Source: Paragordius varius
Lineage: Eukaryota > Animalia > Nematomorpha
Assembly (NCBI GenBank): GCA_964247055.1
Contig: OZ176055.1
Coordinates: forward strand, 2,542,001 to 2,606,000
Direction: 5' to 3'
Length of the DNA stretch: 64,000 bases
Part shown: positions 1-64,000 of the stretch, one piece after another
How the letters are laid out: each line of letters begins with the position of its first letter
Position numbering within the stretch: position 1 is the stretch's first letter
The notes under the pieces: generated by a model
The model's database searches: none
Told to the model about the DNA's origin: nothing
What the model saw: only the letters and a program-made list of their open reading frames with translations
Translations under genes and position numbers: made by a program

Positions 1-170
1 TGGTTATCTTTTTTAAAAAAATATCTGTCAATTATTTTTTCGTTTTGTCTATATATAAATCAATCTTTACTGTATATTTGATGATGGAGATTTCTCAACA
101 TTATACATTAAAATAAAATCCTATTCTGCCATTGAAAAGTTACACATTACTAATAAAATATTTATTTTAG

Positions 171-2088
171 TTCAATCCAATGGTTCATCTGGTATTCCTG
201 TTTCCTTCTGCCTTTATACTGATCACATCCCTTGTATCAGATTATCGAGATATAGCGTTAGGGCTAATCATATTGTTGATTGGTAATTATTGAAATTAAA
301 AACAATATTTTTAAACATTAATATTGATTTTATTTTTGAGTTGAGATAAAAAATTTAAAATTATGGGATTGATATTATAATTTAAGAGAACAATTTTAAA
401 TTTAAATACCAATTTTATTAAAACCACAATAATTAAGCTTCAAACATTTTCACAGGTATCCCAGTATATATGTTGTTTATCAAACCGTCGACATCTAAAA
501 AGTGTTGTTTTCGAGGCAAATCCTGCCAAAGTAGTTCAGGTATATTTTTAATAATATATTTATTTGCAACAATTATTTTAGAGATTAAATTATTTTAAAA
601 TGGTAATTCTCGCCTTTAATATAACAATTACATTTTTTTGACATTATGTACTTAAATTTAAAAAATGAAATTGTTAATTAAAACAATTAAACAATGTGAA
701 TAGTGTCCTTTAGATATTGATTTATATTAATTGTTAAAAAAAGCTTAATGGCAAATTTAAATAAAGTGTTATTGACTTATGTATAACATTGTCAAAGGAA
801 TTTTTAACAAAATATTTTTTTTCGATATTGCTTATGACCAGCGAATTCATTTGCCGTAAAAATATGTATTTGATTACGACCTAGTTTTTATAATATTGAG
901 ATAAAATCTTGAGCAAAAAGTGAAAATCAAGCACAATTGGATATAATTCAATTAATAATTAAAAAACTTGAGATATTATGGCTTATTATCATTTTAGCAA
1001 TAGCCTAAAATCATATAGTTAAGGTTTTTATAAAAACTCGGTTCAAAACATCGCGTTTTACTTTTAACCTACTTAAAAGACAAAAAAAATTTTATGAAAC
1101 CATAAAACAATTTTTTAATTATAGCTAAACTCACTATTAAAATTAACATTCATATTATATGTAGTATAAAAACCAAAAATTATTTTCATGTTTTGTCATC
1201 TTGTTTATGAGTGTATTTAAAATTTACTGTTTTATTTTAGAGTCTTAAATGAGCGAGATAAATTAAATAAATTGATACAAAATAAGAACTACAATAGTGA
1301 AAAACCCAAAATCCGTATATATCCTAGAAAAATATTAATTTGTTAAAACCAACCTGTTACAGGTATTTGTATGGATTGTTGGTTGTTCTATTTTAATTTT
1401 ATTTTGCATAGTATATACATTTTCCCGCTCATATAAGATTAAAAAAACAGTATAAATTTACACTCATAAACCAAATGAAAAAAATAAATAGATAAAAAAA
1501 TATTTTTGATATATATTTTTACTGAATAAAATATTAATTTTAGTAATTTAATAGTGGGTTTAGCTAGTAATAATTAAAGAAAATATTTTAATACAATTTC
1601 ATAGAAAAATTTTGTCTTTTAAATATGTTAAAAGAAAAAGATTTTTTCATCTAATTCAATAAAAACCATAACTATATGATTTTAGGCTAATTATATATTT
1701 AAAATATCTCCTTGAATTACATAATATCTCAAGTTTTTCTCATTATTTTGTGAATTAACCTTAATTTTCACTTGCCCAATTTTGATTATCTCATAATATT
1801 GAACTAAATCGTCAACAAATAAAATATTTTGCGGCAAATGAATTCGCTTGTCATAAGCTATCTCATGAAAAAAATATTTTTGTTAAAAAAATAAACCCTT
1901 TTGCACACAGTGTAATATTTGTTTAAGTTTATAATTAATGTATTTATTATTAATTAATTTTAGAAAGTTTGACAATCTTTTTGCAAAAATTGCTAATGAT
2001 AACAGAGGCGAATGAAGATGAACCCAATGGTGAATGTAAAACTATAGAATATGAAAATACTCAACCAATACATAATACAAAATTTTGA
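171..2088 (+). CDS. SLC7-family (LAT/y+LAT-type) amino-acid transporter, last three coding exons; 5' part lies upstream of the window
   Basis: Exons 171-282, 456-539 and 1964-2088 have AG/GT boundaries and splice in phase to FNPMVHLVFLFPSAFILITSLVSDYRDIALGLIILLIGIPVYMLFIKP...ESLTIFLQKLLMITEANE...TKF*. The hydrophobic helices, the GIPVY motif and the T-x-FLQKL tail match the C-terminus of SLC7 light chains as recalled. The paralog is not assignable. Confidence 0.8.
787..1912. mobile_element. MITE/foldback-like element with ~300 bp imperfect inverted arms in the last SLC7 intron
   Basis: cttatgaccagcgaattcatttgccgtaaaaatat (~830-865) is the reverse complement of atatttttgcggcaaatgaattcgcttgtcataag (~1823-1857). 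Further paired blocks: cttgagatattatg/cataatatctcaag and gcctaaaatcatatagtt/aactatatgattttaggc. The right end reads CAGTG-TA; the left end is degenerate, so boundaries are approximate. Confidence 0.6.
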
Positions 2089-2380
2089 ACTGTTTTTTTT
2101 TAATTTTAGTTTTTTTATAAGTCAAACTATATTTTACATCATAAATTGCTCAATACAAATAAGTACGGAACTTGTGATTCAAATTTTAAAATTATAATGT
2201 ATCATAAAAAATTTATAATATTGGGAAAAAATATAAATTAAAATTTTGTGGTATAATTGTTGTACTTATATAATCCTAGATTCTATGTGTTTTAAAAAAA
2301 TTTATTTTAATCATTCCTAATTCCATTAAAACTGATAAAAATTATATTAATTTGATGAAGTTTGGTCTACTTAATCAAAA

Positions 2381-4290
2381 TCTATATATTTATAAAAATG
2401 GAAAATGCTGGCTTTGTGATCTGGTACAGGAAAACCGGTAGACCCAATCAAATCCAAATATCGAAAAAATATAATCATTAATAAATGCCCCGACAATAGC
2501 TTCGCCCTTTTTTTTAAAATAGGCCCCCAGTTCGGGCCCACCCCGTATGAAAAACGGTTTTTTTTTGAAAACAGAAGTCCACAAAAATCGTGTCTTTGAG
2601 ACAATTTTCCGGAGAACGTGTTGGGCCATTCAATTTTAAATATGATTTTTGTTTACTTATTTTCGATTGCGCTGAACATAGCCGAGCCACTTTTTTGATT
2701 TAGGCCCTCTTTTTACCCGCTCCACCCGTGAAATGCCACCTTTTTCAAAAAACAAAGTCCACAAAAATAATTTTTTAAATCGATTTTTGCCCTAGGTATG
2801 AGACCGTAAAAATTCAATAAAGATTCCACGTATTCCCTGTTAAAAGGCAAAAATTTTAGTCTACCGTTTATTTGATGATAGCTGCTGGGTAAGGAGCTAC
2901 CTGCTAAAAACTGATTTTTCATATAACTTTGTGATCTGTTTCCGGAAAACCGGTGAACCCAATCAAATCCAAACATCGAAAAAATTAATCATTAATGAAT
3001 GCCCCGACAATAGCTTCGCCCTTTTTTGGAATTAGGTCCCCAGTTTGGGCCCACCCCGTGTGAAAAATGGGTTAAGTCAATTTTTTGGAGAACGTGTTGG
3101 ACCATTCAATTTCAAATATGATTTTTGTTTACTTTTTTCGATTGCGCCGAACATAGTCTAGCCACTTTTTTGATTTAGGCCCTCTTTTTACCCGCTCCCC
3201 CCGTAAAATGCCATTTTTTTCAAAAAACAAAGTCCACAAAAATAATTTTTTAAATCGATTTTTCGCCCAAGGTATGAGACCGTAAAAATTCAATAAAGAT
3301 TCCATGTATTCCCTGTTAAAAGGCAAAAATTTTAGTCAAGCGTTTCTTTGATGATAGATGCTGAGTAAGGAGTATCTATCATATGCATAGCATGTTAAAA
3401 GATATATGGATATTAATACATTATTTATGGTAATCTATATATTTATAAAAATGGAAAATGCTGGCTTTGTGATCTACAGAAAAAACGGTAGACCCATTCA
3501 AATCCAAACTTCGAACCTCCCCCCCCCCCCCCCAGAAGTCCGAAGGACTTCCTCGGGCTGCGCAGCAGCACGAGATTCACGCTAGTATATATATATATAT
3601 AATCTATATATTTATAAAAATGGAAAATGCTGGCTTTGTGATCTGGTACAGGAAAACCGGTAGACCCAATCAAATATCGAAAAAATATAATCATTAATGA
3701 ATGCCCCGACAATAGCTTCGCCCTTTTTTTGAAATAGGCCCCCAGTTTGGGCCCACCCCGTGTGAAAAATGGGTTAAGTCAATTTTTTGGAGAACGTGTT
3801 GGACCATTCAATTTCAAATATGATTTTTGTTTACTTTTTTCGATTGCGCCGAACATAGTCGAGCCACTTTTTTGATTTAGGCCCTCTTTTTACCCACTAC
3901 CCCCGTAAAATGCCATTTTTTACAAAAAAAACAAAGTCCACAAAAATATTTTTTTGATTGTATTTTTTTGCCCACGGTATGAGACTGTAAAAATTCGAGA
4001 AAAATTTTTCGTATTGCCTGTTAAAAGGCAAAAATTTTAGTCAAGCGTTTCTTTGATGATAGCTGCTGAGTAAGGAGTATCTATCATATGTATAGCATGT
4101 TAAAAGATATATGGATATTAAAACATTATTTATGGTAATCTATATATTTATAAAAATGGAAAATGCTGGCTTTGTGATCTACAGGAAAAACGGTAGACCC
4201 ATTCAAATCCAAACTTCGAACCCCCCCCCCCCCCCCCCAGAAGTCTGAAGGACTTCCTCGGGCTGCGTAGCAGGACGAGATTCACGCTAG
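2381..4290 (+). mobile_element. Two tandem non-autonomous Helitron-like elements (2381-3585 and 3603-4290)
   Basis: Each starts A|TCTATATATTTATAAAAATGG and ends with hairpins (GAAGTCC-GAA-GGACTTC and CTCG..GCTGCGCAGC..CGAG in the first copy) followed by CTAG|T. TC...CTAG ends in an A|T target with a subterminal hairpin are the established Helitron signature. No RepHel coding sequence is present. Confidence 0.75.
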
Positions 4291-4933
4291 TTTTCTAATA
4301 AAATATTAAATTCCTATCAAATATATCATATGATTTATTATTAGATATAAATATTATAGGAAAAATTGAACTATGCAAATAATAAATAAGCAATAAAAAA
4401 TGGATAAAGTTCAAAATAATACAATTCAGTATATTTTTAGTCATTCATAGCATTTTATTGCAATATGGAATTAATTTTTCAGCTTTTTATGAAAAATAAC
4501 TTGGAACGGATAACAATGATTTTGGGTAAAACATTATTCGGCTTTCAATTATATTGCATTTGTGAAAAATTAAATTATAATGATACTAATAAGTTTCAAA
4601 AAATTGGCAAAAATATTTTTCCATATTGTGCGCGCTTGATTCACAAACATTTATTTCAAAAATTAATAGAGTACATTCGTCGGATTAGCAAAGTCAAACC
4701 ACTCTTTGTGCGGACTGAATTTAAACTTAAATTGATAAACATTTAAAATTTTTCCTATATCCATAAATAATTTTATGTGATTTTTTTTCAAACAAAAATG
4801 TTTCGCGCAACGCCGATTAATGATAGTTAAAAATATTTTTAAATTTTTGATATGATTTTTTGCTAAATTGCGACGCCCTCTGATTTTTACAAAAAGAGGT
4901 AGGTTTGACTGACTCTACGACTGTCTTTTTTGT

Positions 4934-7900
4934 TTAATGGGTCGACGGATTAGTAGATGTATAAAATTTATATGGCATGTCATTAGTTGCGTTATGGATA
5001 AAATATTCCAAATTATTCTTAGTATTATCACCATTTGTAATTTCGCTGGGTAAATATGAGGAGTTTTGTTTATTTTTAAATTCATCATTAAAAATGTAAT
5101 TTTCGTCGAGAGCTGAGAGGCCAAGGGAAGGGGGAGTAGAGGTGCCTGCTGAAAAAGTGTTTAACTTTTGCGTTAATTCATAGACTTGTTGTTCCAAATC
5201 ACGTTTGACTGTGTTGAGTCGCTTATACTTTTCTTGCATATTGGGTTGCTGTTTTTTTACACAAATAAGGTAAATATAAAAATATTTGAGAGAATTACGC
5301 ATTATAGAGATATTATGGTTGATTATCATTTTAGAATATATTTTCTATGAATAATTAGCCTAAAATCATATATATAGGGTTTATAATAAAAATTTTCATT
5401 TTCGACTTTTATTCTAAAAGCAGCTTAATCGATTTTTATCAACGCATTTTAGCTAATTTTAAATAAATTCCATAAAACAATATTTGTATGTATTTTTAAC
5501 AATAAATTTTGTAATGCGCTTTTTTCAAAATATGTTTAAATATAAATAGGAAATTATTTGACATAAAATGTTTAAATTGAAGTAGGCCCCATTTTTTCAG
5601 GATACAATTAAAAAAAACAGTTTATAATAAACAAACAGAATTTTCAATTTTTTAAAAAATTAACCATAATGTTTTTATTAAATTTTTACCTCATTTACAA
5701 TATAAATTTATTAATGTTATATACACAAATCTTGCTTTTTGATTCGTATTCAAATTTTTTGTTAAAAGGTCTACTTTTCAAAACTTTACAATTTAAAATT
5801 CAAGTTAATGCCAAATATTTTAATTTATTACCAATTTATATCTCTATACAATTTTTCAAATCACACACACATATAAATCTTTTACTTGGCATTTTGTGTA
5901 AGGATTCCACCGTAAATAATACGCATTCCAAAACTCCAAATGTCTAATCGTTACTATGGGGTAAAGGACACATTTTCGCGGTATAACCAATTCCCTTTGC
6001 GAATTCATAGTGTGCATATTGTTACTATTGATTGATTTTGGCGCAAATGGATTGATATAAAAGGGATTTATGAAATCATTGAGATTACTATTTATGGCAG
6101 ACCATAGAGATTGAGTATTCATTTTGACTTTCTGCGTGTGTGCGCATATATATCATTTAACAAATTCACTCTTAAACAAATCAAATTCACCCTTAAAAAA
6201 TCACCCTTGAACAATTCAAATTCACCCTAAAATAAATTCTTAAGATCAAAAATTATTTTTATTTTTTAAAATTTTTAAAATATGAGATTGTCTTTATTAA
6301 TATAATGCTGAAAAAATAATAAACTCTCGTAAAAATATATTTCATATTAATGATGAATTATATTCAGAAAACATATAATTTATTTTTAGGGTGAATTTGA
6401 ATTGTTAGAGGGTAATTAGAATTGTTCAAGGGTAATTTAAAATTCGAGGGTCAATTTGATTTATTCAAGGGTGAATATGAATTTTAAATGGGATATAAAA
6501 ATGCGGCTATACTTTTTGCTTCTGCTTCGAGTCCGTGACAAAAATTATTATTGCATATTAAAAGGAATTATTTTAATCAAAATGGATGTAAAATAAAAGA
6601 TATTAGATATATCAGATGGAATTTGAGCATAAACGCCGTTAAAATTTTTTATTGATAAAATTATTTTAAATAATCCCACATCATGAAGTGATCAAAACAA
6701 ATGTAGAAATTAAAACAAATCTATTTTTATAAACGCAGATATTAATATTCAAAAAAATCAAAAAAATATTTAACCGCAAAAATATCTTTTAAAGTATTGA
6801 TAATTAATGTATACCAATATTTCGACCCTTTCGCGTTCACAATTGCCTAAAAATGTACCAAAAAGACAAGAATGCAAATTATCCAAAATATATATAAGTA
6901 GCGTTTGATCAAACTCAAAAGCTTGTGGGAATTGACGTGTGAGTTGAAATACGCAATCCATAAATTGCAAGAAAACAGGGCTTACTTCAGAAGCTTTGTT
7001 CTTAAAGCGAGTGTAATCTAGAGATTTTTTCTAAAAACATAAAAATAATTATTCAAATTCATATTATATTGAAATAAAGTTTATTAAGATTAAAAATTAT
7101 AAGTTAAAATTATTTAAAAATATTGAGTTTAAATTATTTAGGGTGAAATTATAAATCAACAAACATAATGCAAAGGAAAAACTCAAAAGTTTCTTAAAAA
7201 TGGGTTTGAAAAAACTTAAAGTCATGCTAAAAAGGTATATAAATCTTAATCATCACAAAATATTTTAAAGCAAATATCCCCGAACATGATAATATAATGA
7301 AAGAAATTCTTTAAACCATAATAACTAATTTTTTTGAACCATAATGATATCAAAAAAAATCTTTTGTGAAGATATCAAATATTTCTCATACTTTCTTTTG
7401 TCCTGTTGAGGTGGAAACATTAATGGACGATGACGTGGCATTAATTTTGGATAAAGGGGGAAGCGAAAAAGCTGAAACCGAAGATTTTTCCCCACCTATA
7501 CTTGTTGATTCCTCATCGTTTATTCCATTGTAAGCATTGTTCTTATTCATTTCATAAGGGGGTGGTGGTGGTACGGCATAACTATGCCTTAATCCAACAA
7601 CACTATTTTTACCAAAATTCTTTCTGAGTGCTATATCATTATTTTCTCGAGAATGTAAATTATTTGAATTTGCTGCTGAAGTTAAAGTTGATAAATTATC
7701 ATTGATATGAGTTTTAATGGGTAAAGATGTGTTGCTTAAATCATTTAAGTCTATTGAAGATGTATGAGGGGTTGCTTTAGAAGTGCTTTGATTTTTTAAA
7801 TTTTTATTGGTTAGAGAAGTTGGCGTAGAATCATAATTATCCCAACCATGAGCAAATCTCTAAAGGAATAAGAATTAATAATTTTTATATTGTTAGCCCA

Positions 7901-10900
7901 TCCCAATAATAAGCCCATTTTATTATAATAAATTAAAAAAAGTAACAAAGATGGCAATAATTGCTTCAAAACTTTACAAGTTTTGCGCATTAGGTCCAAA
8001 ACTTAATATATGGTTCTCAAGGCAAAATATTCAACCATTTTTTTGAAATTTGTGGAATGTAAATATAAATACATTTCGTTAAAAATAAAAATATGATTTA
8101 AATGCAAAACCTTCAATTTTAATGCCTCTATTCGTAAATAGAAGTCATGATTATTACAAGATGGGTTTTCAAAATATGCAAAAAGTCATAAAAATCTTAA
8201 AACTCAATGTTAAAATACCTGTGAAAATTTGTGACCAAATGAGATCCATTCTTTTTCCAACAAAACTTCAAAGCCTTCAATGGTCCGGTAATAGGGATCC
8301 AACATCAACATAGCAAGGGATGTTAACTTTACGAAAAATTACAATTAATATAGACAAAGTATAAAGAGCTCAAATTTATGTCAAAATATCCATAAATTTT
8401 AATAAACTATTAAAAAAATATTATTTGAATATAGATATGCTTTGCACATTAAATTGGTCAATCAATTATGGCATAGTTGGTTACCCATTAAAATATCATT
8501 CCAAAACATTCACAGGATAAAATAATTTATATAATGTATAAAAATAAAAAATCATTTTTAGAAATTTACCATAATGTATTATACCTGAGCAGTTCGATCC
8601 CAACCATCTGAACAATGTATAAATACCGATGTTTGCTGATTATCAACTTTATCCACAATACGTAAAGCACCAAACAATATGGCCTAAAAATTAAGAATTA
8701 TCGAGTAAAAAATTAAAATTATATATCGAAAACGTAAAAAAATAGATAAATATTATTTAGTTACAAATACAGAAAGCCATAAATTTTTTGATATAACTTA
8801 AAGGATTAGGAATAGCAAAATGTTTAATTGAACTTAATCTCAAATGATAGGTCAATTTTGAAAACATAATTATTTTTAAAAAAAATATACTTATTATTTA
8901 TACGTTTTTTATGTATGTATATAATTAATTTTTGTTGTAAATTTAAAAAAAATATTATAAAATTTGTTTGACATAATAAATGATAACCAAACCCTAATGT
9001 GGTCTAACCAATGTGTAGATTCTAGCTTGGTTAACCAGTGCGTTTCATCTACAAAGGGAAAACATTCTTTTTGTAATTTCTTCAAACTATATACAAAATA
9101 AAATTTAAGATGTTCAATGATTTGTATATAGTCTATAAAAGTGATGACATGGTATTGAAAAAAATTATGCAATGTGACAATTGTAAAGGGATAAAAGTTT
9201 CTCTAAAAATTTTGTAACCTCAAGTTAACACCCCCCCCCCCCCCCCCCCCCGTTTAATAGGTTTTTAAATCATATAACAAAATTAATTATTTCGTAGCAC
9301 ATTCTCAATCATTAAATTTTTGACTATATGTGGGTTTAAAAATTATCAAAACTTTTTATTAATTAATCACCTAGTAAGTATTTAGCGATTAGTATTTGAT
9401 CATTTAACACTTTTTACATGTAAATTTTATTTGTAGTTGAAAATAAAATGTTGAATAAAATGAAAAGGTATTATTTGCAAAAATTGTAAATATAAAACCT
9501 GTCTCTCATAACATGTATGTTAGCTATATCAAGGAAAATAAATTCAGTGTCAGGATATTGTTCTTCAGATTCATAACCACCACCCTTAGCCTATTATATA
9601 ATCAACACAGGGTTTTTACATTAAGATATTTTATATTTTAATTCGTTTATGAATCAGAAAGTTATGATGTATAAAGTTATATTTTAAAAACTGAATATAA
9701 TGAAATTAAAAATTTAATAAATAATTTCATTTCTATTAATATTTTCAACCGAACATTTTTTTCCCCAAGATTTATGTTCCAATACAAACCTTATCAAAAA
9801 TGTCTAATTAGGCGTTAAAAATTGTAATGTCCAAATAAAACAAATCTATAATTTAAACATTTTGGCCATTAATTTAGGAAAATATACTTAAAATTCAAAA
9901 AATATATAAAAAAGTAAAATGAATAAATTCATATAGTTATAAGTTTTTACCCAAAGAAAAAAAAGAATAAAACCCCATAAAAACTACCTTATTAGCGACA
10001 GCATTAATACGTGGTCTGGCATCAAAAATAGCCAAATTTTGGCTGTAATGTGCATTTGATTCAACCAGCAATTTAATATATTCTCGGTCAGATTGACTAC
10101 TGGCATTTTGATTCGTATTTAACGATAAACCCGACAAGGGTTGAGCCCCCCGTAAAATACAAGCATCTGAAGGGGTTGTGGTTGTCAAATTTCTACTAAC
10201 CAAAAAAATGGAATTAATTTATTTTATAGCATAGAATTAATTTTAAAATTGTAAAAATTATAAAGATAAAAACACAATTTTTCCGTTATATAAACGAATC
10301 TGAAGAGGTCGTCGGAATTCTAATAAGAAATTTAATTGGGTTTTTTAGCATAATTCTTATCAATAAAATTGTTTCTGCAAAATAAAAATTGAAATTATCA
10401 AGTTAAATATAAAAAGGCAATTCCCCTCCCTCGCGTAAAATACAGGCTTTTGAATGGGTTGTGGCCAAATTTCTGGCAATAACGAGAAAAAATGGAATAA
10501 TCTATTTATTACAGCATATCTCGGTAAATGAGAAGTCGAAATCTAAATTATTTGATTTATAAAATTAAAATACTACCCATATATATTGTTGAGAGATTAA
10601 TTATTGTATATTATAATATCTGACACGAAAGGACTGTCATATACGGAATTAAGATACAAATGTATATTTTTTTAAACCCTACTCATTTGAACCAATTAAA
10701 AATCTAAAAATATGGTATACTTATGTTTTTATGTGTGGATCTGTTATAGAAAATTTCGATTTTTACTTTACATATCATACGCTTTTTCTCAATCGCTGTA
10801 TTGGTATAAATACTTAAAAAATTGGCCATCTTACATACATTATTACAACAAAATTATTAGGGAAAATGTTATCATTTATAACTTAATAAAAATAAAAATT

Positions 10901-13900
10901 AAGCAATTTAAATTATTTTGTGGGAAAAAATATTTAATAAATGTGAAATTACTTTAAGGATTGAGGTGATGAGTGGTGTTCTAAATTAATGTGTTGTATG
11001 GGCGGAGTTGGCCATTTCCAACACAAAACGGGTATACGCTGACGAGATCTATACTTTGCAACGGATCTCAACAAATCTTCGCTTGCTCCACGGGGTACAC
11101 ATAGCTAAAGATAATTTTTGAAAATAATTTAAAGTAAGGTATCAAATTTTATTTTATATTTTCATACGATATCTTCGAGAACATAATTGGCTATTTAACA
11201 ATGCTTTTCATTTAAACAGTAAAATTTATAATTATAGGACAAAACATAAAAATTTAGGGCAAAATTTTTTCAAAAAACTATCATTCTTTTTCAAAACTTA
11301 ATATATCCTATTAAAAGCATATAATAACAATCGTAAAATATGTAATCATTGTGTTACCAATATACATCTCTATTTTTGAATTTAAGATTAAAACAATGAA
11401 ATATTTTAAAAAATCAATTAAAAGGTATGGTTTTATTAAAAAAATATTTGTTTTTATATTAGATGGCCGTATAAATTAAATTTTTACTGTATATATATAC
11501 CATATACAATTCAAATTCACCCCCGAACAATTCAAATTCATCCTTGAAATTCAAATTTACCCTTGAGCAATTCAAATTTATCCTCGAACAATTCAAATTC
11601 AACCTTAAACAATTAAAATTCACCTAAAAAATATTTTTTCAGTATTTTTTTAATTTTAAACAATATTTCGTTATTTAAATATATAAAAAATATAGGTATT
11701 TTTTAATTTTAAATACTAATTCAAGGGTGGCTTTAAACTGTAAATGGTATATTATATATGTATTGTATTTAATCAAGAATTAACTTAATTCTCAAATTAA
11801 TTTACGCAATGGTCAAAGAGAATAGTTGCGTAAAGCAAAATTTATATAAGATTTCATAAAACCAGTAGAATATTATAAAAAATTATAAAGTTATTTATTA
11901 TAAATTGAGTTTTTACATATGGTCATGGTATAGGCTTTCAACAATTTTAACAAAATTATGGTGTAAAATAAATGAAAATATATATATATATATATATATA
12001 TATACTACCAATGATGGATAAGTCTCACAAAATTTGTAATCTGCATTAATGTGAGTTAGCCTCCAATTCTCATCCGGTATACCCTAAAAATTAATTATAA
12101 TTATAATGAATAAAACATATAAAATATTAATATGTTGCCATAGCAAATTAATCATTGAGATAATTTTAACCGTTTTTTTTCAAATATAAATCATAAAATT
12201 ATGATATAAAATAAGTGATTGTACTTACTAATCTTTGATATTCTCTGATTGGATCATAAACGCTCCAACCATTAGTTTCAAATGGTTCAGTAAAGTAAAA
12301 GGCCCACAGAGGCTATCAAATAAATATATTTTAATATTCGATATTCATAATTTTAATGCAAATTAATATTTTTACATAAGGCATATAATAAAATAATACA
12401 TTAAATAATTTTAGCACTATGCATTTAATAATAATGCCCATTTAAATTTTGCAAAAATTATATATATATATATATTATATATATATATATATAGCCTAAA
12501 TTTTAACAATTATATAATTAGTTTTATTTAAAAAATAAAATCATAGATTTATTTACGTAATAATAGCTATGCATTTATAGAAGTAATTACCAATAAAGAT
12601 AAAACTAAGTAAAAGGCCAAATTTTACAATTTTTTTCCTATAATCTTATATATTAAGCGTTTACCGACAATCAAAACTAACCAAAAGTCCCATTTACACA
12701 AAATTGTTGTTTTTTAAAAAAAAGCTCTCAATTAGTCTGATATTTTAAAACTTTCTTAAAAAAATTATTACATAATACCAAATTAATGTTTAATGGAAAG
12801 ACAGATTTATACAATTGTTCGTAGAATGTTCGCCGTGAATGGTTTCGTGCTGGGAAAGAAAATCTCAAATATCGTAAATCCTATAAATTATTTAAAAAAT
12901 ATTATGTATGTCAAAAAGAGGGGAACCTTTTATAATGATGATATTTATTATTAGATATACTAGTCTTAATAAAAAAATAAGAATATAATATAACTATTGC
13001 AAATTTATAAAGACTAATTATTTAATAACAACCGTTTTAACAATATAAACCTATATTATTTGCTGTAATTTATAAAAACTTTACCAATTTATTTATAAGG
13101 GTGGTAAAAGAGAGAGAAGAAAAAGACAAAATGTTAAACCTAAAAAGTATAAATGTTGATAATTAAAAGCACGCATTTAATCACGACGCATCATTTAAGA
13201 ATTATTAATAAAATTTAAGACATTTCCCTATCATAATATTTATTTAAATTGCAAAAAGTACCCAATTGACTTTTAAAATTCTAAATTTACCCTTATAATT
13301 ATAACCAAACCTTTTATATTTTCAACAAAGCGTATAATTGTAATAAAGTATTTGTTTTAAGGATAATTTTATTTTTTACTTTGTCAATTTTTAAAAAAAT
13401 TAAAAATATAGACATTTTAATGCAAGTTACATTTTTAAATTTTGTTAATATAATTTTTAACAAATCAAGCCGCTTAACATAAATAATATCGAAAATTGTC
13501 ATATATATGATATTTTTCCTTTATTCACTAATATAAAATTGGAACATTTTATAAGTTAGTTTAGTCTAAAACCACAATATTTAAATTTTAGAAACGATAA
13601 AAAATGTGAAAAGTTAGATTAATAATGTTAAATGTAATTTGAGGTGTTATACATGTAGAAATTAAATAGACCAATTTTTTTTAATTTTAATAAATGCAAA
13701 AAATAAATGTCCTGATATTAATAATATATATGGATAGTTGTGATATTTTACGTTAATAAATAAAAATTATGCTATAAATTGTATAAAATTAAATTTATAT
13801 ATTAAGTATAGAAAAAAATCAAATGATCAAACGTAAACGTATCGCAAATTGTAAATATGTATCATAAGAATATAAATATATTACTTTACAATAAACTACA

Positions 13901-14180
13901 ATCCCATAATTATTATCGCCTGGATTCGCTACAGTACTTTGATTTCCGAATTTTTCGATTCGATTAATCACGCCAAGGGGCAAATCTAAAATAACATCCT
14001 TAATTTAGTTAAAAATATACTTTAGGCGTAAAAAACATTAATCTAAAAGTAGTAACGCCGATGGTACCATTAATAATTCCATTGAATGGGCAAAGAAAAT
14101 TAACGTTTTGACCTAAATATTTATTTTTAATTACTTTCGCACACCATATTCTCTCCGTGAAAAAATTGTATCAGGTTCAT
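4934..14180 (-). CDS. MTMR2: Myotubularin-related PI3P/PI(3,5)P2 3-phosphatase (MTM1/MTMR1/MTMR2 group), catalytically intact
   Basis: Exons (minus strand): 14180-14135 (start uncertain), 14112-14021, 13998-13885, 12880-12779, 12312-12229, 12083-12009, 11104-10953, 10195-9988, 9590-9499, 9086-8993, 8683-8585, 8326-8219, 7859-7392, 7030-6815, 6131-5886, 5248-4934. All junctions are GT-AG and in phase. The translation contains [64 protein letters not shown] (active-site CX5R), [45 protein letters not shown] and a C-terminal coiled coil. The symbol denotes the subfamily; orthology among MTM1/MTMR1/MTMR2 is unresolved. Confidence 0.93.
6151..6494. mobile_element. Small foldback MITE with 21-bp AATTCAAATTCACCCTTGAAC-type repeats (degenerate ends)
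   Basis: The left arm carries caaattcacccttgaacaattcaaattcaccc and the right arm the reverse complement gggtgaatttgaattgtt... repeats. Same family as the copies at 11498 and 47330. Confidence 0.65.
11498..11749. mobile_element. Foldback MITE, 21-bp repeat type AATTCAAATTCACCCTTGAAC, with TACCA...TGGTA ends flanked by TA
   Basis: Starts (ta)TACCAtatacaattcaaattcacccccgaacaattcaaattc..., has about five 21-bp units, and ends ...caagggtggctttaaactgtaaaTGGTA(ta). Confidence 0.7.
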
Positions 14181-14273
14181 ATGAATTAACTCAAAAGTGA
14201 GTGTTTCGATGAATGCAATATAATATACAAGTGCATGATATATAAAATGCAGTATTACAAATAATTATGATTA

Positions 14274-14305
<32 letters not shown>

Positions 14306-14944
14306 CTAAGCATCAAAATTCTTGTGGTGGTTTTGGTTTTCAGATTTAAGAGTAATTTAAGAAATTTATATGTCGGATTCATGTCCCAAATCACCGATAT
14401 AATAAATTTTGTTATTAAAAAAAGTTCCATGTCAAACTACCACGCCATTATTATTTTACGAAATTTTTACAAAATAGGATACTCTCTTTTTATAGGATAA
14501 ATTAAAGCTTATTTTTTTAAATTACATCTAACATTAGAAATAAAAAAGGGGTTTGTTGTTTGAAAGTAAATCATTCCTAAACTTGCAAGTCTAGACAGAA
14601 TTTTTTTATCACCGCACCCCCTGTTTATTAAAATGCATACTTAAATTAGAAACAATTTTTAGTGTGTTTTTTTAAATCGCATTATACTGTATATTAAAAT
14701 AATATAAAAACAAAATCTGCTTATTTTAGTTTACTTATATAATTTCTATTAGAATAGAAGCATAAATTTAAATTTGTACCGTTTCCTCAGTAGTTTAAAA
14801 GATTGACCTGAATTTAGTCCGGGGTATTTATACCCCAATTTGAATTGAAGTGGTAAAATAAAACAAAAAATACCCATTTCGCAATAAAAAATTTTAAATA
14901 TATGCATTTTACCTAAAAATTTAGTTTAAAGTAAAATTTTAATA

Positions 14945-15215
14945 AAGGATACTTCATACTTGTTGACGCATAATGGAAACGGTTTAAAAACGGCTTTTAT
15001 AAAACACTTCTATATTATTCGTGATGTAGATATCTACCGTTTCAGAATTTCAATTTAAATGTTTGTTTTGGTATTTGGTGCATTTTCGTGAAAAAACACA
15101 ATATAGAGATATATTAATCGAAATTTTGTGGTGGAAGAAATGTTAAGTATCATGTAGAAAAAATTTATTTAAAATATCAAACCGTTTCTACCATTATTTG
15201 AAATATGAAGTACCT
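14945..15215. mobile_element. Degenerate MITE with inverted ends; related copies at ~37280-37525 and ~38065-38110
   Basis: cttcatacttgttgacgcataatggaaacggttt pairs with aaaccgtttctaccattatttgaaatatgaag. The same atggaaacggt/accgtttc core with inverted arrangement recurs at 37305/37500 and 38080. Confidence 0.5.
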
Positions 15216-16359
15216 TTCAATAAAATCCTGCTAAAAAATAATTTTTATTTTGCATTTTAATATTTTTGGGTAATATTAAAAAAATTAATTAGCATATATT
15301 TAACTTTGGGTGGGGTAATAAAAAAATTTTTTTGGAATGACTTGTAAGTTTTTCAAGTCATGGCTTGCTTTCATATGATAAAAAAAGTTAGGGAATTCAA
15401 GCAAGAAAACTTGAAGAGGTGATAAAAATATGATTAAGAAAAACTTGAAGATATTGCAAGTGTGGTATAGGGCACACTTGACATATTTAAAAATTTGGAT
15501 AAAAACTCTGGTAACTTTGTGTATATAATTTAGGTTATATATGTAGATGGAACCTTTGACGTATATATTTGATATTTGGCTAATTTTATAATTCAAACTG
15601 GGTGGATACAGAAGCAAACGAAATGTTTGAAAACTGTACAAAACGTGTTTAAATAGGAATTAAAGTATCCTATTATAATTTCTATGAACTCACAACACCA
15701 TATGCAAAATCACAGGTTTATTTTAAATTTATTTTGAGGAAACTAACTCTTCAAATCCGGTTAAATTTTTTTGGTTTTATTAACTCCCACATAATTTGAA
15801 TTGGGTGGTAAAAATGTTACATTCATAACACTGGACAACAAATTTTTCTGCCACTCGAGTTTTTTGCATTTTCTGATATTTAGTATCATTTTAACAGTAA
15901 ATCTGAAATAAAAATTATAACTCAAGAATTTTGTATTAATTGATTTTTTACAAATGGGAATTACTTGTATATTTTCAAAGAAAAACATTTTTTAGTAAAA
16001 TTTTGATAAAGAGGGCGCATAATATCACTCGAAAGAGTAATAAAAACTAAATAAAATGCATACTATTATGTATTACATTGACAGTTAATATTGGACACAA
16101 AGGGCGACAAACGCGCAAAGCGAGAGCATTTTTTTTTATTATATTTTAAACTAATGGATGAAAATAGCTCAAACTTTGTTTAGATGGTGATGATTATCCA
16201 AAAAGATAACACAAGAAAGTTTTTTTGATTAAAACATTTTTTATTGCTTTTATGTCACTCAAAACAGCCATTTTTTTTGTTTTCTAACAATTACCATCTC
16301 ATCAATATTAATTTATTTTCTTTACGAGGGTGATAATTTCGAAATTTTAAAGATAAAAA

Positions 16360-16930
16360 CAAAGTTTAAGGTAATTTTGTTCTTTTATAGCCATTATATA
16401 ATAAATTTACAGTTATTATGCATTTTAGTATCCACTAGGTAAAATATTTATGATAATAATAATTTTCATTAAAGAGCAAACCAAAAGCTTTTTCAAACAT
16501 TTTTTTTAAATTAAATACTAATATAACCCTAATAATTATATTAAAATAATTTATATGATTTTCAAATTGTCTGTAAAAATTCTTGATTTATTTAAGGATT
16601 GAAAATTACGACCATTTGAATCCAAATAACTTTTACATCATATTCATTTTGACTTACTACCATTTAAAAGATGCAGTTTTTTACGCTCTTTCGAATGATA
16701 AAAAATATATGGCTTCATATCTAAAACTTTTAATTTTCGAAATTTCGAGTTTAATGTTAAATCGGGGCCAAAAATTATCGATAACTCTAATATAAAAAAT
16801 TCTTGAATGCTAGCTTAATTTCCTTTTCAGATATACTAATTATGTACTTAAATGAAATAAATTTTAAATTTACAAGAATGGCAGTTTAAAAAAATTAAAA
16901 TTTGTTGTTCAGTGTAAGCAAAAAACTTGA
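16360..16930. repeat. Dispersed degenerate repeat with a second copy at ~36170-36680
   Basis: Colinear shared blocks: tatccactag, ccaaataacttttacatc, atggc(t/c)catatctaaaac, taatgttaaatcggg..attatcgataa and aatttacaagaatg/aatttatgaaaatg. Confidence 0.55.
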
Positions 16931-18012
16931 CTTAAGCGATGGTATTTTTGCGTTTATTGGGCATTTTAAGAGAGCAAAAAAGTAGGGATCTTGGAGACTA
17001 CATAAAAATTTTTTTGAATATATTGTTTTGTTTTAATATGTAGTTTATATATGTTGGTGATATTTTTGAATAAAGCCTTTAGCTTGCATCGAAAAATTAT
17101 ATTCAAATGTGGACAAATTTCGTCATTTTTTGATATGGATCACTCACCACAAAGGTTTAAGTAACTTCATGTTTTCCTCCTAAGGGCCAAAACTAAAAGT
17201 TCCAAGATATCTGATACATTTTGTTATCAGAATATATGTTTTTAACCAGGTTATTTTTAAACCCTCATTTTTGTAAACAATATATATGTATACCGTAAGA
17301 ATTTAAAAATTTATTCGCTAATTGATATAAAAACAGAAATTTTTTTGCGTTAATTAAAAGTTTATTTTGGAGTTTTACAAAAAATATATTTTGAATATTA
17401 TTTTAAAAAACCTGTATCATAAAATTTTAATTTTTTACTAACTGGAAACATTAATTATCGCTTTAAGATTTGATTAAAAAATATAAAAATCAAGGTATTT
17501 TTTTATATAATTGTTTATAATCAAATCTTCGTTTAACATAAATAAACGCTAAAACCTAAAGAGTTTATGTAATGATAATAATCAATTAAAATAAATAGTA
17601 TTTTATTATATTTTATAAACACCTCATTATATTTCCAGAAAGACTTCAAACAAAATATGAGTAGTAAAACTAAAACATGAAGCAATCTAAAGAGATATTT
17701 TCACCCAAAATTCGTGGTGAGATAATTTCGCAATCCAAAAAATAACTTATAAAACAATTATCTTGTTGAAAATGTCATGTAGTTAAAAAATTAATTATTA
17801 AAATACTCTTATGTATTATGCCTGAAAACATGTGGTAAAATAATAAAAGAATTTTTTAAAAGTCAAACGGTTTCACAAACTCAAAAATTAAAGGCACCTG
17901 GCTCAATATTCAAAAGAACAATAATTTTATATTTTAATATTCATGCCATTGAATTTATAAAACTTCAATAAATGCATAATTGAGTTGTTTGCCTTGTTAG
18001 TGCCTTATTTTA

Positions 18013-19360
18013 TACCATTTTTCATACAAAAACATCATTTTTTCAATCAAACGCACCATTTTTTCAAGCAAAGGCAACAACTTTTTAAGCAAATGCAACA
18101 TTTTTTCAAGCAAGGACAACATATTTTAAAAAACGCAGCATTTTTTCAACCAAAGACAACATTTTTTCAAGCAGAAACAACACTTTTTATAATATTATAA
18201 AGAACTATTTTTTGTATGACAATATTAATTATTTTTTAAATTATAAGTTAATGTAATTTTTACCATTGAATAATGATTTTTATCGTTTTACATCAATATT
18301 TGATGGTAAATTAATTGATTAAACATTTTGATTTTGCCCATAAATTGCCTTATTTGTTTTTAATTATATTTTTCTTTTACATCTTTTGTTTCCCCTATAA
18401 TCAATTTATATAATTTGCACGAGTGTCTTTAATTATTTAAAGTTGGTCGATGAACACTTCAAGTTGATCCTTCAATATTTTAATTTTGATTCTACCTTTT
18501 ATTAATAAAGCAATTAAATATATTTATCCTATCATTTTTAACCTATTCTCTTTATTAAACTTTTAAATGAATAGCAACTTTTTTTCATGATAACCGTATA
18601 TCCTTATGATTTCTGTAAAAATTTTTTTAACCCTATTTAAAAATATCTAAGTTTTATGGGTTATTGATTGTAGTATTTAGTTAATAACATTTAGTATATA
18701 ATATTGATAACTTAGCTCGAAACAAGTTGTTTTTATTGAAATATTATTTTGAATGAAACATTAATAAAGCTATTAGGTTAAATTTAAAAGTAATTACATA
18801 CAAAAATAACGGTTGTATGCTGCATAAATGTAAGGACCAACTAAGTGAAGGACAACTTTAAATATTTAAAGACACTCTTGATGTGCAAATTATATAAATT
18901 GATTATAGTAGAAACTAAAGATGTAAAAGAAAAATATAATTAATAAAAACAAATAAGGCAATTTATGGGCAAAATCAAAATGTTTAATCAATTAATTTAC
19001 CATCAAATATTGATGTAAAACGATAAAAATCATTATTCAATGGTAAAAATTACATTAACTTATAATTTAAAAAATAATTAATATTGTCATACAAAAAATA
19101 GTAATTCTTTATAATATTATAAAAAGTGTTGTTTTAACTTGAAAAAAAGTTGTCATTAATTGAAAAATGCTGCGTTTGGATGAAAAAATGTTGTCTTTGG
19201 ATGAAAAAATGTTGCGTTTGCTTAAAAAAATGTTGTTTTTGCTTGAAATAATGTTGCATTTGCCTGAAAAGTTGTTGCCTTTGCTTGAAAAAATGTTGCG
19301 TTTGTTTGAAAAAATGGTGCGTTTGATTGAAAAAATGATGTTTTTGCATGAAAAATGGTA
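18013..19360. mobile_element. Foldback element: ~450-500 bp inverted arms with terminal 21-bp tandem repeats (CAACATTTTTTCAAGCAAACG type)
   Basis: TA-TACCATTTTT at 18011 and AAAAATGGTA-TA at 19362. The arms are mirror images through the repeat array and a long unique stretch (ttgcccataaattgccttattt / aaataaggcaatttatgggcaa). Confidence 0.85.
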
Positions 19361-20321
19361 TATAAATATCTGAAATGGTCGAAAATTTTAGTATAATGTG
19401 AATTGAATGGCAAATTATTACATTTAAAACAAGACTTGAATTAATTGTTCTTTTATCACCGATCTTCAAGTGTTCCCTTGTTGGGTTAAGCAAACTTGCT
19501 CCCTAGCCACGCCTGACTTGCAAGTCAAGGGCTATATTTTTATTATCATCTGCCACTATAACAAAATGGATACAAAATGGTTTTGGACCTCATGATTGAT
19601 AAAATGTTTACACTTTGTGGTATCCTACTAACGCAAAATGCACTTAGTAAATGAAAAATTTTGGATGACTTCACAAAATATCATTAATATACATTATTAA
19701 AAACCTTCGCCAATTTGAAACTTTTGAAGTCCTTAAATAATATATTTATATACATATTTGAGAAAATGTATCAGAACATGGTGCTTTAAGTGGGGATTAC
19801 GCGTGATAAAAGAAAGGTATATGCACTTTTACGGGAATTGCTAGATATTAAAAAACCAGATAACCAATATCAAATAAATTCTAATAAAAGCAGTATTCTT
19901 CATTCCAAAAATAGATAATCTAGTGTCCTTAGACAATATCTTCACTAAGTAATATTTAATTCCAATATAGCTTAATTATTTTTTGTTATTATTTTTATTT
20001 AGTTTGACGTATTTTAGTATTTTCAGACATTAAAGAGCAAAAAACTCCCAATATAGTGTGAGTAATTCCAAAAAATAAAAACTGATCTTTCTATATAAGT
20101 TAATTAAAAATGATAAAATGACGAATTTCAGTTAATAGTTCTATAATGAAAGCTGATATATTTTAATATTATAAAAGGATGGGGTTTTAAATATTGAACA
20201 CCAAGAATTTATAATATTTCTGTTTAAAGGTGTACTGCCAAATTTGGGGTATAAAGGAAAAATTTTAAATATAATATATTTGGATAGTAGCTTTCAGAAT
20301 CAGAAAAAATTTAAGCTAACG

Positions 20322-20352
<31 letters not shown>

Positions 20353-20449
20353 GGAAATATTAACTAATCACGCATGTAAGCTAACAGCTGTAAAAAATAT
20401 TTTATTTACTGAATAAAAAGCCTAAAACTTTCAAATTTATGAACAATAA

Positions 20450-22001
20450 TCTATATATTTATAAAAATGGTAAGTGTTAGCTTTGTGATATGTTTCCGGA
20501 AATCCGGTAGACCCATTCAAATCCAAATGTCGAAAAAACATAATAATCAATGAATGCCCCAACAATAGCTTCGCCCTTTTTTAATTAAGCCCCCTGTTCG
20601 GGACCACCCCGTGTAAAAAACGCTTTTTGAAAACAAAAGTCCACAAAAATCGTGTCTCTACGATTTTCCGGAAAACGTGTTGGACGATTTGATTTTAAAT
20701 ATGTTTATTTTGTACTTATTTTCAGCGCTGAACATAGTCGGCTTACTTTTTAATTTAAGCCCTCTTTGCCCGCTCCCACCCGTAAAATAAAGCCCACAAA
20801 AATAATTTTTTGAATCTAGTTTTTGCCCAAAGTATGAGACCGTAATAATTCCATAGGGATTCCAGGTATTCCTTTTTAAAAAGCAAAATTTTTTATTCAA
20901 GCGCTTTTTTGTATCAGTCTCTGGGTAGGGGGCTACCCGCCTAAAACTGCGACACTATATCGAGGTTGCGTTGTTTAGGAGTTTTTTTTCAGAAAATAAG
21001 GCAAAATTTCAAGTCGAGCGGTTTTAAATTTAGCCGTTTATTAGGCCCTTTACGCCCTAAAAAATGCGCTATCCTTCAACTATTATAGTTTTAAAGCCTT
21101 TTTTCCAAAATCTTTAAGAACATATGGAATGAAAATTACCCTAATTTTTATTAAACGTCTTTTTTATATTGGCATTTGGTTAGGGGCTACCCGCCAACAA
21201 CGGAGTCACCATATCGATGCAGCATGCCTTTGGAGTTAAAATTCAGAACTATGATTCTAATAGGAACATATAGAATCCATGATAATTCCAGATATTCCTT
21301 GTATAAAGGCAATATTTTTGCTCAATGCTTTTTTTATATCTGCCCCTGGGTAGGATAACCGCCAAAACCGCGCACTATATAGCAATAGCTTTGTTCTGGG
21401 GCTAATTTACTGAAATTTTATGAAGCTTATGAGCTCTTTAAAAGCTTGAATTATTACCTGTAACTAGGCAATGAAGGTCAGGTTTTTTTTATTAGCCGTT
21501 AATTTGGGGTCCTTATACCCTAAAAATACGCCATCAATAACGTTAGTGTTATATTTTGTCAAATTACCCATGAATGGTAAAAGTTAATTCCAAATATATT
21601 ATATTAAAGGCAAAGAATTTAACTCAGCGCCTTTTTCATATAGGTCTATGGGTAGGGGTCTACCGGTTTAAAAATAAGACCATACAAAAATGGCTTGGTC
21701 TTGGATTTAATTTTAAAAAAAAAAACTTAAGAAGGAATACCCGATGTCAAAAATAAAACTTTCTTTGCACGTTTCACCCAATAATTACTTATGTTTTTTA
21801 TAGTAAGATCATTGCTGAATAAATATATATTTTTTGTTAACATAGTTAGTGTGGGGGCCTTTATACTATAAAACTCGCTCACCAATATGGTTCTGAGGCT
21901 ATTTTTCGCCAAAATTATGAGATCATAAAAAATTAAATAGAAGTGCAGATCGCGTATAAAGGCTAAAAAAAATTGCTCCTCCCCACAGGAAGTCCGGCTA
22001 G
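20450..22001 (+). mobile_element. Non-autonomous Helitron-like element of the same family as 2381-4290
   Basis: Starts A|TCTATATATTTATAAAAATGG and shares internal blocks with the 2381 copy (caatagcttcgccctttt, aagtccacaaaaa, gtatgagaccgtaa). It carries internal GGGTAGGGGCTACCCGCC-like sub-repeats and ends ggaagtccggCTAG|T. Confidence 0.7.
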
Positions 22002-22526
22002 TAAATTATAAAATTATAAACTTTTAACATTCGTTTGCTTTTAAATCTGGGGAATTTTGTAAAAAACAAAATTAATAATTAATACGTTTGAAGACGAAAT
22101 AGTTTATAAATTTAGGTGATATAAATGTTCAGCATCAGAATTAATTAAAAAACTGTTTTGTTAATATATTCTAACGAATTTATACCGTTACCCTTGTGCC
22201 TCAAATAGCATGAAGTATACGCTTCAACTCATTATTGTCTTAAATTTAGAAAAAAGTATACATTTGTAAAGTTATTTTTAATTAATGCCAAAATTTAGCA
22301 TATAGATAAGATTTTAACGCAAAATCTCGTCTTTACGTTATTTTAAGAGAGCTAGAGCGAAAAAAATTTAGACTTTAGCACCCACTAAAAATTAAATTTT
22401 TTGAAAAATATTGTCCTTTTTATATGACTTATATTCATTTGGCGCTATTTCCGAAGGAAACATTCAGCTCCTAAAAATATTTTATTAAAAAACGTGGGCA
22501 AATTTTATTACTTTCCAAATGAAGTA

Positions 22527-23926
22527 TACCATTTTTCATGCAAAAACATCATTTTTTCAACCAAATGCAACATTTTTTCAAGCAAACGCAACATTTTTTC
22601 AAGCAAACGCAACATTTTTTCAAGCAAAGACATCATTTTTTCAAGCAAACGCAACATTTTTTCAAGCAAACGCAACATTTTTTCAAGCAAACGCAACATT
22701 TTTTCAAGCAAACGCAACATTTTTTCATCCAAACGCAACATTTTTTCAACCAAAGACAACATTTTTTCAAGCAAAAACAACAATTTTTTAAAAATTAAAA
22801 ACCATTTTTTTATTTTAAGACATATTAAATTTAAAGTTAATGGAAATTAATTTTAGCGTAGAATTATGATTTTTATTATTTTACCATAAATATGTGATGG
22901 TATGATTGATTTTCAAACAAAATTTTGCCCATAATTGCATTATTTATATTATATTTTTTCTTTTACAACAGTTTCACTAAATCAATAAATACAACTTGCG
23001 CTTTAAGAGTGTCTTGTTTAAAGTTTCTTTCATTTTTTTGCAAACAACCGTTATTTTCGTATGTAATTATCTATTTTTTTTAACTCAAACTAATATCTTT
23101 ATTTATTGGTATTTGAATCAAAAATAATATTTTTATAGTAAAAACATCTTTATTTGTTTCGAACTAATTTTCTTTAAATCAATATTATTAACTTATTGAT
23201 GTTTTAAACTAAATATTACGATTAATAACCCACAAATCCTAGATGTTTAATAATGTTAAATTTTTTATAAAAAATAATATTGATATATGGTTCTTATGAA
23301 AGAAATGGTATTCCCTTAAAAGTTTAGGAAATAAAGAAAATAGGTTAATGATAGGATAGATGAATATAATATTGCTTGATTAATAAAAGTTAGAATCAAA
23401 ATTAAAATATTGAAGGACCAAATTGAAGTGTTCTAGGACCAACTTTAAATTTTCAAGGACAATTTTGAAGCGCAAAATGTATGGACTGATAAGGTTAAAC
23501 TAAAGTTGGAAAAGAATAAAATAATATAAATAATGCAATTATGGGCAAAATTTTGTTTGAAAATCAATCATACCATCACATATTTATGATAAAATAATAA
23601 AAATCATAATTCTACGCTAAAATTAATTTCCATTAACTTTAAATTTAATATGTCTTAAAATAAAAAAAATGGTTTTTAATTTTTAAATGATTGTTGTTTT
23701 TGCTTGAAAAAATGTTGTCTTTGGTTGAAAAAATGTTGCGTTTGGATGAAAAAATGTTGCGTTTGGATGAAAAAATGTTGCGTTTGCTTGAAAAAATGTT
23801 GCGTTTGCTTGAAAAAATGATGTCTTTGCTTGAAAAAATGTTGCGTTTGCTTGAAAAAATGTTGCGTTTGGTTGAAAAAATGTTGCATTTGGTTGAAAAA
23901 ATGATGTTTTTGCATGAAAAATGGTA
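22527..23926. mobile_element. Second copy of the foldback element with CAACATTTTTTCAAGCAAACG 21-bp arrays
   Basis: TA-TACCATTTTTCATGC at 22525 and GCATGAAAAATGGTA-TA at 23928. About 12 near-perfect 21-bp units per arm, and the arms continue as inverted repeats to ~22960/23520. Confidence 0.88.
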
Positions 23927-26239
23927 TAGAGCATTTGGTACAAAAGTGTTATTATCTTATTAAATCACTGGTAACGACCCAAATCTAAAGTACCATGAAA
24001 ATCCTTATACATTTGCCAATCAGAATATTTATATTCCATCAAGATATTTTTTGTCAATGTGTAATCGTCTTCCAAATCTGACATAAGATTGCGAACAACT
24101 TAATGGAGTATCTTTAATCAGTCTCTATCCACACTAGGTAATGAAACTTTTTGTGCTAAATTGGGTAAAAAGTGTAGTTTTTTAAATATTGATATTTTTG
24201 GATAGAGATACAACTTATGAAATTCGAAAAAATAGGGGTCTTGCATATATAAATGAACTCAATTTTTTAAAGGTCTATTTTAATTTAAAAATTTTAATTA
24301 CCAATCAATTATCTAATTCAAAATGATAAAAAGTTGCAAAGAATTAGATAATAATTAATTTGAAAACTTTTGTTTCAATTAGCTTCAGCATTTATAAATT
24401 AAGGTGTGAAAAAGGCAAAAACATATTTTTTTATAAATCAGTTTATAATAAATTTTGTATTTATATTTTGGTTAATTATATCAAGGATGAGTTTCTAAAA
24501 TGTTATAACATACTTGCTTTTTTGATTAAAGTCCATAACCTTTGCGCTAACAGAGATGATTAAATTATTTATTTCGAAATAGCAAATTAATTTGGAAAGT
24601 TATTATAAATTTAATTTGCTTTTTTATTTTATTACTCTAACTAAGCCTAACGAGTAATCTCATGTTAAAACAAAACGTTGGAACCTCATTTGCGAAATCC
24701 AAGCTTTTTAAATGAAAATTTATGTTTAAGTAAAATTTTACATATTCTTAAATATTTATATATTAACATTGGGTTGGGTGATAAAAAAGTCGCACTCTAA
24801 TTGTAAGTTCGTGGCAAGTTGGGCAAGTTTATTAAAACCAGCAAGTCTACACTTGATGGATGATAAAAAACAAAATGGATATAACATTTTTTTGCCACCT
24901 ACAGAAATTATTTTGATCCTATTCACTCAAAATTAAAATAAGGCACAAATAGATAAACAATCAATAAAATATGCATTTATCTAAGTTTTTAAAAGTCAAT
25001 GGCAATTTTATTTAATATTTTTTAATATTAAGCCCGGGTACTAAAATTTTTTGATGGAACCATTCACCCTTAAAACACTCTCTATTATTTTACCACTTTA
25101 CTCATTTTTTATAAGTTCATTTGCACATAGGGAAGATGTTTATTGAATATAAAATATTATATTTTAATTGATTATCAACATGACAATTAAAATTTTACCT
25201 TTAGCTTTTATTATAAACGAAGATACGAAAATTTTATACACTAATATTTAATTATTAATTTTATGATATTTTCGAGAACAAATTTTTGCCGTTTCACGTA
25301 ATAGATAAATTTAGCATATTTTATGTGCAATGTTAAAATTAACAGAGTTTTTTTATAATGATTTATCCTCTTTTGTGTAAGATAAATTTAGCCAATTACC
25401 AAATTAACAGTTTATGGCATTGACAAATTTTATATAAACCTAATTTATATTGACCTTATATTATAAAATACTACTTATGTTTATCAAAATCCAATATAAG
25501 CATTTTAGACTTTTACTTAATTAGCTTTCAAGATTTATTATATACGAGTTTTGAATATGAAAGTTTTTGTGTTAAAAAAGTAAATATGCGGTTTTAAATT
25601 TTTATTCCTTATATATATGGGATCCTAAATTTTTTTCTAAAAGCTACTCAGTTTCTGTATCCAAATGTATATCTTATAATTTTACCTTTTTACCCAACGG
25701 CAGCACATTTAGAAAAGAAATATTGCAATCTAAATCATTTTTGATGTTAAGTAATAAATATCTTTCCATCCCTTATATTAAAAACTATCAGCTTTCATTG
25801 TGGAAGTATTAACTGAAAATCGTCATTATATGATTTTTAAAATTAACTTACATAGAAAGATTAGTTTTCATTTTTTGACTTGTTAACGCACAAAACCACC
25901 AGTTATTAATCATCCAAAAAAGTGCATTGGTTTTATATATTTATTTATTGATTTAACATCCAAAACATTTAATTATATATGTAAGATTTATGTACAGTTC
26001 GGAATTTACTTAAGCGTCTTTGGTTTGTCTATTACTAAAAACTAATATTCTCATATTATTTTGTATTTTATATAAGGTCTCGGAAGATTAACGATATATC
26101 GGCTTACGTATTGAGGCGTCCTCAAAAAAAGTTTTTCCATTTCCAGAACTTTTGGCAGACACTCGGATTTTAAATTAAGATTAGAGACTTTTTTCTGTTA
26201 AGGTCCATAGAATTGTAAGAATGGCGGTACTTTTGATGT

Positions 26240-27410
26240 GCTTCATAAATTAACTTAAATCGTTTCATCTGCCTTCTTTCGGTTTGCTACTGAAATCCAG
26301 CATTCTCATTTTAAGAAATATTTTAAATAAAACTTATTTTACTGTTTTTAAAGGATCTACAAAAACCAAAACAATAATACCATTGATAAAAGCAATTAGA
26401 TTCTTTTTAAAAATTTTAAATATCAGCTACCTTTCAGTTTCTTTTAATAGTTCAAATGCCACATTTATGTATGAATCGGTCAATTATTATCGGTGATCGA
26501 CGGATTCGTGTGATATATTATGCTGTAAATCATCCTCTAGCTCTTTTCTAAGTGAGGCCTGGTGGAAGAAATGTCCGTTTCCATCCCCAAATTCGCCATC
26601 CGAAAAGTCGCCTGGGGGGACAGCTTCTCTCGGATTTTGAATTAGCGGATACATTCCTCGGTTTATATCTCCGAAAGTAATCATTGCAGATCTATCGCTT
26701 CCAGGTAGGGAGATCTATGGTACTTTGATCGGAAAGCAACCTTATTTAACTGACGACGAACATTATTATTATTGTAATCATTCAGTGGTGGTATCTGAAA
26801 GATTGTAATGTAATCATCCGTTTGAGTTGATTTATCCTAAGTTTAAACAATTCCTCTTTTATTGCATCTATTGCAAACTGTTTTTTTATATGTTTGTGTC
26901 ATTACTCTCTGTTTTCTTTAGGATTTTTTCCACTTTTTAGAATTGACATGGGTGGTTTTTATATTTTTCACTTTATATTTCCTCTACCTTTTAACATTAA
27001 TATTGGTGGCGGTTTGTATGTTGATGTTTATTCATTTGTAACACACTATTTAACTTACACATTCCACAAGCAGAATTTGATACATTTTTATTATTAATTA
27101 TTTCTTTGGAAATCAAACAACCTTGACATGTTTGTGCGAGGAAAGGTACTTGTAAATTCTTTAAAGCATACTATTAACCTTTTTAATTTTCCTGAAGGTC
27201 ATATAATGTTGGCGGTAATTTTCAGCATGCATGTAAGGACTTTATAAAATAAACAACAAATCTCGCTTGACTCATTTTTTATCTTCATAAATTGATAGTA
27301 AATATCTGGGCTGAAAGTTAAGTAAACGGTTATTTTAAGATTTTTGGATAAAACTATTTTTTTAGATTTGTAATAAGGTATTGTAAGGATGGGGGCATTA
27401 ATAGCTTCAT
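26240..27410 (-). pseudogene. Decayed tandem copy 1 of the orphan Lys/Arg-rich gene
   Basis: Colinear with 28620-29858 (ORF 26487-26684 retains PREAVPPGDFSDGEFGDGNGHFF). It has in-frame TAA (26845-26843) and TAG (26839-26837) where the intact copy has CAA/CAG, and the exon-2 acceptor AG is lost. Confidence 0.75.
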
Positions 27411-28619
27411 AAATTAAACGACTGAAATCGTTTCATCTGCCTTCTTCTTTCGGTTGCTACTGAAATCCATCATTCTCATTTTAAGAAATATTTTAAACAA
27501 AACTTATTTTATTGTTTTTAAAGGATCTATAAAAACCAAAACAAGAATATTATTGATAAAAGTAATTATATTCTTTTCAAAAATTTAAATATCAGCTACC
27601 TTTCAGTTTCTTTTAAAAGTTCAAATGCCACATTTATGTATGAATCGGTCAATTATTATCGGTGATCTAGTACAACGGATTCGTGTTGCTGATATATTAT
27701 GCTGTAAATCATCCTCTAGCTCTTTTCTAAGTCAGGCCTGGTGGAAGAAATGTCCGTTTCCATCCCCAAATTCGCCATCCGAAAAGTCGCCTGGCGGGAC
27801 AGCTTCTCTCGGATTTTGAATTAGCGGATATCCTCGGTTTATATCTCCGAAAGTAATCATTGCAGTTCTATCGCTTCCACGCTTCCATGTAGGGAGATCT
27901 ATGGTACTGATGCATGATCGGAGAGCAACGCCATTTGACAGAAGACGAACATTATTATTATTGTAATCATTCAGTGGCGGTATCTGAAAGATTGTAGTGT
28001 AATCATCCGTTTGAGTTGATGAATTTTGAGTTTAAACAATTCCTCTTTTAGTGCATCTATTGCAAACTGCTTTTTTATATGTTTCTGTCACAACTCTCTG
28101 TTTTCTTTAGGATTTTTTTTCACTTTTTAGAATTGACATGGGTCGTTTTATTGGGATTTGCAGGCCTTTAGATTATATTTTTCACTTTATATTTCCTCTA
28201 CCTTTTAACATTAATATTGGTGGCGGTTTGTATGTTGATGTTTTCTCCTTTGTAACACACTATTTAACTTACACATCCACAAGCAGAATTTGATTCATTT
28301 TTATTATTAATTATTTCTTTGGAAATCAAACAACCTTGACATGTTTGGGCGAGAAAAGGTAACTGAAAATTCTTTAAAGCATACTATTAACCTTTTTAAT
28401 TTTCCTGAAGGTCATATAATGTTGGCCGTAATTTTCAGCATGCATGTAAGGACTTTATAAAATAAACAACAAATCTCGCTTGACTCATTTTTTATCTTCA
28501 TAAATTGATAGTGAATATCTGGGCTGAAAGTTAAGTAAACGGTTATTTTAAGTTATTTGGATAAAACTATTTTTTTAGATTTGTAATAAGGTATTGTAAG
28601 GATGGGGGCATTAATAGCT
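27411..28619 (-). pseudogene. Decayed tandem copy 2 of the orphan Lys/Arg-rich gene
   Basis: Highly similar to copy 1 over ~1.2 kb. It has the same in-frame TAA (28034-28032) in VCNRCTKRGIV*TQNSSTQT and lacks the exon-2 acceptor. Confidence 0.75.
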
Positions 28620-29858
28620 TCATAAATTAAACGACTGAAATCTCTTCACGTGTTTTCTTCGTCCGGTTTGATACCGAAAACCAGCATTCTCACTATATTT
28701 TAAGAAATATTATAAATAGAATTCTTTTTACTGTTTTTAAAGGATCTTTAAAACCCAAAACAAGAATATTAGTGAAAGTAATTAGATTAAAAATATGTAC
28801 TACCTTTCAGTTTCTTCCGAAAGTTCAAAGCCCACATTTATGTTGGGTAACGATATATGTCGGTCAATTATAATTGCCGATCTAGCACGACGGATTCGTG
28901 TTGCTGCTATACTTATCTGTGTGCGTTCATATTCTACCTCATCTCTAATTGCCCGCTGGAAGAAATGTCCGTTTCCATCCCCAAATTCGCCATCCGAAAA
29001 GTCGCCTGGCGGGACAGCTTCTCTCGGATTTTGAATTAGCGGATACCTTCCTCGGTTTATATCCCCGGTAATCATTACAGATCTATCGCTTCCACGCTGC
29101 CATGTAGGGAGATCTATGGTACTTACACATGATCGTAGAGGAACTTCATTTGACTGACGACGAACATTATTATTAAGGCAATCATTCACTGGAGGTATCT
29201 GAAAGATTGTAGTGAAATCGTTTGTTTGAGTTGATGCATCCTGAGTTTGAACAATCACTCTTTTACGATTGCATCGATTACAAACTGTTTTTTTATTTCT
29301 TTTTGTTTTTACACCTCTCTGTTTCTTTGATGAAAGTTCACCTTTCTCCTTTCTAGCAACTGATTTTTTACTTCTTTGTGATTTTCGTTGACTATTCCCT
29401 TTACCTTTAATATTTTTCGCTTTTCTGCAACGGCTCCTGTTTTTTTCTCTCACAGTTATTTTGGTGTTTCGGACTGTTTTCGGCCGTTTGGATGTTACTT
29501 TAGTTATGTTTTTGTTGGTTTCTCTTCCTGTTTTCTGTCGTTTACAATTGAGTTTAGTAGATGTTGCATGTTTTCGCTTGACACATTTTTCATTTATTAG
29601 AGAAATCTGTTTCCGCTTTCTTTTTTGAGACTTTTTATTATATGAAACCTTTCCACTATTTTTCTTTTTGTTAATTATGTTTTGAAAGACATTTTTGCTT
29701 TTCGGCGGTTTGAGAGGAATTAAAGAATGCTTTTTGCTTTTATGTTTGGATACTGCCTTATTTTTTGGCTTAATAACACATTTCTTTGCCGAAGTTATAG
29801 ATATTTTTTGTATTTTTCGTGTTTTAGTAGTAATGCTTTGGTTGTTTTTGCGTTTCAT
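28620..29858 (-). CDS. Orphan highly basic (Lys/Arg-rich) protein, probably two exons (29858-28804 and 28692-28620)
   Basis: A 352-codon ATG-initiated ORF in ~75% AT DNA ends at an AG|GTAGTA donor-like site. Splicing a 111-nt intron to TATAG|TGAG continues in frame to SENAGFRYQTGRRKHVKRFQSFNL*. No recognisable family. Exon 2 is inferred. Confidence 0.65.
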
Positions 29859-30920
29859 AATAAAACTTTAATATGACGCATAAAATTATTACAATCAATT
29901 ACGCAATAACTTATTTAAATTTATATATAAAAAATCAATTGAATCAGGCGTTTCGTCATAATTTCAATTAAGCCTAGATAAAATTTTAGAAATTAAATTA
30001 TAAAAATTTATTAAATAAGAAATTATATATAGTTGATTTTGCGCTCAAAATCGGGTGAATTGATATTTTAAAATATTAACTTTTATATAATCTGAGTTCG
30101 CTAGATATGCCATTTTGAATCGAGGTGTTAACATAATATATTTTAAAAATTTGGAATGGAGAATTCTGCGTTTATCAAAAAATTATTTTTGATATAATCT
30201 GAAGTAATTGTCCGGTTTTTTGATATTAAGTAATTCTTAAAGTCAAATACCTTTCTTATACTCGTAGTCCCAAAAAAAGCTCGATGTCCTGATATTTTCT
30301 TTTGGGTTATATATATATATATATATATATATAATTATATTATTTTATGACTTCAAAAGTCCCAGATTGGCCCAAAGAGTTTTCTGAAAATAAACGGGGA
30401 AATGTCGAGATTTTGCGATAAGAATTGTCATTGAACACTTCAAGTTGGTCCTTAAACACAAGTTGGCCTTCAACTTTTTTAATTTGTTTTTAACTTTTAA
30501 ATATCAACCCTGGTATCATTCTATTTTATCATTATAAACATATTCTCTTTTTATAACACAAACTTGTATATCTACTTTCAATTCATAAAACCGTATATCT
30601 TAATAATAATTTTTCAAGTTTTTTTAAATTTGATAAGATATACCACGTAATTAACAAATATATGAGTTTTGTGGGTTATTTACAATTTTTAGTTAGAAAC
30701 ATTAGTTAGTAAAAAATTAGTTTGTAATAAACAAAATAATTTTTAAAAGGAAATGCTATTAATGAATAAATATAACACTAAACATTTTCTGCCACTCGAG
30801 ATTTTTTTCCTAATATATCATTTTAACAGTAAAACTGGAATATAAAATTTTCGTAAAAGTGTATATACCTTTCATATTCGTAGTCGCCCTAAAAGCTCCA
30901 TGTTCTGATACATTTTGTAT

Positions 30921-30956
<36 letters not shown>

Positions 30957-30960
<4 letters not shown>

Positions 30961-32271
30961 ATTTCCCAGTCTAAATAAACGTTTTCCCAGTCTATCGAAA
31001 CATTTTCCCAATCAATCGAAACGTTTTCCCAGTCAATCGAAACGTTTTCCCAGTCAATAGAAACATTTTCCCAGTCAATAGAAACATTTTCCCAGTCAAT
31101 AAAAACATTTTCCCAATCAATAAAAACGTTTTTCCAGTCAATAAAAACGGTATTTATTATTGATAATAAATATCAAAACAAGATAGAAAAATAACTTTTA
31201 ACCATTATTAGCGTAATATTAGGATATTATTTTTTATGAATTAACAATTATTGAATGAAAATATTTTTTATATATTCCAATACACAATCATTAATAATTT
31301 ATTCTTTAAGAGCTATATTTTATGAACTGGAAGAATATTTTATGGTTTTTAAGTATTTTATGAAAATATTTAATAAGTTTTTTATTTTATCGATGGTTCG
31401 CATTAATATTCGAGGCTAACTTTTAAAGATTTATAAAAATATACCATTTTTATCTCAAAGGTCATTTAACACTTCATATGGGGTCTCAAACATAAATTTT
31501 ACCCTATTTTTATATTCATATGGTTCATCGGAGGCCTAAGAAAATCTTGGTAAAATTCATATTTCTTACGCTATTATTCTGAATGAGTTTATAAAATTGA
31601 CAACGAATTAAAAAAATATATTGTGTTTGTACTTTACAGTCTTATGTCTAAGATATAAATTATTTATGAATGTCCTTATATAATACGAATACGAAACGCC
31701 GTGCTTTTTGGGTTAAAAATGCGGCCCGCAAAGCCATTGTGCTAGAATATCCTTTTTTATAAAATATTTTTTAATAAAAAACATATTTAAAACCATGTTT
31801 TGTTCAGATTTTTTCCGACAGTATTTTATTCGACATGTTTATGATCCAATTTGAAGCGTTAGATAACCAATTTGAGATAAAAATGGTATATTTTTATAAA
31901 TTTTATTATCCGTAACTATAGACTTTAAAAGTTAGCCTTGAATATAAATGCGAACCATCGATAAAATAAAAAACCTATTAAATATTTTCATTACGCTAAT
32001 AATGGTTAAAAGTTATTTTTCTATCTTGTTTTGATATTTATTATCCAAAATAAAAACCGTTTTTATTGACTGGAAAAACGTTTTTATTGATTGGGAAAAT
32101 GTTTTTATTGACTGGGAAAATGTTTCTATTGACTGGGAAAATGTTTCTATTGACTGGGAAAACGTTTCGATTGACAGGGAAAACGTTTCGATTGACTGGG
32201 AAAACGTTTCGATTGACTGGGAAAATGTTTCGATTGACTGGGAAAACGTTTATTTAGACTGGGAAATGGTA
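30957..32271. mobile_element. Foldback element with variant 21-bp arrays (AAACGTTTTCCCAGTCAATCG type), inserted in a (TA)n microsatellite
   Basis: (TA)n-TACCATTTCCCAGTC at the left end and GACTGGGAAATGGTA-(TA)n at the right end. About nine 21-bp units per arm plus further inverted unique sequence, including an inner inverted pair (atcgatggttcgcatt / aatgcgaaccatcgat). Confidence 0.85.
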
Positions 32272-33254
32272 TATATATATATATATATAATATATTTTAA
32301 GAACTAAAGTCTATATTGGCAAGGGGTTTTTTATGATGCATATTAATGATATTTGGAATGTAGCATCCACCTTTCATCCAAAATTATTTATTAAGTATAA
32401 TGTGCATTTTGCCATTTTGAGTAGGATATGTCATTAATTACATTTTTACAATCGTAAGACCCATCATAATTTTGTTTCCATTATGTTATAGTGATAGGGT
32501 TGATAAAATTAAGTCAAACCTGGCAAGATGAGCATATTAAGCCAGAGAGGAAACAATTGAATATCGGTGATAAAAAACACTTTAATCAAGTCTTTTGCTT
32601 ATGAATGAAACATTTTTTACCACCCAATTTTTTAGGATAACTTATTCGCCTATTTTCCAGAAATATATAAAATAAGGCACTAAAACGACAAACAATTAAT
32701 ACACTATGAAATAGAAGTTTTTCAAAAATGGCACGTATATTAAAATTTTTGTGATTAAGACACCTAAAATTTGTAAGTCAATAAACCATGCCTTTAAAAC
32801 ACTTTTATTATTAACACATGGTTATATAATGTTTTCAGGTATAATACAAAATAATTATAGAATAGCTGGTTCTGTCACGCTGCGCTGTGACGTACTTTTA
32901 CGAATTCTTAATATGCAATAAATAGAATGGAGATAAAAAATCAATAAAACAAACATATATAATTTAAAGAATGTCTTTAATTTATTCTTTTACGGGTTTT
33001 TGCGTAGGCTCAAATATTGTTTACTCAAAATTGACCATATTTAAACTATCCCTTATTAAATTGGATTTATTTTAACATTTTTGTTTAACGAAATCATGGT
33101 TATAAGTTTTATTTCGAAATTGTGTTCACACAGCTGGGATCAAGGGATATAACAAGTAAATCATTTGTGGTCCCTTTTAAAAGGAAAGAATGATATTATA
33201 CAAATTCTCCAGAAGTGTGTTTAACTGAACTTATATGGCTTCTTAAGTTTTTCG

Positions 33255-34361
33255 AAAATTAGCTACATAACCACGCCATTTTTGTATGGCGTCTCACTTT
33301 CAAACCGGTAGACTACCCATAGACCTATATGGTAAAAGCGCTGAGTTAATTTCTTTACCTTTATATATTTGGAATCATCTTTGATACCATCGTCCCATGG
33401 GTTATTCAAAAAAATACCTCAACACTATATAATTGTTATATGATGGCGTATTTTAAGGACATAAAGCCCCCAAATTAACTACTATTAAAAATACGCCTGA
33501 CCTTTTTTACCTAGTTACGGGTATTTCAAGCTTTTAATGAGCTTATATAGTTTAAAACAACGCCTATACAGTGGCGCAGTTTTTGGCGGGCAGCTCCTAA
33601 CCCATGGGGAAAAAAACATTGGGAAAAAGTGCCTTTATGTGGGCATTATCTATAATTATCCTTCCATATGTTCCTATTAGACTCATAGGTTAAAATCATT
33701 CTATGGTGGCGCCTTTTTCAGGGCGTAAGGGGCCTAATTTCAAAAAACCGCACAACCTAAATTTTTGCCTTGTTACGGGTAATAATTTAAGCACATATTG
33801 AACTCGTATGGCCTGATGGGTTTTCTGAAATTTAACTCCAAAACAACGTGATTTCTATATAATGGCGCAGTTTTTGGCGGGTAGCTTCTAACTCAGGGGC
33901 AGGCATAAAAAAACGTTGTGCAAAATTTTTGCCTTTTAACAGGGAATATGTGGAATCCTTAATGTTTTCGGTCTCATGCCCTGGAGAAAATATAGGTTCA
34001 AAAAATTAGTTTTGTGGACTTTTTTAAAGAATGGCCTTTTACCGAGGGGGCGGGTAAAAAGAGGGCATAAATAAAAAAGGCGAGCTGACTATGTTCTGCG
34101 GAATAGAAAATTAATAAAAAAATTCCATTTGAAATCGAATGGTCCACGTTTTCCGGAAAATTGTCTCAAAAACACGATTTTTGTGGACTTGTGTTTTCAA
34201 AAAAGACAGGTTTTACACGGGGTGGGCCTGAACTGGAACCCTAATTCAAAAAAAGGGAGAAGCTATTATGCATTCATCTAGACATTTGGATTTGAATGGA
34301 CTACCGATCCTCCGGAAACAGATTATAAAGCCACCACTTTCCATTTTTATAATAATATAGA
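33255..34361 (-). mobile_element. Reverse-oriented, diverged copy of the Helitron-like family; 3' end uncertain
   Basis: The minus strand begins A|TCTATATTATTATAAAAATGGAAAG at 34361 and is colinear with 20450-21700 down to ~33255. A possible degenerate 3' end (hairpin GTCAC..GTGAC then CCAGCTAT) lies at ~32862-32892. Confidence 0.65.
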
Positions 34362-35039
34362 TTCAATAATTATTTATTCTAGGCTAAATCAGAATTATGA
34401 CGAATTGTTTTTACTATTGAGATCTGCCCCAGTGCTCACCCGAATTTTTGGTGAATATCTATCCAAACTGTTTTACAGTTCATGTTTTGTTAGGAGTCCT
34501 TTTTCAAATATAATAGGTTATAAAATATAATAACATTTTTAATTGATTACACTAATCGACAAATTTGGACTTTTTCGAGCACCAACACTCAAATTTTTGA
34601 ATTTTGACTGATTTCAGTGTTTAAATTGAATCTGAAAAAAAATTTGATACCACCGATCAGAATTTTGAGATATTACAGGTTAATTTTTCAAAAACAAGAG
34701 AAAACAAACAGAAAACTAAATATAACTTTAAAATAAAAATTTATTATATTATTAAATTGGTATCAATTATAACTTTTTAAATCTATCTTCTGAATAAATA
34801 TGTCATTTTGATATCAGGAAGAAAAAAATAGTACGGGTATCGTTAAATAGTGTTTTTAAAGCTAATTTAAACATGTATAAATTAAAATACTAAAAGAGGC
34901 ATTTTATGGTTTAAACCTTCGGCTTTCAGAAGCTATATTTATTTTGTTGGTTGGCTATTTTTTTACTTTTCTCTTCGGTTGATTCTTACAAAAAAATCTG
35001 TTATTTATACCTAGTGGATATTGTTTAAATGATTGGATG

Positions 35040-35400
35040 CTGTATAATTAGAAATTCAGATGAATGTTGGGCAGCCACTCCTGGATGATGGATATTCTAC
35101 GATAATTTTATGAACTATAATATGACCTCTTGAACTTATCTAATCTTTTTATCCAATTTATGGTCAAATTGTTTAATTCTGTTTGGTGAATTGGTTACTT
35201 TCACATATCAATTCTGGATTTTGCTGAAGATAACTACGTTATACCAATCTGCAGGTCTCTCTTAACTACGATCACCTAATTGTATACCCTTTGCCATATC
35301 TGGCATAATTATAGGATAGCTTGGGAGATTTTAGCAAAGCTTGTGCAAGCTGCCGGGATCTATAACACCACACCATACATTCGCCCTTTTAGATTTTTAA
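35040..35400 (-). mobile_element. Possible highly decayed non-LTR (RTE-like) retrotransposon fragment
   Basis: GC-enriched patch. The minus strand gives broken peptides LKGRMYGVV..IPA and VVKRDL that resemble the region C-terminal to LINE reverse transcriptase. Multiple stops. Confidence 0.3.
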
Positions 35401-38400
35401 TATATTTGATAATACTCTTTGGCTCTTAGCAATTTATTTTAATTGTGTATTCTTAGAGTTTCGTTTTCTCTTATATTTTTTACATAGAATTTTAATTAAA
35501 AATGCTATTTATTTATTGTATATTGTCTATTTCTATGTAACAAGCCCGCTTTCTCGTGCAAAAGAGATAACAAACCTTCAGCATTGTGTGGATAATATTT
35601 TAATATAAAGATCGACGGCATTTATTAAGTTTTATTATATGCATCATCAATAACATTTTTGTAGTCTTCGTGGATAAAAAAATCTTCTATATAATAGTGT
35701 ACGTGGGCTGATATATCTGGATCATTTTTGCATTTTCATTCTAAAATTATAATGAAAAACCTGGCTTTGGAATACCACTTGTATCGACTTGCTCGTTTAA
35801 ATAATTAAATATATGTACGCAATGAATAATTGTTTTTTAAATTTACAAATTAAATTTTAAATAAAAACTATTAGCTGCCTCAATTTTTTTATTTTGGCCT
35901 TTCCATGCCATTAGGTAATAGAAAATGCAAAAAAATAGGGTGGTGCAAAACCTTGTTGAGCAATGTTATTATTAACATTATATTTGAAGTAAATATATTA
36001 TGAAAAACTCTTTGCGTTTTAGCGTTTATATATAAAACGAAGATTGCAAATAAACTAGATTATTTAATTTGATGGAAACATACCTTAATTTTTAATATTT
36101 TTTCAATAATATTTAAGCGTTTACTTGTAAATCAAGTTAGGAACAAAATTTCACACTAAAAATAAAGTTTAAAGCTTTTTTATCTTTCACACCAGTTATA
36201 ATCATGCATTTTACTATCCACTAGAAAAAATTCTGTTGATAATAATCATTTTTATTAAAACACAAACTAAAATCTTTTTGAAAAACTTTTTAAAATTTTA
36301 TACTAATGTAACCTTAATAATTATGTTAAATTATAAATTATTTTGTTTCTGAAAATTTTCGACTTATTTAAGGGTTGAAAATTTTTATATATAAACCCAA
36401 ATAACTTTTACATCGGATTAAATTAAATGACAAACTACCATTTGAGAGACACAAGTCGCCTTTCTAATGATGTAAAATACATGGCTCCATATCTAAAACA
36501 ATTCTAAAAGTTTCAAGTGTAATGTTAAATCGGGAATTATCGATAAACCCTAATAAAAGATAATTCTTAGGTGTTAGACCATTTTTTTCAGGTATAATAT
36601 TTATGTTATTTAATGGGTAAATTTTAAATTTATGAAAATGCCACTTAAAAAAGTCGCGTTGTCTAGTGTAATAAATAAAGTAAATTATTAAAAAGGTGAA
36701 TTAGGAAAATACATGTAAAAATGGTTAAATCCAAACTTAAACAGTTCAAGGACAAACTCGAAATGGTCAAGGACCAACTTGAATCGTTCAAAGACGCTCT
36801 TGTTTAAATGGTATATACGGTAGATTATGACATAAAAAACTATTTTAAAAAGATGCATTAACACTCTGCACAAAATCCGGGGAGGGTAAATTATTTATGT
36901 TAATATATAAAGAAAAATGTCAGCATTATAATGCATCAGTTATTTCAGAAAATAAATATAAATTATGTGTTAATTATTGCATACCGATTAAAATTTGGCG
37001 CACATAAATAAAATTTTCTCAAAGGTAAATGCTTTATTCAAAAAAATATTTTTAATTTTATTGAAAAAGAATATAATTTATCGAATTCAAAATTTTAGAC
37101 GAAGCAGAAAGGCGTACGGACCTCAATAAAACTATATAAAGTTCTTAAAATACACGCAAAGATGCTGAGATTACTCGAGAAGAAATTCTAATACATACTA
37201 AATTATGACATTTAAAAGAAAATTTTTTTAACAAACATGCACACTTTGCTACTTATTTTTTGGCAAATTTTGATAAAAAACCTACTTCATGGTATTTTTA
37301 GGTATGATGGAAACGGTATAAAAACGTTTTAAGAGATTATAAAAATACTAATATTCGTGTGTCTCTGAATATATGTTAATATAACCTGGGTTTTTTTCCG
37401 AAACACCAAAATTACCTAGCAAACTTTTAAATAAAAATTTTGATGTGATTAAAATGTTCATCATCTTTGAAATATTAATATCTAAAAGCGTTTTAATACC
37501 GTTTCAATCCTGCTCAAAATAGTATGTTTCCAGCATAGATTTAAATTTTTGACAAAAGTATGCTTTAAAGTAATTTTAGCTGATACTAAAATTTTTATAA
37601 CCTTTTTATCCCGGAATATCGACATTTTTGTGTTATTTAGAAAACTAGCCCAATTGAAGAAAAAAATTTGAAACTTTGGAAGACCTCAAATTATATATTT
37701 TATAAAGTTTTTATTTTGTTTTTATAAGTAGTATATGATATATCCAAGTATTTTATAAAATGAAGCATGGCTTTTATCAATAAAAATTCATTTACAAAAT
37801 GTCTGTAAATTTGCCTCTGATATGGAGCAGTTGCTACAAAAGTAATTATTTTTTTCTTATATATCTTGTAAGAACCAAAATTAAAAGGACCATGGTAATC
37901 CAGATACATTTTTCTATCAAAATATATTTTCATCAGATTCTTATGTTGAATACAAAAGGTGTTGCTTTTAAATTTTGGGAATTTGTGAAATATACAATTT
38001 ATATTTTCTCTATTAAATTCTTAGGTGAGAGAATTGAACATTATGCAAAGAAAATATATCTAAGATAAAGCGTCTTTATACCGTTTCCATCATGCCGTAA
38101 AATAGTGATATTTTTTTCCAAAAATAAATTTGATGCCATAATTTACATTTATCAAAATATTTTATTGCGAAATCTGGGCATTTTTTCGTTTATTTAATCA
38201 GAACAAACCCATATTAAAAGGAGAAAAAAATTAATACTAGCTAACCAAAAATATAAAAATATGTTTGGCTTTTTATACGTAGGAATAAAGCATTTAGTTT
38301 TACCAAAATAATTCGACAAAATGTAAAATTTGGCCATATCTGGTAAGTTACGTTGAAAAGTGTAAATAACTTCTATCTCAAAGGTCAGAACCACCATGCT

Positions 38401-38674
38401 AAATATACATTTTATCAGAATTAATTATATTATATATATTAAAATAAATTTATTCCCCCACCCCCCGATTTCAGAGAATAATGTGCACAATAATCAAGCA
38501 AAGAGTGTAGCGTCGGAAGATCGTCGGTCACCTGCCATCACACTTCCCACCCACCTGCAAAGCATGGTGCTTCAGAGCGTGGAGACACAAGGGAAGTTGG
38601 GCCTAATGTTAGTATCTACATGCACAAAATGCCTTTATGTTAGGTGTGTTAATGTTAGTTAGAATAGTTTAAGC

Positions 38675-38710
<36 letters not shown>

Positions 38711-39446
38711 AATATATATGAAGAAATGTATATTCATCGTGTTATGTAAAGGCAATATTGATTTAATAGCCGTACAAACAGCATTATGGTCCTTACTTTT
38801 TAAAATAACAAAAAATCATGTTAAATGTAAATTTTAAAAATCTTATCTTTGGTGTAAAAGGGCTCTTTATTTGCGATATAAGAGAGCGTGGCCTTTAAAG
38901 ACAATTTTGAAGATATAAGACATCACGAGTGTCAACTTTACCCCTTCGAGTGACCATGTTTCAGCTCCACCCCTAAGGGCTAACCCGCAATAAATATCCA
39001 TTGTATTACTTTGATGTAAGTCTCAAATTTCGCAAAAAGAGATGCCGGAGATTGGTAACCCTGCTCAAATATCAGCGGCTCCAACATTGCTCGCCAAGAT
39101 GCAGGATATTATACCTTTCAATTTTGGCGCATAATACAGTCATGTCTATATAGAATTGTCTTTTTTTTTTATTTAAATGATTATAATTTTTTTTTAATTG
39201 TTTTGATGTTTGATATGTCAACTTTCAACATGCGCATTTTTAAGCCTTAAAATAATAATAGCCTATTTAGTGTAAGAATTTTTAATTTATAATTAAAAGA
39301 TGTTGCAAAATATTATTCTTGAACATTTTATCTACAACATGCGCATGTAATTTATGATAACCAAGTTTAATATATGTTTTCATTTTCTAGGGGTTTTTAA
39401 CATGCACTTAAAATATATAAGAAAACCCAAGCAGATGTCCATTTAA

Positions 39447-39546
39447 TCTCTATATATATAAAGAAATAAATCATAAATCTAGAGTTATTTTAAAAAATTA
39501 TGAATATCAACGATAACCCATTATTTCTTCTTTGCTCGGCAGCTAG
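39447..39546 (+). mobile_element. Possible 100-bp mini-Helitron nested inside the Tc1 element
   Basis: A|TCTCTATATATATAAAG ... GCTCGGCAGCTAG|T, i.e. TC/CTAG ends in an A|T site. The subterminal hairpin is weak (TGC-TCG-GCA). Confidence 0.45.
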
Positions 39547-39669
39547 TGTACTTGAAGGTTTATATTAAAAAATAAAAATTCAGAACAAAATCTAATATTA
39601 AAGGAAAACATAGCTCCCTCAGTTTATACTTTTGAATCGGATACAAGTGAAGAGTCTTCAAGTATTTAT

Positions 39670-40575
39670 ATGTCCTTAACATCTATAAATATATTAAGAA
39701 GAAAAATAATTCTTGGGAATTCTACTGATAGAAATAAATCTGGTCGGCGTAATAAATTCAGAAATCCAGAAATAATAGATGCTGTCAAAAGATTAATAAA
39801 CAATGATTGTGAATTAACAATCGGTGAAATAATGGAACAAATACCAGACCATATTAAAGTATGCAGAGCAACTATTTACAAAATTCTCTCGGATTCAGAA
39901 ATTACTCGAAAGAGGTGTATTTTACAACCTCGGGAACGAAACACCCCAGAGAATATAGAAAAGCGTTATAATTATGCCAGATTGGTGAAAGATATTCCAC
40001 AGGAAAAAGTTTTTTTTATTGATGAGTCAGGCTTCAGTTTGAAACTTACAAATATATGGGGTAGAGCTCCAAAGGGCAAATCTCCTATTGTAGAGGGATT
40101 TAACAAAGGTAAAATTTGAATTTATTTTAGGAAAAAATGTTTCATTGATATGTATGATTGGTTGTCAGGGAGTTATTAATTACAGAACAAAAGAAGGCGC
40201 CTTTAGAGGCGATGATTTTCGAATTTTTTGACGGAATGTTTAACAAGAATTCCTGAAAGTTCAATAATAGTTTGCGATAATGCACCTATTCACAAAGCCG
40301 CGGTGTTAGGTGAGCTAAGGAATAAAATAGTTTATTTACCTCCATATTCGCCACAACTGAATCCCATTGAATGTTTTTTTCATGAGATTAAACATCAATA
40401 TGATAAAAAACCCCGGTGTAGTACCCCTCTAGAGCAACATAATAAAATTGCAAGACTTTGCGAAGAGAGAAGGGAAAAAAATCTAAAAAATTATTATAAT
40501 TTTTCTTCACATATTTTGTTGGAATGTATGCAAAGAAAACCCCTAGAAAATGAAAACAATTATAAATTTATTTAA
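39670..40575 (+). pseudogene. IS630/Tc1-type transposase with a 22-nt intron (40109-40130) and a 1-nt frameshift in the T6 run at 40224-40229
   Basis: HTH-like region (ELTIGEIMEQ..VCRATIYKIL..ITRKR), first Asp in FFIDESGF, second Asp in IVCDNAPIHK, Glu in YLPPYSPQLNPIE. After splicing it reads FNKGKNVSLICMIG..KEGAFRGDDFRIF, then needs one extra T to join LTECL. This could be decay or a homopolymer error. The frame is open upstream to 39556, so the true start may lie 5' of 39670. Confidence 0.85.
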
Positions 40576-41512
40576 ATATTATAATCAATAAATATTTTTA
40601 TCTTTTATATTATATTTTGGTTATGTGTGTTTAAACTTTATTAATAAAATTTTATAATTAATATTTTACAAAAGATAAAAATTACAATATGCGCATGTTG
40701 TGCATCAAGAATAATATTTTGCAATATCTTTTAATTATAAATTAAAAATTCTTACAATAAATAGGCTACTATTATTTTAAGGCTTAAAAATGCGCATGTT
40801 GAAAGTTGACATATCAAACATCAAAACAATTAAAAAAAAATTATAATCATTTAAATAAAAAAAAAAGACAATTCTATATAGACATGACTGTAATAGCTGT
40901 TCTAAGAAAATAGAATATTTGCAAAATTTTTACATAATTAAAAAATGCACCTTTAGTAGTTTTATTTTTAAATTGCCATGAGCATTTATCCTTATAAACT
41001 TCGATTCATATTTACTAGTGCCCCAGCCCATATAATTGATATAAAAACCACACAAAGGCACGGTTATAATTTTAATTTATGCCTCTTAATAAAAATAATT
41101 ATGAGCTAATGTCTCGAAAGTCCATACCAAAATACTTTAATACCATTTTTTGATATTTTTTTATAATATCGGGGTTTTTTAACGCTAAATTTTTATATCT
41201 CCAACAATTTTAACAGTTGTGGTTTATTTATGCATTATTTTAAGCAATGCACACATTTTATGTGGGCTAAATTGGTTTATCCATAAAATGAGTAATATTA
41301 AGTTTTTTCGATTAAATTGTTTATATTTTGATTCATAATGTATATAAGTGCAAACTCTTGCATCCATATTTTATAAAATATTTGATTTATTACTGGCATG
41401 ACACTATTATTATACCGATCTGAAACGAAAGATTGAAATAAATGTTGTGTCTTGCATACTTATCATATGTAATTGCAGGCATTAATTGTCATATGATTTG
41501 CACGCCGTTTTT

Positions 41513-44500
41513 ATGGCCCCATCATTATCTAAGTTTTTTACTTCTGGCTTAAATTCCTATGTTTTTTATATAAAACATTTGAAATCCTTAAACTATGTGT
41601 GTTTTTCACTTTCTAATACCGATGGATTTAATTCAGATCAGTTTAAGGATATCCCTTATTCTCAACTTAAGATAGGCGTTATCAAAGAAAGCCTGCACGG
41701 TGAAAAACGAGTGGCTATTACACCATCCTCAGCTAATTTATTTGCAAAAAAGAAAATCAATGTATTGGTTGAAAGTAATGCCGGGATTCTCTCCAAATTT
41801 ATGAATGAAGATTATATCAAAGGAAACGAGAATTTCGTACATATTTTGCCATCGGCTAACCAAGTCATTAAGGAATCTGACATTGTATTAAAAGTGAGAC
41901 CGCCTACAATAGAGGAAATTGATGTTTTTGGATCGCAAAAATGTTTAGTTAGTTTACTTTATCCCAATCAAAATGATACGATTGTCAAACTTTTACTGGA
42001 AAAGAATATTACCGCATTTGCTTTGGACTGTATTCCTCGTATTAGTAGGGCTCAAGAATATGATGTTTTAAGTTCCATGGCTAATATTTCTGGATACAAG
42101 GCTGTGATTGAGGCAGCTAATCACTTTGGACGCTTTTTCACAGGTTGGTTATCATTTATTTTAGATTGAGGTAAAATTTACCATAAACTTAACCTTGTTT
42201 TATTTATATTTTAATATAAATTGATAATAATATTATCATCAAAAAATCTAACATATGATCCATATTTTACCTGCAAATTTTGTTTTAATGTCCTCTGTCG
42301 ATATATACTAATCTAATTTGGTTGTATTATTTTAATTGGTTATTAATCATATATTGCAAAATCAGAGCAGGCTTTAGCTAACTATTATTTTATGTATGAA
42401 CGTTTTTCAATCAATAATTTACTTAAGGCGCATAATTAGGTTTTTATCAAAGTATTTTTGTGCAAATTTTCATTGGAAAGAATCTAATGGGTCTTCGATT
42501 TGCATTTTTCATATTTTTATGCTGTTAACACTTGGATGCAACACATTCATTTCTGTCCTTCGATCCAAATTGGGATGCATAGTAATACTGATTATTAAAA
42601 TAAAAATTATTTTACAACTTTTGATGATTTAAATTTGATGAAAAAGTGCGATGCTTTTTAATTCTTGTAAGTATTTCTTAAAATGTAAAATCTTTGATTA
42701 ATATTTTGCACATAGAGTTTTCTTTATATTATATATTAACTAATAAAATTTAGTTGACGGTCTATATTGGATTTAATTTTATTTGACCTAAGGCGACAAA
42801 AATGCGATCTTTTGATTTTGGCTTTTTAGCAGAAAAATTACACATTTTTCTAGTATTCTAACCGCATATATCATTTCGATATTCATTATCCTGAAGCCTT
42901 TGCCTATCGTTAACATTTATTTTTCCATCCCCATCTTGCACAGTGTAATAATTTAAATGATGATATTAAATATGCTAAAAAATAAATATTTAATAATTTA
43001 TATTTTAATTTAAATTCATAAAATGTTTGTTAAAATGAAGGACAGAAAAGATATATGCCATCTAAATATAATTAAACTCAGACTAACCTTGCTCAATATT
43101 TTTTATTTTAATTTTATACCGGGAAAAAATATGTTCATTACATACTTCCTACTTATGTCGCTAAATCTTTTAGAGTATATCTTACTCTTAAAAAATAACT
43201 GGATTCGTAAAAAATATATTTAAATAGTTTCATATATTTTATTTAATGGGTAAATTTTTGGTAAAAGAGCATTTATCACTTTAATATTATAATATATAAA
43301 ATAAAAAAAATGAAATATATTTCCCAAAAAACATTTATTTTAAGTGAATCCAAACAAATAATTTTTAATTTTGAATTATTTGTCGTTAGTAAAATTCTAT
43401 ATATAAAATATAATGTAAAATATATTAGCCTTTATTCAAAAATATTAATTTTTGCATTATAAAGTGACCACTCCTGTAAAAAATTCGACATTCGAATAGT
43501 TATTATATCTTTGGTTCATATTTACATATTATTCCTTATTACTTTAAAAACTCTTGATTGAAATGTGATCGATGAAAGCGACAAAAATATAAAACGCCCA
43601 AATTAAATATAGAATAACCAAATCACGAAACGATTTAAGAATCGTTTTTAAGGGTGTACCGTTATTTAACGATGAGACATAAATAAATATTAAAATGGTC
43701 TAACTTAAGATAAAGACAAAACATATCTTTTGTACGACAACCATAATTTTTAAACCTTTTATTCTTTATACAACTTTTCGTTTTCGGTTTTAAAAATAGA
43801 GATGTAACTTATTAATACACTTTATTTACCTAATAGTATAGTTTAAAATGATAGAGTATGCACATTTATGCTGGCTTATTCACAGTATTGGTGGCCAATT
43901 GGCAACACAGTAGTGTATGGGTAAAAACAACAAAATATTGAAATTAAACAATATTATCCATTTGTTTATTTAATTATGGACGAAATTTGTTTTATAACAC
44001 ACGCTAATGTGTATTACGAATTGGCCAACAATAATGTGAATGGGCCAGCATAAATGTGTATATTGTAAATCTATTTTTCGAAAAAACAGTACTTTTTTTA
44101 CTTGTTTTGTCATTATTTCAATTTTAATATTTTTTTGCTGCAATTCATGCAATAAACCCAATTTAAAAAAAAAATTATTAATATTTTGCAGTAAAAATTG
44201 AAATTATGCGAGAACAAAAGGTAAAAATATAAAAAATTTCAAAAAACGAAACCACACTCCTTGATTTTATTTCCATCAATAATAACAATCGTAATACATG
44301 TATATTACCAATATACATCCCTATTTTAAACTTTGAAAAAAATATGGTTGTCTTTTAGAAAAAAATAATTGTCTTTATATTTTTACGTTTTGTTCTTTAT
44401 TATTTTATTCTATTCATATATTTTAGGTCAAATAACAGCTGCCGGTAAAATTCCACCAGCTAAAGTTTTGATTGTTGGAGCGGGTGTAGCGGGTTTGTCC

Positions 44501-47500
44501 GCAATAGCGACCGCTAAAAATATGGGTGCTATCGTTCGGGCTTTTGATACCAGGCCTGCGGCCCGCGAACAGGTCCAGAGTTTGGGTGCCCAATTTTTGG
44601 AGATAAAACTTAAACCTGGATCATCCAAAGTATATACTTTTTAAAAATTATAAATTTGTTGAATTTTCCTTAAATTGAAATCGAGCAAGCACTCTTTATA
44701 AGCCATATCTGTAGTTTAAATGGCTCAAAGAGTATGAAATTTACATATCAGTAGCCATGTATGAGATTTTTCGTTTTATAATTTACATATTTATAGTATG
44801 CTCATTTATGCTGGTCTAATCACATTATAAATGTTGCCCCAACCGGTAATACAGTAACGTGTGCTATAAAATAAAACTTGTCCATAATTAAGTAAAACAA
44901 AAGGAAAAAATTGTTTATTTTTAACATTTTGTTATTTTCACCCATATACTCATGTGTTGCCAAGTGGTCAATAAATATGTGCACACTGTTATATTTTGAA
45001 TTATTGTAAAATTTATAAAATTCAATTATATATCACAAATGATGTTGAATATGTGTTTAATAGTGTTTAAAACAAAAAGACTTAATTTTTGGAGGTATTT
45101 TGAGAATTTCGTATAATTTATTCTAGTATTGAATTATAAAGTATGATTAAGTTTATACTAGAAAGTTATTAATTACTGATAACAGCATATGCAGCAAAAA
45201 GAATTATTATTGGCTAATAATAGTAAAAAGTGAAAAAAAACTATAAGCCAATAATACTGCCCTTTGTTGTATCTGCTCTTTGGCAATAATTAATTACTTC
45301 CTAACCTCATACTGTTAGTGCTGTTAAACATAAAAATCCATATGGGAAACAAAGATTTATTATTATATTGTATGTTAACGTAACTTTAAAAATGTTAATT
45401 ATTTAAAAAATAACTTGCTAATAGTACATATTTAATTTTTCATTCATTTGATATAAAAAAACAATATATCTCTTTATAAGGGCTTCTTATTCAATTTGAA
45501 TAATTATTAATAAATTTTAAGCAATAATTTTCCAAATTCCGATAATAATGACCAGTAATGTTATGTTAAAAACTATATCTTTATTGCTAAAAATCAATTC
45601 AAAAATAGTGTTTTAATCAAATATTCAACATGTTATTTATTAAAATTTCATTCCATTTATAATTATTTTAATGATAATAATTTTTGGATTTAGAATAATA
45701 CAACAGAATCTGGGGAAACCGCTGGTGGGTATGCCAAAGAAATGTCACCAGAATTTTTGAAAGCAGAAAAAGAGCTGTTTTTTGAACAGTGTCGCGATAT
45801 AGATATATTAATCACTACGGCTCAAATATTTGGGAAAAAAGCACCATTACTTTTTTCTAAAGTATGGCAGTATTTTATCAAAATATAAAGTTTTTTTATG
45901 TAATAAAAATGTAATATAGGTATATAGTTGTAGGTTAATGAAAACTTTATGACTGTTTTTATATTTTTTAATGATGCTTTGTTTTTTATTTAGGTAATAA
46001 ATTAATTTTTAATAGTTTGGACATGACCTTTTTTTAAACATTTAAATATTTAAATCAGATATATAATTATCTTATATTATTTTGGTTATATCTTTATACT
46101 TAAAAAATTGAAAACTGTGCACATTAAATCTTGACTTTATTTGATAGATAAACACTTTATTAATTTTTCACTTTTTTTTCATATTCATTGTTATCAAAAT
46201 CATGGTTTAAAAAGTAAGTAAGCTTTAAAAAATATTTTTCATACCAAAATTAAGAGAATTACGCATTATATCATGTGTAATTGAATCGAGCTTGCGTGAA
46301 TACGTATTAAATAAAATTAATTTATATCCCTTAGTTTTTACATCCATGTTTTTACATGTAATTTTTTTGTTTTGAACATAAATAGGAAATGATTGAGGGT
46401 ATGAAACCAGGTAGTGTGGTCGTTGATTTAGCCGCGGAAACTGGTGGGAATGTCGAGCTGACAAAAGCTGGTGACACTTTTATTACACCCCAAGGTGTAA
46501 CCATAATTGGGCAAACGGATTTCCCTTCACGGCTAGCTACGCAAGCTTCAACCCTGTTTGCAAACAATGTAGCTAAATATTTGCTCTCTATGAGTATGGT
46601 TTTTGGTTTTTGAAAAGCTTTTTTTGGATGTTTTTAATAATTAATTAGTTGTTTTTAGACTTGATTAGTTTAAAACAGAGGTGTCCAACACGCTTTGTTC
46701 GGTACACAAAAGTGATGCTCAGAAAATGTTAAAAAAATAAAAAATTTATTTGCAATCAAAAATTTACGATTATTTAGAAAATTATCATCCAGTGGGCTCA
46801 AAGAAAAATATAATAAGACATTTATGTTGGAAACCTCTGGTGTTAAATATATGGTTAGGTTATATTATAAAAGATTTATTACTCCACAATGCGTTGGGGA
46901 AATAAGTTATGAGCTTTTGGTTTTATAATTAAGCGATTTACACAATATAATGAGCTTTTTTAGAAATTATTCAAAATATGAGACTTTTTTTAAAAAAAAT
47001 GAGTCATTATTACCTTAACTTTTGTATACTAATTGGTTTTTTTTGTTTATAATGCATTTTTTATGGCATAAATAAGTTTTTAGATTTTAAGGATATGTAT
47101 TAAACATAATTTTCTTACTGGGTAGTGCTATTTTTTGGTTTTCTAACTTATTATATTCGATATGACCTGAATCGTTTTATTAAAATATAGGATGGGTGCA
47201 TAAAACAATTTCGTAAATATTTTTGAGGGGATATAGCTATCGTTCATTAAATTAGATAAAGAATTGTTTTGTAATACTCAAAATATTTTTATAAGCCATA
47301 AATCCTTATTACATAAAACATTATGAATATACCCTTTACAATTCTAACCCTTATTCAAATTCACCCTTGAACAATTCTAATTCACCTTAAAAATAAATTT
47401 GTGTTTTCAGGCTAATATAATTCATTATTAATATAAAATATATCTTAATGGCATAGTTTATTATTTTTTCAGTATTATTTTAATTTTAAACAAATTTTCT

Positions 47501-49749
47501 TTTTAAAAAAATATAAATAATTTTTAATCTTAAAACACTTAATTTATTTTAGGGTGAATTTGAACTGTAAATGGTATATTTAAAAGTTCTCAGTTATGGA
47601 CCAATTTTTATATAACAGCCAATATAATATTTTTAATTGATAAAATCGGTTTTTTTGTTTTTGTTTTAAACCCAATACCTAATGTTTAGATCGAAACGGT
47701 GACACATTTCACATTGATTTGAGTGATGTCGTGGTCCGAGGTAGTTTAATAACACATAATGGGGTATTGTTCTACCCACCTCCTCCTTTACAAGTTTCTG
47801 TTGGTACTCAAACTACCCCCTTGAGTGAAACCACAGTAGACAAAGGTAAATATTTAAAATGGAATTCAACGGTTATTCTCTTATGTATTCTTTTATAAAA
47901 TAAATTTATTAATTTGTTTGGTTTTTTAATTAAATTATATCACATTTGCTTTCAAAACATATTTTTTGCCCAATCGAAGTTTCGAAGCAGTTTAATTATT
48001 ATTTTATTGTATATCAAAATTATAAAATTAAAGTCCTTTTTTATTTTTGGTAAAATAATTTGATATTAGTTAATATATTTGCATTTGAATCATATAATTT
48101 ACTCATTCGCAATCCAGATTATTATTATATCGAGTCGATGGAGAATAATATTTTTTTTACTTTATTTTTTGTATTTAAATTGGAGCACTATTTTATTTTC
48201 TAACCATTATTTTACTCGTTTTTTTACAATAATTATTTTTGATAGACGCTTTTTTTATTTAATCTATTCTGACAAATAACTTCCAAAACAATTATCAGGT
48301 GGTTCCAGTCCTTTGAATGCTTCTTCTGGTACGGCTTTACTTAATAAAGCTAAAGAAAGAGCCCTGAGTCCATTTCAAGCAACTATGCGAAATGTCATTC
48401 TATACACTGGAGGTTTAATTATATTAGTATTTTTGGATACTATTTCATTTTTTGAAAAGTTTTATATGATATGCAGTCAGTATCCTTTATTTTATCAAAA
48501 ATTTATTTTCTGTTAAATGGGTGCAAATATTTGTTAAAGAATGGAAAAACAAGAGTTCTATGGGATTAACAATATCATATTTATCAAAAAAGTATGAGAA
48601 TTACCAGAGACCTCTTGTTTTTTTCATCCTTTACCAAATATTTATACCCATTTAACAAAAAAAATAAATTTTTGATAAAAGGATACATGACTGTTGAAAT
48701 TTTTATTATAAGCAATTTGTTGTTGAATAATCAAATTCTTTAAATTAATTATTAAGGATTGTTTGAAACAGTATAAAAATAAAAGCCATTTCCTGGCTTT
48801 TTATTTTTATTCCATACATGCATATGTGACATCCATAAAGCAAGGTTTTAAAATTCATTTAATTTAATTAAGGGAATTAATTAATTTGTTAAATATACTC
48901 TAAATGTATATTTAATTCTATATAAATATAACTAATTAAATTAGCAAATTGTTTGTCATAATTTATTTTTATAATTTAATATTTGTATATCATATATACA
49001 TATATTTTTAGGCTTGGGGTCTATGGTAGGTTTAGGAGCTGTATCCCCTGGCCCAGCATTTAATACAATGTGTACTACGTTTGCTTTGTCCACCATTGCA
49101 GGTTTACTATATATAATTTAAATAAAATTTTGATTTTTTTTAAATTTTAAATGATTATTTTTTAATTTATATGAGATGATTTTCAAAAAGACAATATCTT
49201 TATATTTTTGTGGAGTCAATTTTAAAAAAACGCAGGTCACACTTTTAATTTTTAATTATGAAAAAAATAATCTCATATAACATATACAAAAAAACTATTT
49301 ATCTATTTCATAGATTGCGTAAAAAATATAAAAAATTAACTTTTACACTTTTTAATCAAATCATGGTGGTAGGTTATCACACAGTGTGGGGCGTCAAACC
49401 AGCCCTACATTCTCCCCTCATGTCTGTAACGAATGCCATCTCAGGACTTACAGCTATTGGTGCGTTACTTATGTTAAATACGCCCAATCATTATTTCAAT
49501 GGAAACTCTAATATTAACACTGCATCGCCGCCCACAATTAGTGGAGGTTTTTACTTTAATTTTTGTGTAAAAGTTTGGATATCTAAAATTTTATGTTTTG
49601 CAATGATTTTTATTTTTTTGGGGGAACTGGAATTAAAATCATTTCTGTGTCCTGTAGTTTTCCGTATTTTATTTAATATTATAATGGTTAATCGTTTTGT
49701 TTTTCGTTTTAATTCTATAGATATGCTCAAATATTTTGATACTATACAT

Positions 49750-49797
<48 letters not shown>

Positions 49798-52700
49798 ATA
49801 TAAACAGCAAAATTTTATTTTGTTGAATATAATTAAAATATATTAAAAAAATATTCTTTTTAAATAATATAACAAGCATTATAAACGTGAGTTTTACCCA
49901 TAAGAGTAAAAAATAAAGCAATAAAAATATTATATTTTTATGGCAAATTTTGCCCGTTTTTTTAAAACTTTAATGTTTTGGTATCCACAAAATTGTGTTA
50001 ATTATTTAGCAATTTTTTTGATAAATTTAATATAAATTATAGCCTTACATTTAATCTGTTTGTTTAGGTTTTTTGCAACAGTTTTGGGCAGATTTAGCAT
50101 CCCTAAGTACGACGCAACATTTAGCCAGCGCGGCCATTTTGTTGTCTGCTATAAACATTGGAGGGGGCTTTCTTATAACGCAACGCATGTTGGATATGTT
50201 TAAGCGACCAAGTATTATATTACTTATATATAAACATAAATTTTTTTTTAAATTTAACCTATAATTTTAACCCAATCAAAAAAATTTGTATTTTTGTGTG
50301 CAATCTTATTCTTATTATATAAATATTCCATATTTACAAATTTTATATTTACACAGTAAAAATTGTAAATATACGGGACAAAACGTAAAAATATAAGGAC
50401 AAATATAAAATGCAAACAAAAATCTTAATTTTTCCTATATAAACTATCTAAAAATTGTACAATATGTAATTGATTGTGACACTAATATTCATCTCTTCTC
50501 CATACTTTGCAATTTCAAACTAGAGTTTCCGTTAAATAAATCAAGATTTTAAAAGTATATGATTGTTTTTTTACAAAAAATAATCTATCTATATATTTTT
50601 AATTAATTTAAAAATTTTACATTTTTTATATAAAAATATTTTACATATATTTAGCCGATCCCCCGGAATATAATTATTTATATTTGATTCCTACCACTGT
50701 TTTTCTAAGTTCATATCTAACAGCATATTACCATTATCATCTGCCTAACGTTAAAGAGATCGGAGAATTGGGTATTATGATAAAAATTAAAATATCATTA
50801 ATTCATTTTCATAAATTGGTTAAATTTATTTTCGATATTAAATCTAAAACATTTAAGCAAGTGTATAACATTTAAAAATTGGTTATGTTTCAAATAATAT
50901 AATATTCAAGGATTCAACTAAAACTGAGAAAAAAAGAATTTTGAAAGATTGAAACGGGTCTTAATATACTATATATCAGATTAGCTCATTCTGTTTAAAA
51001 TATACTAAAAAACGCCAATAGCTTTAAACGTATATTTAATTCCATAGCCTCATATGAAAATAAACAAAAGTAAAAACTCAAAGTTTAATATTTTAGATAC
51101 AACAGTGACCCTTAAATTATTTAATAATTATTATTTGGGATGTAATACAGATGTAAATTGGTTATTTTAATTAATTGAAACGGTAAACCTAAAAATCATA
51201 TATGTCAAGGTTTTTAAAAGATGATATTCTTATAGTTTTTACATTTTGTTTTAATTAATTTTTATCAATTCCTTATTTGTGTTTAGCTTCTGCCATGTGT
51301 TGTTTGGGTTCTTTAGCTGGTCTCGCTTCCCAGAAAACGTGTCGAATAGGGAATGCCCTAGGTTTAACTGGTGTTTTAGGCGGCTTAACTATAACCCTTT
51401 CAACATTTCACCCAATTAATCAATTGAATGGAAGTAGCTCTAACGCAATTAGTACCACTCTAAATGAAAATTTATTAAGGTTTGTATTGCATTTTTTAAA
51501 ATGCCATTTTTTTGCAAATAACTAATATTTAAATGATAATTTAGCTCAATATTAATCATTATTTGTCGCCATTTTGCTAAAGTGTTTTTTAATTTAGAAT
51601 ATTCTATTAATAATAAGTTAACATCGAATTTTTATTTCGCAAAAATTTATGTTTTAAGCTCTAAAAAACGAACTTTTAAATAATTTTTTATTTTAATCAT
51701 AATTGTCTCATAAAAGTTATTTTTAAACACCTATTGGTCATTTTAATAAGAGCTCAAACGCATTCAGTACCGCTTTAATTGATAATTTACTTTTTTACTT
51801 TAGAATAACTATATATATAATTTTTAAAGGCAAAATACGAATTTTTTATTAATTTTAGATTTTTTAATCATGATTGTCGCATAACCCTTTTAATATTTCA
51901 CACAATTAATCAATTAAATAACGCAATCAGTACCACTCTTAATGATAATATACCAAAGTTAAGCATCATTGATTAATAATGAGTAAAAATCCAATTTTTA
52001 TCTAAAAAAAACTATTTTTTTATTAATAGAAATATGTAAATCAAGAAATTACAATATATGTATAGATATAAGAATTTTTTTTATTTTTAACTTTTAATCT
52101 ATAAAAACAAAACATTTAATTAGTAAATCAATTATGTGGTTGTTTTGTTTTTTACTTTGTTTTACTGAATATATATGACTTTTTATTGTAAACCTCACAA
52201 TCATTGTAAAATAGAGAAAATGTCTTCTAATACAGATTATATATAAATTGGATATTTATGATAAAAATATTTATTAGATTTTCCATTAAATATATAATTC
52301 CGAATAGGTTATGATTTTTAAATTACAAAGTCACTTTTTTTGTATACGCCTAATAGATTACATGACGTGATGTTATCAAATCCGGCCATGTCTCAAGCCC
52401 TAATGTTACTAACTAGTGGAACTCTCTTGGGTTCAGTTATAGCGAAACGAATTCCCATAACTGATTTACCTCAATTAGTTGCCCTTTTCCATTCGTTTGT
52501 GGGTTTAGCTGCTGTGCTAACGTGTCTTTCAGATTTTTATCACTTACATAGGTAGGCGGCAACTTTAGTTTTTTTGACATTTTGAGAAAAGGTGTAATGT
52601 AATTTGGTTTAATTTTGAGGTGAAAATTAAAAAAATTTGTGGGTTAATTATATATTTTTATCATTTACATACTTAAGTAAGTAGATTTTTTATTAGAGGG

Positions 52701-55700
52701 ACGTGTGTGATAAAGATTTTAATCATTTAATGATAAAAATTAATTAAAACTTTGGGATGAAAACTAAAAATTTTGTGGGTCAATTATATGTTTAAAGATA
52801 TGCAGGTGGATTATTTTATATTAATTTTGTCATTAAGGACCTATGTGAAAAAATTATTGATAATCATTTGATAATTTCGTGATAAAAATAAATTTTTAGG
52901 CGGGTTTATTGGATATTTAGGGATTTATTTTAAAACACATCTATGTAATTACTCCATAGTTAAAAATTAAAATTTTGGAGGTAGGATAAAAAAATTCAAT
53001 GTTTTCATAAAATATTTCGATTTTTTAACCTCAAAAAAAATAAATTGTTTATTTGGAAGTTAAAAAAATTAAATTTTTAAAACTAATTTTGATATCACAT
53101 ATTATATATATAATATAGGGTAAGATGTGAACGTATACGAAATATTAGACACGGGTTACAGTTAATTTTATATATTTGTTTGAAAGGAATGGAAATCACT
53201 ATTCATTTTTGGTGTAAAATTGGGAAAAAAATTAGGGTAATTGAATATTTTTATTTAATATTGAATAAATTGATGGTCTATTGTGAGATGTGAACACTAA
53301 ATATATTAATTTTTTTAGGCGTACGTTTTTGGCTCTAATAATTTCAAAATAAATTATCTCTATTTACGATTTAAAGGGTTTTTCATACCAATGTTTTGAT
53401 GCTTTTTTAACAGCAATTCATAATTTTTTCTTTAAAGTGGATACACTAACACTTTATTTACAAGTTTATGTTTTAGTGTAATATGTGGAAGTTAAAAAAA
53501 TTTGGTTACAATACTCATTTTTTCAAAACACACTAGTTTCTCAATGTGTGTTTGAAATATACTATTTTCGATAATATTTATTTTAATAATTTTTGGTTTT
53601 TCTAACTAAATTTTCATCTTCATCATCATTATTGATCAAGGTATTCAAGAATGAGTATCTGATATATTTTATTCTCACATGTTTTGTGGTTGTAGGCGTC
53701 TTTTTTTAACATCAATTTTTCGTTCGTCTATTTTAGAAGTGTTCAACACTAATGATGGCTTCTCTAAGCTGCATTCGTATATATGGGAATTACAAAATTT
53801 TATTTAACATACGATTATTGTAAAAACTACTATTTTTTATCATTTTTTTCAATTTTGATCGCCAAAATTCAGTAAAATTCTTTTAGAATTGTTTTTAGGA
53901 TAACCAAATTTACTTAAATTTTGTATATGATTCTCGCGGGCTGCATAAATATTTTGGAGAGCCATGTGTTGCCCAACCCTGCTCTATACCCTATCTGATT
54001 GTTTTCTGCCAGCCAGGGTTCGGAACTGCTTGGCAAAGCTTTTGAATCTAATTTTAATGGTGCATCTTTTTTAAAATATTATATCATAATTTCTTCTTCG
54101 CTCAATGTTTCCTAACCAGTCAGTTAGTCTTTTGGTTTGAATTACCCTATGATCAATTGGATTAATGAAAGATTGTGTAAATATATACGCCAAAATTATC
54201 ATTGAAATTGTAGCTTGGGTTTACCAAACTTAGAAAGGGTACCATTCAATCAAGCACATAATAAATAGCAAATTGATAAACATTAAGACAAGCGGAGATA
54301 TACACTACAGCGATACGGCTAGCCCTTATACATACGGCGCAAAAACCTGGCCACTGTCTAAAAATTAATAAAATTAAAAACCTACAGATTTTTTTATTAT
54401 CCTTAAAACAATTATTTATGCATTATACCCAATCAAATACAAATTTAATAAAAATTTTGATGTATACAACATAAACTTTAACTAAATTTTAGATGGTATT
54501 AATTTTATTTGCCGATTATAAGTTGATTACATTTTAATACCTTTTTTTTAAATGTTAACCTATTTGTTCTGAATAAAGCATTGTGGACATGGTTGGGATG
54601 GATAAGGAATTGCATACAAGCAATGTCGAATTAATGGCCATTTCTCTGGGAACTTTGATTGGTGGAATAACTTTTACTGGTTCACTCATGGCTTTTGGAA
54701 AACTTCAAGGTTGCCATTAATTATTCAGATTTTTCAATAAAAATTGTATATATATATATATATATAAATACAATTAAAATGTCAAATATTTCATATTTTG
54801 AAACAACTTTTTTTTGACCTGATATATGGTATAATCTTAGCATAATATATTACGAATACTAGTTTTTAGAGGTCTATTATAATATTTTTAAGTTAAGAGC
54901 TATATTAATGGTTTATAATGTCTTTTATTTGGTGGATAGACAAAAAAATATCGACAAATATGATACGCTTTTTCTAGCATAAATTTTATTATACATAACT
55001 TTTTATAATTTAGTCCCAATAAAAAATAAATACAATTTTCGCTTACATTGAATTAGATATATGTAACTGGTTATGAATGCATTCGTGTGACTCCATTAAA
55101 GTAGGTATTTCAAGCGGTTTAAAACTTTTTGATATATTTACATGATATGAACATAAAATAATGGTTTTAAACTTAAATTTTATGTCCATTTTACACATCT
55201 CTTTTTCTTTAATTTAACAATTGGCTTGCTTAATTTCATTTTTATCAACTTACAACAAACATTTCCATTTGTATTGTAATTAATGGATTGGTATTATGAT
55301 AATGAAATGATAGCTAAAAATAAGTTTTTTTGACCAGCCAAATACTTATACACTAAATTTATGTATTAATGCCGCAATTAAACTACACCTTTCAAATTTG
55401 ACTTATAATAATATAGAGCTTTTTTATTGAGGTTATTAATTTCTCTGTATATATATTACAGGGCTTATTCGATCAGCCCCTATAATGTTACCAGGGAGAC
55501 ATGCATTGAATGCCAGTATGGTTTTAGCTAGCGCCGTTTCAGTCGCCCTTTTTATGAATGAACATTCCCATTTCGCGACCGGTCTTAATTCACTCCTGGC
55601 AATGACTGGCCTATCCGCTGCTCTGGGTGTTACTTTGACTGCGGCGATTGGAGGTTTTTCTTTCGTTTACAATTTATAAGTTTTTTGGGACTTTATACCA

Positions 55701-58700
55701 TAAAATTTTTTATTGTACCTCTTGGGGATTCATTAGTATTTAAGAATCAAAAAATGGCTGGAAAATGCAAACGAAACTGTGATGGGTTTATAAGTATCGT
55801 TATTATAAGTTTTTGATTTACGGTAATGGGTAAATCTTAATAATTTACTAAATGCCATATATTTAATGTAATATTTTCACAATTTTATATTTATGGTTAG
55901 CTGTAATTTATTAAACTCATAACTATATAACTTGGTTATATAAACAATTACTCGTGACTAGTTGATAAAAAATGTAAATTTTTTTCTTCATTTATATTTT
56001 TTAGGCACTGAATTTTTTTCTTTTTTTATTTTTGATATGCATTTATTTTGATTTACCAATTTTTTCAGGAGCTGATATGCCAGTCGTGATAACCGTTTTA
56101 AACAGTTATAGCGGTTGGGCTTTGTGCGCTGAAGGCTTTATGTTAAACAATTCTCTCATGACGATTGTTGGAGCTTTAATTGGCTCGTCCGGTGCTATAC
56201 TCTCCTACATTATGTGTAAGGTAAGATTTAGAATTAATGGAGTAAATTTTTTGAATGACTTTAGTTTTTATTTATAGCAATTCATTATTTAATTTAGGTA
56301 TATAAAATATATTATAAATTAAATATCTAATTAACCTCAAATTTATGCGGTTAAAATGTACGTAATATAATTTAGTTTTAATTTAATTATTTAAAAAGGG
56401 ATTTTTCAAGAGGTTAATTTAAATTTTAAAATTAATCAAATTATAAGTCTTTAAAAAAAGTTGGTAAATCAATCTATATAGGTATTTTGTGGTAAAGTCT
56501 AATTCACAAACAATCCCATTAATAATTATTTTACTTAGATATAGCATATATGATTTTATTTTTTTGTGTATTAAATTGTTTAATAAACTGTAAAACTAAA
56601 ACAAACACAAAAAGTAAGCAGATTTTATATAGAAACAACCATAGTTAATTCTTGATTTTTAGCAATATATATTATTACTATTTTCCAATATATTAATAGT
56701 TGAGGCACCAATTCGGATTATGTTCCTATTACACAATTGTAACAGCGTCTGCAAAAATTTAAATTTTAAAAAAAATTCACGATATATAAGACTAATAGAA
56801 AAACATGATTGGAAATATTATATTTTTAAATGCTCTCTAAAAATTGAATAACGAATTGGGTAAAAGCGAAAATTTGAGATTAAAATGATAATAAATTTTG
56901 TTATGTTGAATATTCTTAATTTTTCCAGCTTTTACGTATATACAAACAGATTATTTTTATTATTAGATTAGATTTAGGAAAAAAGAATGGTGTTGTTCAA
57001 CATAATAAATTTTCATATTTATTAACTGAAATGCTTCAAAATTCTAATAGAAGAGTATTTTCTGCACCCTGATTGTTAAAAAATTTAATTTAGGTTTGTA
57101 GTTAAGATCAAACATTTTGAATAGGTATCACACTTAATTTTAATTTCGTTAAAGTATGGAAAAAAGGTTTAAAACAGGGGACAGCACGCGAGGAATTTCA
57201 AATATAAAATGTTACGAAATCTAAATTAAATTTTTTTAAAAAAAAATTTCTGATAAATCTTTCCGGAATTTGGCAATGAACTGGTAAAAAATATAAAAAT
57301 AAATAGTGATTTTTACAGTCTTGGGTTTAAAATCTATTAAAAAATTTGTTAATGCCTATACATTTTGAAAATAAGGCCGTAAAGCTATTTGTGTTGGGTA
57401 CCCCTGGTTTAAAATATAGCTATACTTGCAATAAATTATCTTTTACTTTTGATGTGTCCCAATAAATTTATTTTTACTGTTTAATTAGGCTATGAACCGC
57501 TCTTTACCAAACGTTATTTTGGGTGGATTTGGAGAATCAGCTGTCACTGTGGATCCAAATGATCCCTCAAAAGTAAATTTTATTGATTCCTTTAAACAAA
57601 GTTTCATATTTTGTTTAATATTTTTATTTGTGTGATGTAGTTTTTCGTAATGCATTTAAGTATATTTCAAAAGTATATTCTTATAAATTTACTGTTATTT
57701 TATTTTGCGATATCTTACAATATTAATTTGCATCTGACTGCAAATTATTAAAATTTGATAAATTATCTAATAAATCACTTAATTTTATCATAATGATAAT
57801 TTTTTAAGAGCGGATAATCAAAACAATCTTCTATATATCTATAATATTGTATGAAAGTGAAAAACTTTTTTATAAAATTGATTCCACAACAATTTAATAT
57901 CATCACAAGCACTTCTATAATATCCTATTTTCTAAAAAAAATATTTAGCCTTTTAAAATATAAATCATATTATTTGCTTTAAAGGCTAACCTTAAACACA
58001 TTACAGCCAATGTCGATTCGGTTGTTGATATGATTTTATCGGCTCAAGATATCGTCATAACACCCGGATATGGTATGTGTGTCGCCAAAGCTCAATACCC
58101 CATTGCTGAAATGGTTAAAGTGTTGACTGAACAGGGAAAACATGTTAGATTTGCTATTCATCCTGTAGCAGGTTTTGAATTAACTTTGGATATTTGCGTA
58201 AATATTTAAAAATAAGGCATGCATTATTGTAAAATCTGTCCATTTGATATGAAAATCAGCAACTTTCATTATTTTGAAATAACCCATCGTTTTGGGTTTA
58301 GGAGAGATGCATTACAGTATTATTACATAGACACAGCAAAATAAAAGATAATTAATTGTAAGTCAACCTTGATTTATTGATAAAACTTAGCGGCTAGACG
58401 AAAAATATGATTTACAGGAAAATCTAAAATTATAAAGACAACAAAAGTAAAAACAGAAAATATTTTTTTCTGTAAGATAACCATGTGATTAAGAGAACTT
58501 GTCTCCATGTTTTAACACCCTAAAATTTTAAATCAGCAACAATAAAAAATAACTTATGATGTTTGTCATCATTCTAATTTTAAAATAAGGTTACAGCTTA
58601 TAAATTTTGATGGTATTAAGTTGAGTATACCTCACAAAATGGTGGTTATTAACTGTTAAAAAAATCTATTTATAATATAATCATATTTATAGATTCATAT

Positions 58701-60350
58701 CAAATTTAAATGCAGTAAAAATACTGACAAAACGTAAAAATAACACAAATATATTTTTTTAAAAACAACTATACTTTTTATTAATTTTTTAGTTATAATT
58801 TATTGTTTTTTTAGCAAATTATAAAAGATCTATATTGGTACATAATCAATTATTATTTTACCATTGTAAATTAATATATATTGAATAAATTAAGGTTTAA
58901 AAAAATATGGTTTTTTGAAAAAAAATTGTCTTTATATTTTCAGGTTTTGTCCGTATAATTTCACTTTTTACTGCTTTTTAAAAAACTGATTAGATTAAAA
59001 AAATCTTTTAAAGAGTCATGATGCAGATCGTATACTAGTTCTCCACAATTTAGATCAGTGAGGGGATTATTTTTTGTAGAACTTAAGTAAAATATGGTGA
59101 TTATCTTTTAAATTTTACGATATTTTTTGTATATACGTATATATATTTATGAAAATTGGGTTTCTAATATGCTATAAATATAATATCCATAAAGGACGCA
59201 TGCCTGGACAACTCAATGTCTTATTGGCCGAAGCTGGAGTCCCATATGATCAAGTTCTTGAAATGGAGGAAATTAATGATGATTTTCCCAAAACTGATTT
59301 AGTTTTGGTGATTGGTAAGTTTTATAATATCAATTTTAGATAAATTCATGAATTTAGTTGAAAAAGAGATTTCATGAAGCCTATAATTGATTAAAATTTT
59401 TCCGATTTTGATTTACGCTTTTTGTTTTCATAACTTTATTTATGGAGTTTGAGCCTTATTATAAATAATAATCTCCTCCATTTTCTTGGCATTAATAAAA
59501 TCAATTTTTTTAGTATTATCCTTGTGTGATTATTACAGATTTAAAAATTTAGAATCATTTTGGTTTAAAGCGTATCTATTATATTTTATCATAATTTTAA
59601 TTTAAGGGGCCAATGATACTGTCAATATAGGAGCAGAAACGGATCCAAAATCACCCATAGCGGGTATGCCGGTTTTGAAAGTATGGAATGCAAAACAGGT
59701 TATTTTTTAATTTATTAAAAAATAATGCGTATTATATAAGTCCCATTTTTTATGAATATATTTTAAAATATTTAATGCTAGATTTAAATGTATCTAACAT
59801 TACCTCCGCTAAAACTCATTTAATTAAAAAAATTTATCAATCAATAATTAGAGATATCCAAAATTTTTGCAATATTTCTAAAGCTAAGCTGATGATAATT
59901 TGAATATTAGGAGTAATAGTTTAAGATTAAAAATATATGACTATTATTTTTTACAAGGTCCCCGATATATTTTTAATAGTTTATATATTAAGGTCCTGAA
60001 CCTTAAGAAATTCCACATATGAACCACGTCTATATATAAATCTTACCTGCCAAAAAATTAAGGAGATATGAAATATGGTTATTGACTGTCTAAAACAACA
60101 GTCTTTTAATTTTTAAATTAAAATAGCCTTATCCTTACATATTTTCACCCTTATTAGCTTTTAAAATTTTACCTGCCTCAATGATATTTTTTATTTTTGC
60201 ACATAGGTCATAGTTATGAAACGTAGTTTAGGTGTTGGGTATGCTGCGGTTGAGAATCCCCTTTTCTACATTCCAAACACTTCTATGCTGTTGGGAGATG
60301 CAAAGAAAACTTGTGATGCTCTTTTAACAGGGATCAAAGCCAAAATTTAG
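41513..60350 (+). CDS. NNT: Mitochondrial proton-translocating NAD(P) transhydrogenase, full length, alpha-beta fused order
   Basis: 20 exons: 41513-42143, 44427-44629, 45694-45861, 46386-46593, 47690-47845, 48299-48412, 49012-49101, 49373-49546, 50068-50211, 50655-50771, 51287-51479, 52357-52551, 54579-54709, 55462-55653, 56069-56220, 57489-57572, 57985-58171, 59195-59314, 59607-59698, 60207-60350. All are GT-AG and in phase. Motifs: [152 protein letters not shown]. Confidence 0.97.
43857..44063. mobile_element. Small MITE; a second, oppositely oriented copy lies at ~44795-44985
   Basis: tgcacatttatgctggc..ttcacagtattggtggccaatt pairs with aattggccaacaataatgtgaatgggccagcataaatgtgta. The 44795 copy shares catttatgctgg, gtccataatta and cccatatact..tgttgccaa in reverse order. 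Confidence 0.55.
46676..46839. mobile_element. hAT-like MITE
   Basis: TIRs CAGAGGTGTCCAACA / TGTTGGAAACCTCTG. Flanks GTTTAAAA and GTGTTAAA form an imperfect 8-bp TSD. Confidence 0.55.
47330..47576. mobile_element. Foldback MITE, AATTCAAATTCACCCTTGAAC type
   Basis: (ta)TACCCTTTACAATT..caaattcacccttgaacaatt at the left end and agggtgaatttgaactgtaaaTGGTA(ta) at the right end. Confidence 0.65.
49752..49795. repeat. (TA)n microsatellite; others at ~11985, 12460, 14280, 20322, 30308, 30924, 32270, 38678 and 61313
   Basis: Direct inspection of uninterrupted TA dinucleotide runs. Confidence 0.95.
54290..54362 (+). mobile_element. Possible decayed RTE-like LINE fragment
   Basis: A frameshifted reading [16 protein letters not shown] resembles the IRP.L.YG.ETW motif downstream of LINE reverse transcriptase. 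Short and broken. Confidence 0.3.
57175..57406. mobile_element. hAT-like MITE with an exact 8-bp TSD
   Basis: GTTTAAAA|CAGGGGACAGCAC ... GTGTTGGGTACCCCTG|GTTTAAAA. CAGGGG ends with an 8-bp TSD are typical of hAT elements. Confidence 0.7.
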
Positions 60351-61307
60351 ATAGATGCTATTTATTATAACATTAGTTAGTATCAATCTCTATGCATTTG
60401 GTTTTATATAACACATTATTTATACGTATATACACAGTCAAAATTAAATTATAAAGACAAAACTTTAAAAAGTAAAAGGGTATAATTTTATAAATAAGCC
60501 ATATTTTTTAACCTTAAAATTTTAGTGAATAATTTTCTTAGATTTTGAAATAAAGAATGTAGGTGTTAATTGGTACCACTTATTTTAAAAAATTAACTTC
60601 ATTTTATTTATAATAAACATATTAGTTTTTTGCTTTTTAAATTATGTCTTTATAAATTAATTTATACTGTATTTTAAGCACAATTTTGGGATTAGATTTA
60701 CACGTGTACCATTGCTCAATTTTTTATACTTAGTATATCGTTTTGTTTAAATTATGCACCCTGATATTATGCACAGGAACTTTTAGTATTATTTTTGAAG
60801 AAAAATATATTAAATTAATTTATATTCTTAACATGTAAATTAGCTCTGGTTTAAATTTTTTACTTAAAGCTGATGATATTATTAGATATGCTTATTAGCG
60901 ATGCATTTCTCTTAAAAAAAATTTATTACCCATATATTTTTAAATATGAATTACTAATGAAGGTTTATTTTTTAAAGATTAACTATCATTAAACTTAATA
61001 TGTGAGTTTTTACTATTAAAAAAATTAAAATATAACATATCATTAATAGAATGGGTAAATGAATTTTGATAAGAAATTATGGTTGATTTGATTTTTTAAT
61101 ATCTATATATTTACGTTAAAAATTTCAATTTAATTAACAAATATGATTAATAATATTTATTAATATTAGGTAAAAAATTTAAAGGAAGATAGATGGATTT
61201 TGATGATGTGAGATTGAATTTTCATAATATTAATATAAGTAGACATTTGAATAAAAAAGAGTAATTTTGAAGTTTTTAAATGATAAAAGGGATAAAATTT
61301 TGACAAA

Positions 61308-61345
<38 letters not shown>

Positions 61346-62212
61346 CAAAATTGCACAGAAATGAGAAATTCTTATGAAATAATATTTTTATAGTATAATT
61401 TTTTGAATTAAATATCCATATGAAAAAGATAATTTGGGTTTGACAAAAAGAGAGCTTTTTGGTGTATTAAAATGTTTTTTGAGACATATTTATTGCAATG
61501 AATGTATTAAGTTTATATATAATAGGTTGGTTAATTTACATATCAATAATATTAGTTGTATTAAATGGAAGAATTTTATGGAAGATTTTAGTAGTTAGGT
61601 TTGAGAAATAAAACAGAATTGCACAAATAATTTTTTATCTAAATATTTTAGTGTTTCTCACAATTATTTTCAAGCTACATGTAAAGATCAGATTGTCAAT
61701 TAAAAACCATTTTAACATCAAATTTAATAATATAATATATATATATGTTTAAAATTTCAATATATATAAAATATGGTAAAAAATATATACAAAAGTCTGG
61801 AAGACAGGTATGATTTTGTTGTAAAAATTATATAATTTCATACAATATAAAATTGTGTAATAATTTAATTTCAATTTTTAAAAAATATTAAAAAACATGT
61901 AATTATAGAATTTAGGTCATTTAGTAAGAAAACTACACAATAAGAAAATATCCGTTATATTATATCCTAAAAACTTTTATCTACAACGCTTATATCTAGG
62001 TTAGAAAGTTATTAAATAGTATCTTGGGGAAACGTTTTGGCTAAATTTAAGATATGTTCCATTATTTCTATCAAAATCTTTTACCAGAAATTCCATACAT
62101 TTTTATACGGATACCTTAGGCTTTATTTCGCAAATCAAATTAAGTTGAGATAAACAGCTTCAAACTGTAAATTTGAAATATCGTTTCGATTAGAATGGTT
62201 GTAATATTCGGT

Positions 62213-64000
62213 TTAAGCGACACCTATGTCTAAACCTCCATTTTTTTCGCAAATTAAGTTAGACGCTTGAGATAAACAACTTTGACTTTCAAACGGTAAA
62301 TTTGAAGGATCATTTCCATGATTACCATTAATCGTATTATCAATAAAATTTAAACTTTTGGTTGAAACTAAATCAGGTGTTTTTGGTGATGATAATGATT
62401 TGTTATTATTTGATGTGTAAGGTTTACAATAATTATATCTGTGATTCATGTGTTGACTGTAGGAACCGGAATGAGAGAATCGTTTATGGCATTTACCGCA
62501 CTGGTAAGGTTTTTCCCCACTATGTAACCTGTGATGTTCCGTCAGGTGATGTTTGTGTTTAAAGGCTTTGTAACAAATTTGACAAACATATGGACGTGTA
62601 CCTAAGCATTACAATTATAAATTTATAAAATAGCCCATTAGTTTTAACGTGGGCATATGATGGGAAAAAATATCAATAATTTGGACTATATTTAACAAAC
62701 CAATGGGTTTGTATCTACAGTACTGTTACCATTTTTGTGGGGAAAATATAAGTTACCAAGATTTTTCTAACGTAAAAAAGTCACCCCATAAAGATTTTTA
62801 AGTTTAGATCACACTTACATCAATAAAAATTTTACTTCCTACGCTAGTATTTTACTAAGCTAAATCAATCAGAGTGTTTCCTTTTTTATTGTCAAACTAA
62901 TTCTTACTCTTTGGTTAATTTTACACAGGACTCTAAAAAATTGTCACACTTCAATAAAAAAAGTACCAGAATGTTCGTATTTGTGTCTTGCCAAAGAACT
63001 TTGTTTGCTAAAAGTTTTATCACATTGATCACATGAATACCAAAGCGTTGTGCTGGTCGGAGGCGATGTTGAGGAACCCATTTGTGGTTGCTCCATCTCT
63101 TCAATACAACCATTCGTGGTAGCTTTTTGTCCATGTAAAAACGAAAAGTCAAATGAAAAATTTGATAAATTATTATTATTATGTACATTTTTATCATTAA
63201 CATTTGCCATTTTATGATCAACGAAATTGGTTATTCCATTGTGCGTACCAGCAACACTTTTGAAATATCGTTTTTTGGGTGACAAACCCGACACATAGCG
63301 TTTAAAAGGAGACGGTTTTGATAGATGATGAGAAGCAGTTGTTGCTATATGATTGGTTGTAATTTTTGACTGCAAACTTAAATCATTGTTAATCGATGTT
63401 GAACTGGTGGTATTTATTCTTTTACCATTGGTTTCATGAGGACTTGAGTTTGTGTCATAAAGACGTCTCTTTATTGTTTTAAGTTGAGTCTTTGAATCTT
63501 TATAGTCTTGTGTCATTGAATTAATTTCTTCCGCATTTTCCAACCCTTTTCGATTTTGTCCTGCAATATGTTGCTGCAACAAATATTCTAATCCATTTAG
63601 CTGGGGAGTAGGGTTAAAAAGCATTTCACTCACATTTGGTTGGCTACTTTTGTTATTAATATTTTGCTGTTGTTGATTATGCTTATGGCCTAATCGTTGA
63701 AGTAAGAATTGATAAAATTCCGTTTGGAAAGTTTGAGCATCAAATGTGTTTAAATTTTTGCCATTATCACTATTTTCTCCTACCCGGCCATCTTCGGGTG
63801 ATGAGAGGCCCTGGCTTGAAGAGTTTGTTGAGGGTTCAGGCGTACGTTCCCATTGACTAATTAGCCTTGAAATATGTTGCCCACAATCCATTTTTTGATC
63901 GTTATTCATAACTGTTTGATTATTATTAGTGTTATCTGATGCGGGGAAGGATTCATGATTAATAGAATGCCTATTTGGCTTCAATGGAAATTTATTGCTT
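62213..64000 (-). CDS. ZEB: ZEB/zfh1/zag-1-type C2H2 zinc-finger transcription factor, last two exons; 5' part lies beyond the window
   Basis: Exons (>64000)-62967 and 62601-62213 splice to [86 protein letters not shown]. This is the diagnostic C-terminal three-finger cluster of ZEB/zfh1. The frame is open to the window edge. Confidence 0.93.

Follow-up and report, generated by a model that had tools for sequence, protein, structure and literature searches.

A gene resembling MTMR2 in a nematomorph genome is interrupted, within the part that encodes its PH-GRAM domain, by two consecutive GT..AG segments of exactly 22 nt. As judged from reading frames, homology and position, these two segments, and probably also a third one located within a transposon, are very probably genuine U2-type GT-AG spliceosomal introns at minimal length. 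All three lie within the window, by which we mean the whole 64-kb stretch of DNA that was analysed, and its features are collected in Table 1.

Table 1. Genes, putative introns and repeats of the 64-kb window (lower coordinate first on both strands).
Feature	Position	Strand	Details
MTMR2-like coding region	4934..14180	-	16 exons, 15 introns, 741 aa, no internal stop
MTMR2-like exon 1	14135..14180	-	probable start codon 14180-14178
MTMR2-like putative intron 1	14113..14134	-	22 nt, phase 1, 9% GC
MTMR2-like exon 2	14021..14112	-	92 nt, PH-GRAM part, flanked by 22-nt segments on both sides
MTMR2-like putative intron 2	13999..14020	-	22 nt, phase 0, 14% GC, stops in both flanking frames
MTMR2-like exon 3	13885..13998	-	114 nt, PH-GRAM part
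MTMR2-like intron 3	12881..13884	-	1004 nt, ordinary long, phase 0, conserved position
MTMR2-like exon 13	7602..7859	-	low-complexity insert of ~85 aa rich in N, S and T, inside phosphatase domain
Tc1-like DNA transposon, complete-looking	39132..40895	+	1764 bp, transposase and 191-nt terminal inverted repeats, 98% complementary
Putative intron in transposase	40109..40130	+	22 nt, phase 1, GT..AG
NNT (NAD(P) transhydrogenase), full gene	41486..60347	+	~19 kb, about 20 exons, all introns long
C2H2 zinc-finger gene	62216..63999	-	runs past window end; at least one intron of a few hundred nt
Lysine-rich ORF	28800..29858	-	352 aa, no Pfam match
Partial C-terminal copy of ORF	26490..26714	-	upstream of ORF
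Partial C-terminal copy of ORF	27735..28031	-	upstream of ORF
Minisatellite array pair	18018..18188 / 19138..19355		21-nt period, 8-12 copies each
Minisatellite array pair	22532..22789 / 23692..23921		21-nt period, 8-12 copies each
Minisatellite array pair	30962..31149 / 32054..32266		21-nt period, 8-12 copies each
Dispersed repeat copy	2374..4294		
Dispersed repeat copy	20440..21000		
Dispersed repeat copy	33266..34527		

The identity of the host gene is clear from its downstream same-strand pieces, which carry a myotubularin phosphatase domain (Pfam). The closest match of one of its exons among 1.84 billion representative proteins was the myotubularin-related protein 2-like of Gordionus sp. 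m RMFG-2023, with 76% identity. Using tblastn with the Gordionus MTMR2-like protein, 16 exons were mapped between 14183 and 5123, and the 741-aa model is 58% identical to Gordionus XP_065322686 over 699 aligned positions. The low-complexity insert of exon 13 is common to Gordionus and absent from other animal MTMR2 proteins, which align only up to about residue 413 of the model. The closest orthologue is thus a nematomorph one that shares a derived insert. With the full Gordionus protein as query, no second nematomorph MTMR2 orthologue was found. The GC content of the window is ~25%, that of the Gordionus locus 26.8% and that of the whole Gordionus assembly 26.9%. We also considered a 21-aa insert in exon 15 as a hidden intron of a length divisible by three; this was rejected, as any GT..AG pair that removes the insert deletes conserved residues.

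The first segment, GTAATTAAAAATAAATATTTAG, and the second, GTATATTTTTAACTAAATTAAG, are present in the window with the sequences and coordinates given in a preliminary description of this DNA (14134-14113 and 14020-13999). It had further claimed that their removal yields an MTMR2 PH-GRAM sequence and that their retention breaks the frame, and both claims proved sound. Left unspliced, the region from 14165 to 13885 has stops in all three frames. When 14165-14135, 14112-14021 and 13998-13885 are joined, a single open peptide of 79 aa results, and this aligns with residues 83-159 of human MTMR2 across both junctions with an E value of 3.5e-13. The alignment is ungapped at junction 1, and the loop near junction 2 is shorter by 3 aa. 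Retention of any of the three 22-nt segments, including the one in the transposon, leads to an in-frame stop within four codons (after ESN, KVYF and KGKI). As 22 is not divisible by three and these stops come so soon, an unspliced transcript would give a truncated product.

Splice sites further apart could in principle serve the same region, with exon 2 skipped or another first exon used, in which case the 22-nt segments would not be removed as units. A length of 22 nt does lie below the range of most spliceosomes, and alternative pairs 58 and 82 nt apart exist at junction 2. However, when the possible choices were scored against the Gordionus orthologue, the 22-nt splice had the top score at both junctions, and at junction 2 the 58- and 82-nt alternatives reached 164 and 127 as against 203, with loss of conserved PH-GRAM residues. 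Furthermore, exon 2 is ~71% identical to its Gordionus counterpart and hence under coding selection, and the intron positions and phases agree with those of two other animals, as set out below. We therefore regard the use of distant sites as very unlikely.

In order to compare intron positions and lengths, the Gordionus and Capitella teleta MTMR2 proteins were each mapped exactly onto their own DNA, and a four-way protein alignment was made of the window, Gordionus, Capitella and mouse, the mouse sequence being used without intron data. Such a comparison with other MTMR genes had been suggested in the preliminary description, and its outcome favours excision: introns 1, 2 and 3 share their alignment columns among the window, Gordionus and Capitella, with phases 1, 0 and 0 in all three, although the column of intron 2 is off by one among the species, beside a gap. 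In gene order, the introns of the window gene measure 22, 22, 1004, 466, 145, 904, ~832, 397, 412, 309, 258, 359, 571, 683 and 637 nt, where the ~832-nt value is approximate, the junction of exons 7 and 8 being placed at about 11024/10193. The thirteen long ones agree with the range of 145-1004 nt claimed earlier. The corresponding series are 2429, 4734, 359, 533, 1195, 1012, 486, 590, roughly 1100, roughly 740, 96, 13849, 405, 145 and 425 nt in Gordionus, and 61, 61 and 158 nt followed by twelve of 47-112 nt in Capitella. Introns 1 and 2 thus share positions and phases among the three genes whereas their lengths (22/22 here, 2429/4734 in Gordionus and 61/61 in Capitella) are up to ~200-fold apart. 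From the shared columns and phases, both 22-nt segments of the MTMR2-like gene appear to be ancient introns that have shrunk, with their place kept and their interior lost. In this lineage the loss would have gone on until nothing but the two splice-site regions remained. In Priapulus caudatus the MTMR2-like gene has no introns (1740 nt encode 579 aa). It thus looks like a retrocopy and is uninformative on intron positions.

Positional conservation also bears on whether the segments could be spurious insertions or frame errors, arising from assembly or sequencing or from decay of the gene, which we consider less probable again than the use of distant sites. In the reading frame of exon 2, intron 1 contains no stop (VIKNKYL), and judged by sequence alone a 1-nt indel together with a 7-aa insert could mimic it; the transposase gene described below does contain a 1-nt frame break in a T run. 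The same explanation cannot account for intron 2, because it has stops in both relevant frames. In addition, an artefact would require two 22-nt GT..AG insertions to hit ancient intron positions precisely and in the correct phases. The remaining 13 junctions and the 741-aa frame are clean, and with the rest of the gene intact over 16 exons it is not a pseudogene. Excision of both segments as introns hence remains the preferred reading.

The third 22-nt segment reported in the preliminary description is likewise present. This segment, GTAAAATTTGAATTTATTTTAG, lies in a DDE_3 transposase gene (Pfam) within the Tc1-like transposon. The spliced 65-aa transposase peptide scores 27.0 bits against DDE_3 over profile positions 2-64 with no net indel, as compared with 17.9 bits when the segment is retained with an X at the frame change, so that splicing gains 9 bits. 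The transposase frame shifts by one base in the T run at about 40216-40228, where this copy of the transposon may be defective or the assembly wrong. The segment is open in the downstream frame, and judged by sequence alone an indel could mimic it. The case for an intron here is weaker than either of the two in the MTMR2-like gene.

The splice signals of the three segments are similar. Their 5' ends read GTAATT, GTATAT and GTAAAA, the GTA(A/T) resembling that of the long introns of the MTMR2-like gene, and their 3' ends read (T/A)AG followed by G. GC contents are 9-14%, the interiors are A-rich with an A at position 11 in all three, CTAAA occurs in intron 2, and T tracts do not exceed 3-5. In terms of what characterizes U2-type GT-AG introns, the termini are found in all three, restoration of the frame in the MTMR2-like gene and the transposase, and orthologous positions for the MTMR2-like introns only. 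U12-type introns begin with (A/G)TATCCTT, and none of the three 5' ends does so. Removal or bypass without a spliceosome, whether by cleavage of the IRE1/XBP1 type, a tRNA-type endonuclease, ciliate-like DNA excision or ribosomal bypass, is the least probable alternative: XBP1-type introns are near in size at 23-26 nt, but IRE1 sites have CNG|NNG at each cut, in stem-loops, and this is absent here, the third intron base being A and not G in all three, while the boundaries are GT..AG rather than the TA..TA of DNA elimination, the host genes are unrelated, and other animals have ordinary introns at these positions.

If the segments are spliceosomal introns, the ordinary spliceosome would remove them by way of a reduced 5' signal, GTA. 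The branch site would be the A-rich stretch 6-11 nt upstream of the AG, with the branch adenosine, at a guess, at positions 11-16. Little or no pyrimidine tract would be needed, as proposed for the short introns of myxobolids and the dicyemid. That three independent introns have the same length of 22 nt suggests a lower limit or a preferred length for this spliceosome. A search of the window against Rfam found no snRNA or other RNA genes. The preliminary description had taken the short introns to imply an unusual splicing mode. Nothing points in that direction: the boundaries are plain GTA...AG, as in the long introns of the same gene, and in the known animal cases the canonical U2 machinery is present (PMC13644364).

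Short introns are not the majority in the window. An intron census comprising the MTMR2-like gene (13 long introns), NNT (about 19 long), the transposase and at least one zinc-finger intron gave three introns of exactly 22 nt and about 33 of at least 130 nt (up to about 2250 nt), with none between, so that the short ones are three of about 36. This supports two intron length classes inside the 64-kb window, and to this extent the sharply bimodal intron population claimed for the animal as a whole in the preliminary description holds. The short class forms a narrow peak below 30 nt, all three members being exactly 22 nt in what is a very small sample. For NNT, every exon aligns with bacterial PntA or PntB, each match lying inside one open frame, and the ~19 gaps between the coding pieces are each at least 130 nt and up to about 2200 nt. 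The zinc-finger gene has a further possible intron of 126 nt at 63248-63123.

We also scanned the window for short introns under strict settings (GTA...AG, 16-31 nt, at least 20 stop-free codons on each side, exon GC of at least 0.30 and intron GC of at most 0.25). Only three segments were returned, all of 22 nt and each independently supported by homology. Control boundary words gave 3-19 matches of scattered lengths, and the same scan of the Gordionus locus gave 6 matches of 17-28 nt, none of them supported by homology. In this ORF-based scan of the window, which is not specific, GTA...AG segments showed no excess over control words, and looser ORF-only scans for further short introns were swamped by repeat noise. 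Since control words also match, the case for short introns rests on homology and identical lengths and not on an excess. The chance of three random segments sharing one length among the 16 allowed is ~0.004.

In parasitic flatworms intron lengths are two-peaked, with a small class of about 30-36 nt. The present introns are comparable in that a short class stands beside long introns in one genome, the flatworm short class being ~10-15 nt longer. The closest precedents in length are found in other animals. According to Hadjez et al. 2026 (PMC13644364), the median intron measures 22 bp in Thelohanellus kitauei and Myxobolus rasmusseni and 27 bp in Henneguya salminicola, with similar medians elsewhere among 51 animal genomes only in Dicyema japonicum. 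The authors concluded that animals acquired introns shorter than 30 nt on at least two occasions, once in the myxobolids and once in the dicyemid, most introns being short in both. The 22-nt length is hence not new for animals, given the published myxobolid median of 22 bp. Among the known cases named in the preliminary description, the myxobolid myxozoans had been missed.

PMC13644364 describes short introns whose splice signals are pared down to 'GTa' and 'AG', with A residues ahead of the AG, in genomes where the U2 and U2AF components are canonical. The introns in the window resemble those of the myxobolids in being GT-AG introns of ~22 nt at conserved positions between conserved exons, with reduced signals, A residues ahead of the AG and little pyrimidine tract. 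They differ in that short introns are the majority in the compact genomes of those cnidarian parasites, whereas here they are three of about 36, stand beside introns of 130-2250 nt, and occur in a repeat-rich ecdysozoan. Dicyema japonicum, as cited in the same source, is likewise a parasite with animal introns below 30 nt and reduced motifs; it belongs to a different phylum, however, and short introns dominate there. Outside animals, tiny introns are known from Paramecium (~25 nt) and Stentor (15-16 nt) and also from nucleomorphs and microsporidia (PMC13644364 and PMC5014332). The window introns have in common with these a narrow length peak, AT-richness and premature stops on retention; in contrast, nearly all introns are tiny in those non-animal systems.

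In the literature searched we found no report of such short introns in Nematomorpha, and the nematomorph genome papers examined are silent on introns. The present case differs from the known ones in that short introns are outnumbered by long ones, that the genome is repeat-rich, and that in a related genus these introns reach kilobases. A wider reading, on which we find the balance even, would make Nematomorpha the third lineage of animals in which introns shorter than 30 nt arose independently. These would be a discrete minority class: some kilobase-scale ancestral introns would have shrunk to a fixed 22 nt, most introns having remained long, in a genome that is repeat-rich and not compacted.

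If this is true, extreme shortening of introns can occur without compaction of the genome. The two MTMR2-like introns offer a natural comparison between a length of 22 nt in the window, 61 nt in the annelid Capitella and 2.4-4.7 kb in a second horsehair worm, Gordionus. There would also be consequences for annotation. Any gene finder whose minimum intron length is set above this would break such genes, and annotation or BUSCO-type tools that refuse such introns would report the genes as frameshifted or missing. Part of the heavy loss of universal genes reported for horsehair worms could then be an annotation artefact. The BUSCO completeness of the Gordionus assembly is 71.6%, and we infer that short introns possibly contribute to low BUSCO scores in the phylum.

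The remainder of the window contains several repeats and one further open reading frame. No match was found in the protein collections for the spliced 79-aa peptide or the transposase N-terminus nor, by exact look-up, for the 352-aa lysine-rich ORF. The two partial C-terminal copies upstream of this ORF share IQNPREAVPPGDFSDGEFGDGNGHFF. The arrays of each minisatellite pair are in opposite orientation and ~1 kb apart, resembling the ends of foldback-type or long-inverted-repeat elements. The copies of the dispersed repeat have a GC content of 0.32-0.34, above that of the rest of the window, and their translations share KASIFHFYKYIDY and LIGSTGFP.

Follow-up and report, generated by a model that had tools for sequence, protein, structure and literature searches.

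The window, the whole 64,000-nucleotide stretch of DNA analyzed here, contains at positions 39139–40890 a dead copy of a young, multi-copy cut-and-paste transposon of the Tc1/IS630 type, whose inverted ends measure about 185 nt and whose transposase is of the D,D,E kind. Two inverted arms of 191 nt (39132–39322 and 40705–40895) are 98% complementary, and comparing copies set the ends of the element at 39139 and 40890. The left terminal inverted repeat, with the terminus CAGTCATG, occupies 39139–39322 on the plus strand and the right one 40705–40890 on the minus strand, both being defined by the inverted pair together with the copy comparison. The target-site duplications, each a TA, lie at 39137–39138 and 40891–40892. 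Six of the seven copies compared have a TA directly before CAGTCATG and another directly after CATGACTG, with unrelated flanks beyond; the left terminus is mutated in copy L003. The TA duplication, the terminal inverted repeats, and a DDE_3-type catalytic domain were all found, which places the element with Tc1/mariner-IS630 transposons and agrees with the first-pass annotation, in which it had been called a DNA transposon. Tc1 and Sleeping Beauty, both of this superfamily, likewise have a TA duplication, a terminal CAGT, and long inverted ends. In addition, a 16-nt motif, TACAACATGCGCATGT, with the palindromic core ATGCGCAT, is present twice per end about 100 nt apart (39224–39239 and 39333–39348; 40683–40698 and 40784–40799), an arrangement that resembles the paired transposase-binding sites of Sleeping Beauty-type ends.

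The transposase gene runs on the plus strand and is interrupted in the window copy by a deletion. Exon 1 (39500–39557, 58 nt) starts with the ATG at 39500, is open up to a GT donor, and is intact; it is followed by micro-intron A (39558–39583, 26 nt, GT..AG, phase 1) and exon 2 (39584–39661, 78 nt). Only the first 6 nt of micro-intron B (39662–39667), which has 24 nt in intact copies, precede the deletion junction. Beyond it lie 441 of the 543 nt of exon 4 (39668–40108), which encode a putative second helix-turn-helix region as well as the first catalytic Asp (FFIDESGF), then micro-intron D (40109–40130), and finally exon 5 (40131–40575), with the second catalytic Asp (VCDNAPIH), the Glu (NPIE), and the stop codon TAA. 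Compared with copies L002–L008, the window copy has lost 206 nt internally, with the junction at about 39668, directly before the ATG at 39670, and the lost sequence takes in 18 nt of intron B, the 63 nt of exon 3, the 23 nt of intron C, and 102 nt from the start of exon 4. Moreover, exon 5 is frameshifted by the loss of one base in a run of T at 40224–40229, whereas its intact counterpart in L002 (1504–1944, minus strand) has 147 codons. The run has six T in the window copy, seven in 12 of 13 closely related copies, and eight in the decayed copy L012. With a deletion and a frameshifted exon 5, the window copy is dead. The ORF at 39670–40119 is thus not the working gene for which it had been taken, and its ATG is an internal Met rather than a gene start, because intact copies hold about 206 nt more just upstream. 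Since its ends are intact, the window copy might still be moved by transposase from another copy. Frameshifts in otherwise good copies sit in T runs, namely the one at 40224–40229 and a run at L070:1395–1401 with one extra T; such T-run frameshifts could be homopolymer assembly errors rather than real mutations.

The 22-nt segment at 40109–40130, GTAAAATTTGAATTTATTTTAG, has GT at its start and AG at its end. The TGA that closes the ORF 39670–40119 lies inside it, at 40117–40119, and because that ORF sets 40108 as the first position of a Gly codon, the segment is in phase 1. Removing it joins ..EGFNK-G, the Gly codon being split as G/GA, to KNVSLICMIGCQGVINYRTKEGAF (KNVSLICMIG..KEGAF). The letters and the ORF coordinates hence bear out the earlier description of a 22-nt, phase-1 segment containing the stop. 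Even with the segment removed, the window copy reads into a second TGA after KEGAFRGDDFRIF. Introns of 22 nt are below the size that most animal spliceosomes accept. The segment has the properties of a spliceosomal GT-AG intron: it has GT..AG ends, its removal restores the frame and the match to homologues, and its position and phase are kept in diverged copies while the inner sequence is free to change. It is very probably a spliceosomal micro-intron of the Tc1/IS630-type transposon, as argued by five independent lines of sequence evidence, drawn from all copies, protein profiles, sister subfamilies, selection, and relatives. Judged on the same grounds, the pattern is not due to chance, being present in all 14 copies with exact flanks and at the same codon in two other subfamilies.

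All profile and database searches were run exon by exon, and continuity across the gap was judged from profile and alignment coordinates. The last 48 exon 4 residues were compared with Pfam DDE_3: residue 42 falls at profile position 28, which extrapolates residue 48 to position 34; the split Gly fits position 35, and residue 2 of exon 5 aligns to position 37, so that none is missing or extra. Likewise, with the NCBIfam IS630 profile, residue 140 of exon 4 aligns to position 173 and residue 3 of exon 5 to position 183, again with none missing or extra. These coordinates, together with the alignment of relatives, agree with the proposal that the joined reading runs on from the first catalytic Asp to the second exactly as expected for Tc1/IS630. 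The intact exon 5 scores 62.7 bits against DDE_3 (cut-off 28.6) and that of the window copy 48.8 bits. In the alignment with relatives, the catalytic columns D155/E156 and D241/N242 and the NPIE motif are nearly invariant and are present here, in a domain that is frameshifted in the window copy. In a PDB search, the part of the protein with the second catalytic Asp and the Glu could be aligned with the Sleeping Beauty chain 5cr4, and the same search with exon 4 gave no match. Upstream of the segment, HTH_Tnp_Tc3_2 and HTH_32 each score 18 bits, which is weak and under both Pfam cut-offs; a W..EK..A motif in the upstream region is common to the paralogues. The bacterial IS630 equivalog NF033545 scores 59.6 bits with exon 5 and 36.6 bits with exon 4 against a curated cut-off of 100, and the transposase is a relative of that equivalog rather than a member. 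This clade and the two Gordionus relatives have 30 residues between the second Asp and the Glu, as against about 33–34 in other relatives and 34 in Sleeping Beauty; we know of no described family with a 30-residue spacing.

The genome (110.6 Mb in 44 contigs) holds at least 14 near-full copies that are 94–100% identical in the coding part, as well as many more diverged ones, and nine young copies are 97.9–99.8% identical among themselves. Segment D is present in all 20 copies that were aligned. It is 22 nt long in L001–L014 and L028 and 21 nt in the decayed L016, and its length is ambiguous in L018, L027, and L030, the most diverged, decayed copies of this alignment. We also searched the whole genome with a pattern consisting of the two exon edges separated by 0–30 free bases. 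This yielded 14 sites with a spacer of 22 nt in every one of them, and neither an intron-free copy nor any other spacer length was found among these exact-flank sites. The presence and conserved length of the intron in other genomic copies, put forward earlier as a check, are thereby confirmed, and the copy alignment and the exon-edge search together rule out an insertion specific to this copy.

A protein search of the genome itself uncovered sister subfamilies, two of which, 60–66% identical to this family in protein, also have intron D. L046 is 66% identical in exon 5 and has a 24-nt intron, GTATAATGAAAATATATTATATAG; L050 is 61% identical in exon 5 and has a 22-nt intron, GTATATTTTTATTTTATTTTAG. 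Both introns interrupt the homologous Gly codon in phase 1, and their sequences are unrelated beyond GTA..AG. At first sight L046 is a candidate for an intron-free sister family, having a continuous ORF of 342 codons, but this frame is open because its 24-nt intron is in frame and stop-free. Aligned with all the other sequences, the 8 residues that come from reading through the intron form an insertion, and the candidate was rejected. Between the three subfamilies, pS is 0.69–0.87 and pN is 0.21–0.33 in both exon 4 and exon 5, and dN/dS, where computable, is about 0.12–0.23. Purifying selection has thus acted on both sides of the segment, and the low pN at saturated pS means that exon 5 has been under such selection in a frame that becomes accessible only once segment D is taken out.

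Intron D had been taken as the single intron of the transposase gene; however, we counted four micro-introns of 26, 24, 23, and 22 nt, all GT..AG and in phase 1. The intact region upstream of 39670 keeps a W..EK..A..F..P motif in all families and has no in-frame ATG. To arrive at an ATG, its frame has to cross three more GT..AG segments, which measure 26, 24, and 23 nt in L002-type copies and are all in phase 1. The resulting exons of 58, 78, 63, 543, and 446 nt add up to 1188 nt, or 396 codons. Under this five-exon model, L002–L006 have no interruption between ATG and stop and keep all eight splice dinucleotides; L007 departs from it only by an in-frame deletion of 3 nt. Of 15 aligned copies, 13 have micro-intron A at 26 nt. 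The segment that precedes the FW motif by two codons has the same site and phase in L046 (23 nt), L050 (22 nt), L070 (22 nt), and L064 (23 nt), and this intron site looks older than intron D. Counterparts of introns B and A measure 24 and 25 nt in L046, where A is in phase 1, and 22 and 24 nt in L050. Introns A and B are predicted solely from reading-frame logic and from these matching subfamily segments, their flanking exons having no outside homologues.

One could suppose that the 22 nt are an old insertion that killed the gene, that the whole family consists of pseudogenes moved in trans, and that nothing is spliced. Such a history would suit the dead window copy and a length that is under the usual size limit of animal introns. 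It is hard to reconcile, however, with purifying selection on exon 5 in a frame that needs segment D removed, with three synonymously saturated subfamilies that keep GT..AG at the same codon at 22–24 nt, and with five copies that are open across five exons of a total length divisible by 3, a sixth having only the in-frame 3-nt deletion. Moreover, the genome-wide exon-edge search found no intron-free master copy. We regard this explanation as very unlikely and retain a spliced, five-exon gene as the preferred reading.

Sequences outside the three subfamilies are continuous at the site of intron D. Among the distant paralogues, L061 reads ..PRGKNINYLAMIG.., and L062 and L066 read ..KGRNIT... The outside relatives P0001–P0016 are continuous as well, examples from paralogues and relatives being ..PRG-KNINYLAMIG.. 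and ..PSK-G-KNLSIL... They include two Gordionus proteins (P0001 and P0004, 34–39% identity), which are the best two outside matches, along with environmental sequences and fungal Tc1-like proteins. The protein database search returned no protein of the source species, and the best outside identity was 39%. The expectation that homologous transposases in other taxa lack the intron is accordingly satisfied by all the outside relatives found. In a tree built from the exon 5 region, the three subfamilies with intron D group together in one clade (support 85/80), nested in a larger clade that consists of only this genome's sequences (support 94/96). This nested, single clade fits one gain of intron D within a long-resident lineage. 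The suggestion that the transposase has long resided with its host also fits, as the selection comparison and the tree make intron D old within the radiation of the lineage in this genome.

We therefore favor, at a probability of roughly 0.85, the interpretation that the window holds a dead copy of a Tc1/IS630-type family whose five-exon gene would contain four spliceosomal micro-introns, with intron D probably gained once on the stem of the three subfamilies. Intron D, the fourth of the four, splits a Gly codon that lies after the first catalytic Asp and before the second. We infer that the host spliceosome removes its 22 nt, which would restore ..EGFNK-G-KNVSLICMIG... The gain would have preceded the split of the three subfamilies, whose synonymous sites have since become saturated within this genome. 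Some mechanism other than the spliceosome, such as ribosomal hopping or precise somatic excision of the DNA, could in principle bypass the segment. We consider this extremely improbable, given that GT..AG ends are kept in every intact copy and subfamily, that the 3' ends are T-rich, and that candidate branch sites (TTGA, TTAA, CTAA, and CTGA) lie about 10 nt upstream of the AG. To our knowledge, precise excision of short intragenic DNA segments is known only from ciliates.

If intron D is real, its retention might also be regulated, for instance by tissue, and give a truncated, DNA-binding-only repressor in analogy with the third intron of the P element. Retention in the L002 family leads to a stop after 3 codons, a TGA or TAA is present in all copies, and in L050 a stop follows just after the intron; the truncated product would keep the putative DNA-binding region. 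Retention in L046, by contrast, would merely add 8 residues, its intron being 24 nt long, in frame, and stop-free, so that truncation is not conserved among the subfamilies and does not behave as a conserved design feature. At 26% GC (26.4% in the window), most segments of 22–24 nt hold a stop or shift the frame by chance, and from the true start codon the window copy could not produce the truncated protein. That intron retention makes a repressor is speculation, weakened by the L046 intron, and we judge regulated retention unlikely. The only point shared with the P element, whose transposase belongs to a different superfamily, is the proposed logic by which a retained intron yields a truncated DNA-binding protein.

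The same 22-nt length had been claimed for a host gene, and two GT..AG segments of 22 nt do lie between exons of a myotubularin gene on the minus strand of the window, at 14113–14134 (GTAATTAAAAATAAATATTTAG) and 13999–14020 (GTATATTTTTAACTAAATTAAG). In a PDB search, the exons flanking 13999–14020 match residues 21–46 and 55–87 of the MTMR2 chain 1zsq, in the PH-GRAM part, and MTMR1 likewise; these adjacent matches identify the two exons as neighboring pieces of one domain. For 14113–14134, the match is that of the downstream exon only (MTMR2 residues 21–46), and the upstream join, compared by eye with the myotubularin sequence, presumably fits. Pfam searches with the short host exons gave nothing useful. 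The transposon introns (22–26 nt) and the host segments are alike in their GTA start, AT-rich body, and (T/A)AG end. When the window was scanned for frame-bridging GT..AG segments of 16–40 nt, these were no more frequent than segments bounded by decoy dinucleotides, which means that a genome-wide intron class cannot be defined from the window by itself; the scan gave three matches of 22 nt, precisely the three segments already known. Another host gene, directly downstream of the transposon (41486–42169 and 49258–49803, plus strand), looks by eye, from its ORF translations, like an NAD(P) transhydrogenase, and candidate GT..AG segments at 46358–46385 (28 nt) and 48050–48069 (20 nt) bridge its open frames.

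The micro-introns of L002, L046, L050, and L070 and those at 39558–40130 of the window are all in phase 1 and follow an A or a G. None of the micro-introns in L002–L010, where all four are full length, is shorter than 22 nt, and lengths of 19–21 nt occur only in the decayed copies L011, L013, L014, and L016, which hints at a length floor of 22 nt. Family L070 has no intron D; it has another in-frame GT..AG segment of 24 nt (L070:1526–1549) 9 codons downstream (MIGIF-G/../VVKYE), which looks like an independent gain, as well as a 22-nt segment two codons before the FW motif, at about L070:950–971. A broader and more tentative idea, which we hold as possible but short of probable, is that the spliceosome of this animal removes introns down to a floor of 22 nt and that its resident DNA transposons have gained micro-introns repeatedly (intron D on its stem, the one in L070, and the older one before the FW motif), all in phase 1. 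If this is true, transposon families would record micro-intron gain, and the introns would tie the elements to hosts able to splice them.

Introns in Tc1-type transposases have precedents, and both Tc3 and Minos contain them. The Tc1-like TLEWI elements of bivalves have 2–5 introns at conserved positions, are present in few copies, have no inverted ends, and are probably domesticated (bioRxiv 10.1101/656579). In Tc1-Mariner families of Sclerotinia sclerotiorum, ESTs show both excision and retention of introns (PMC4188875). Like these, the present family has a Tc1-type gene broken by GT..AG introns that would need host splicing; unlike TLEWI, it has inverted ends, TA duplications, and near-identical copies, and its introns are only 22–26 nt long. 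It also differs from Tc1 and Sleeping Beauty in having its gene split by four micro-introns, with the nearest outside proteins only 34–39% identical. GT..AG introns of about 15–30 nt with a narrow size range occur in ciliates (Paramecium and Stentor), chlorarachniophyte nucleomorphs, and dicyemids, whereas the micro-introns described here lie in an AT-rich animal genome. Our literature search found no paper linking Nematomorpha with short introns. While spliceosomal introns in Tc1-type transposases and very short introns in other lineages are already known, what is new here is that the two come together: in an animal genome, a young and mobile-looking family of the Tc1 type has a gene from which four introns of 22–26 nt would have to be removed. 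If they are spliced, there is an animal that can remove introns only about half as long as the usual minimum, and a mobile transposon of the Tc1 type relies on this ability at four places. The family would then be a natural test set for the minimum length of introns, for how and where micro-introns are gained, and for whether host-specific introns limit the horizontal spread of transposons. In practice, ORF-based annotation will call these transposases broken, although five or six copies are probably intact.

L063, L064, and L065, the sister clade of the intron-bearing subfamilies, have open frames of 327–342 codons and have lost the DNAPIH and NPIE motifs, the latter reading NPAH, and they may be inactive or domesticated transposase relatives. 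In L050, as also in L051 and L053, the 5' part (L050:300–860) contains a unit of about 197 nt in three tandem copies, each L050 unit consisting of an exon piece and two GT..AG segments of 22–24 nt.
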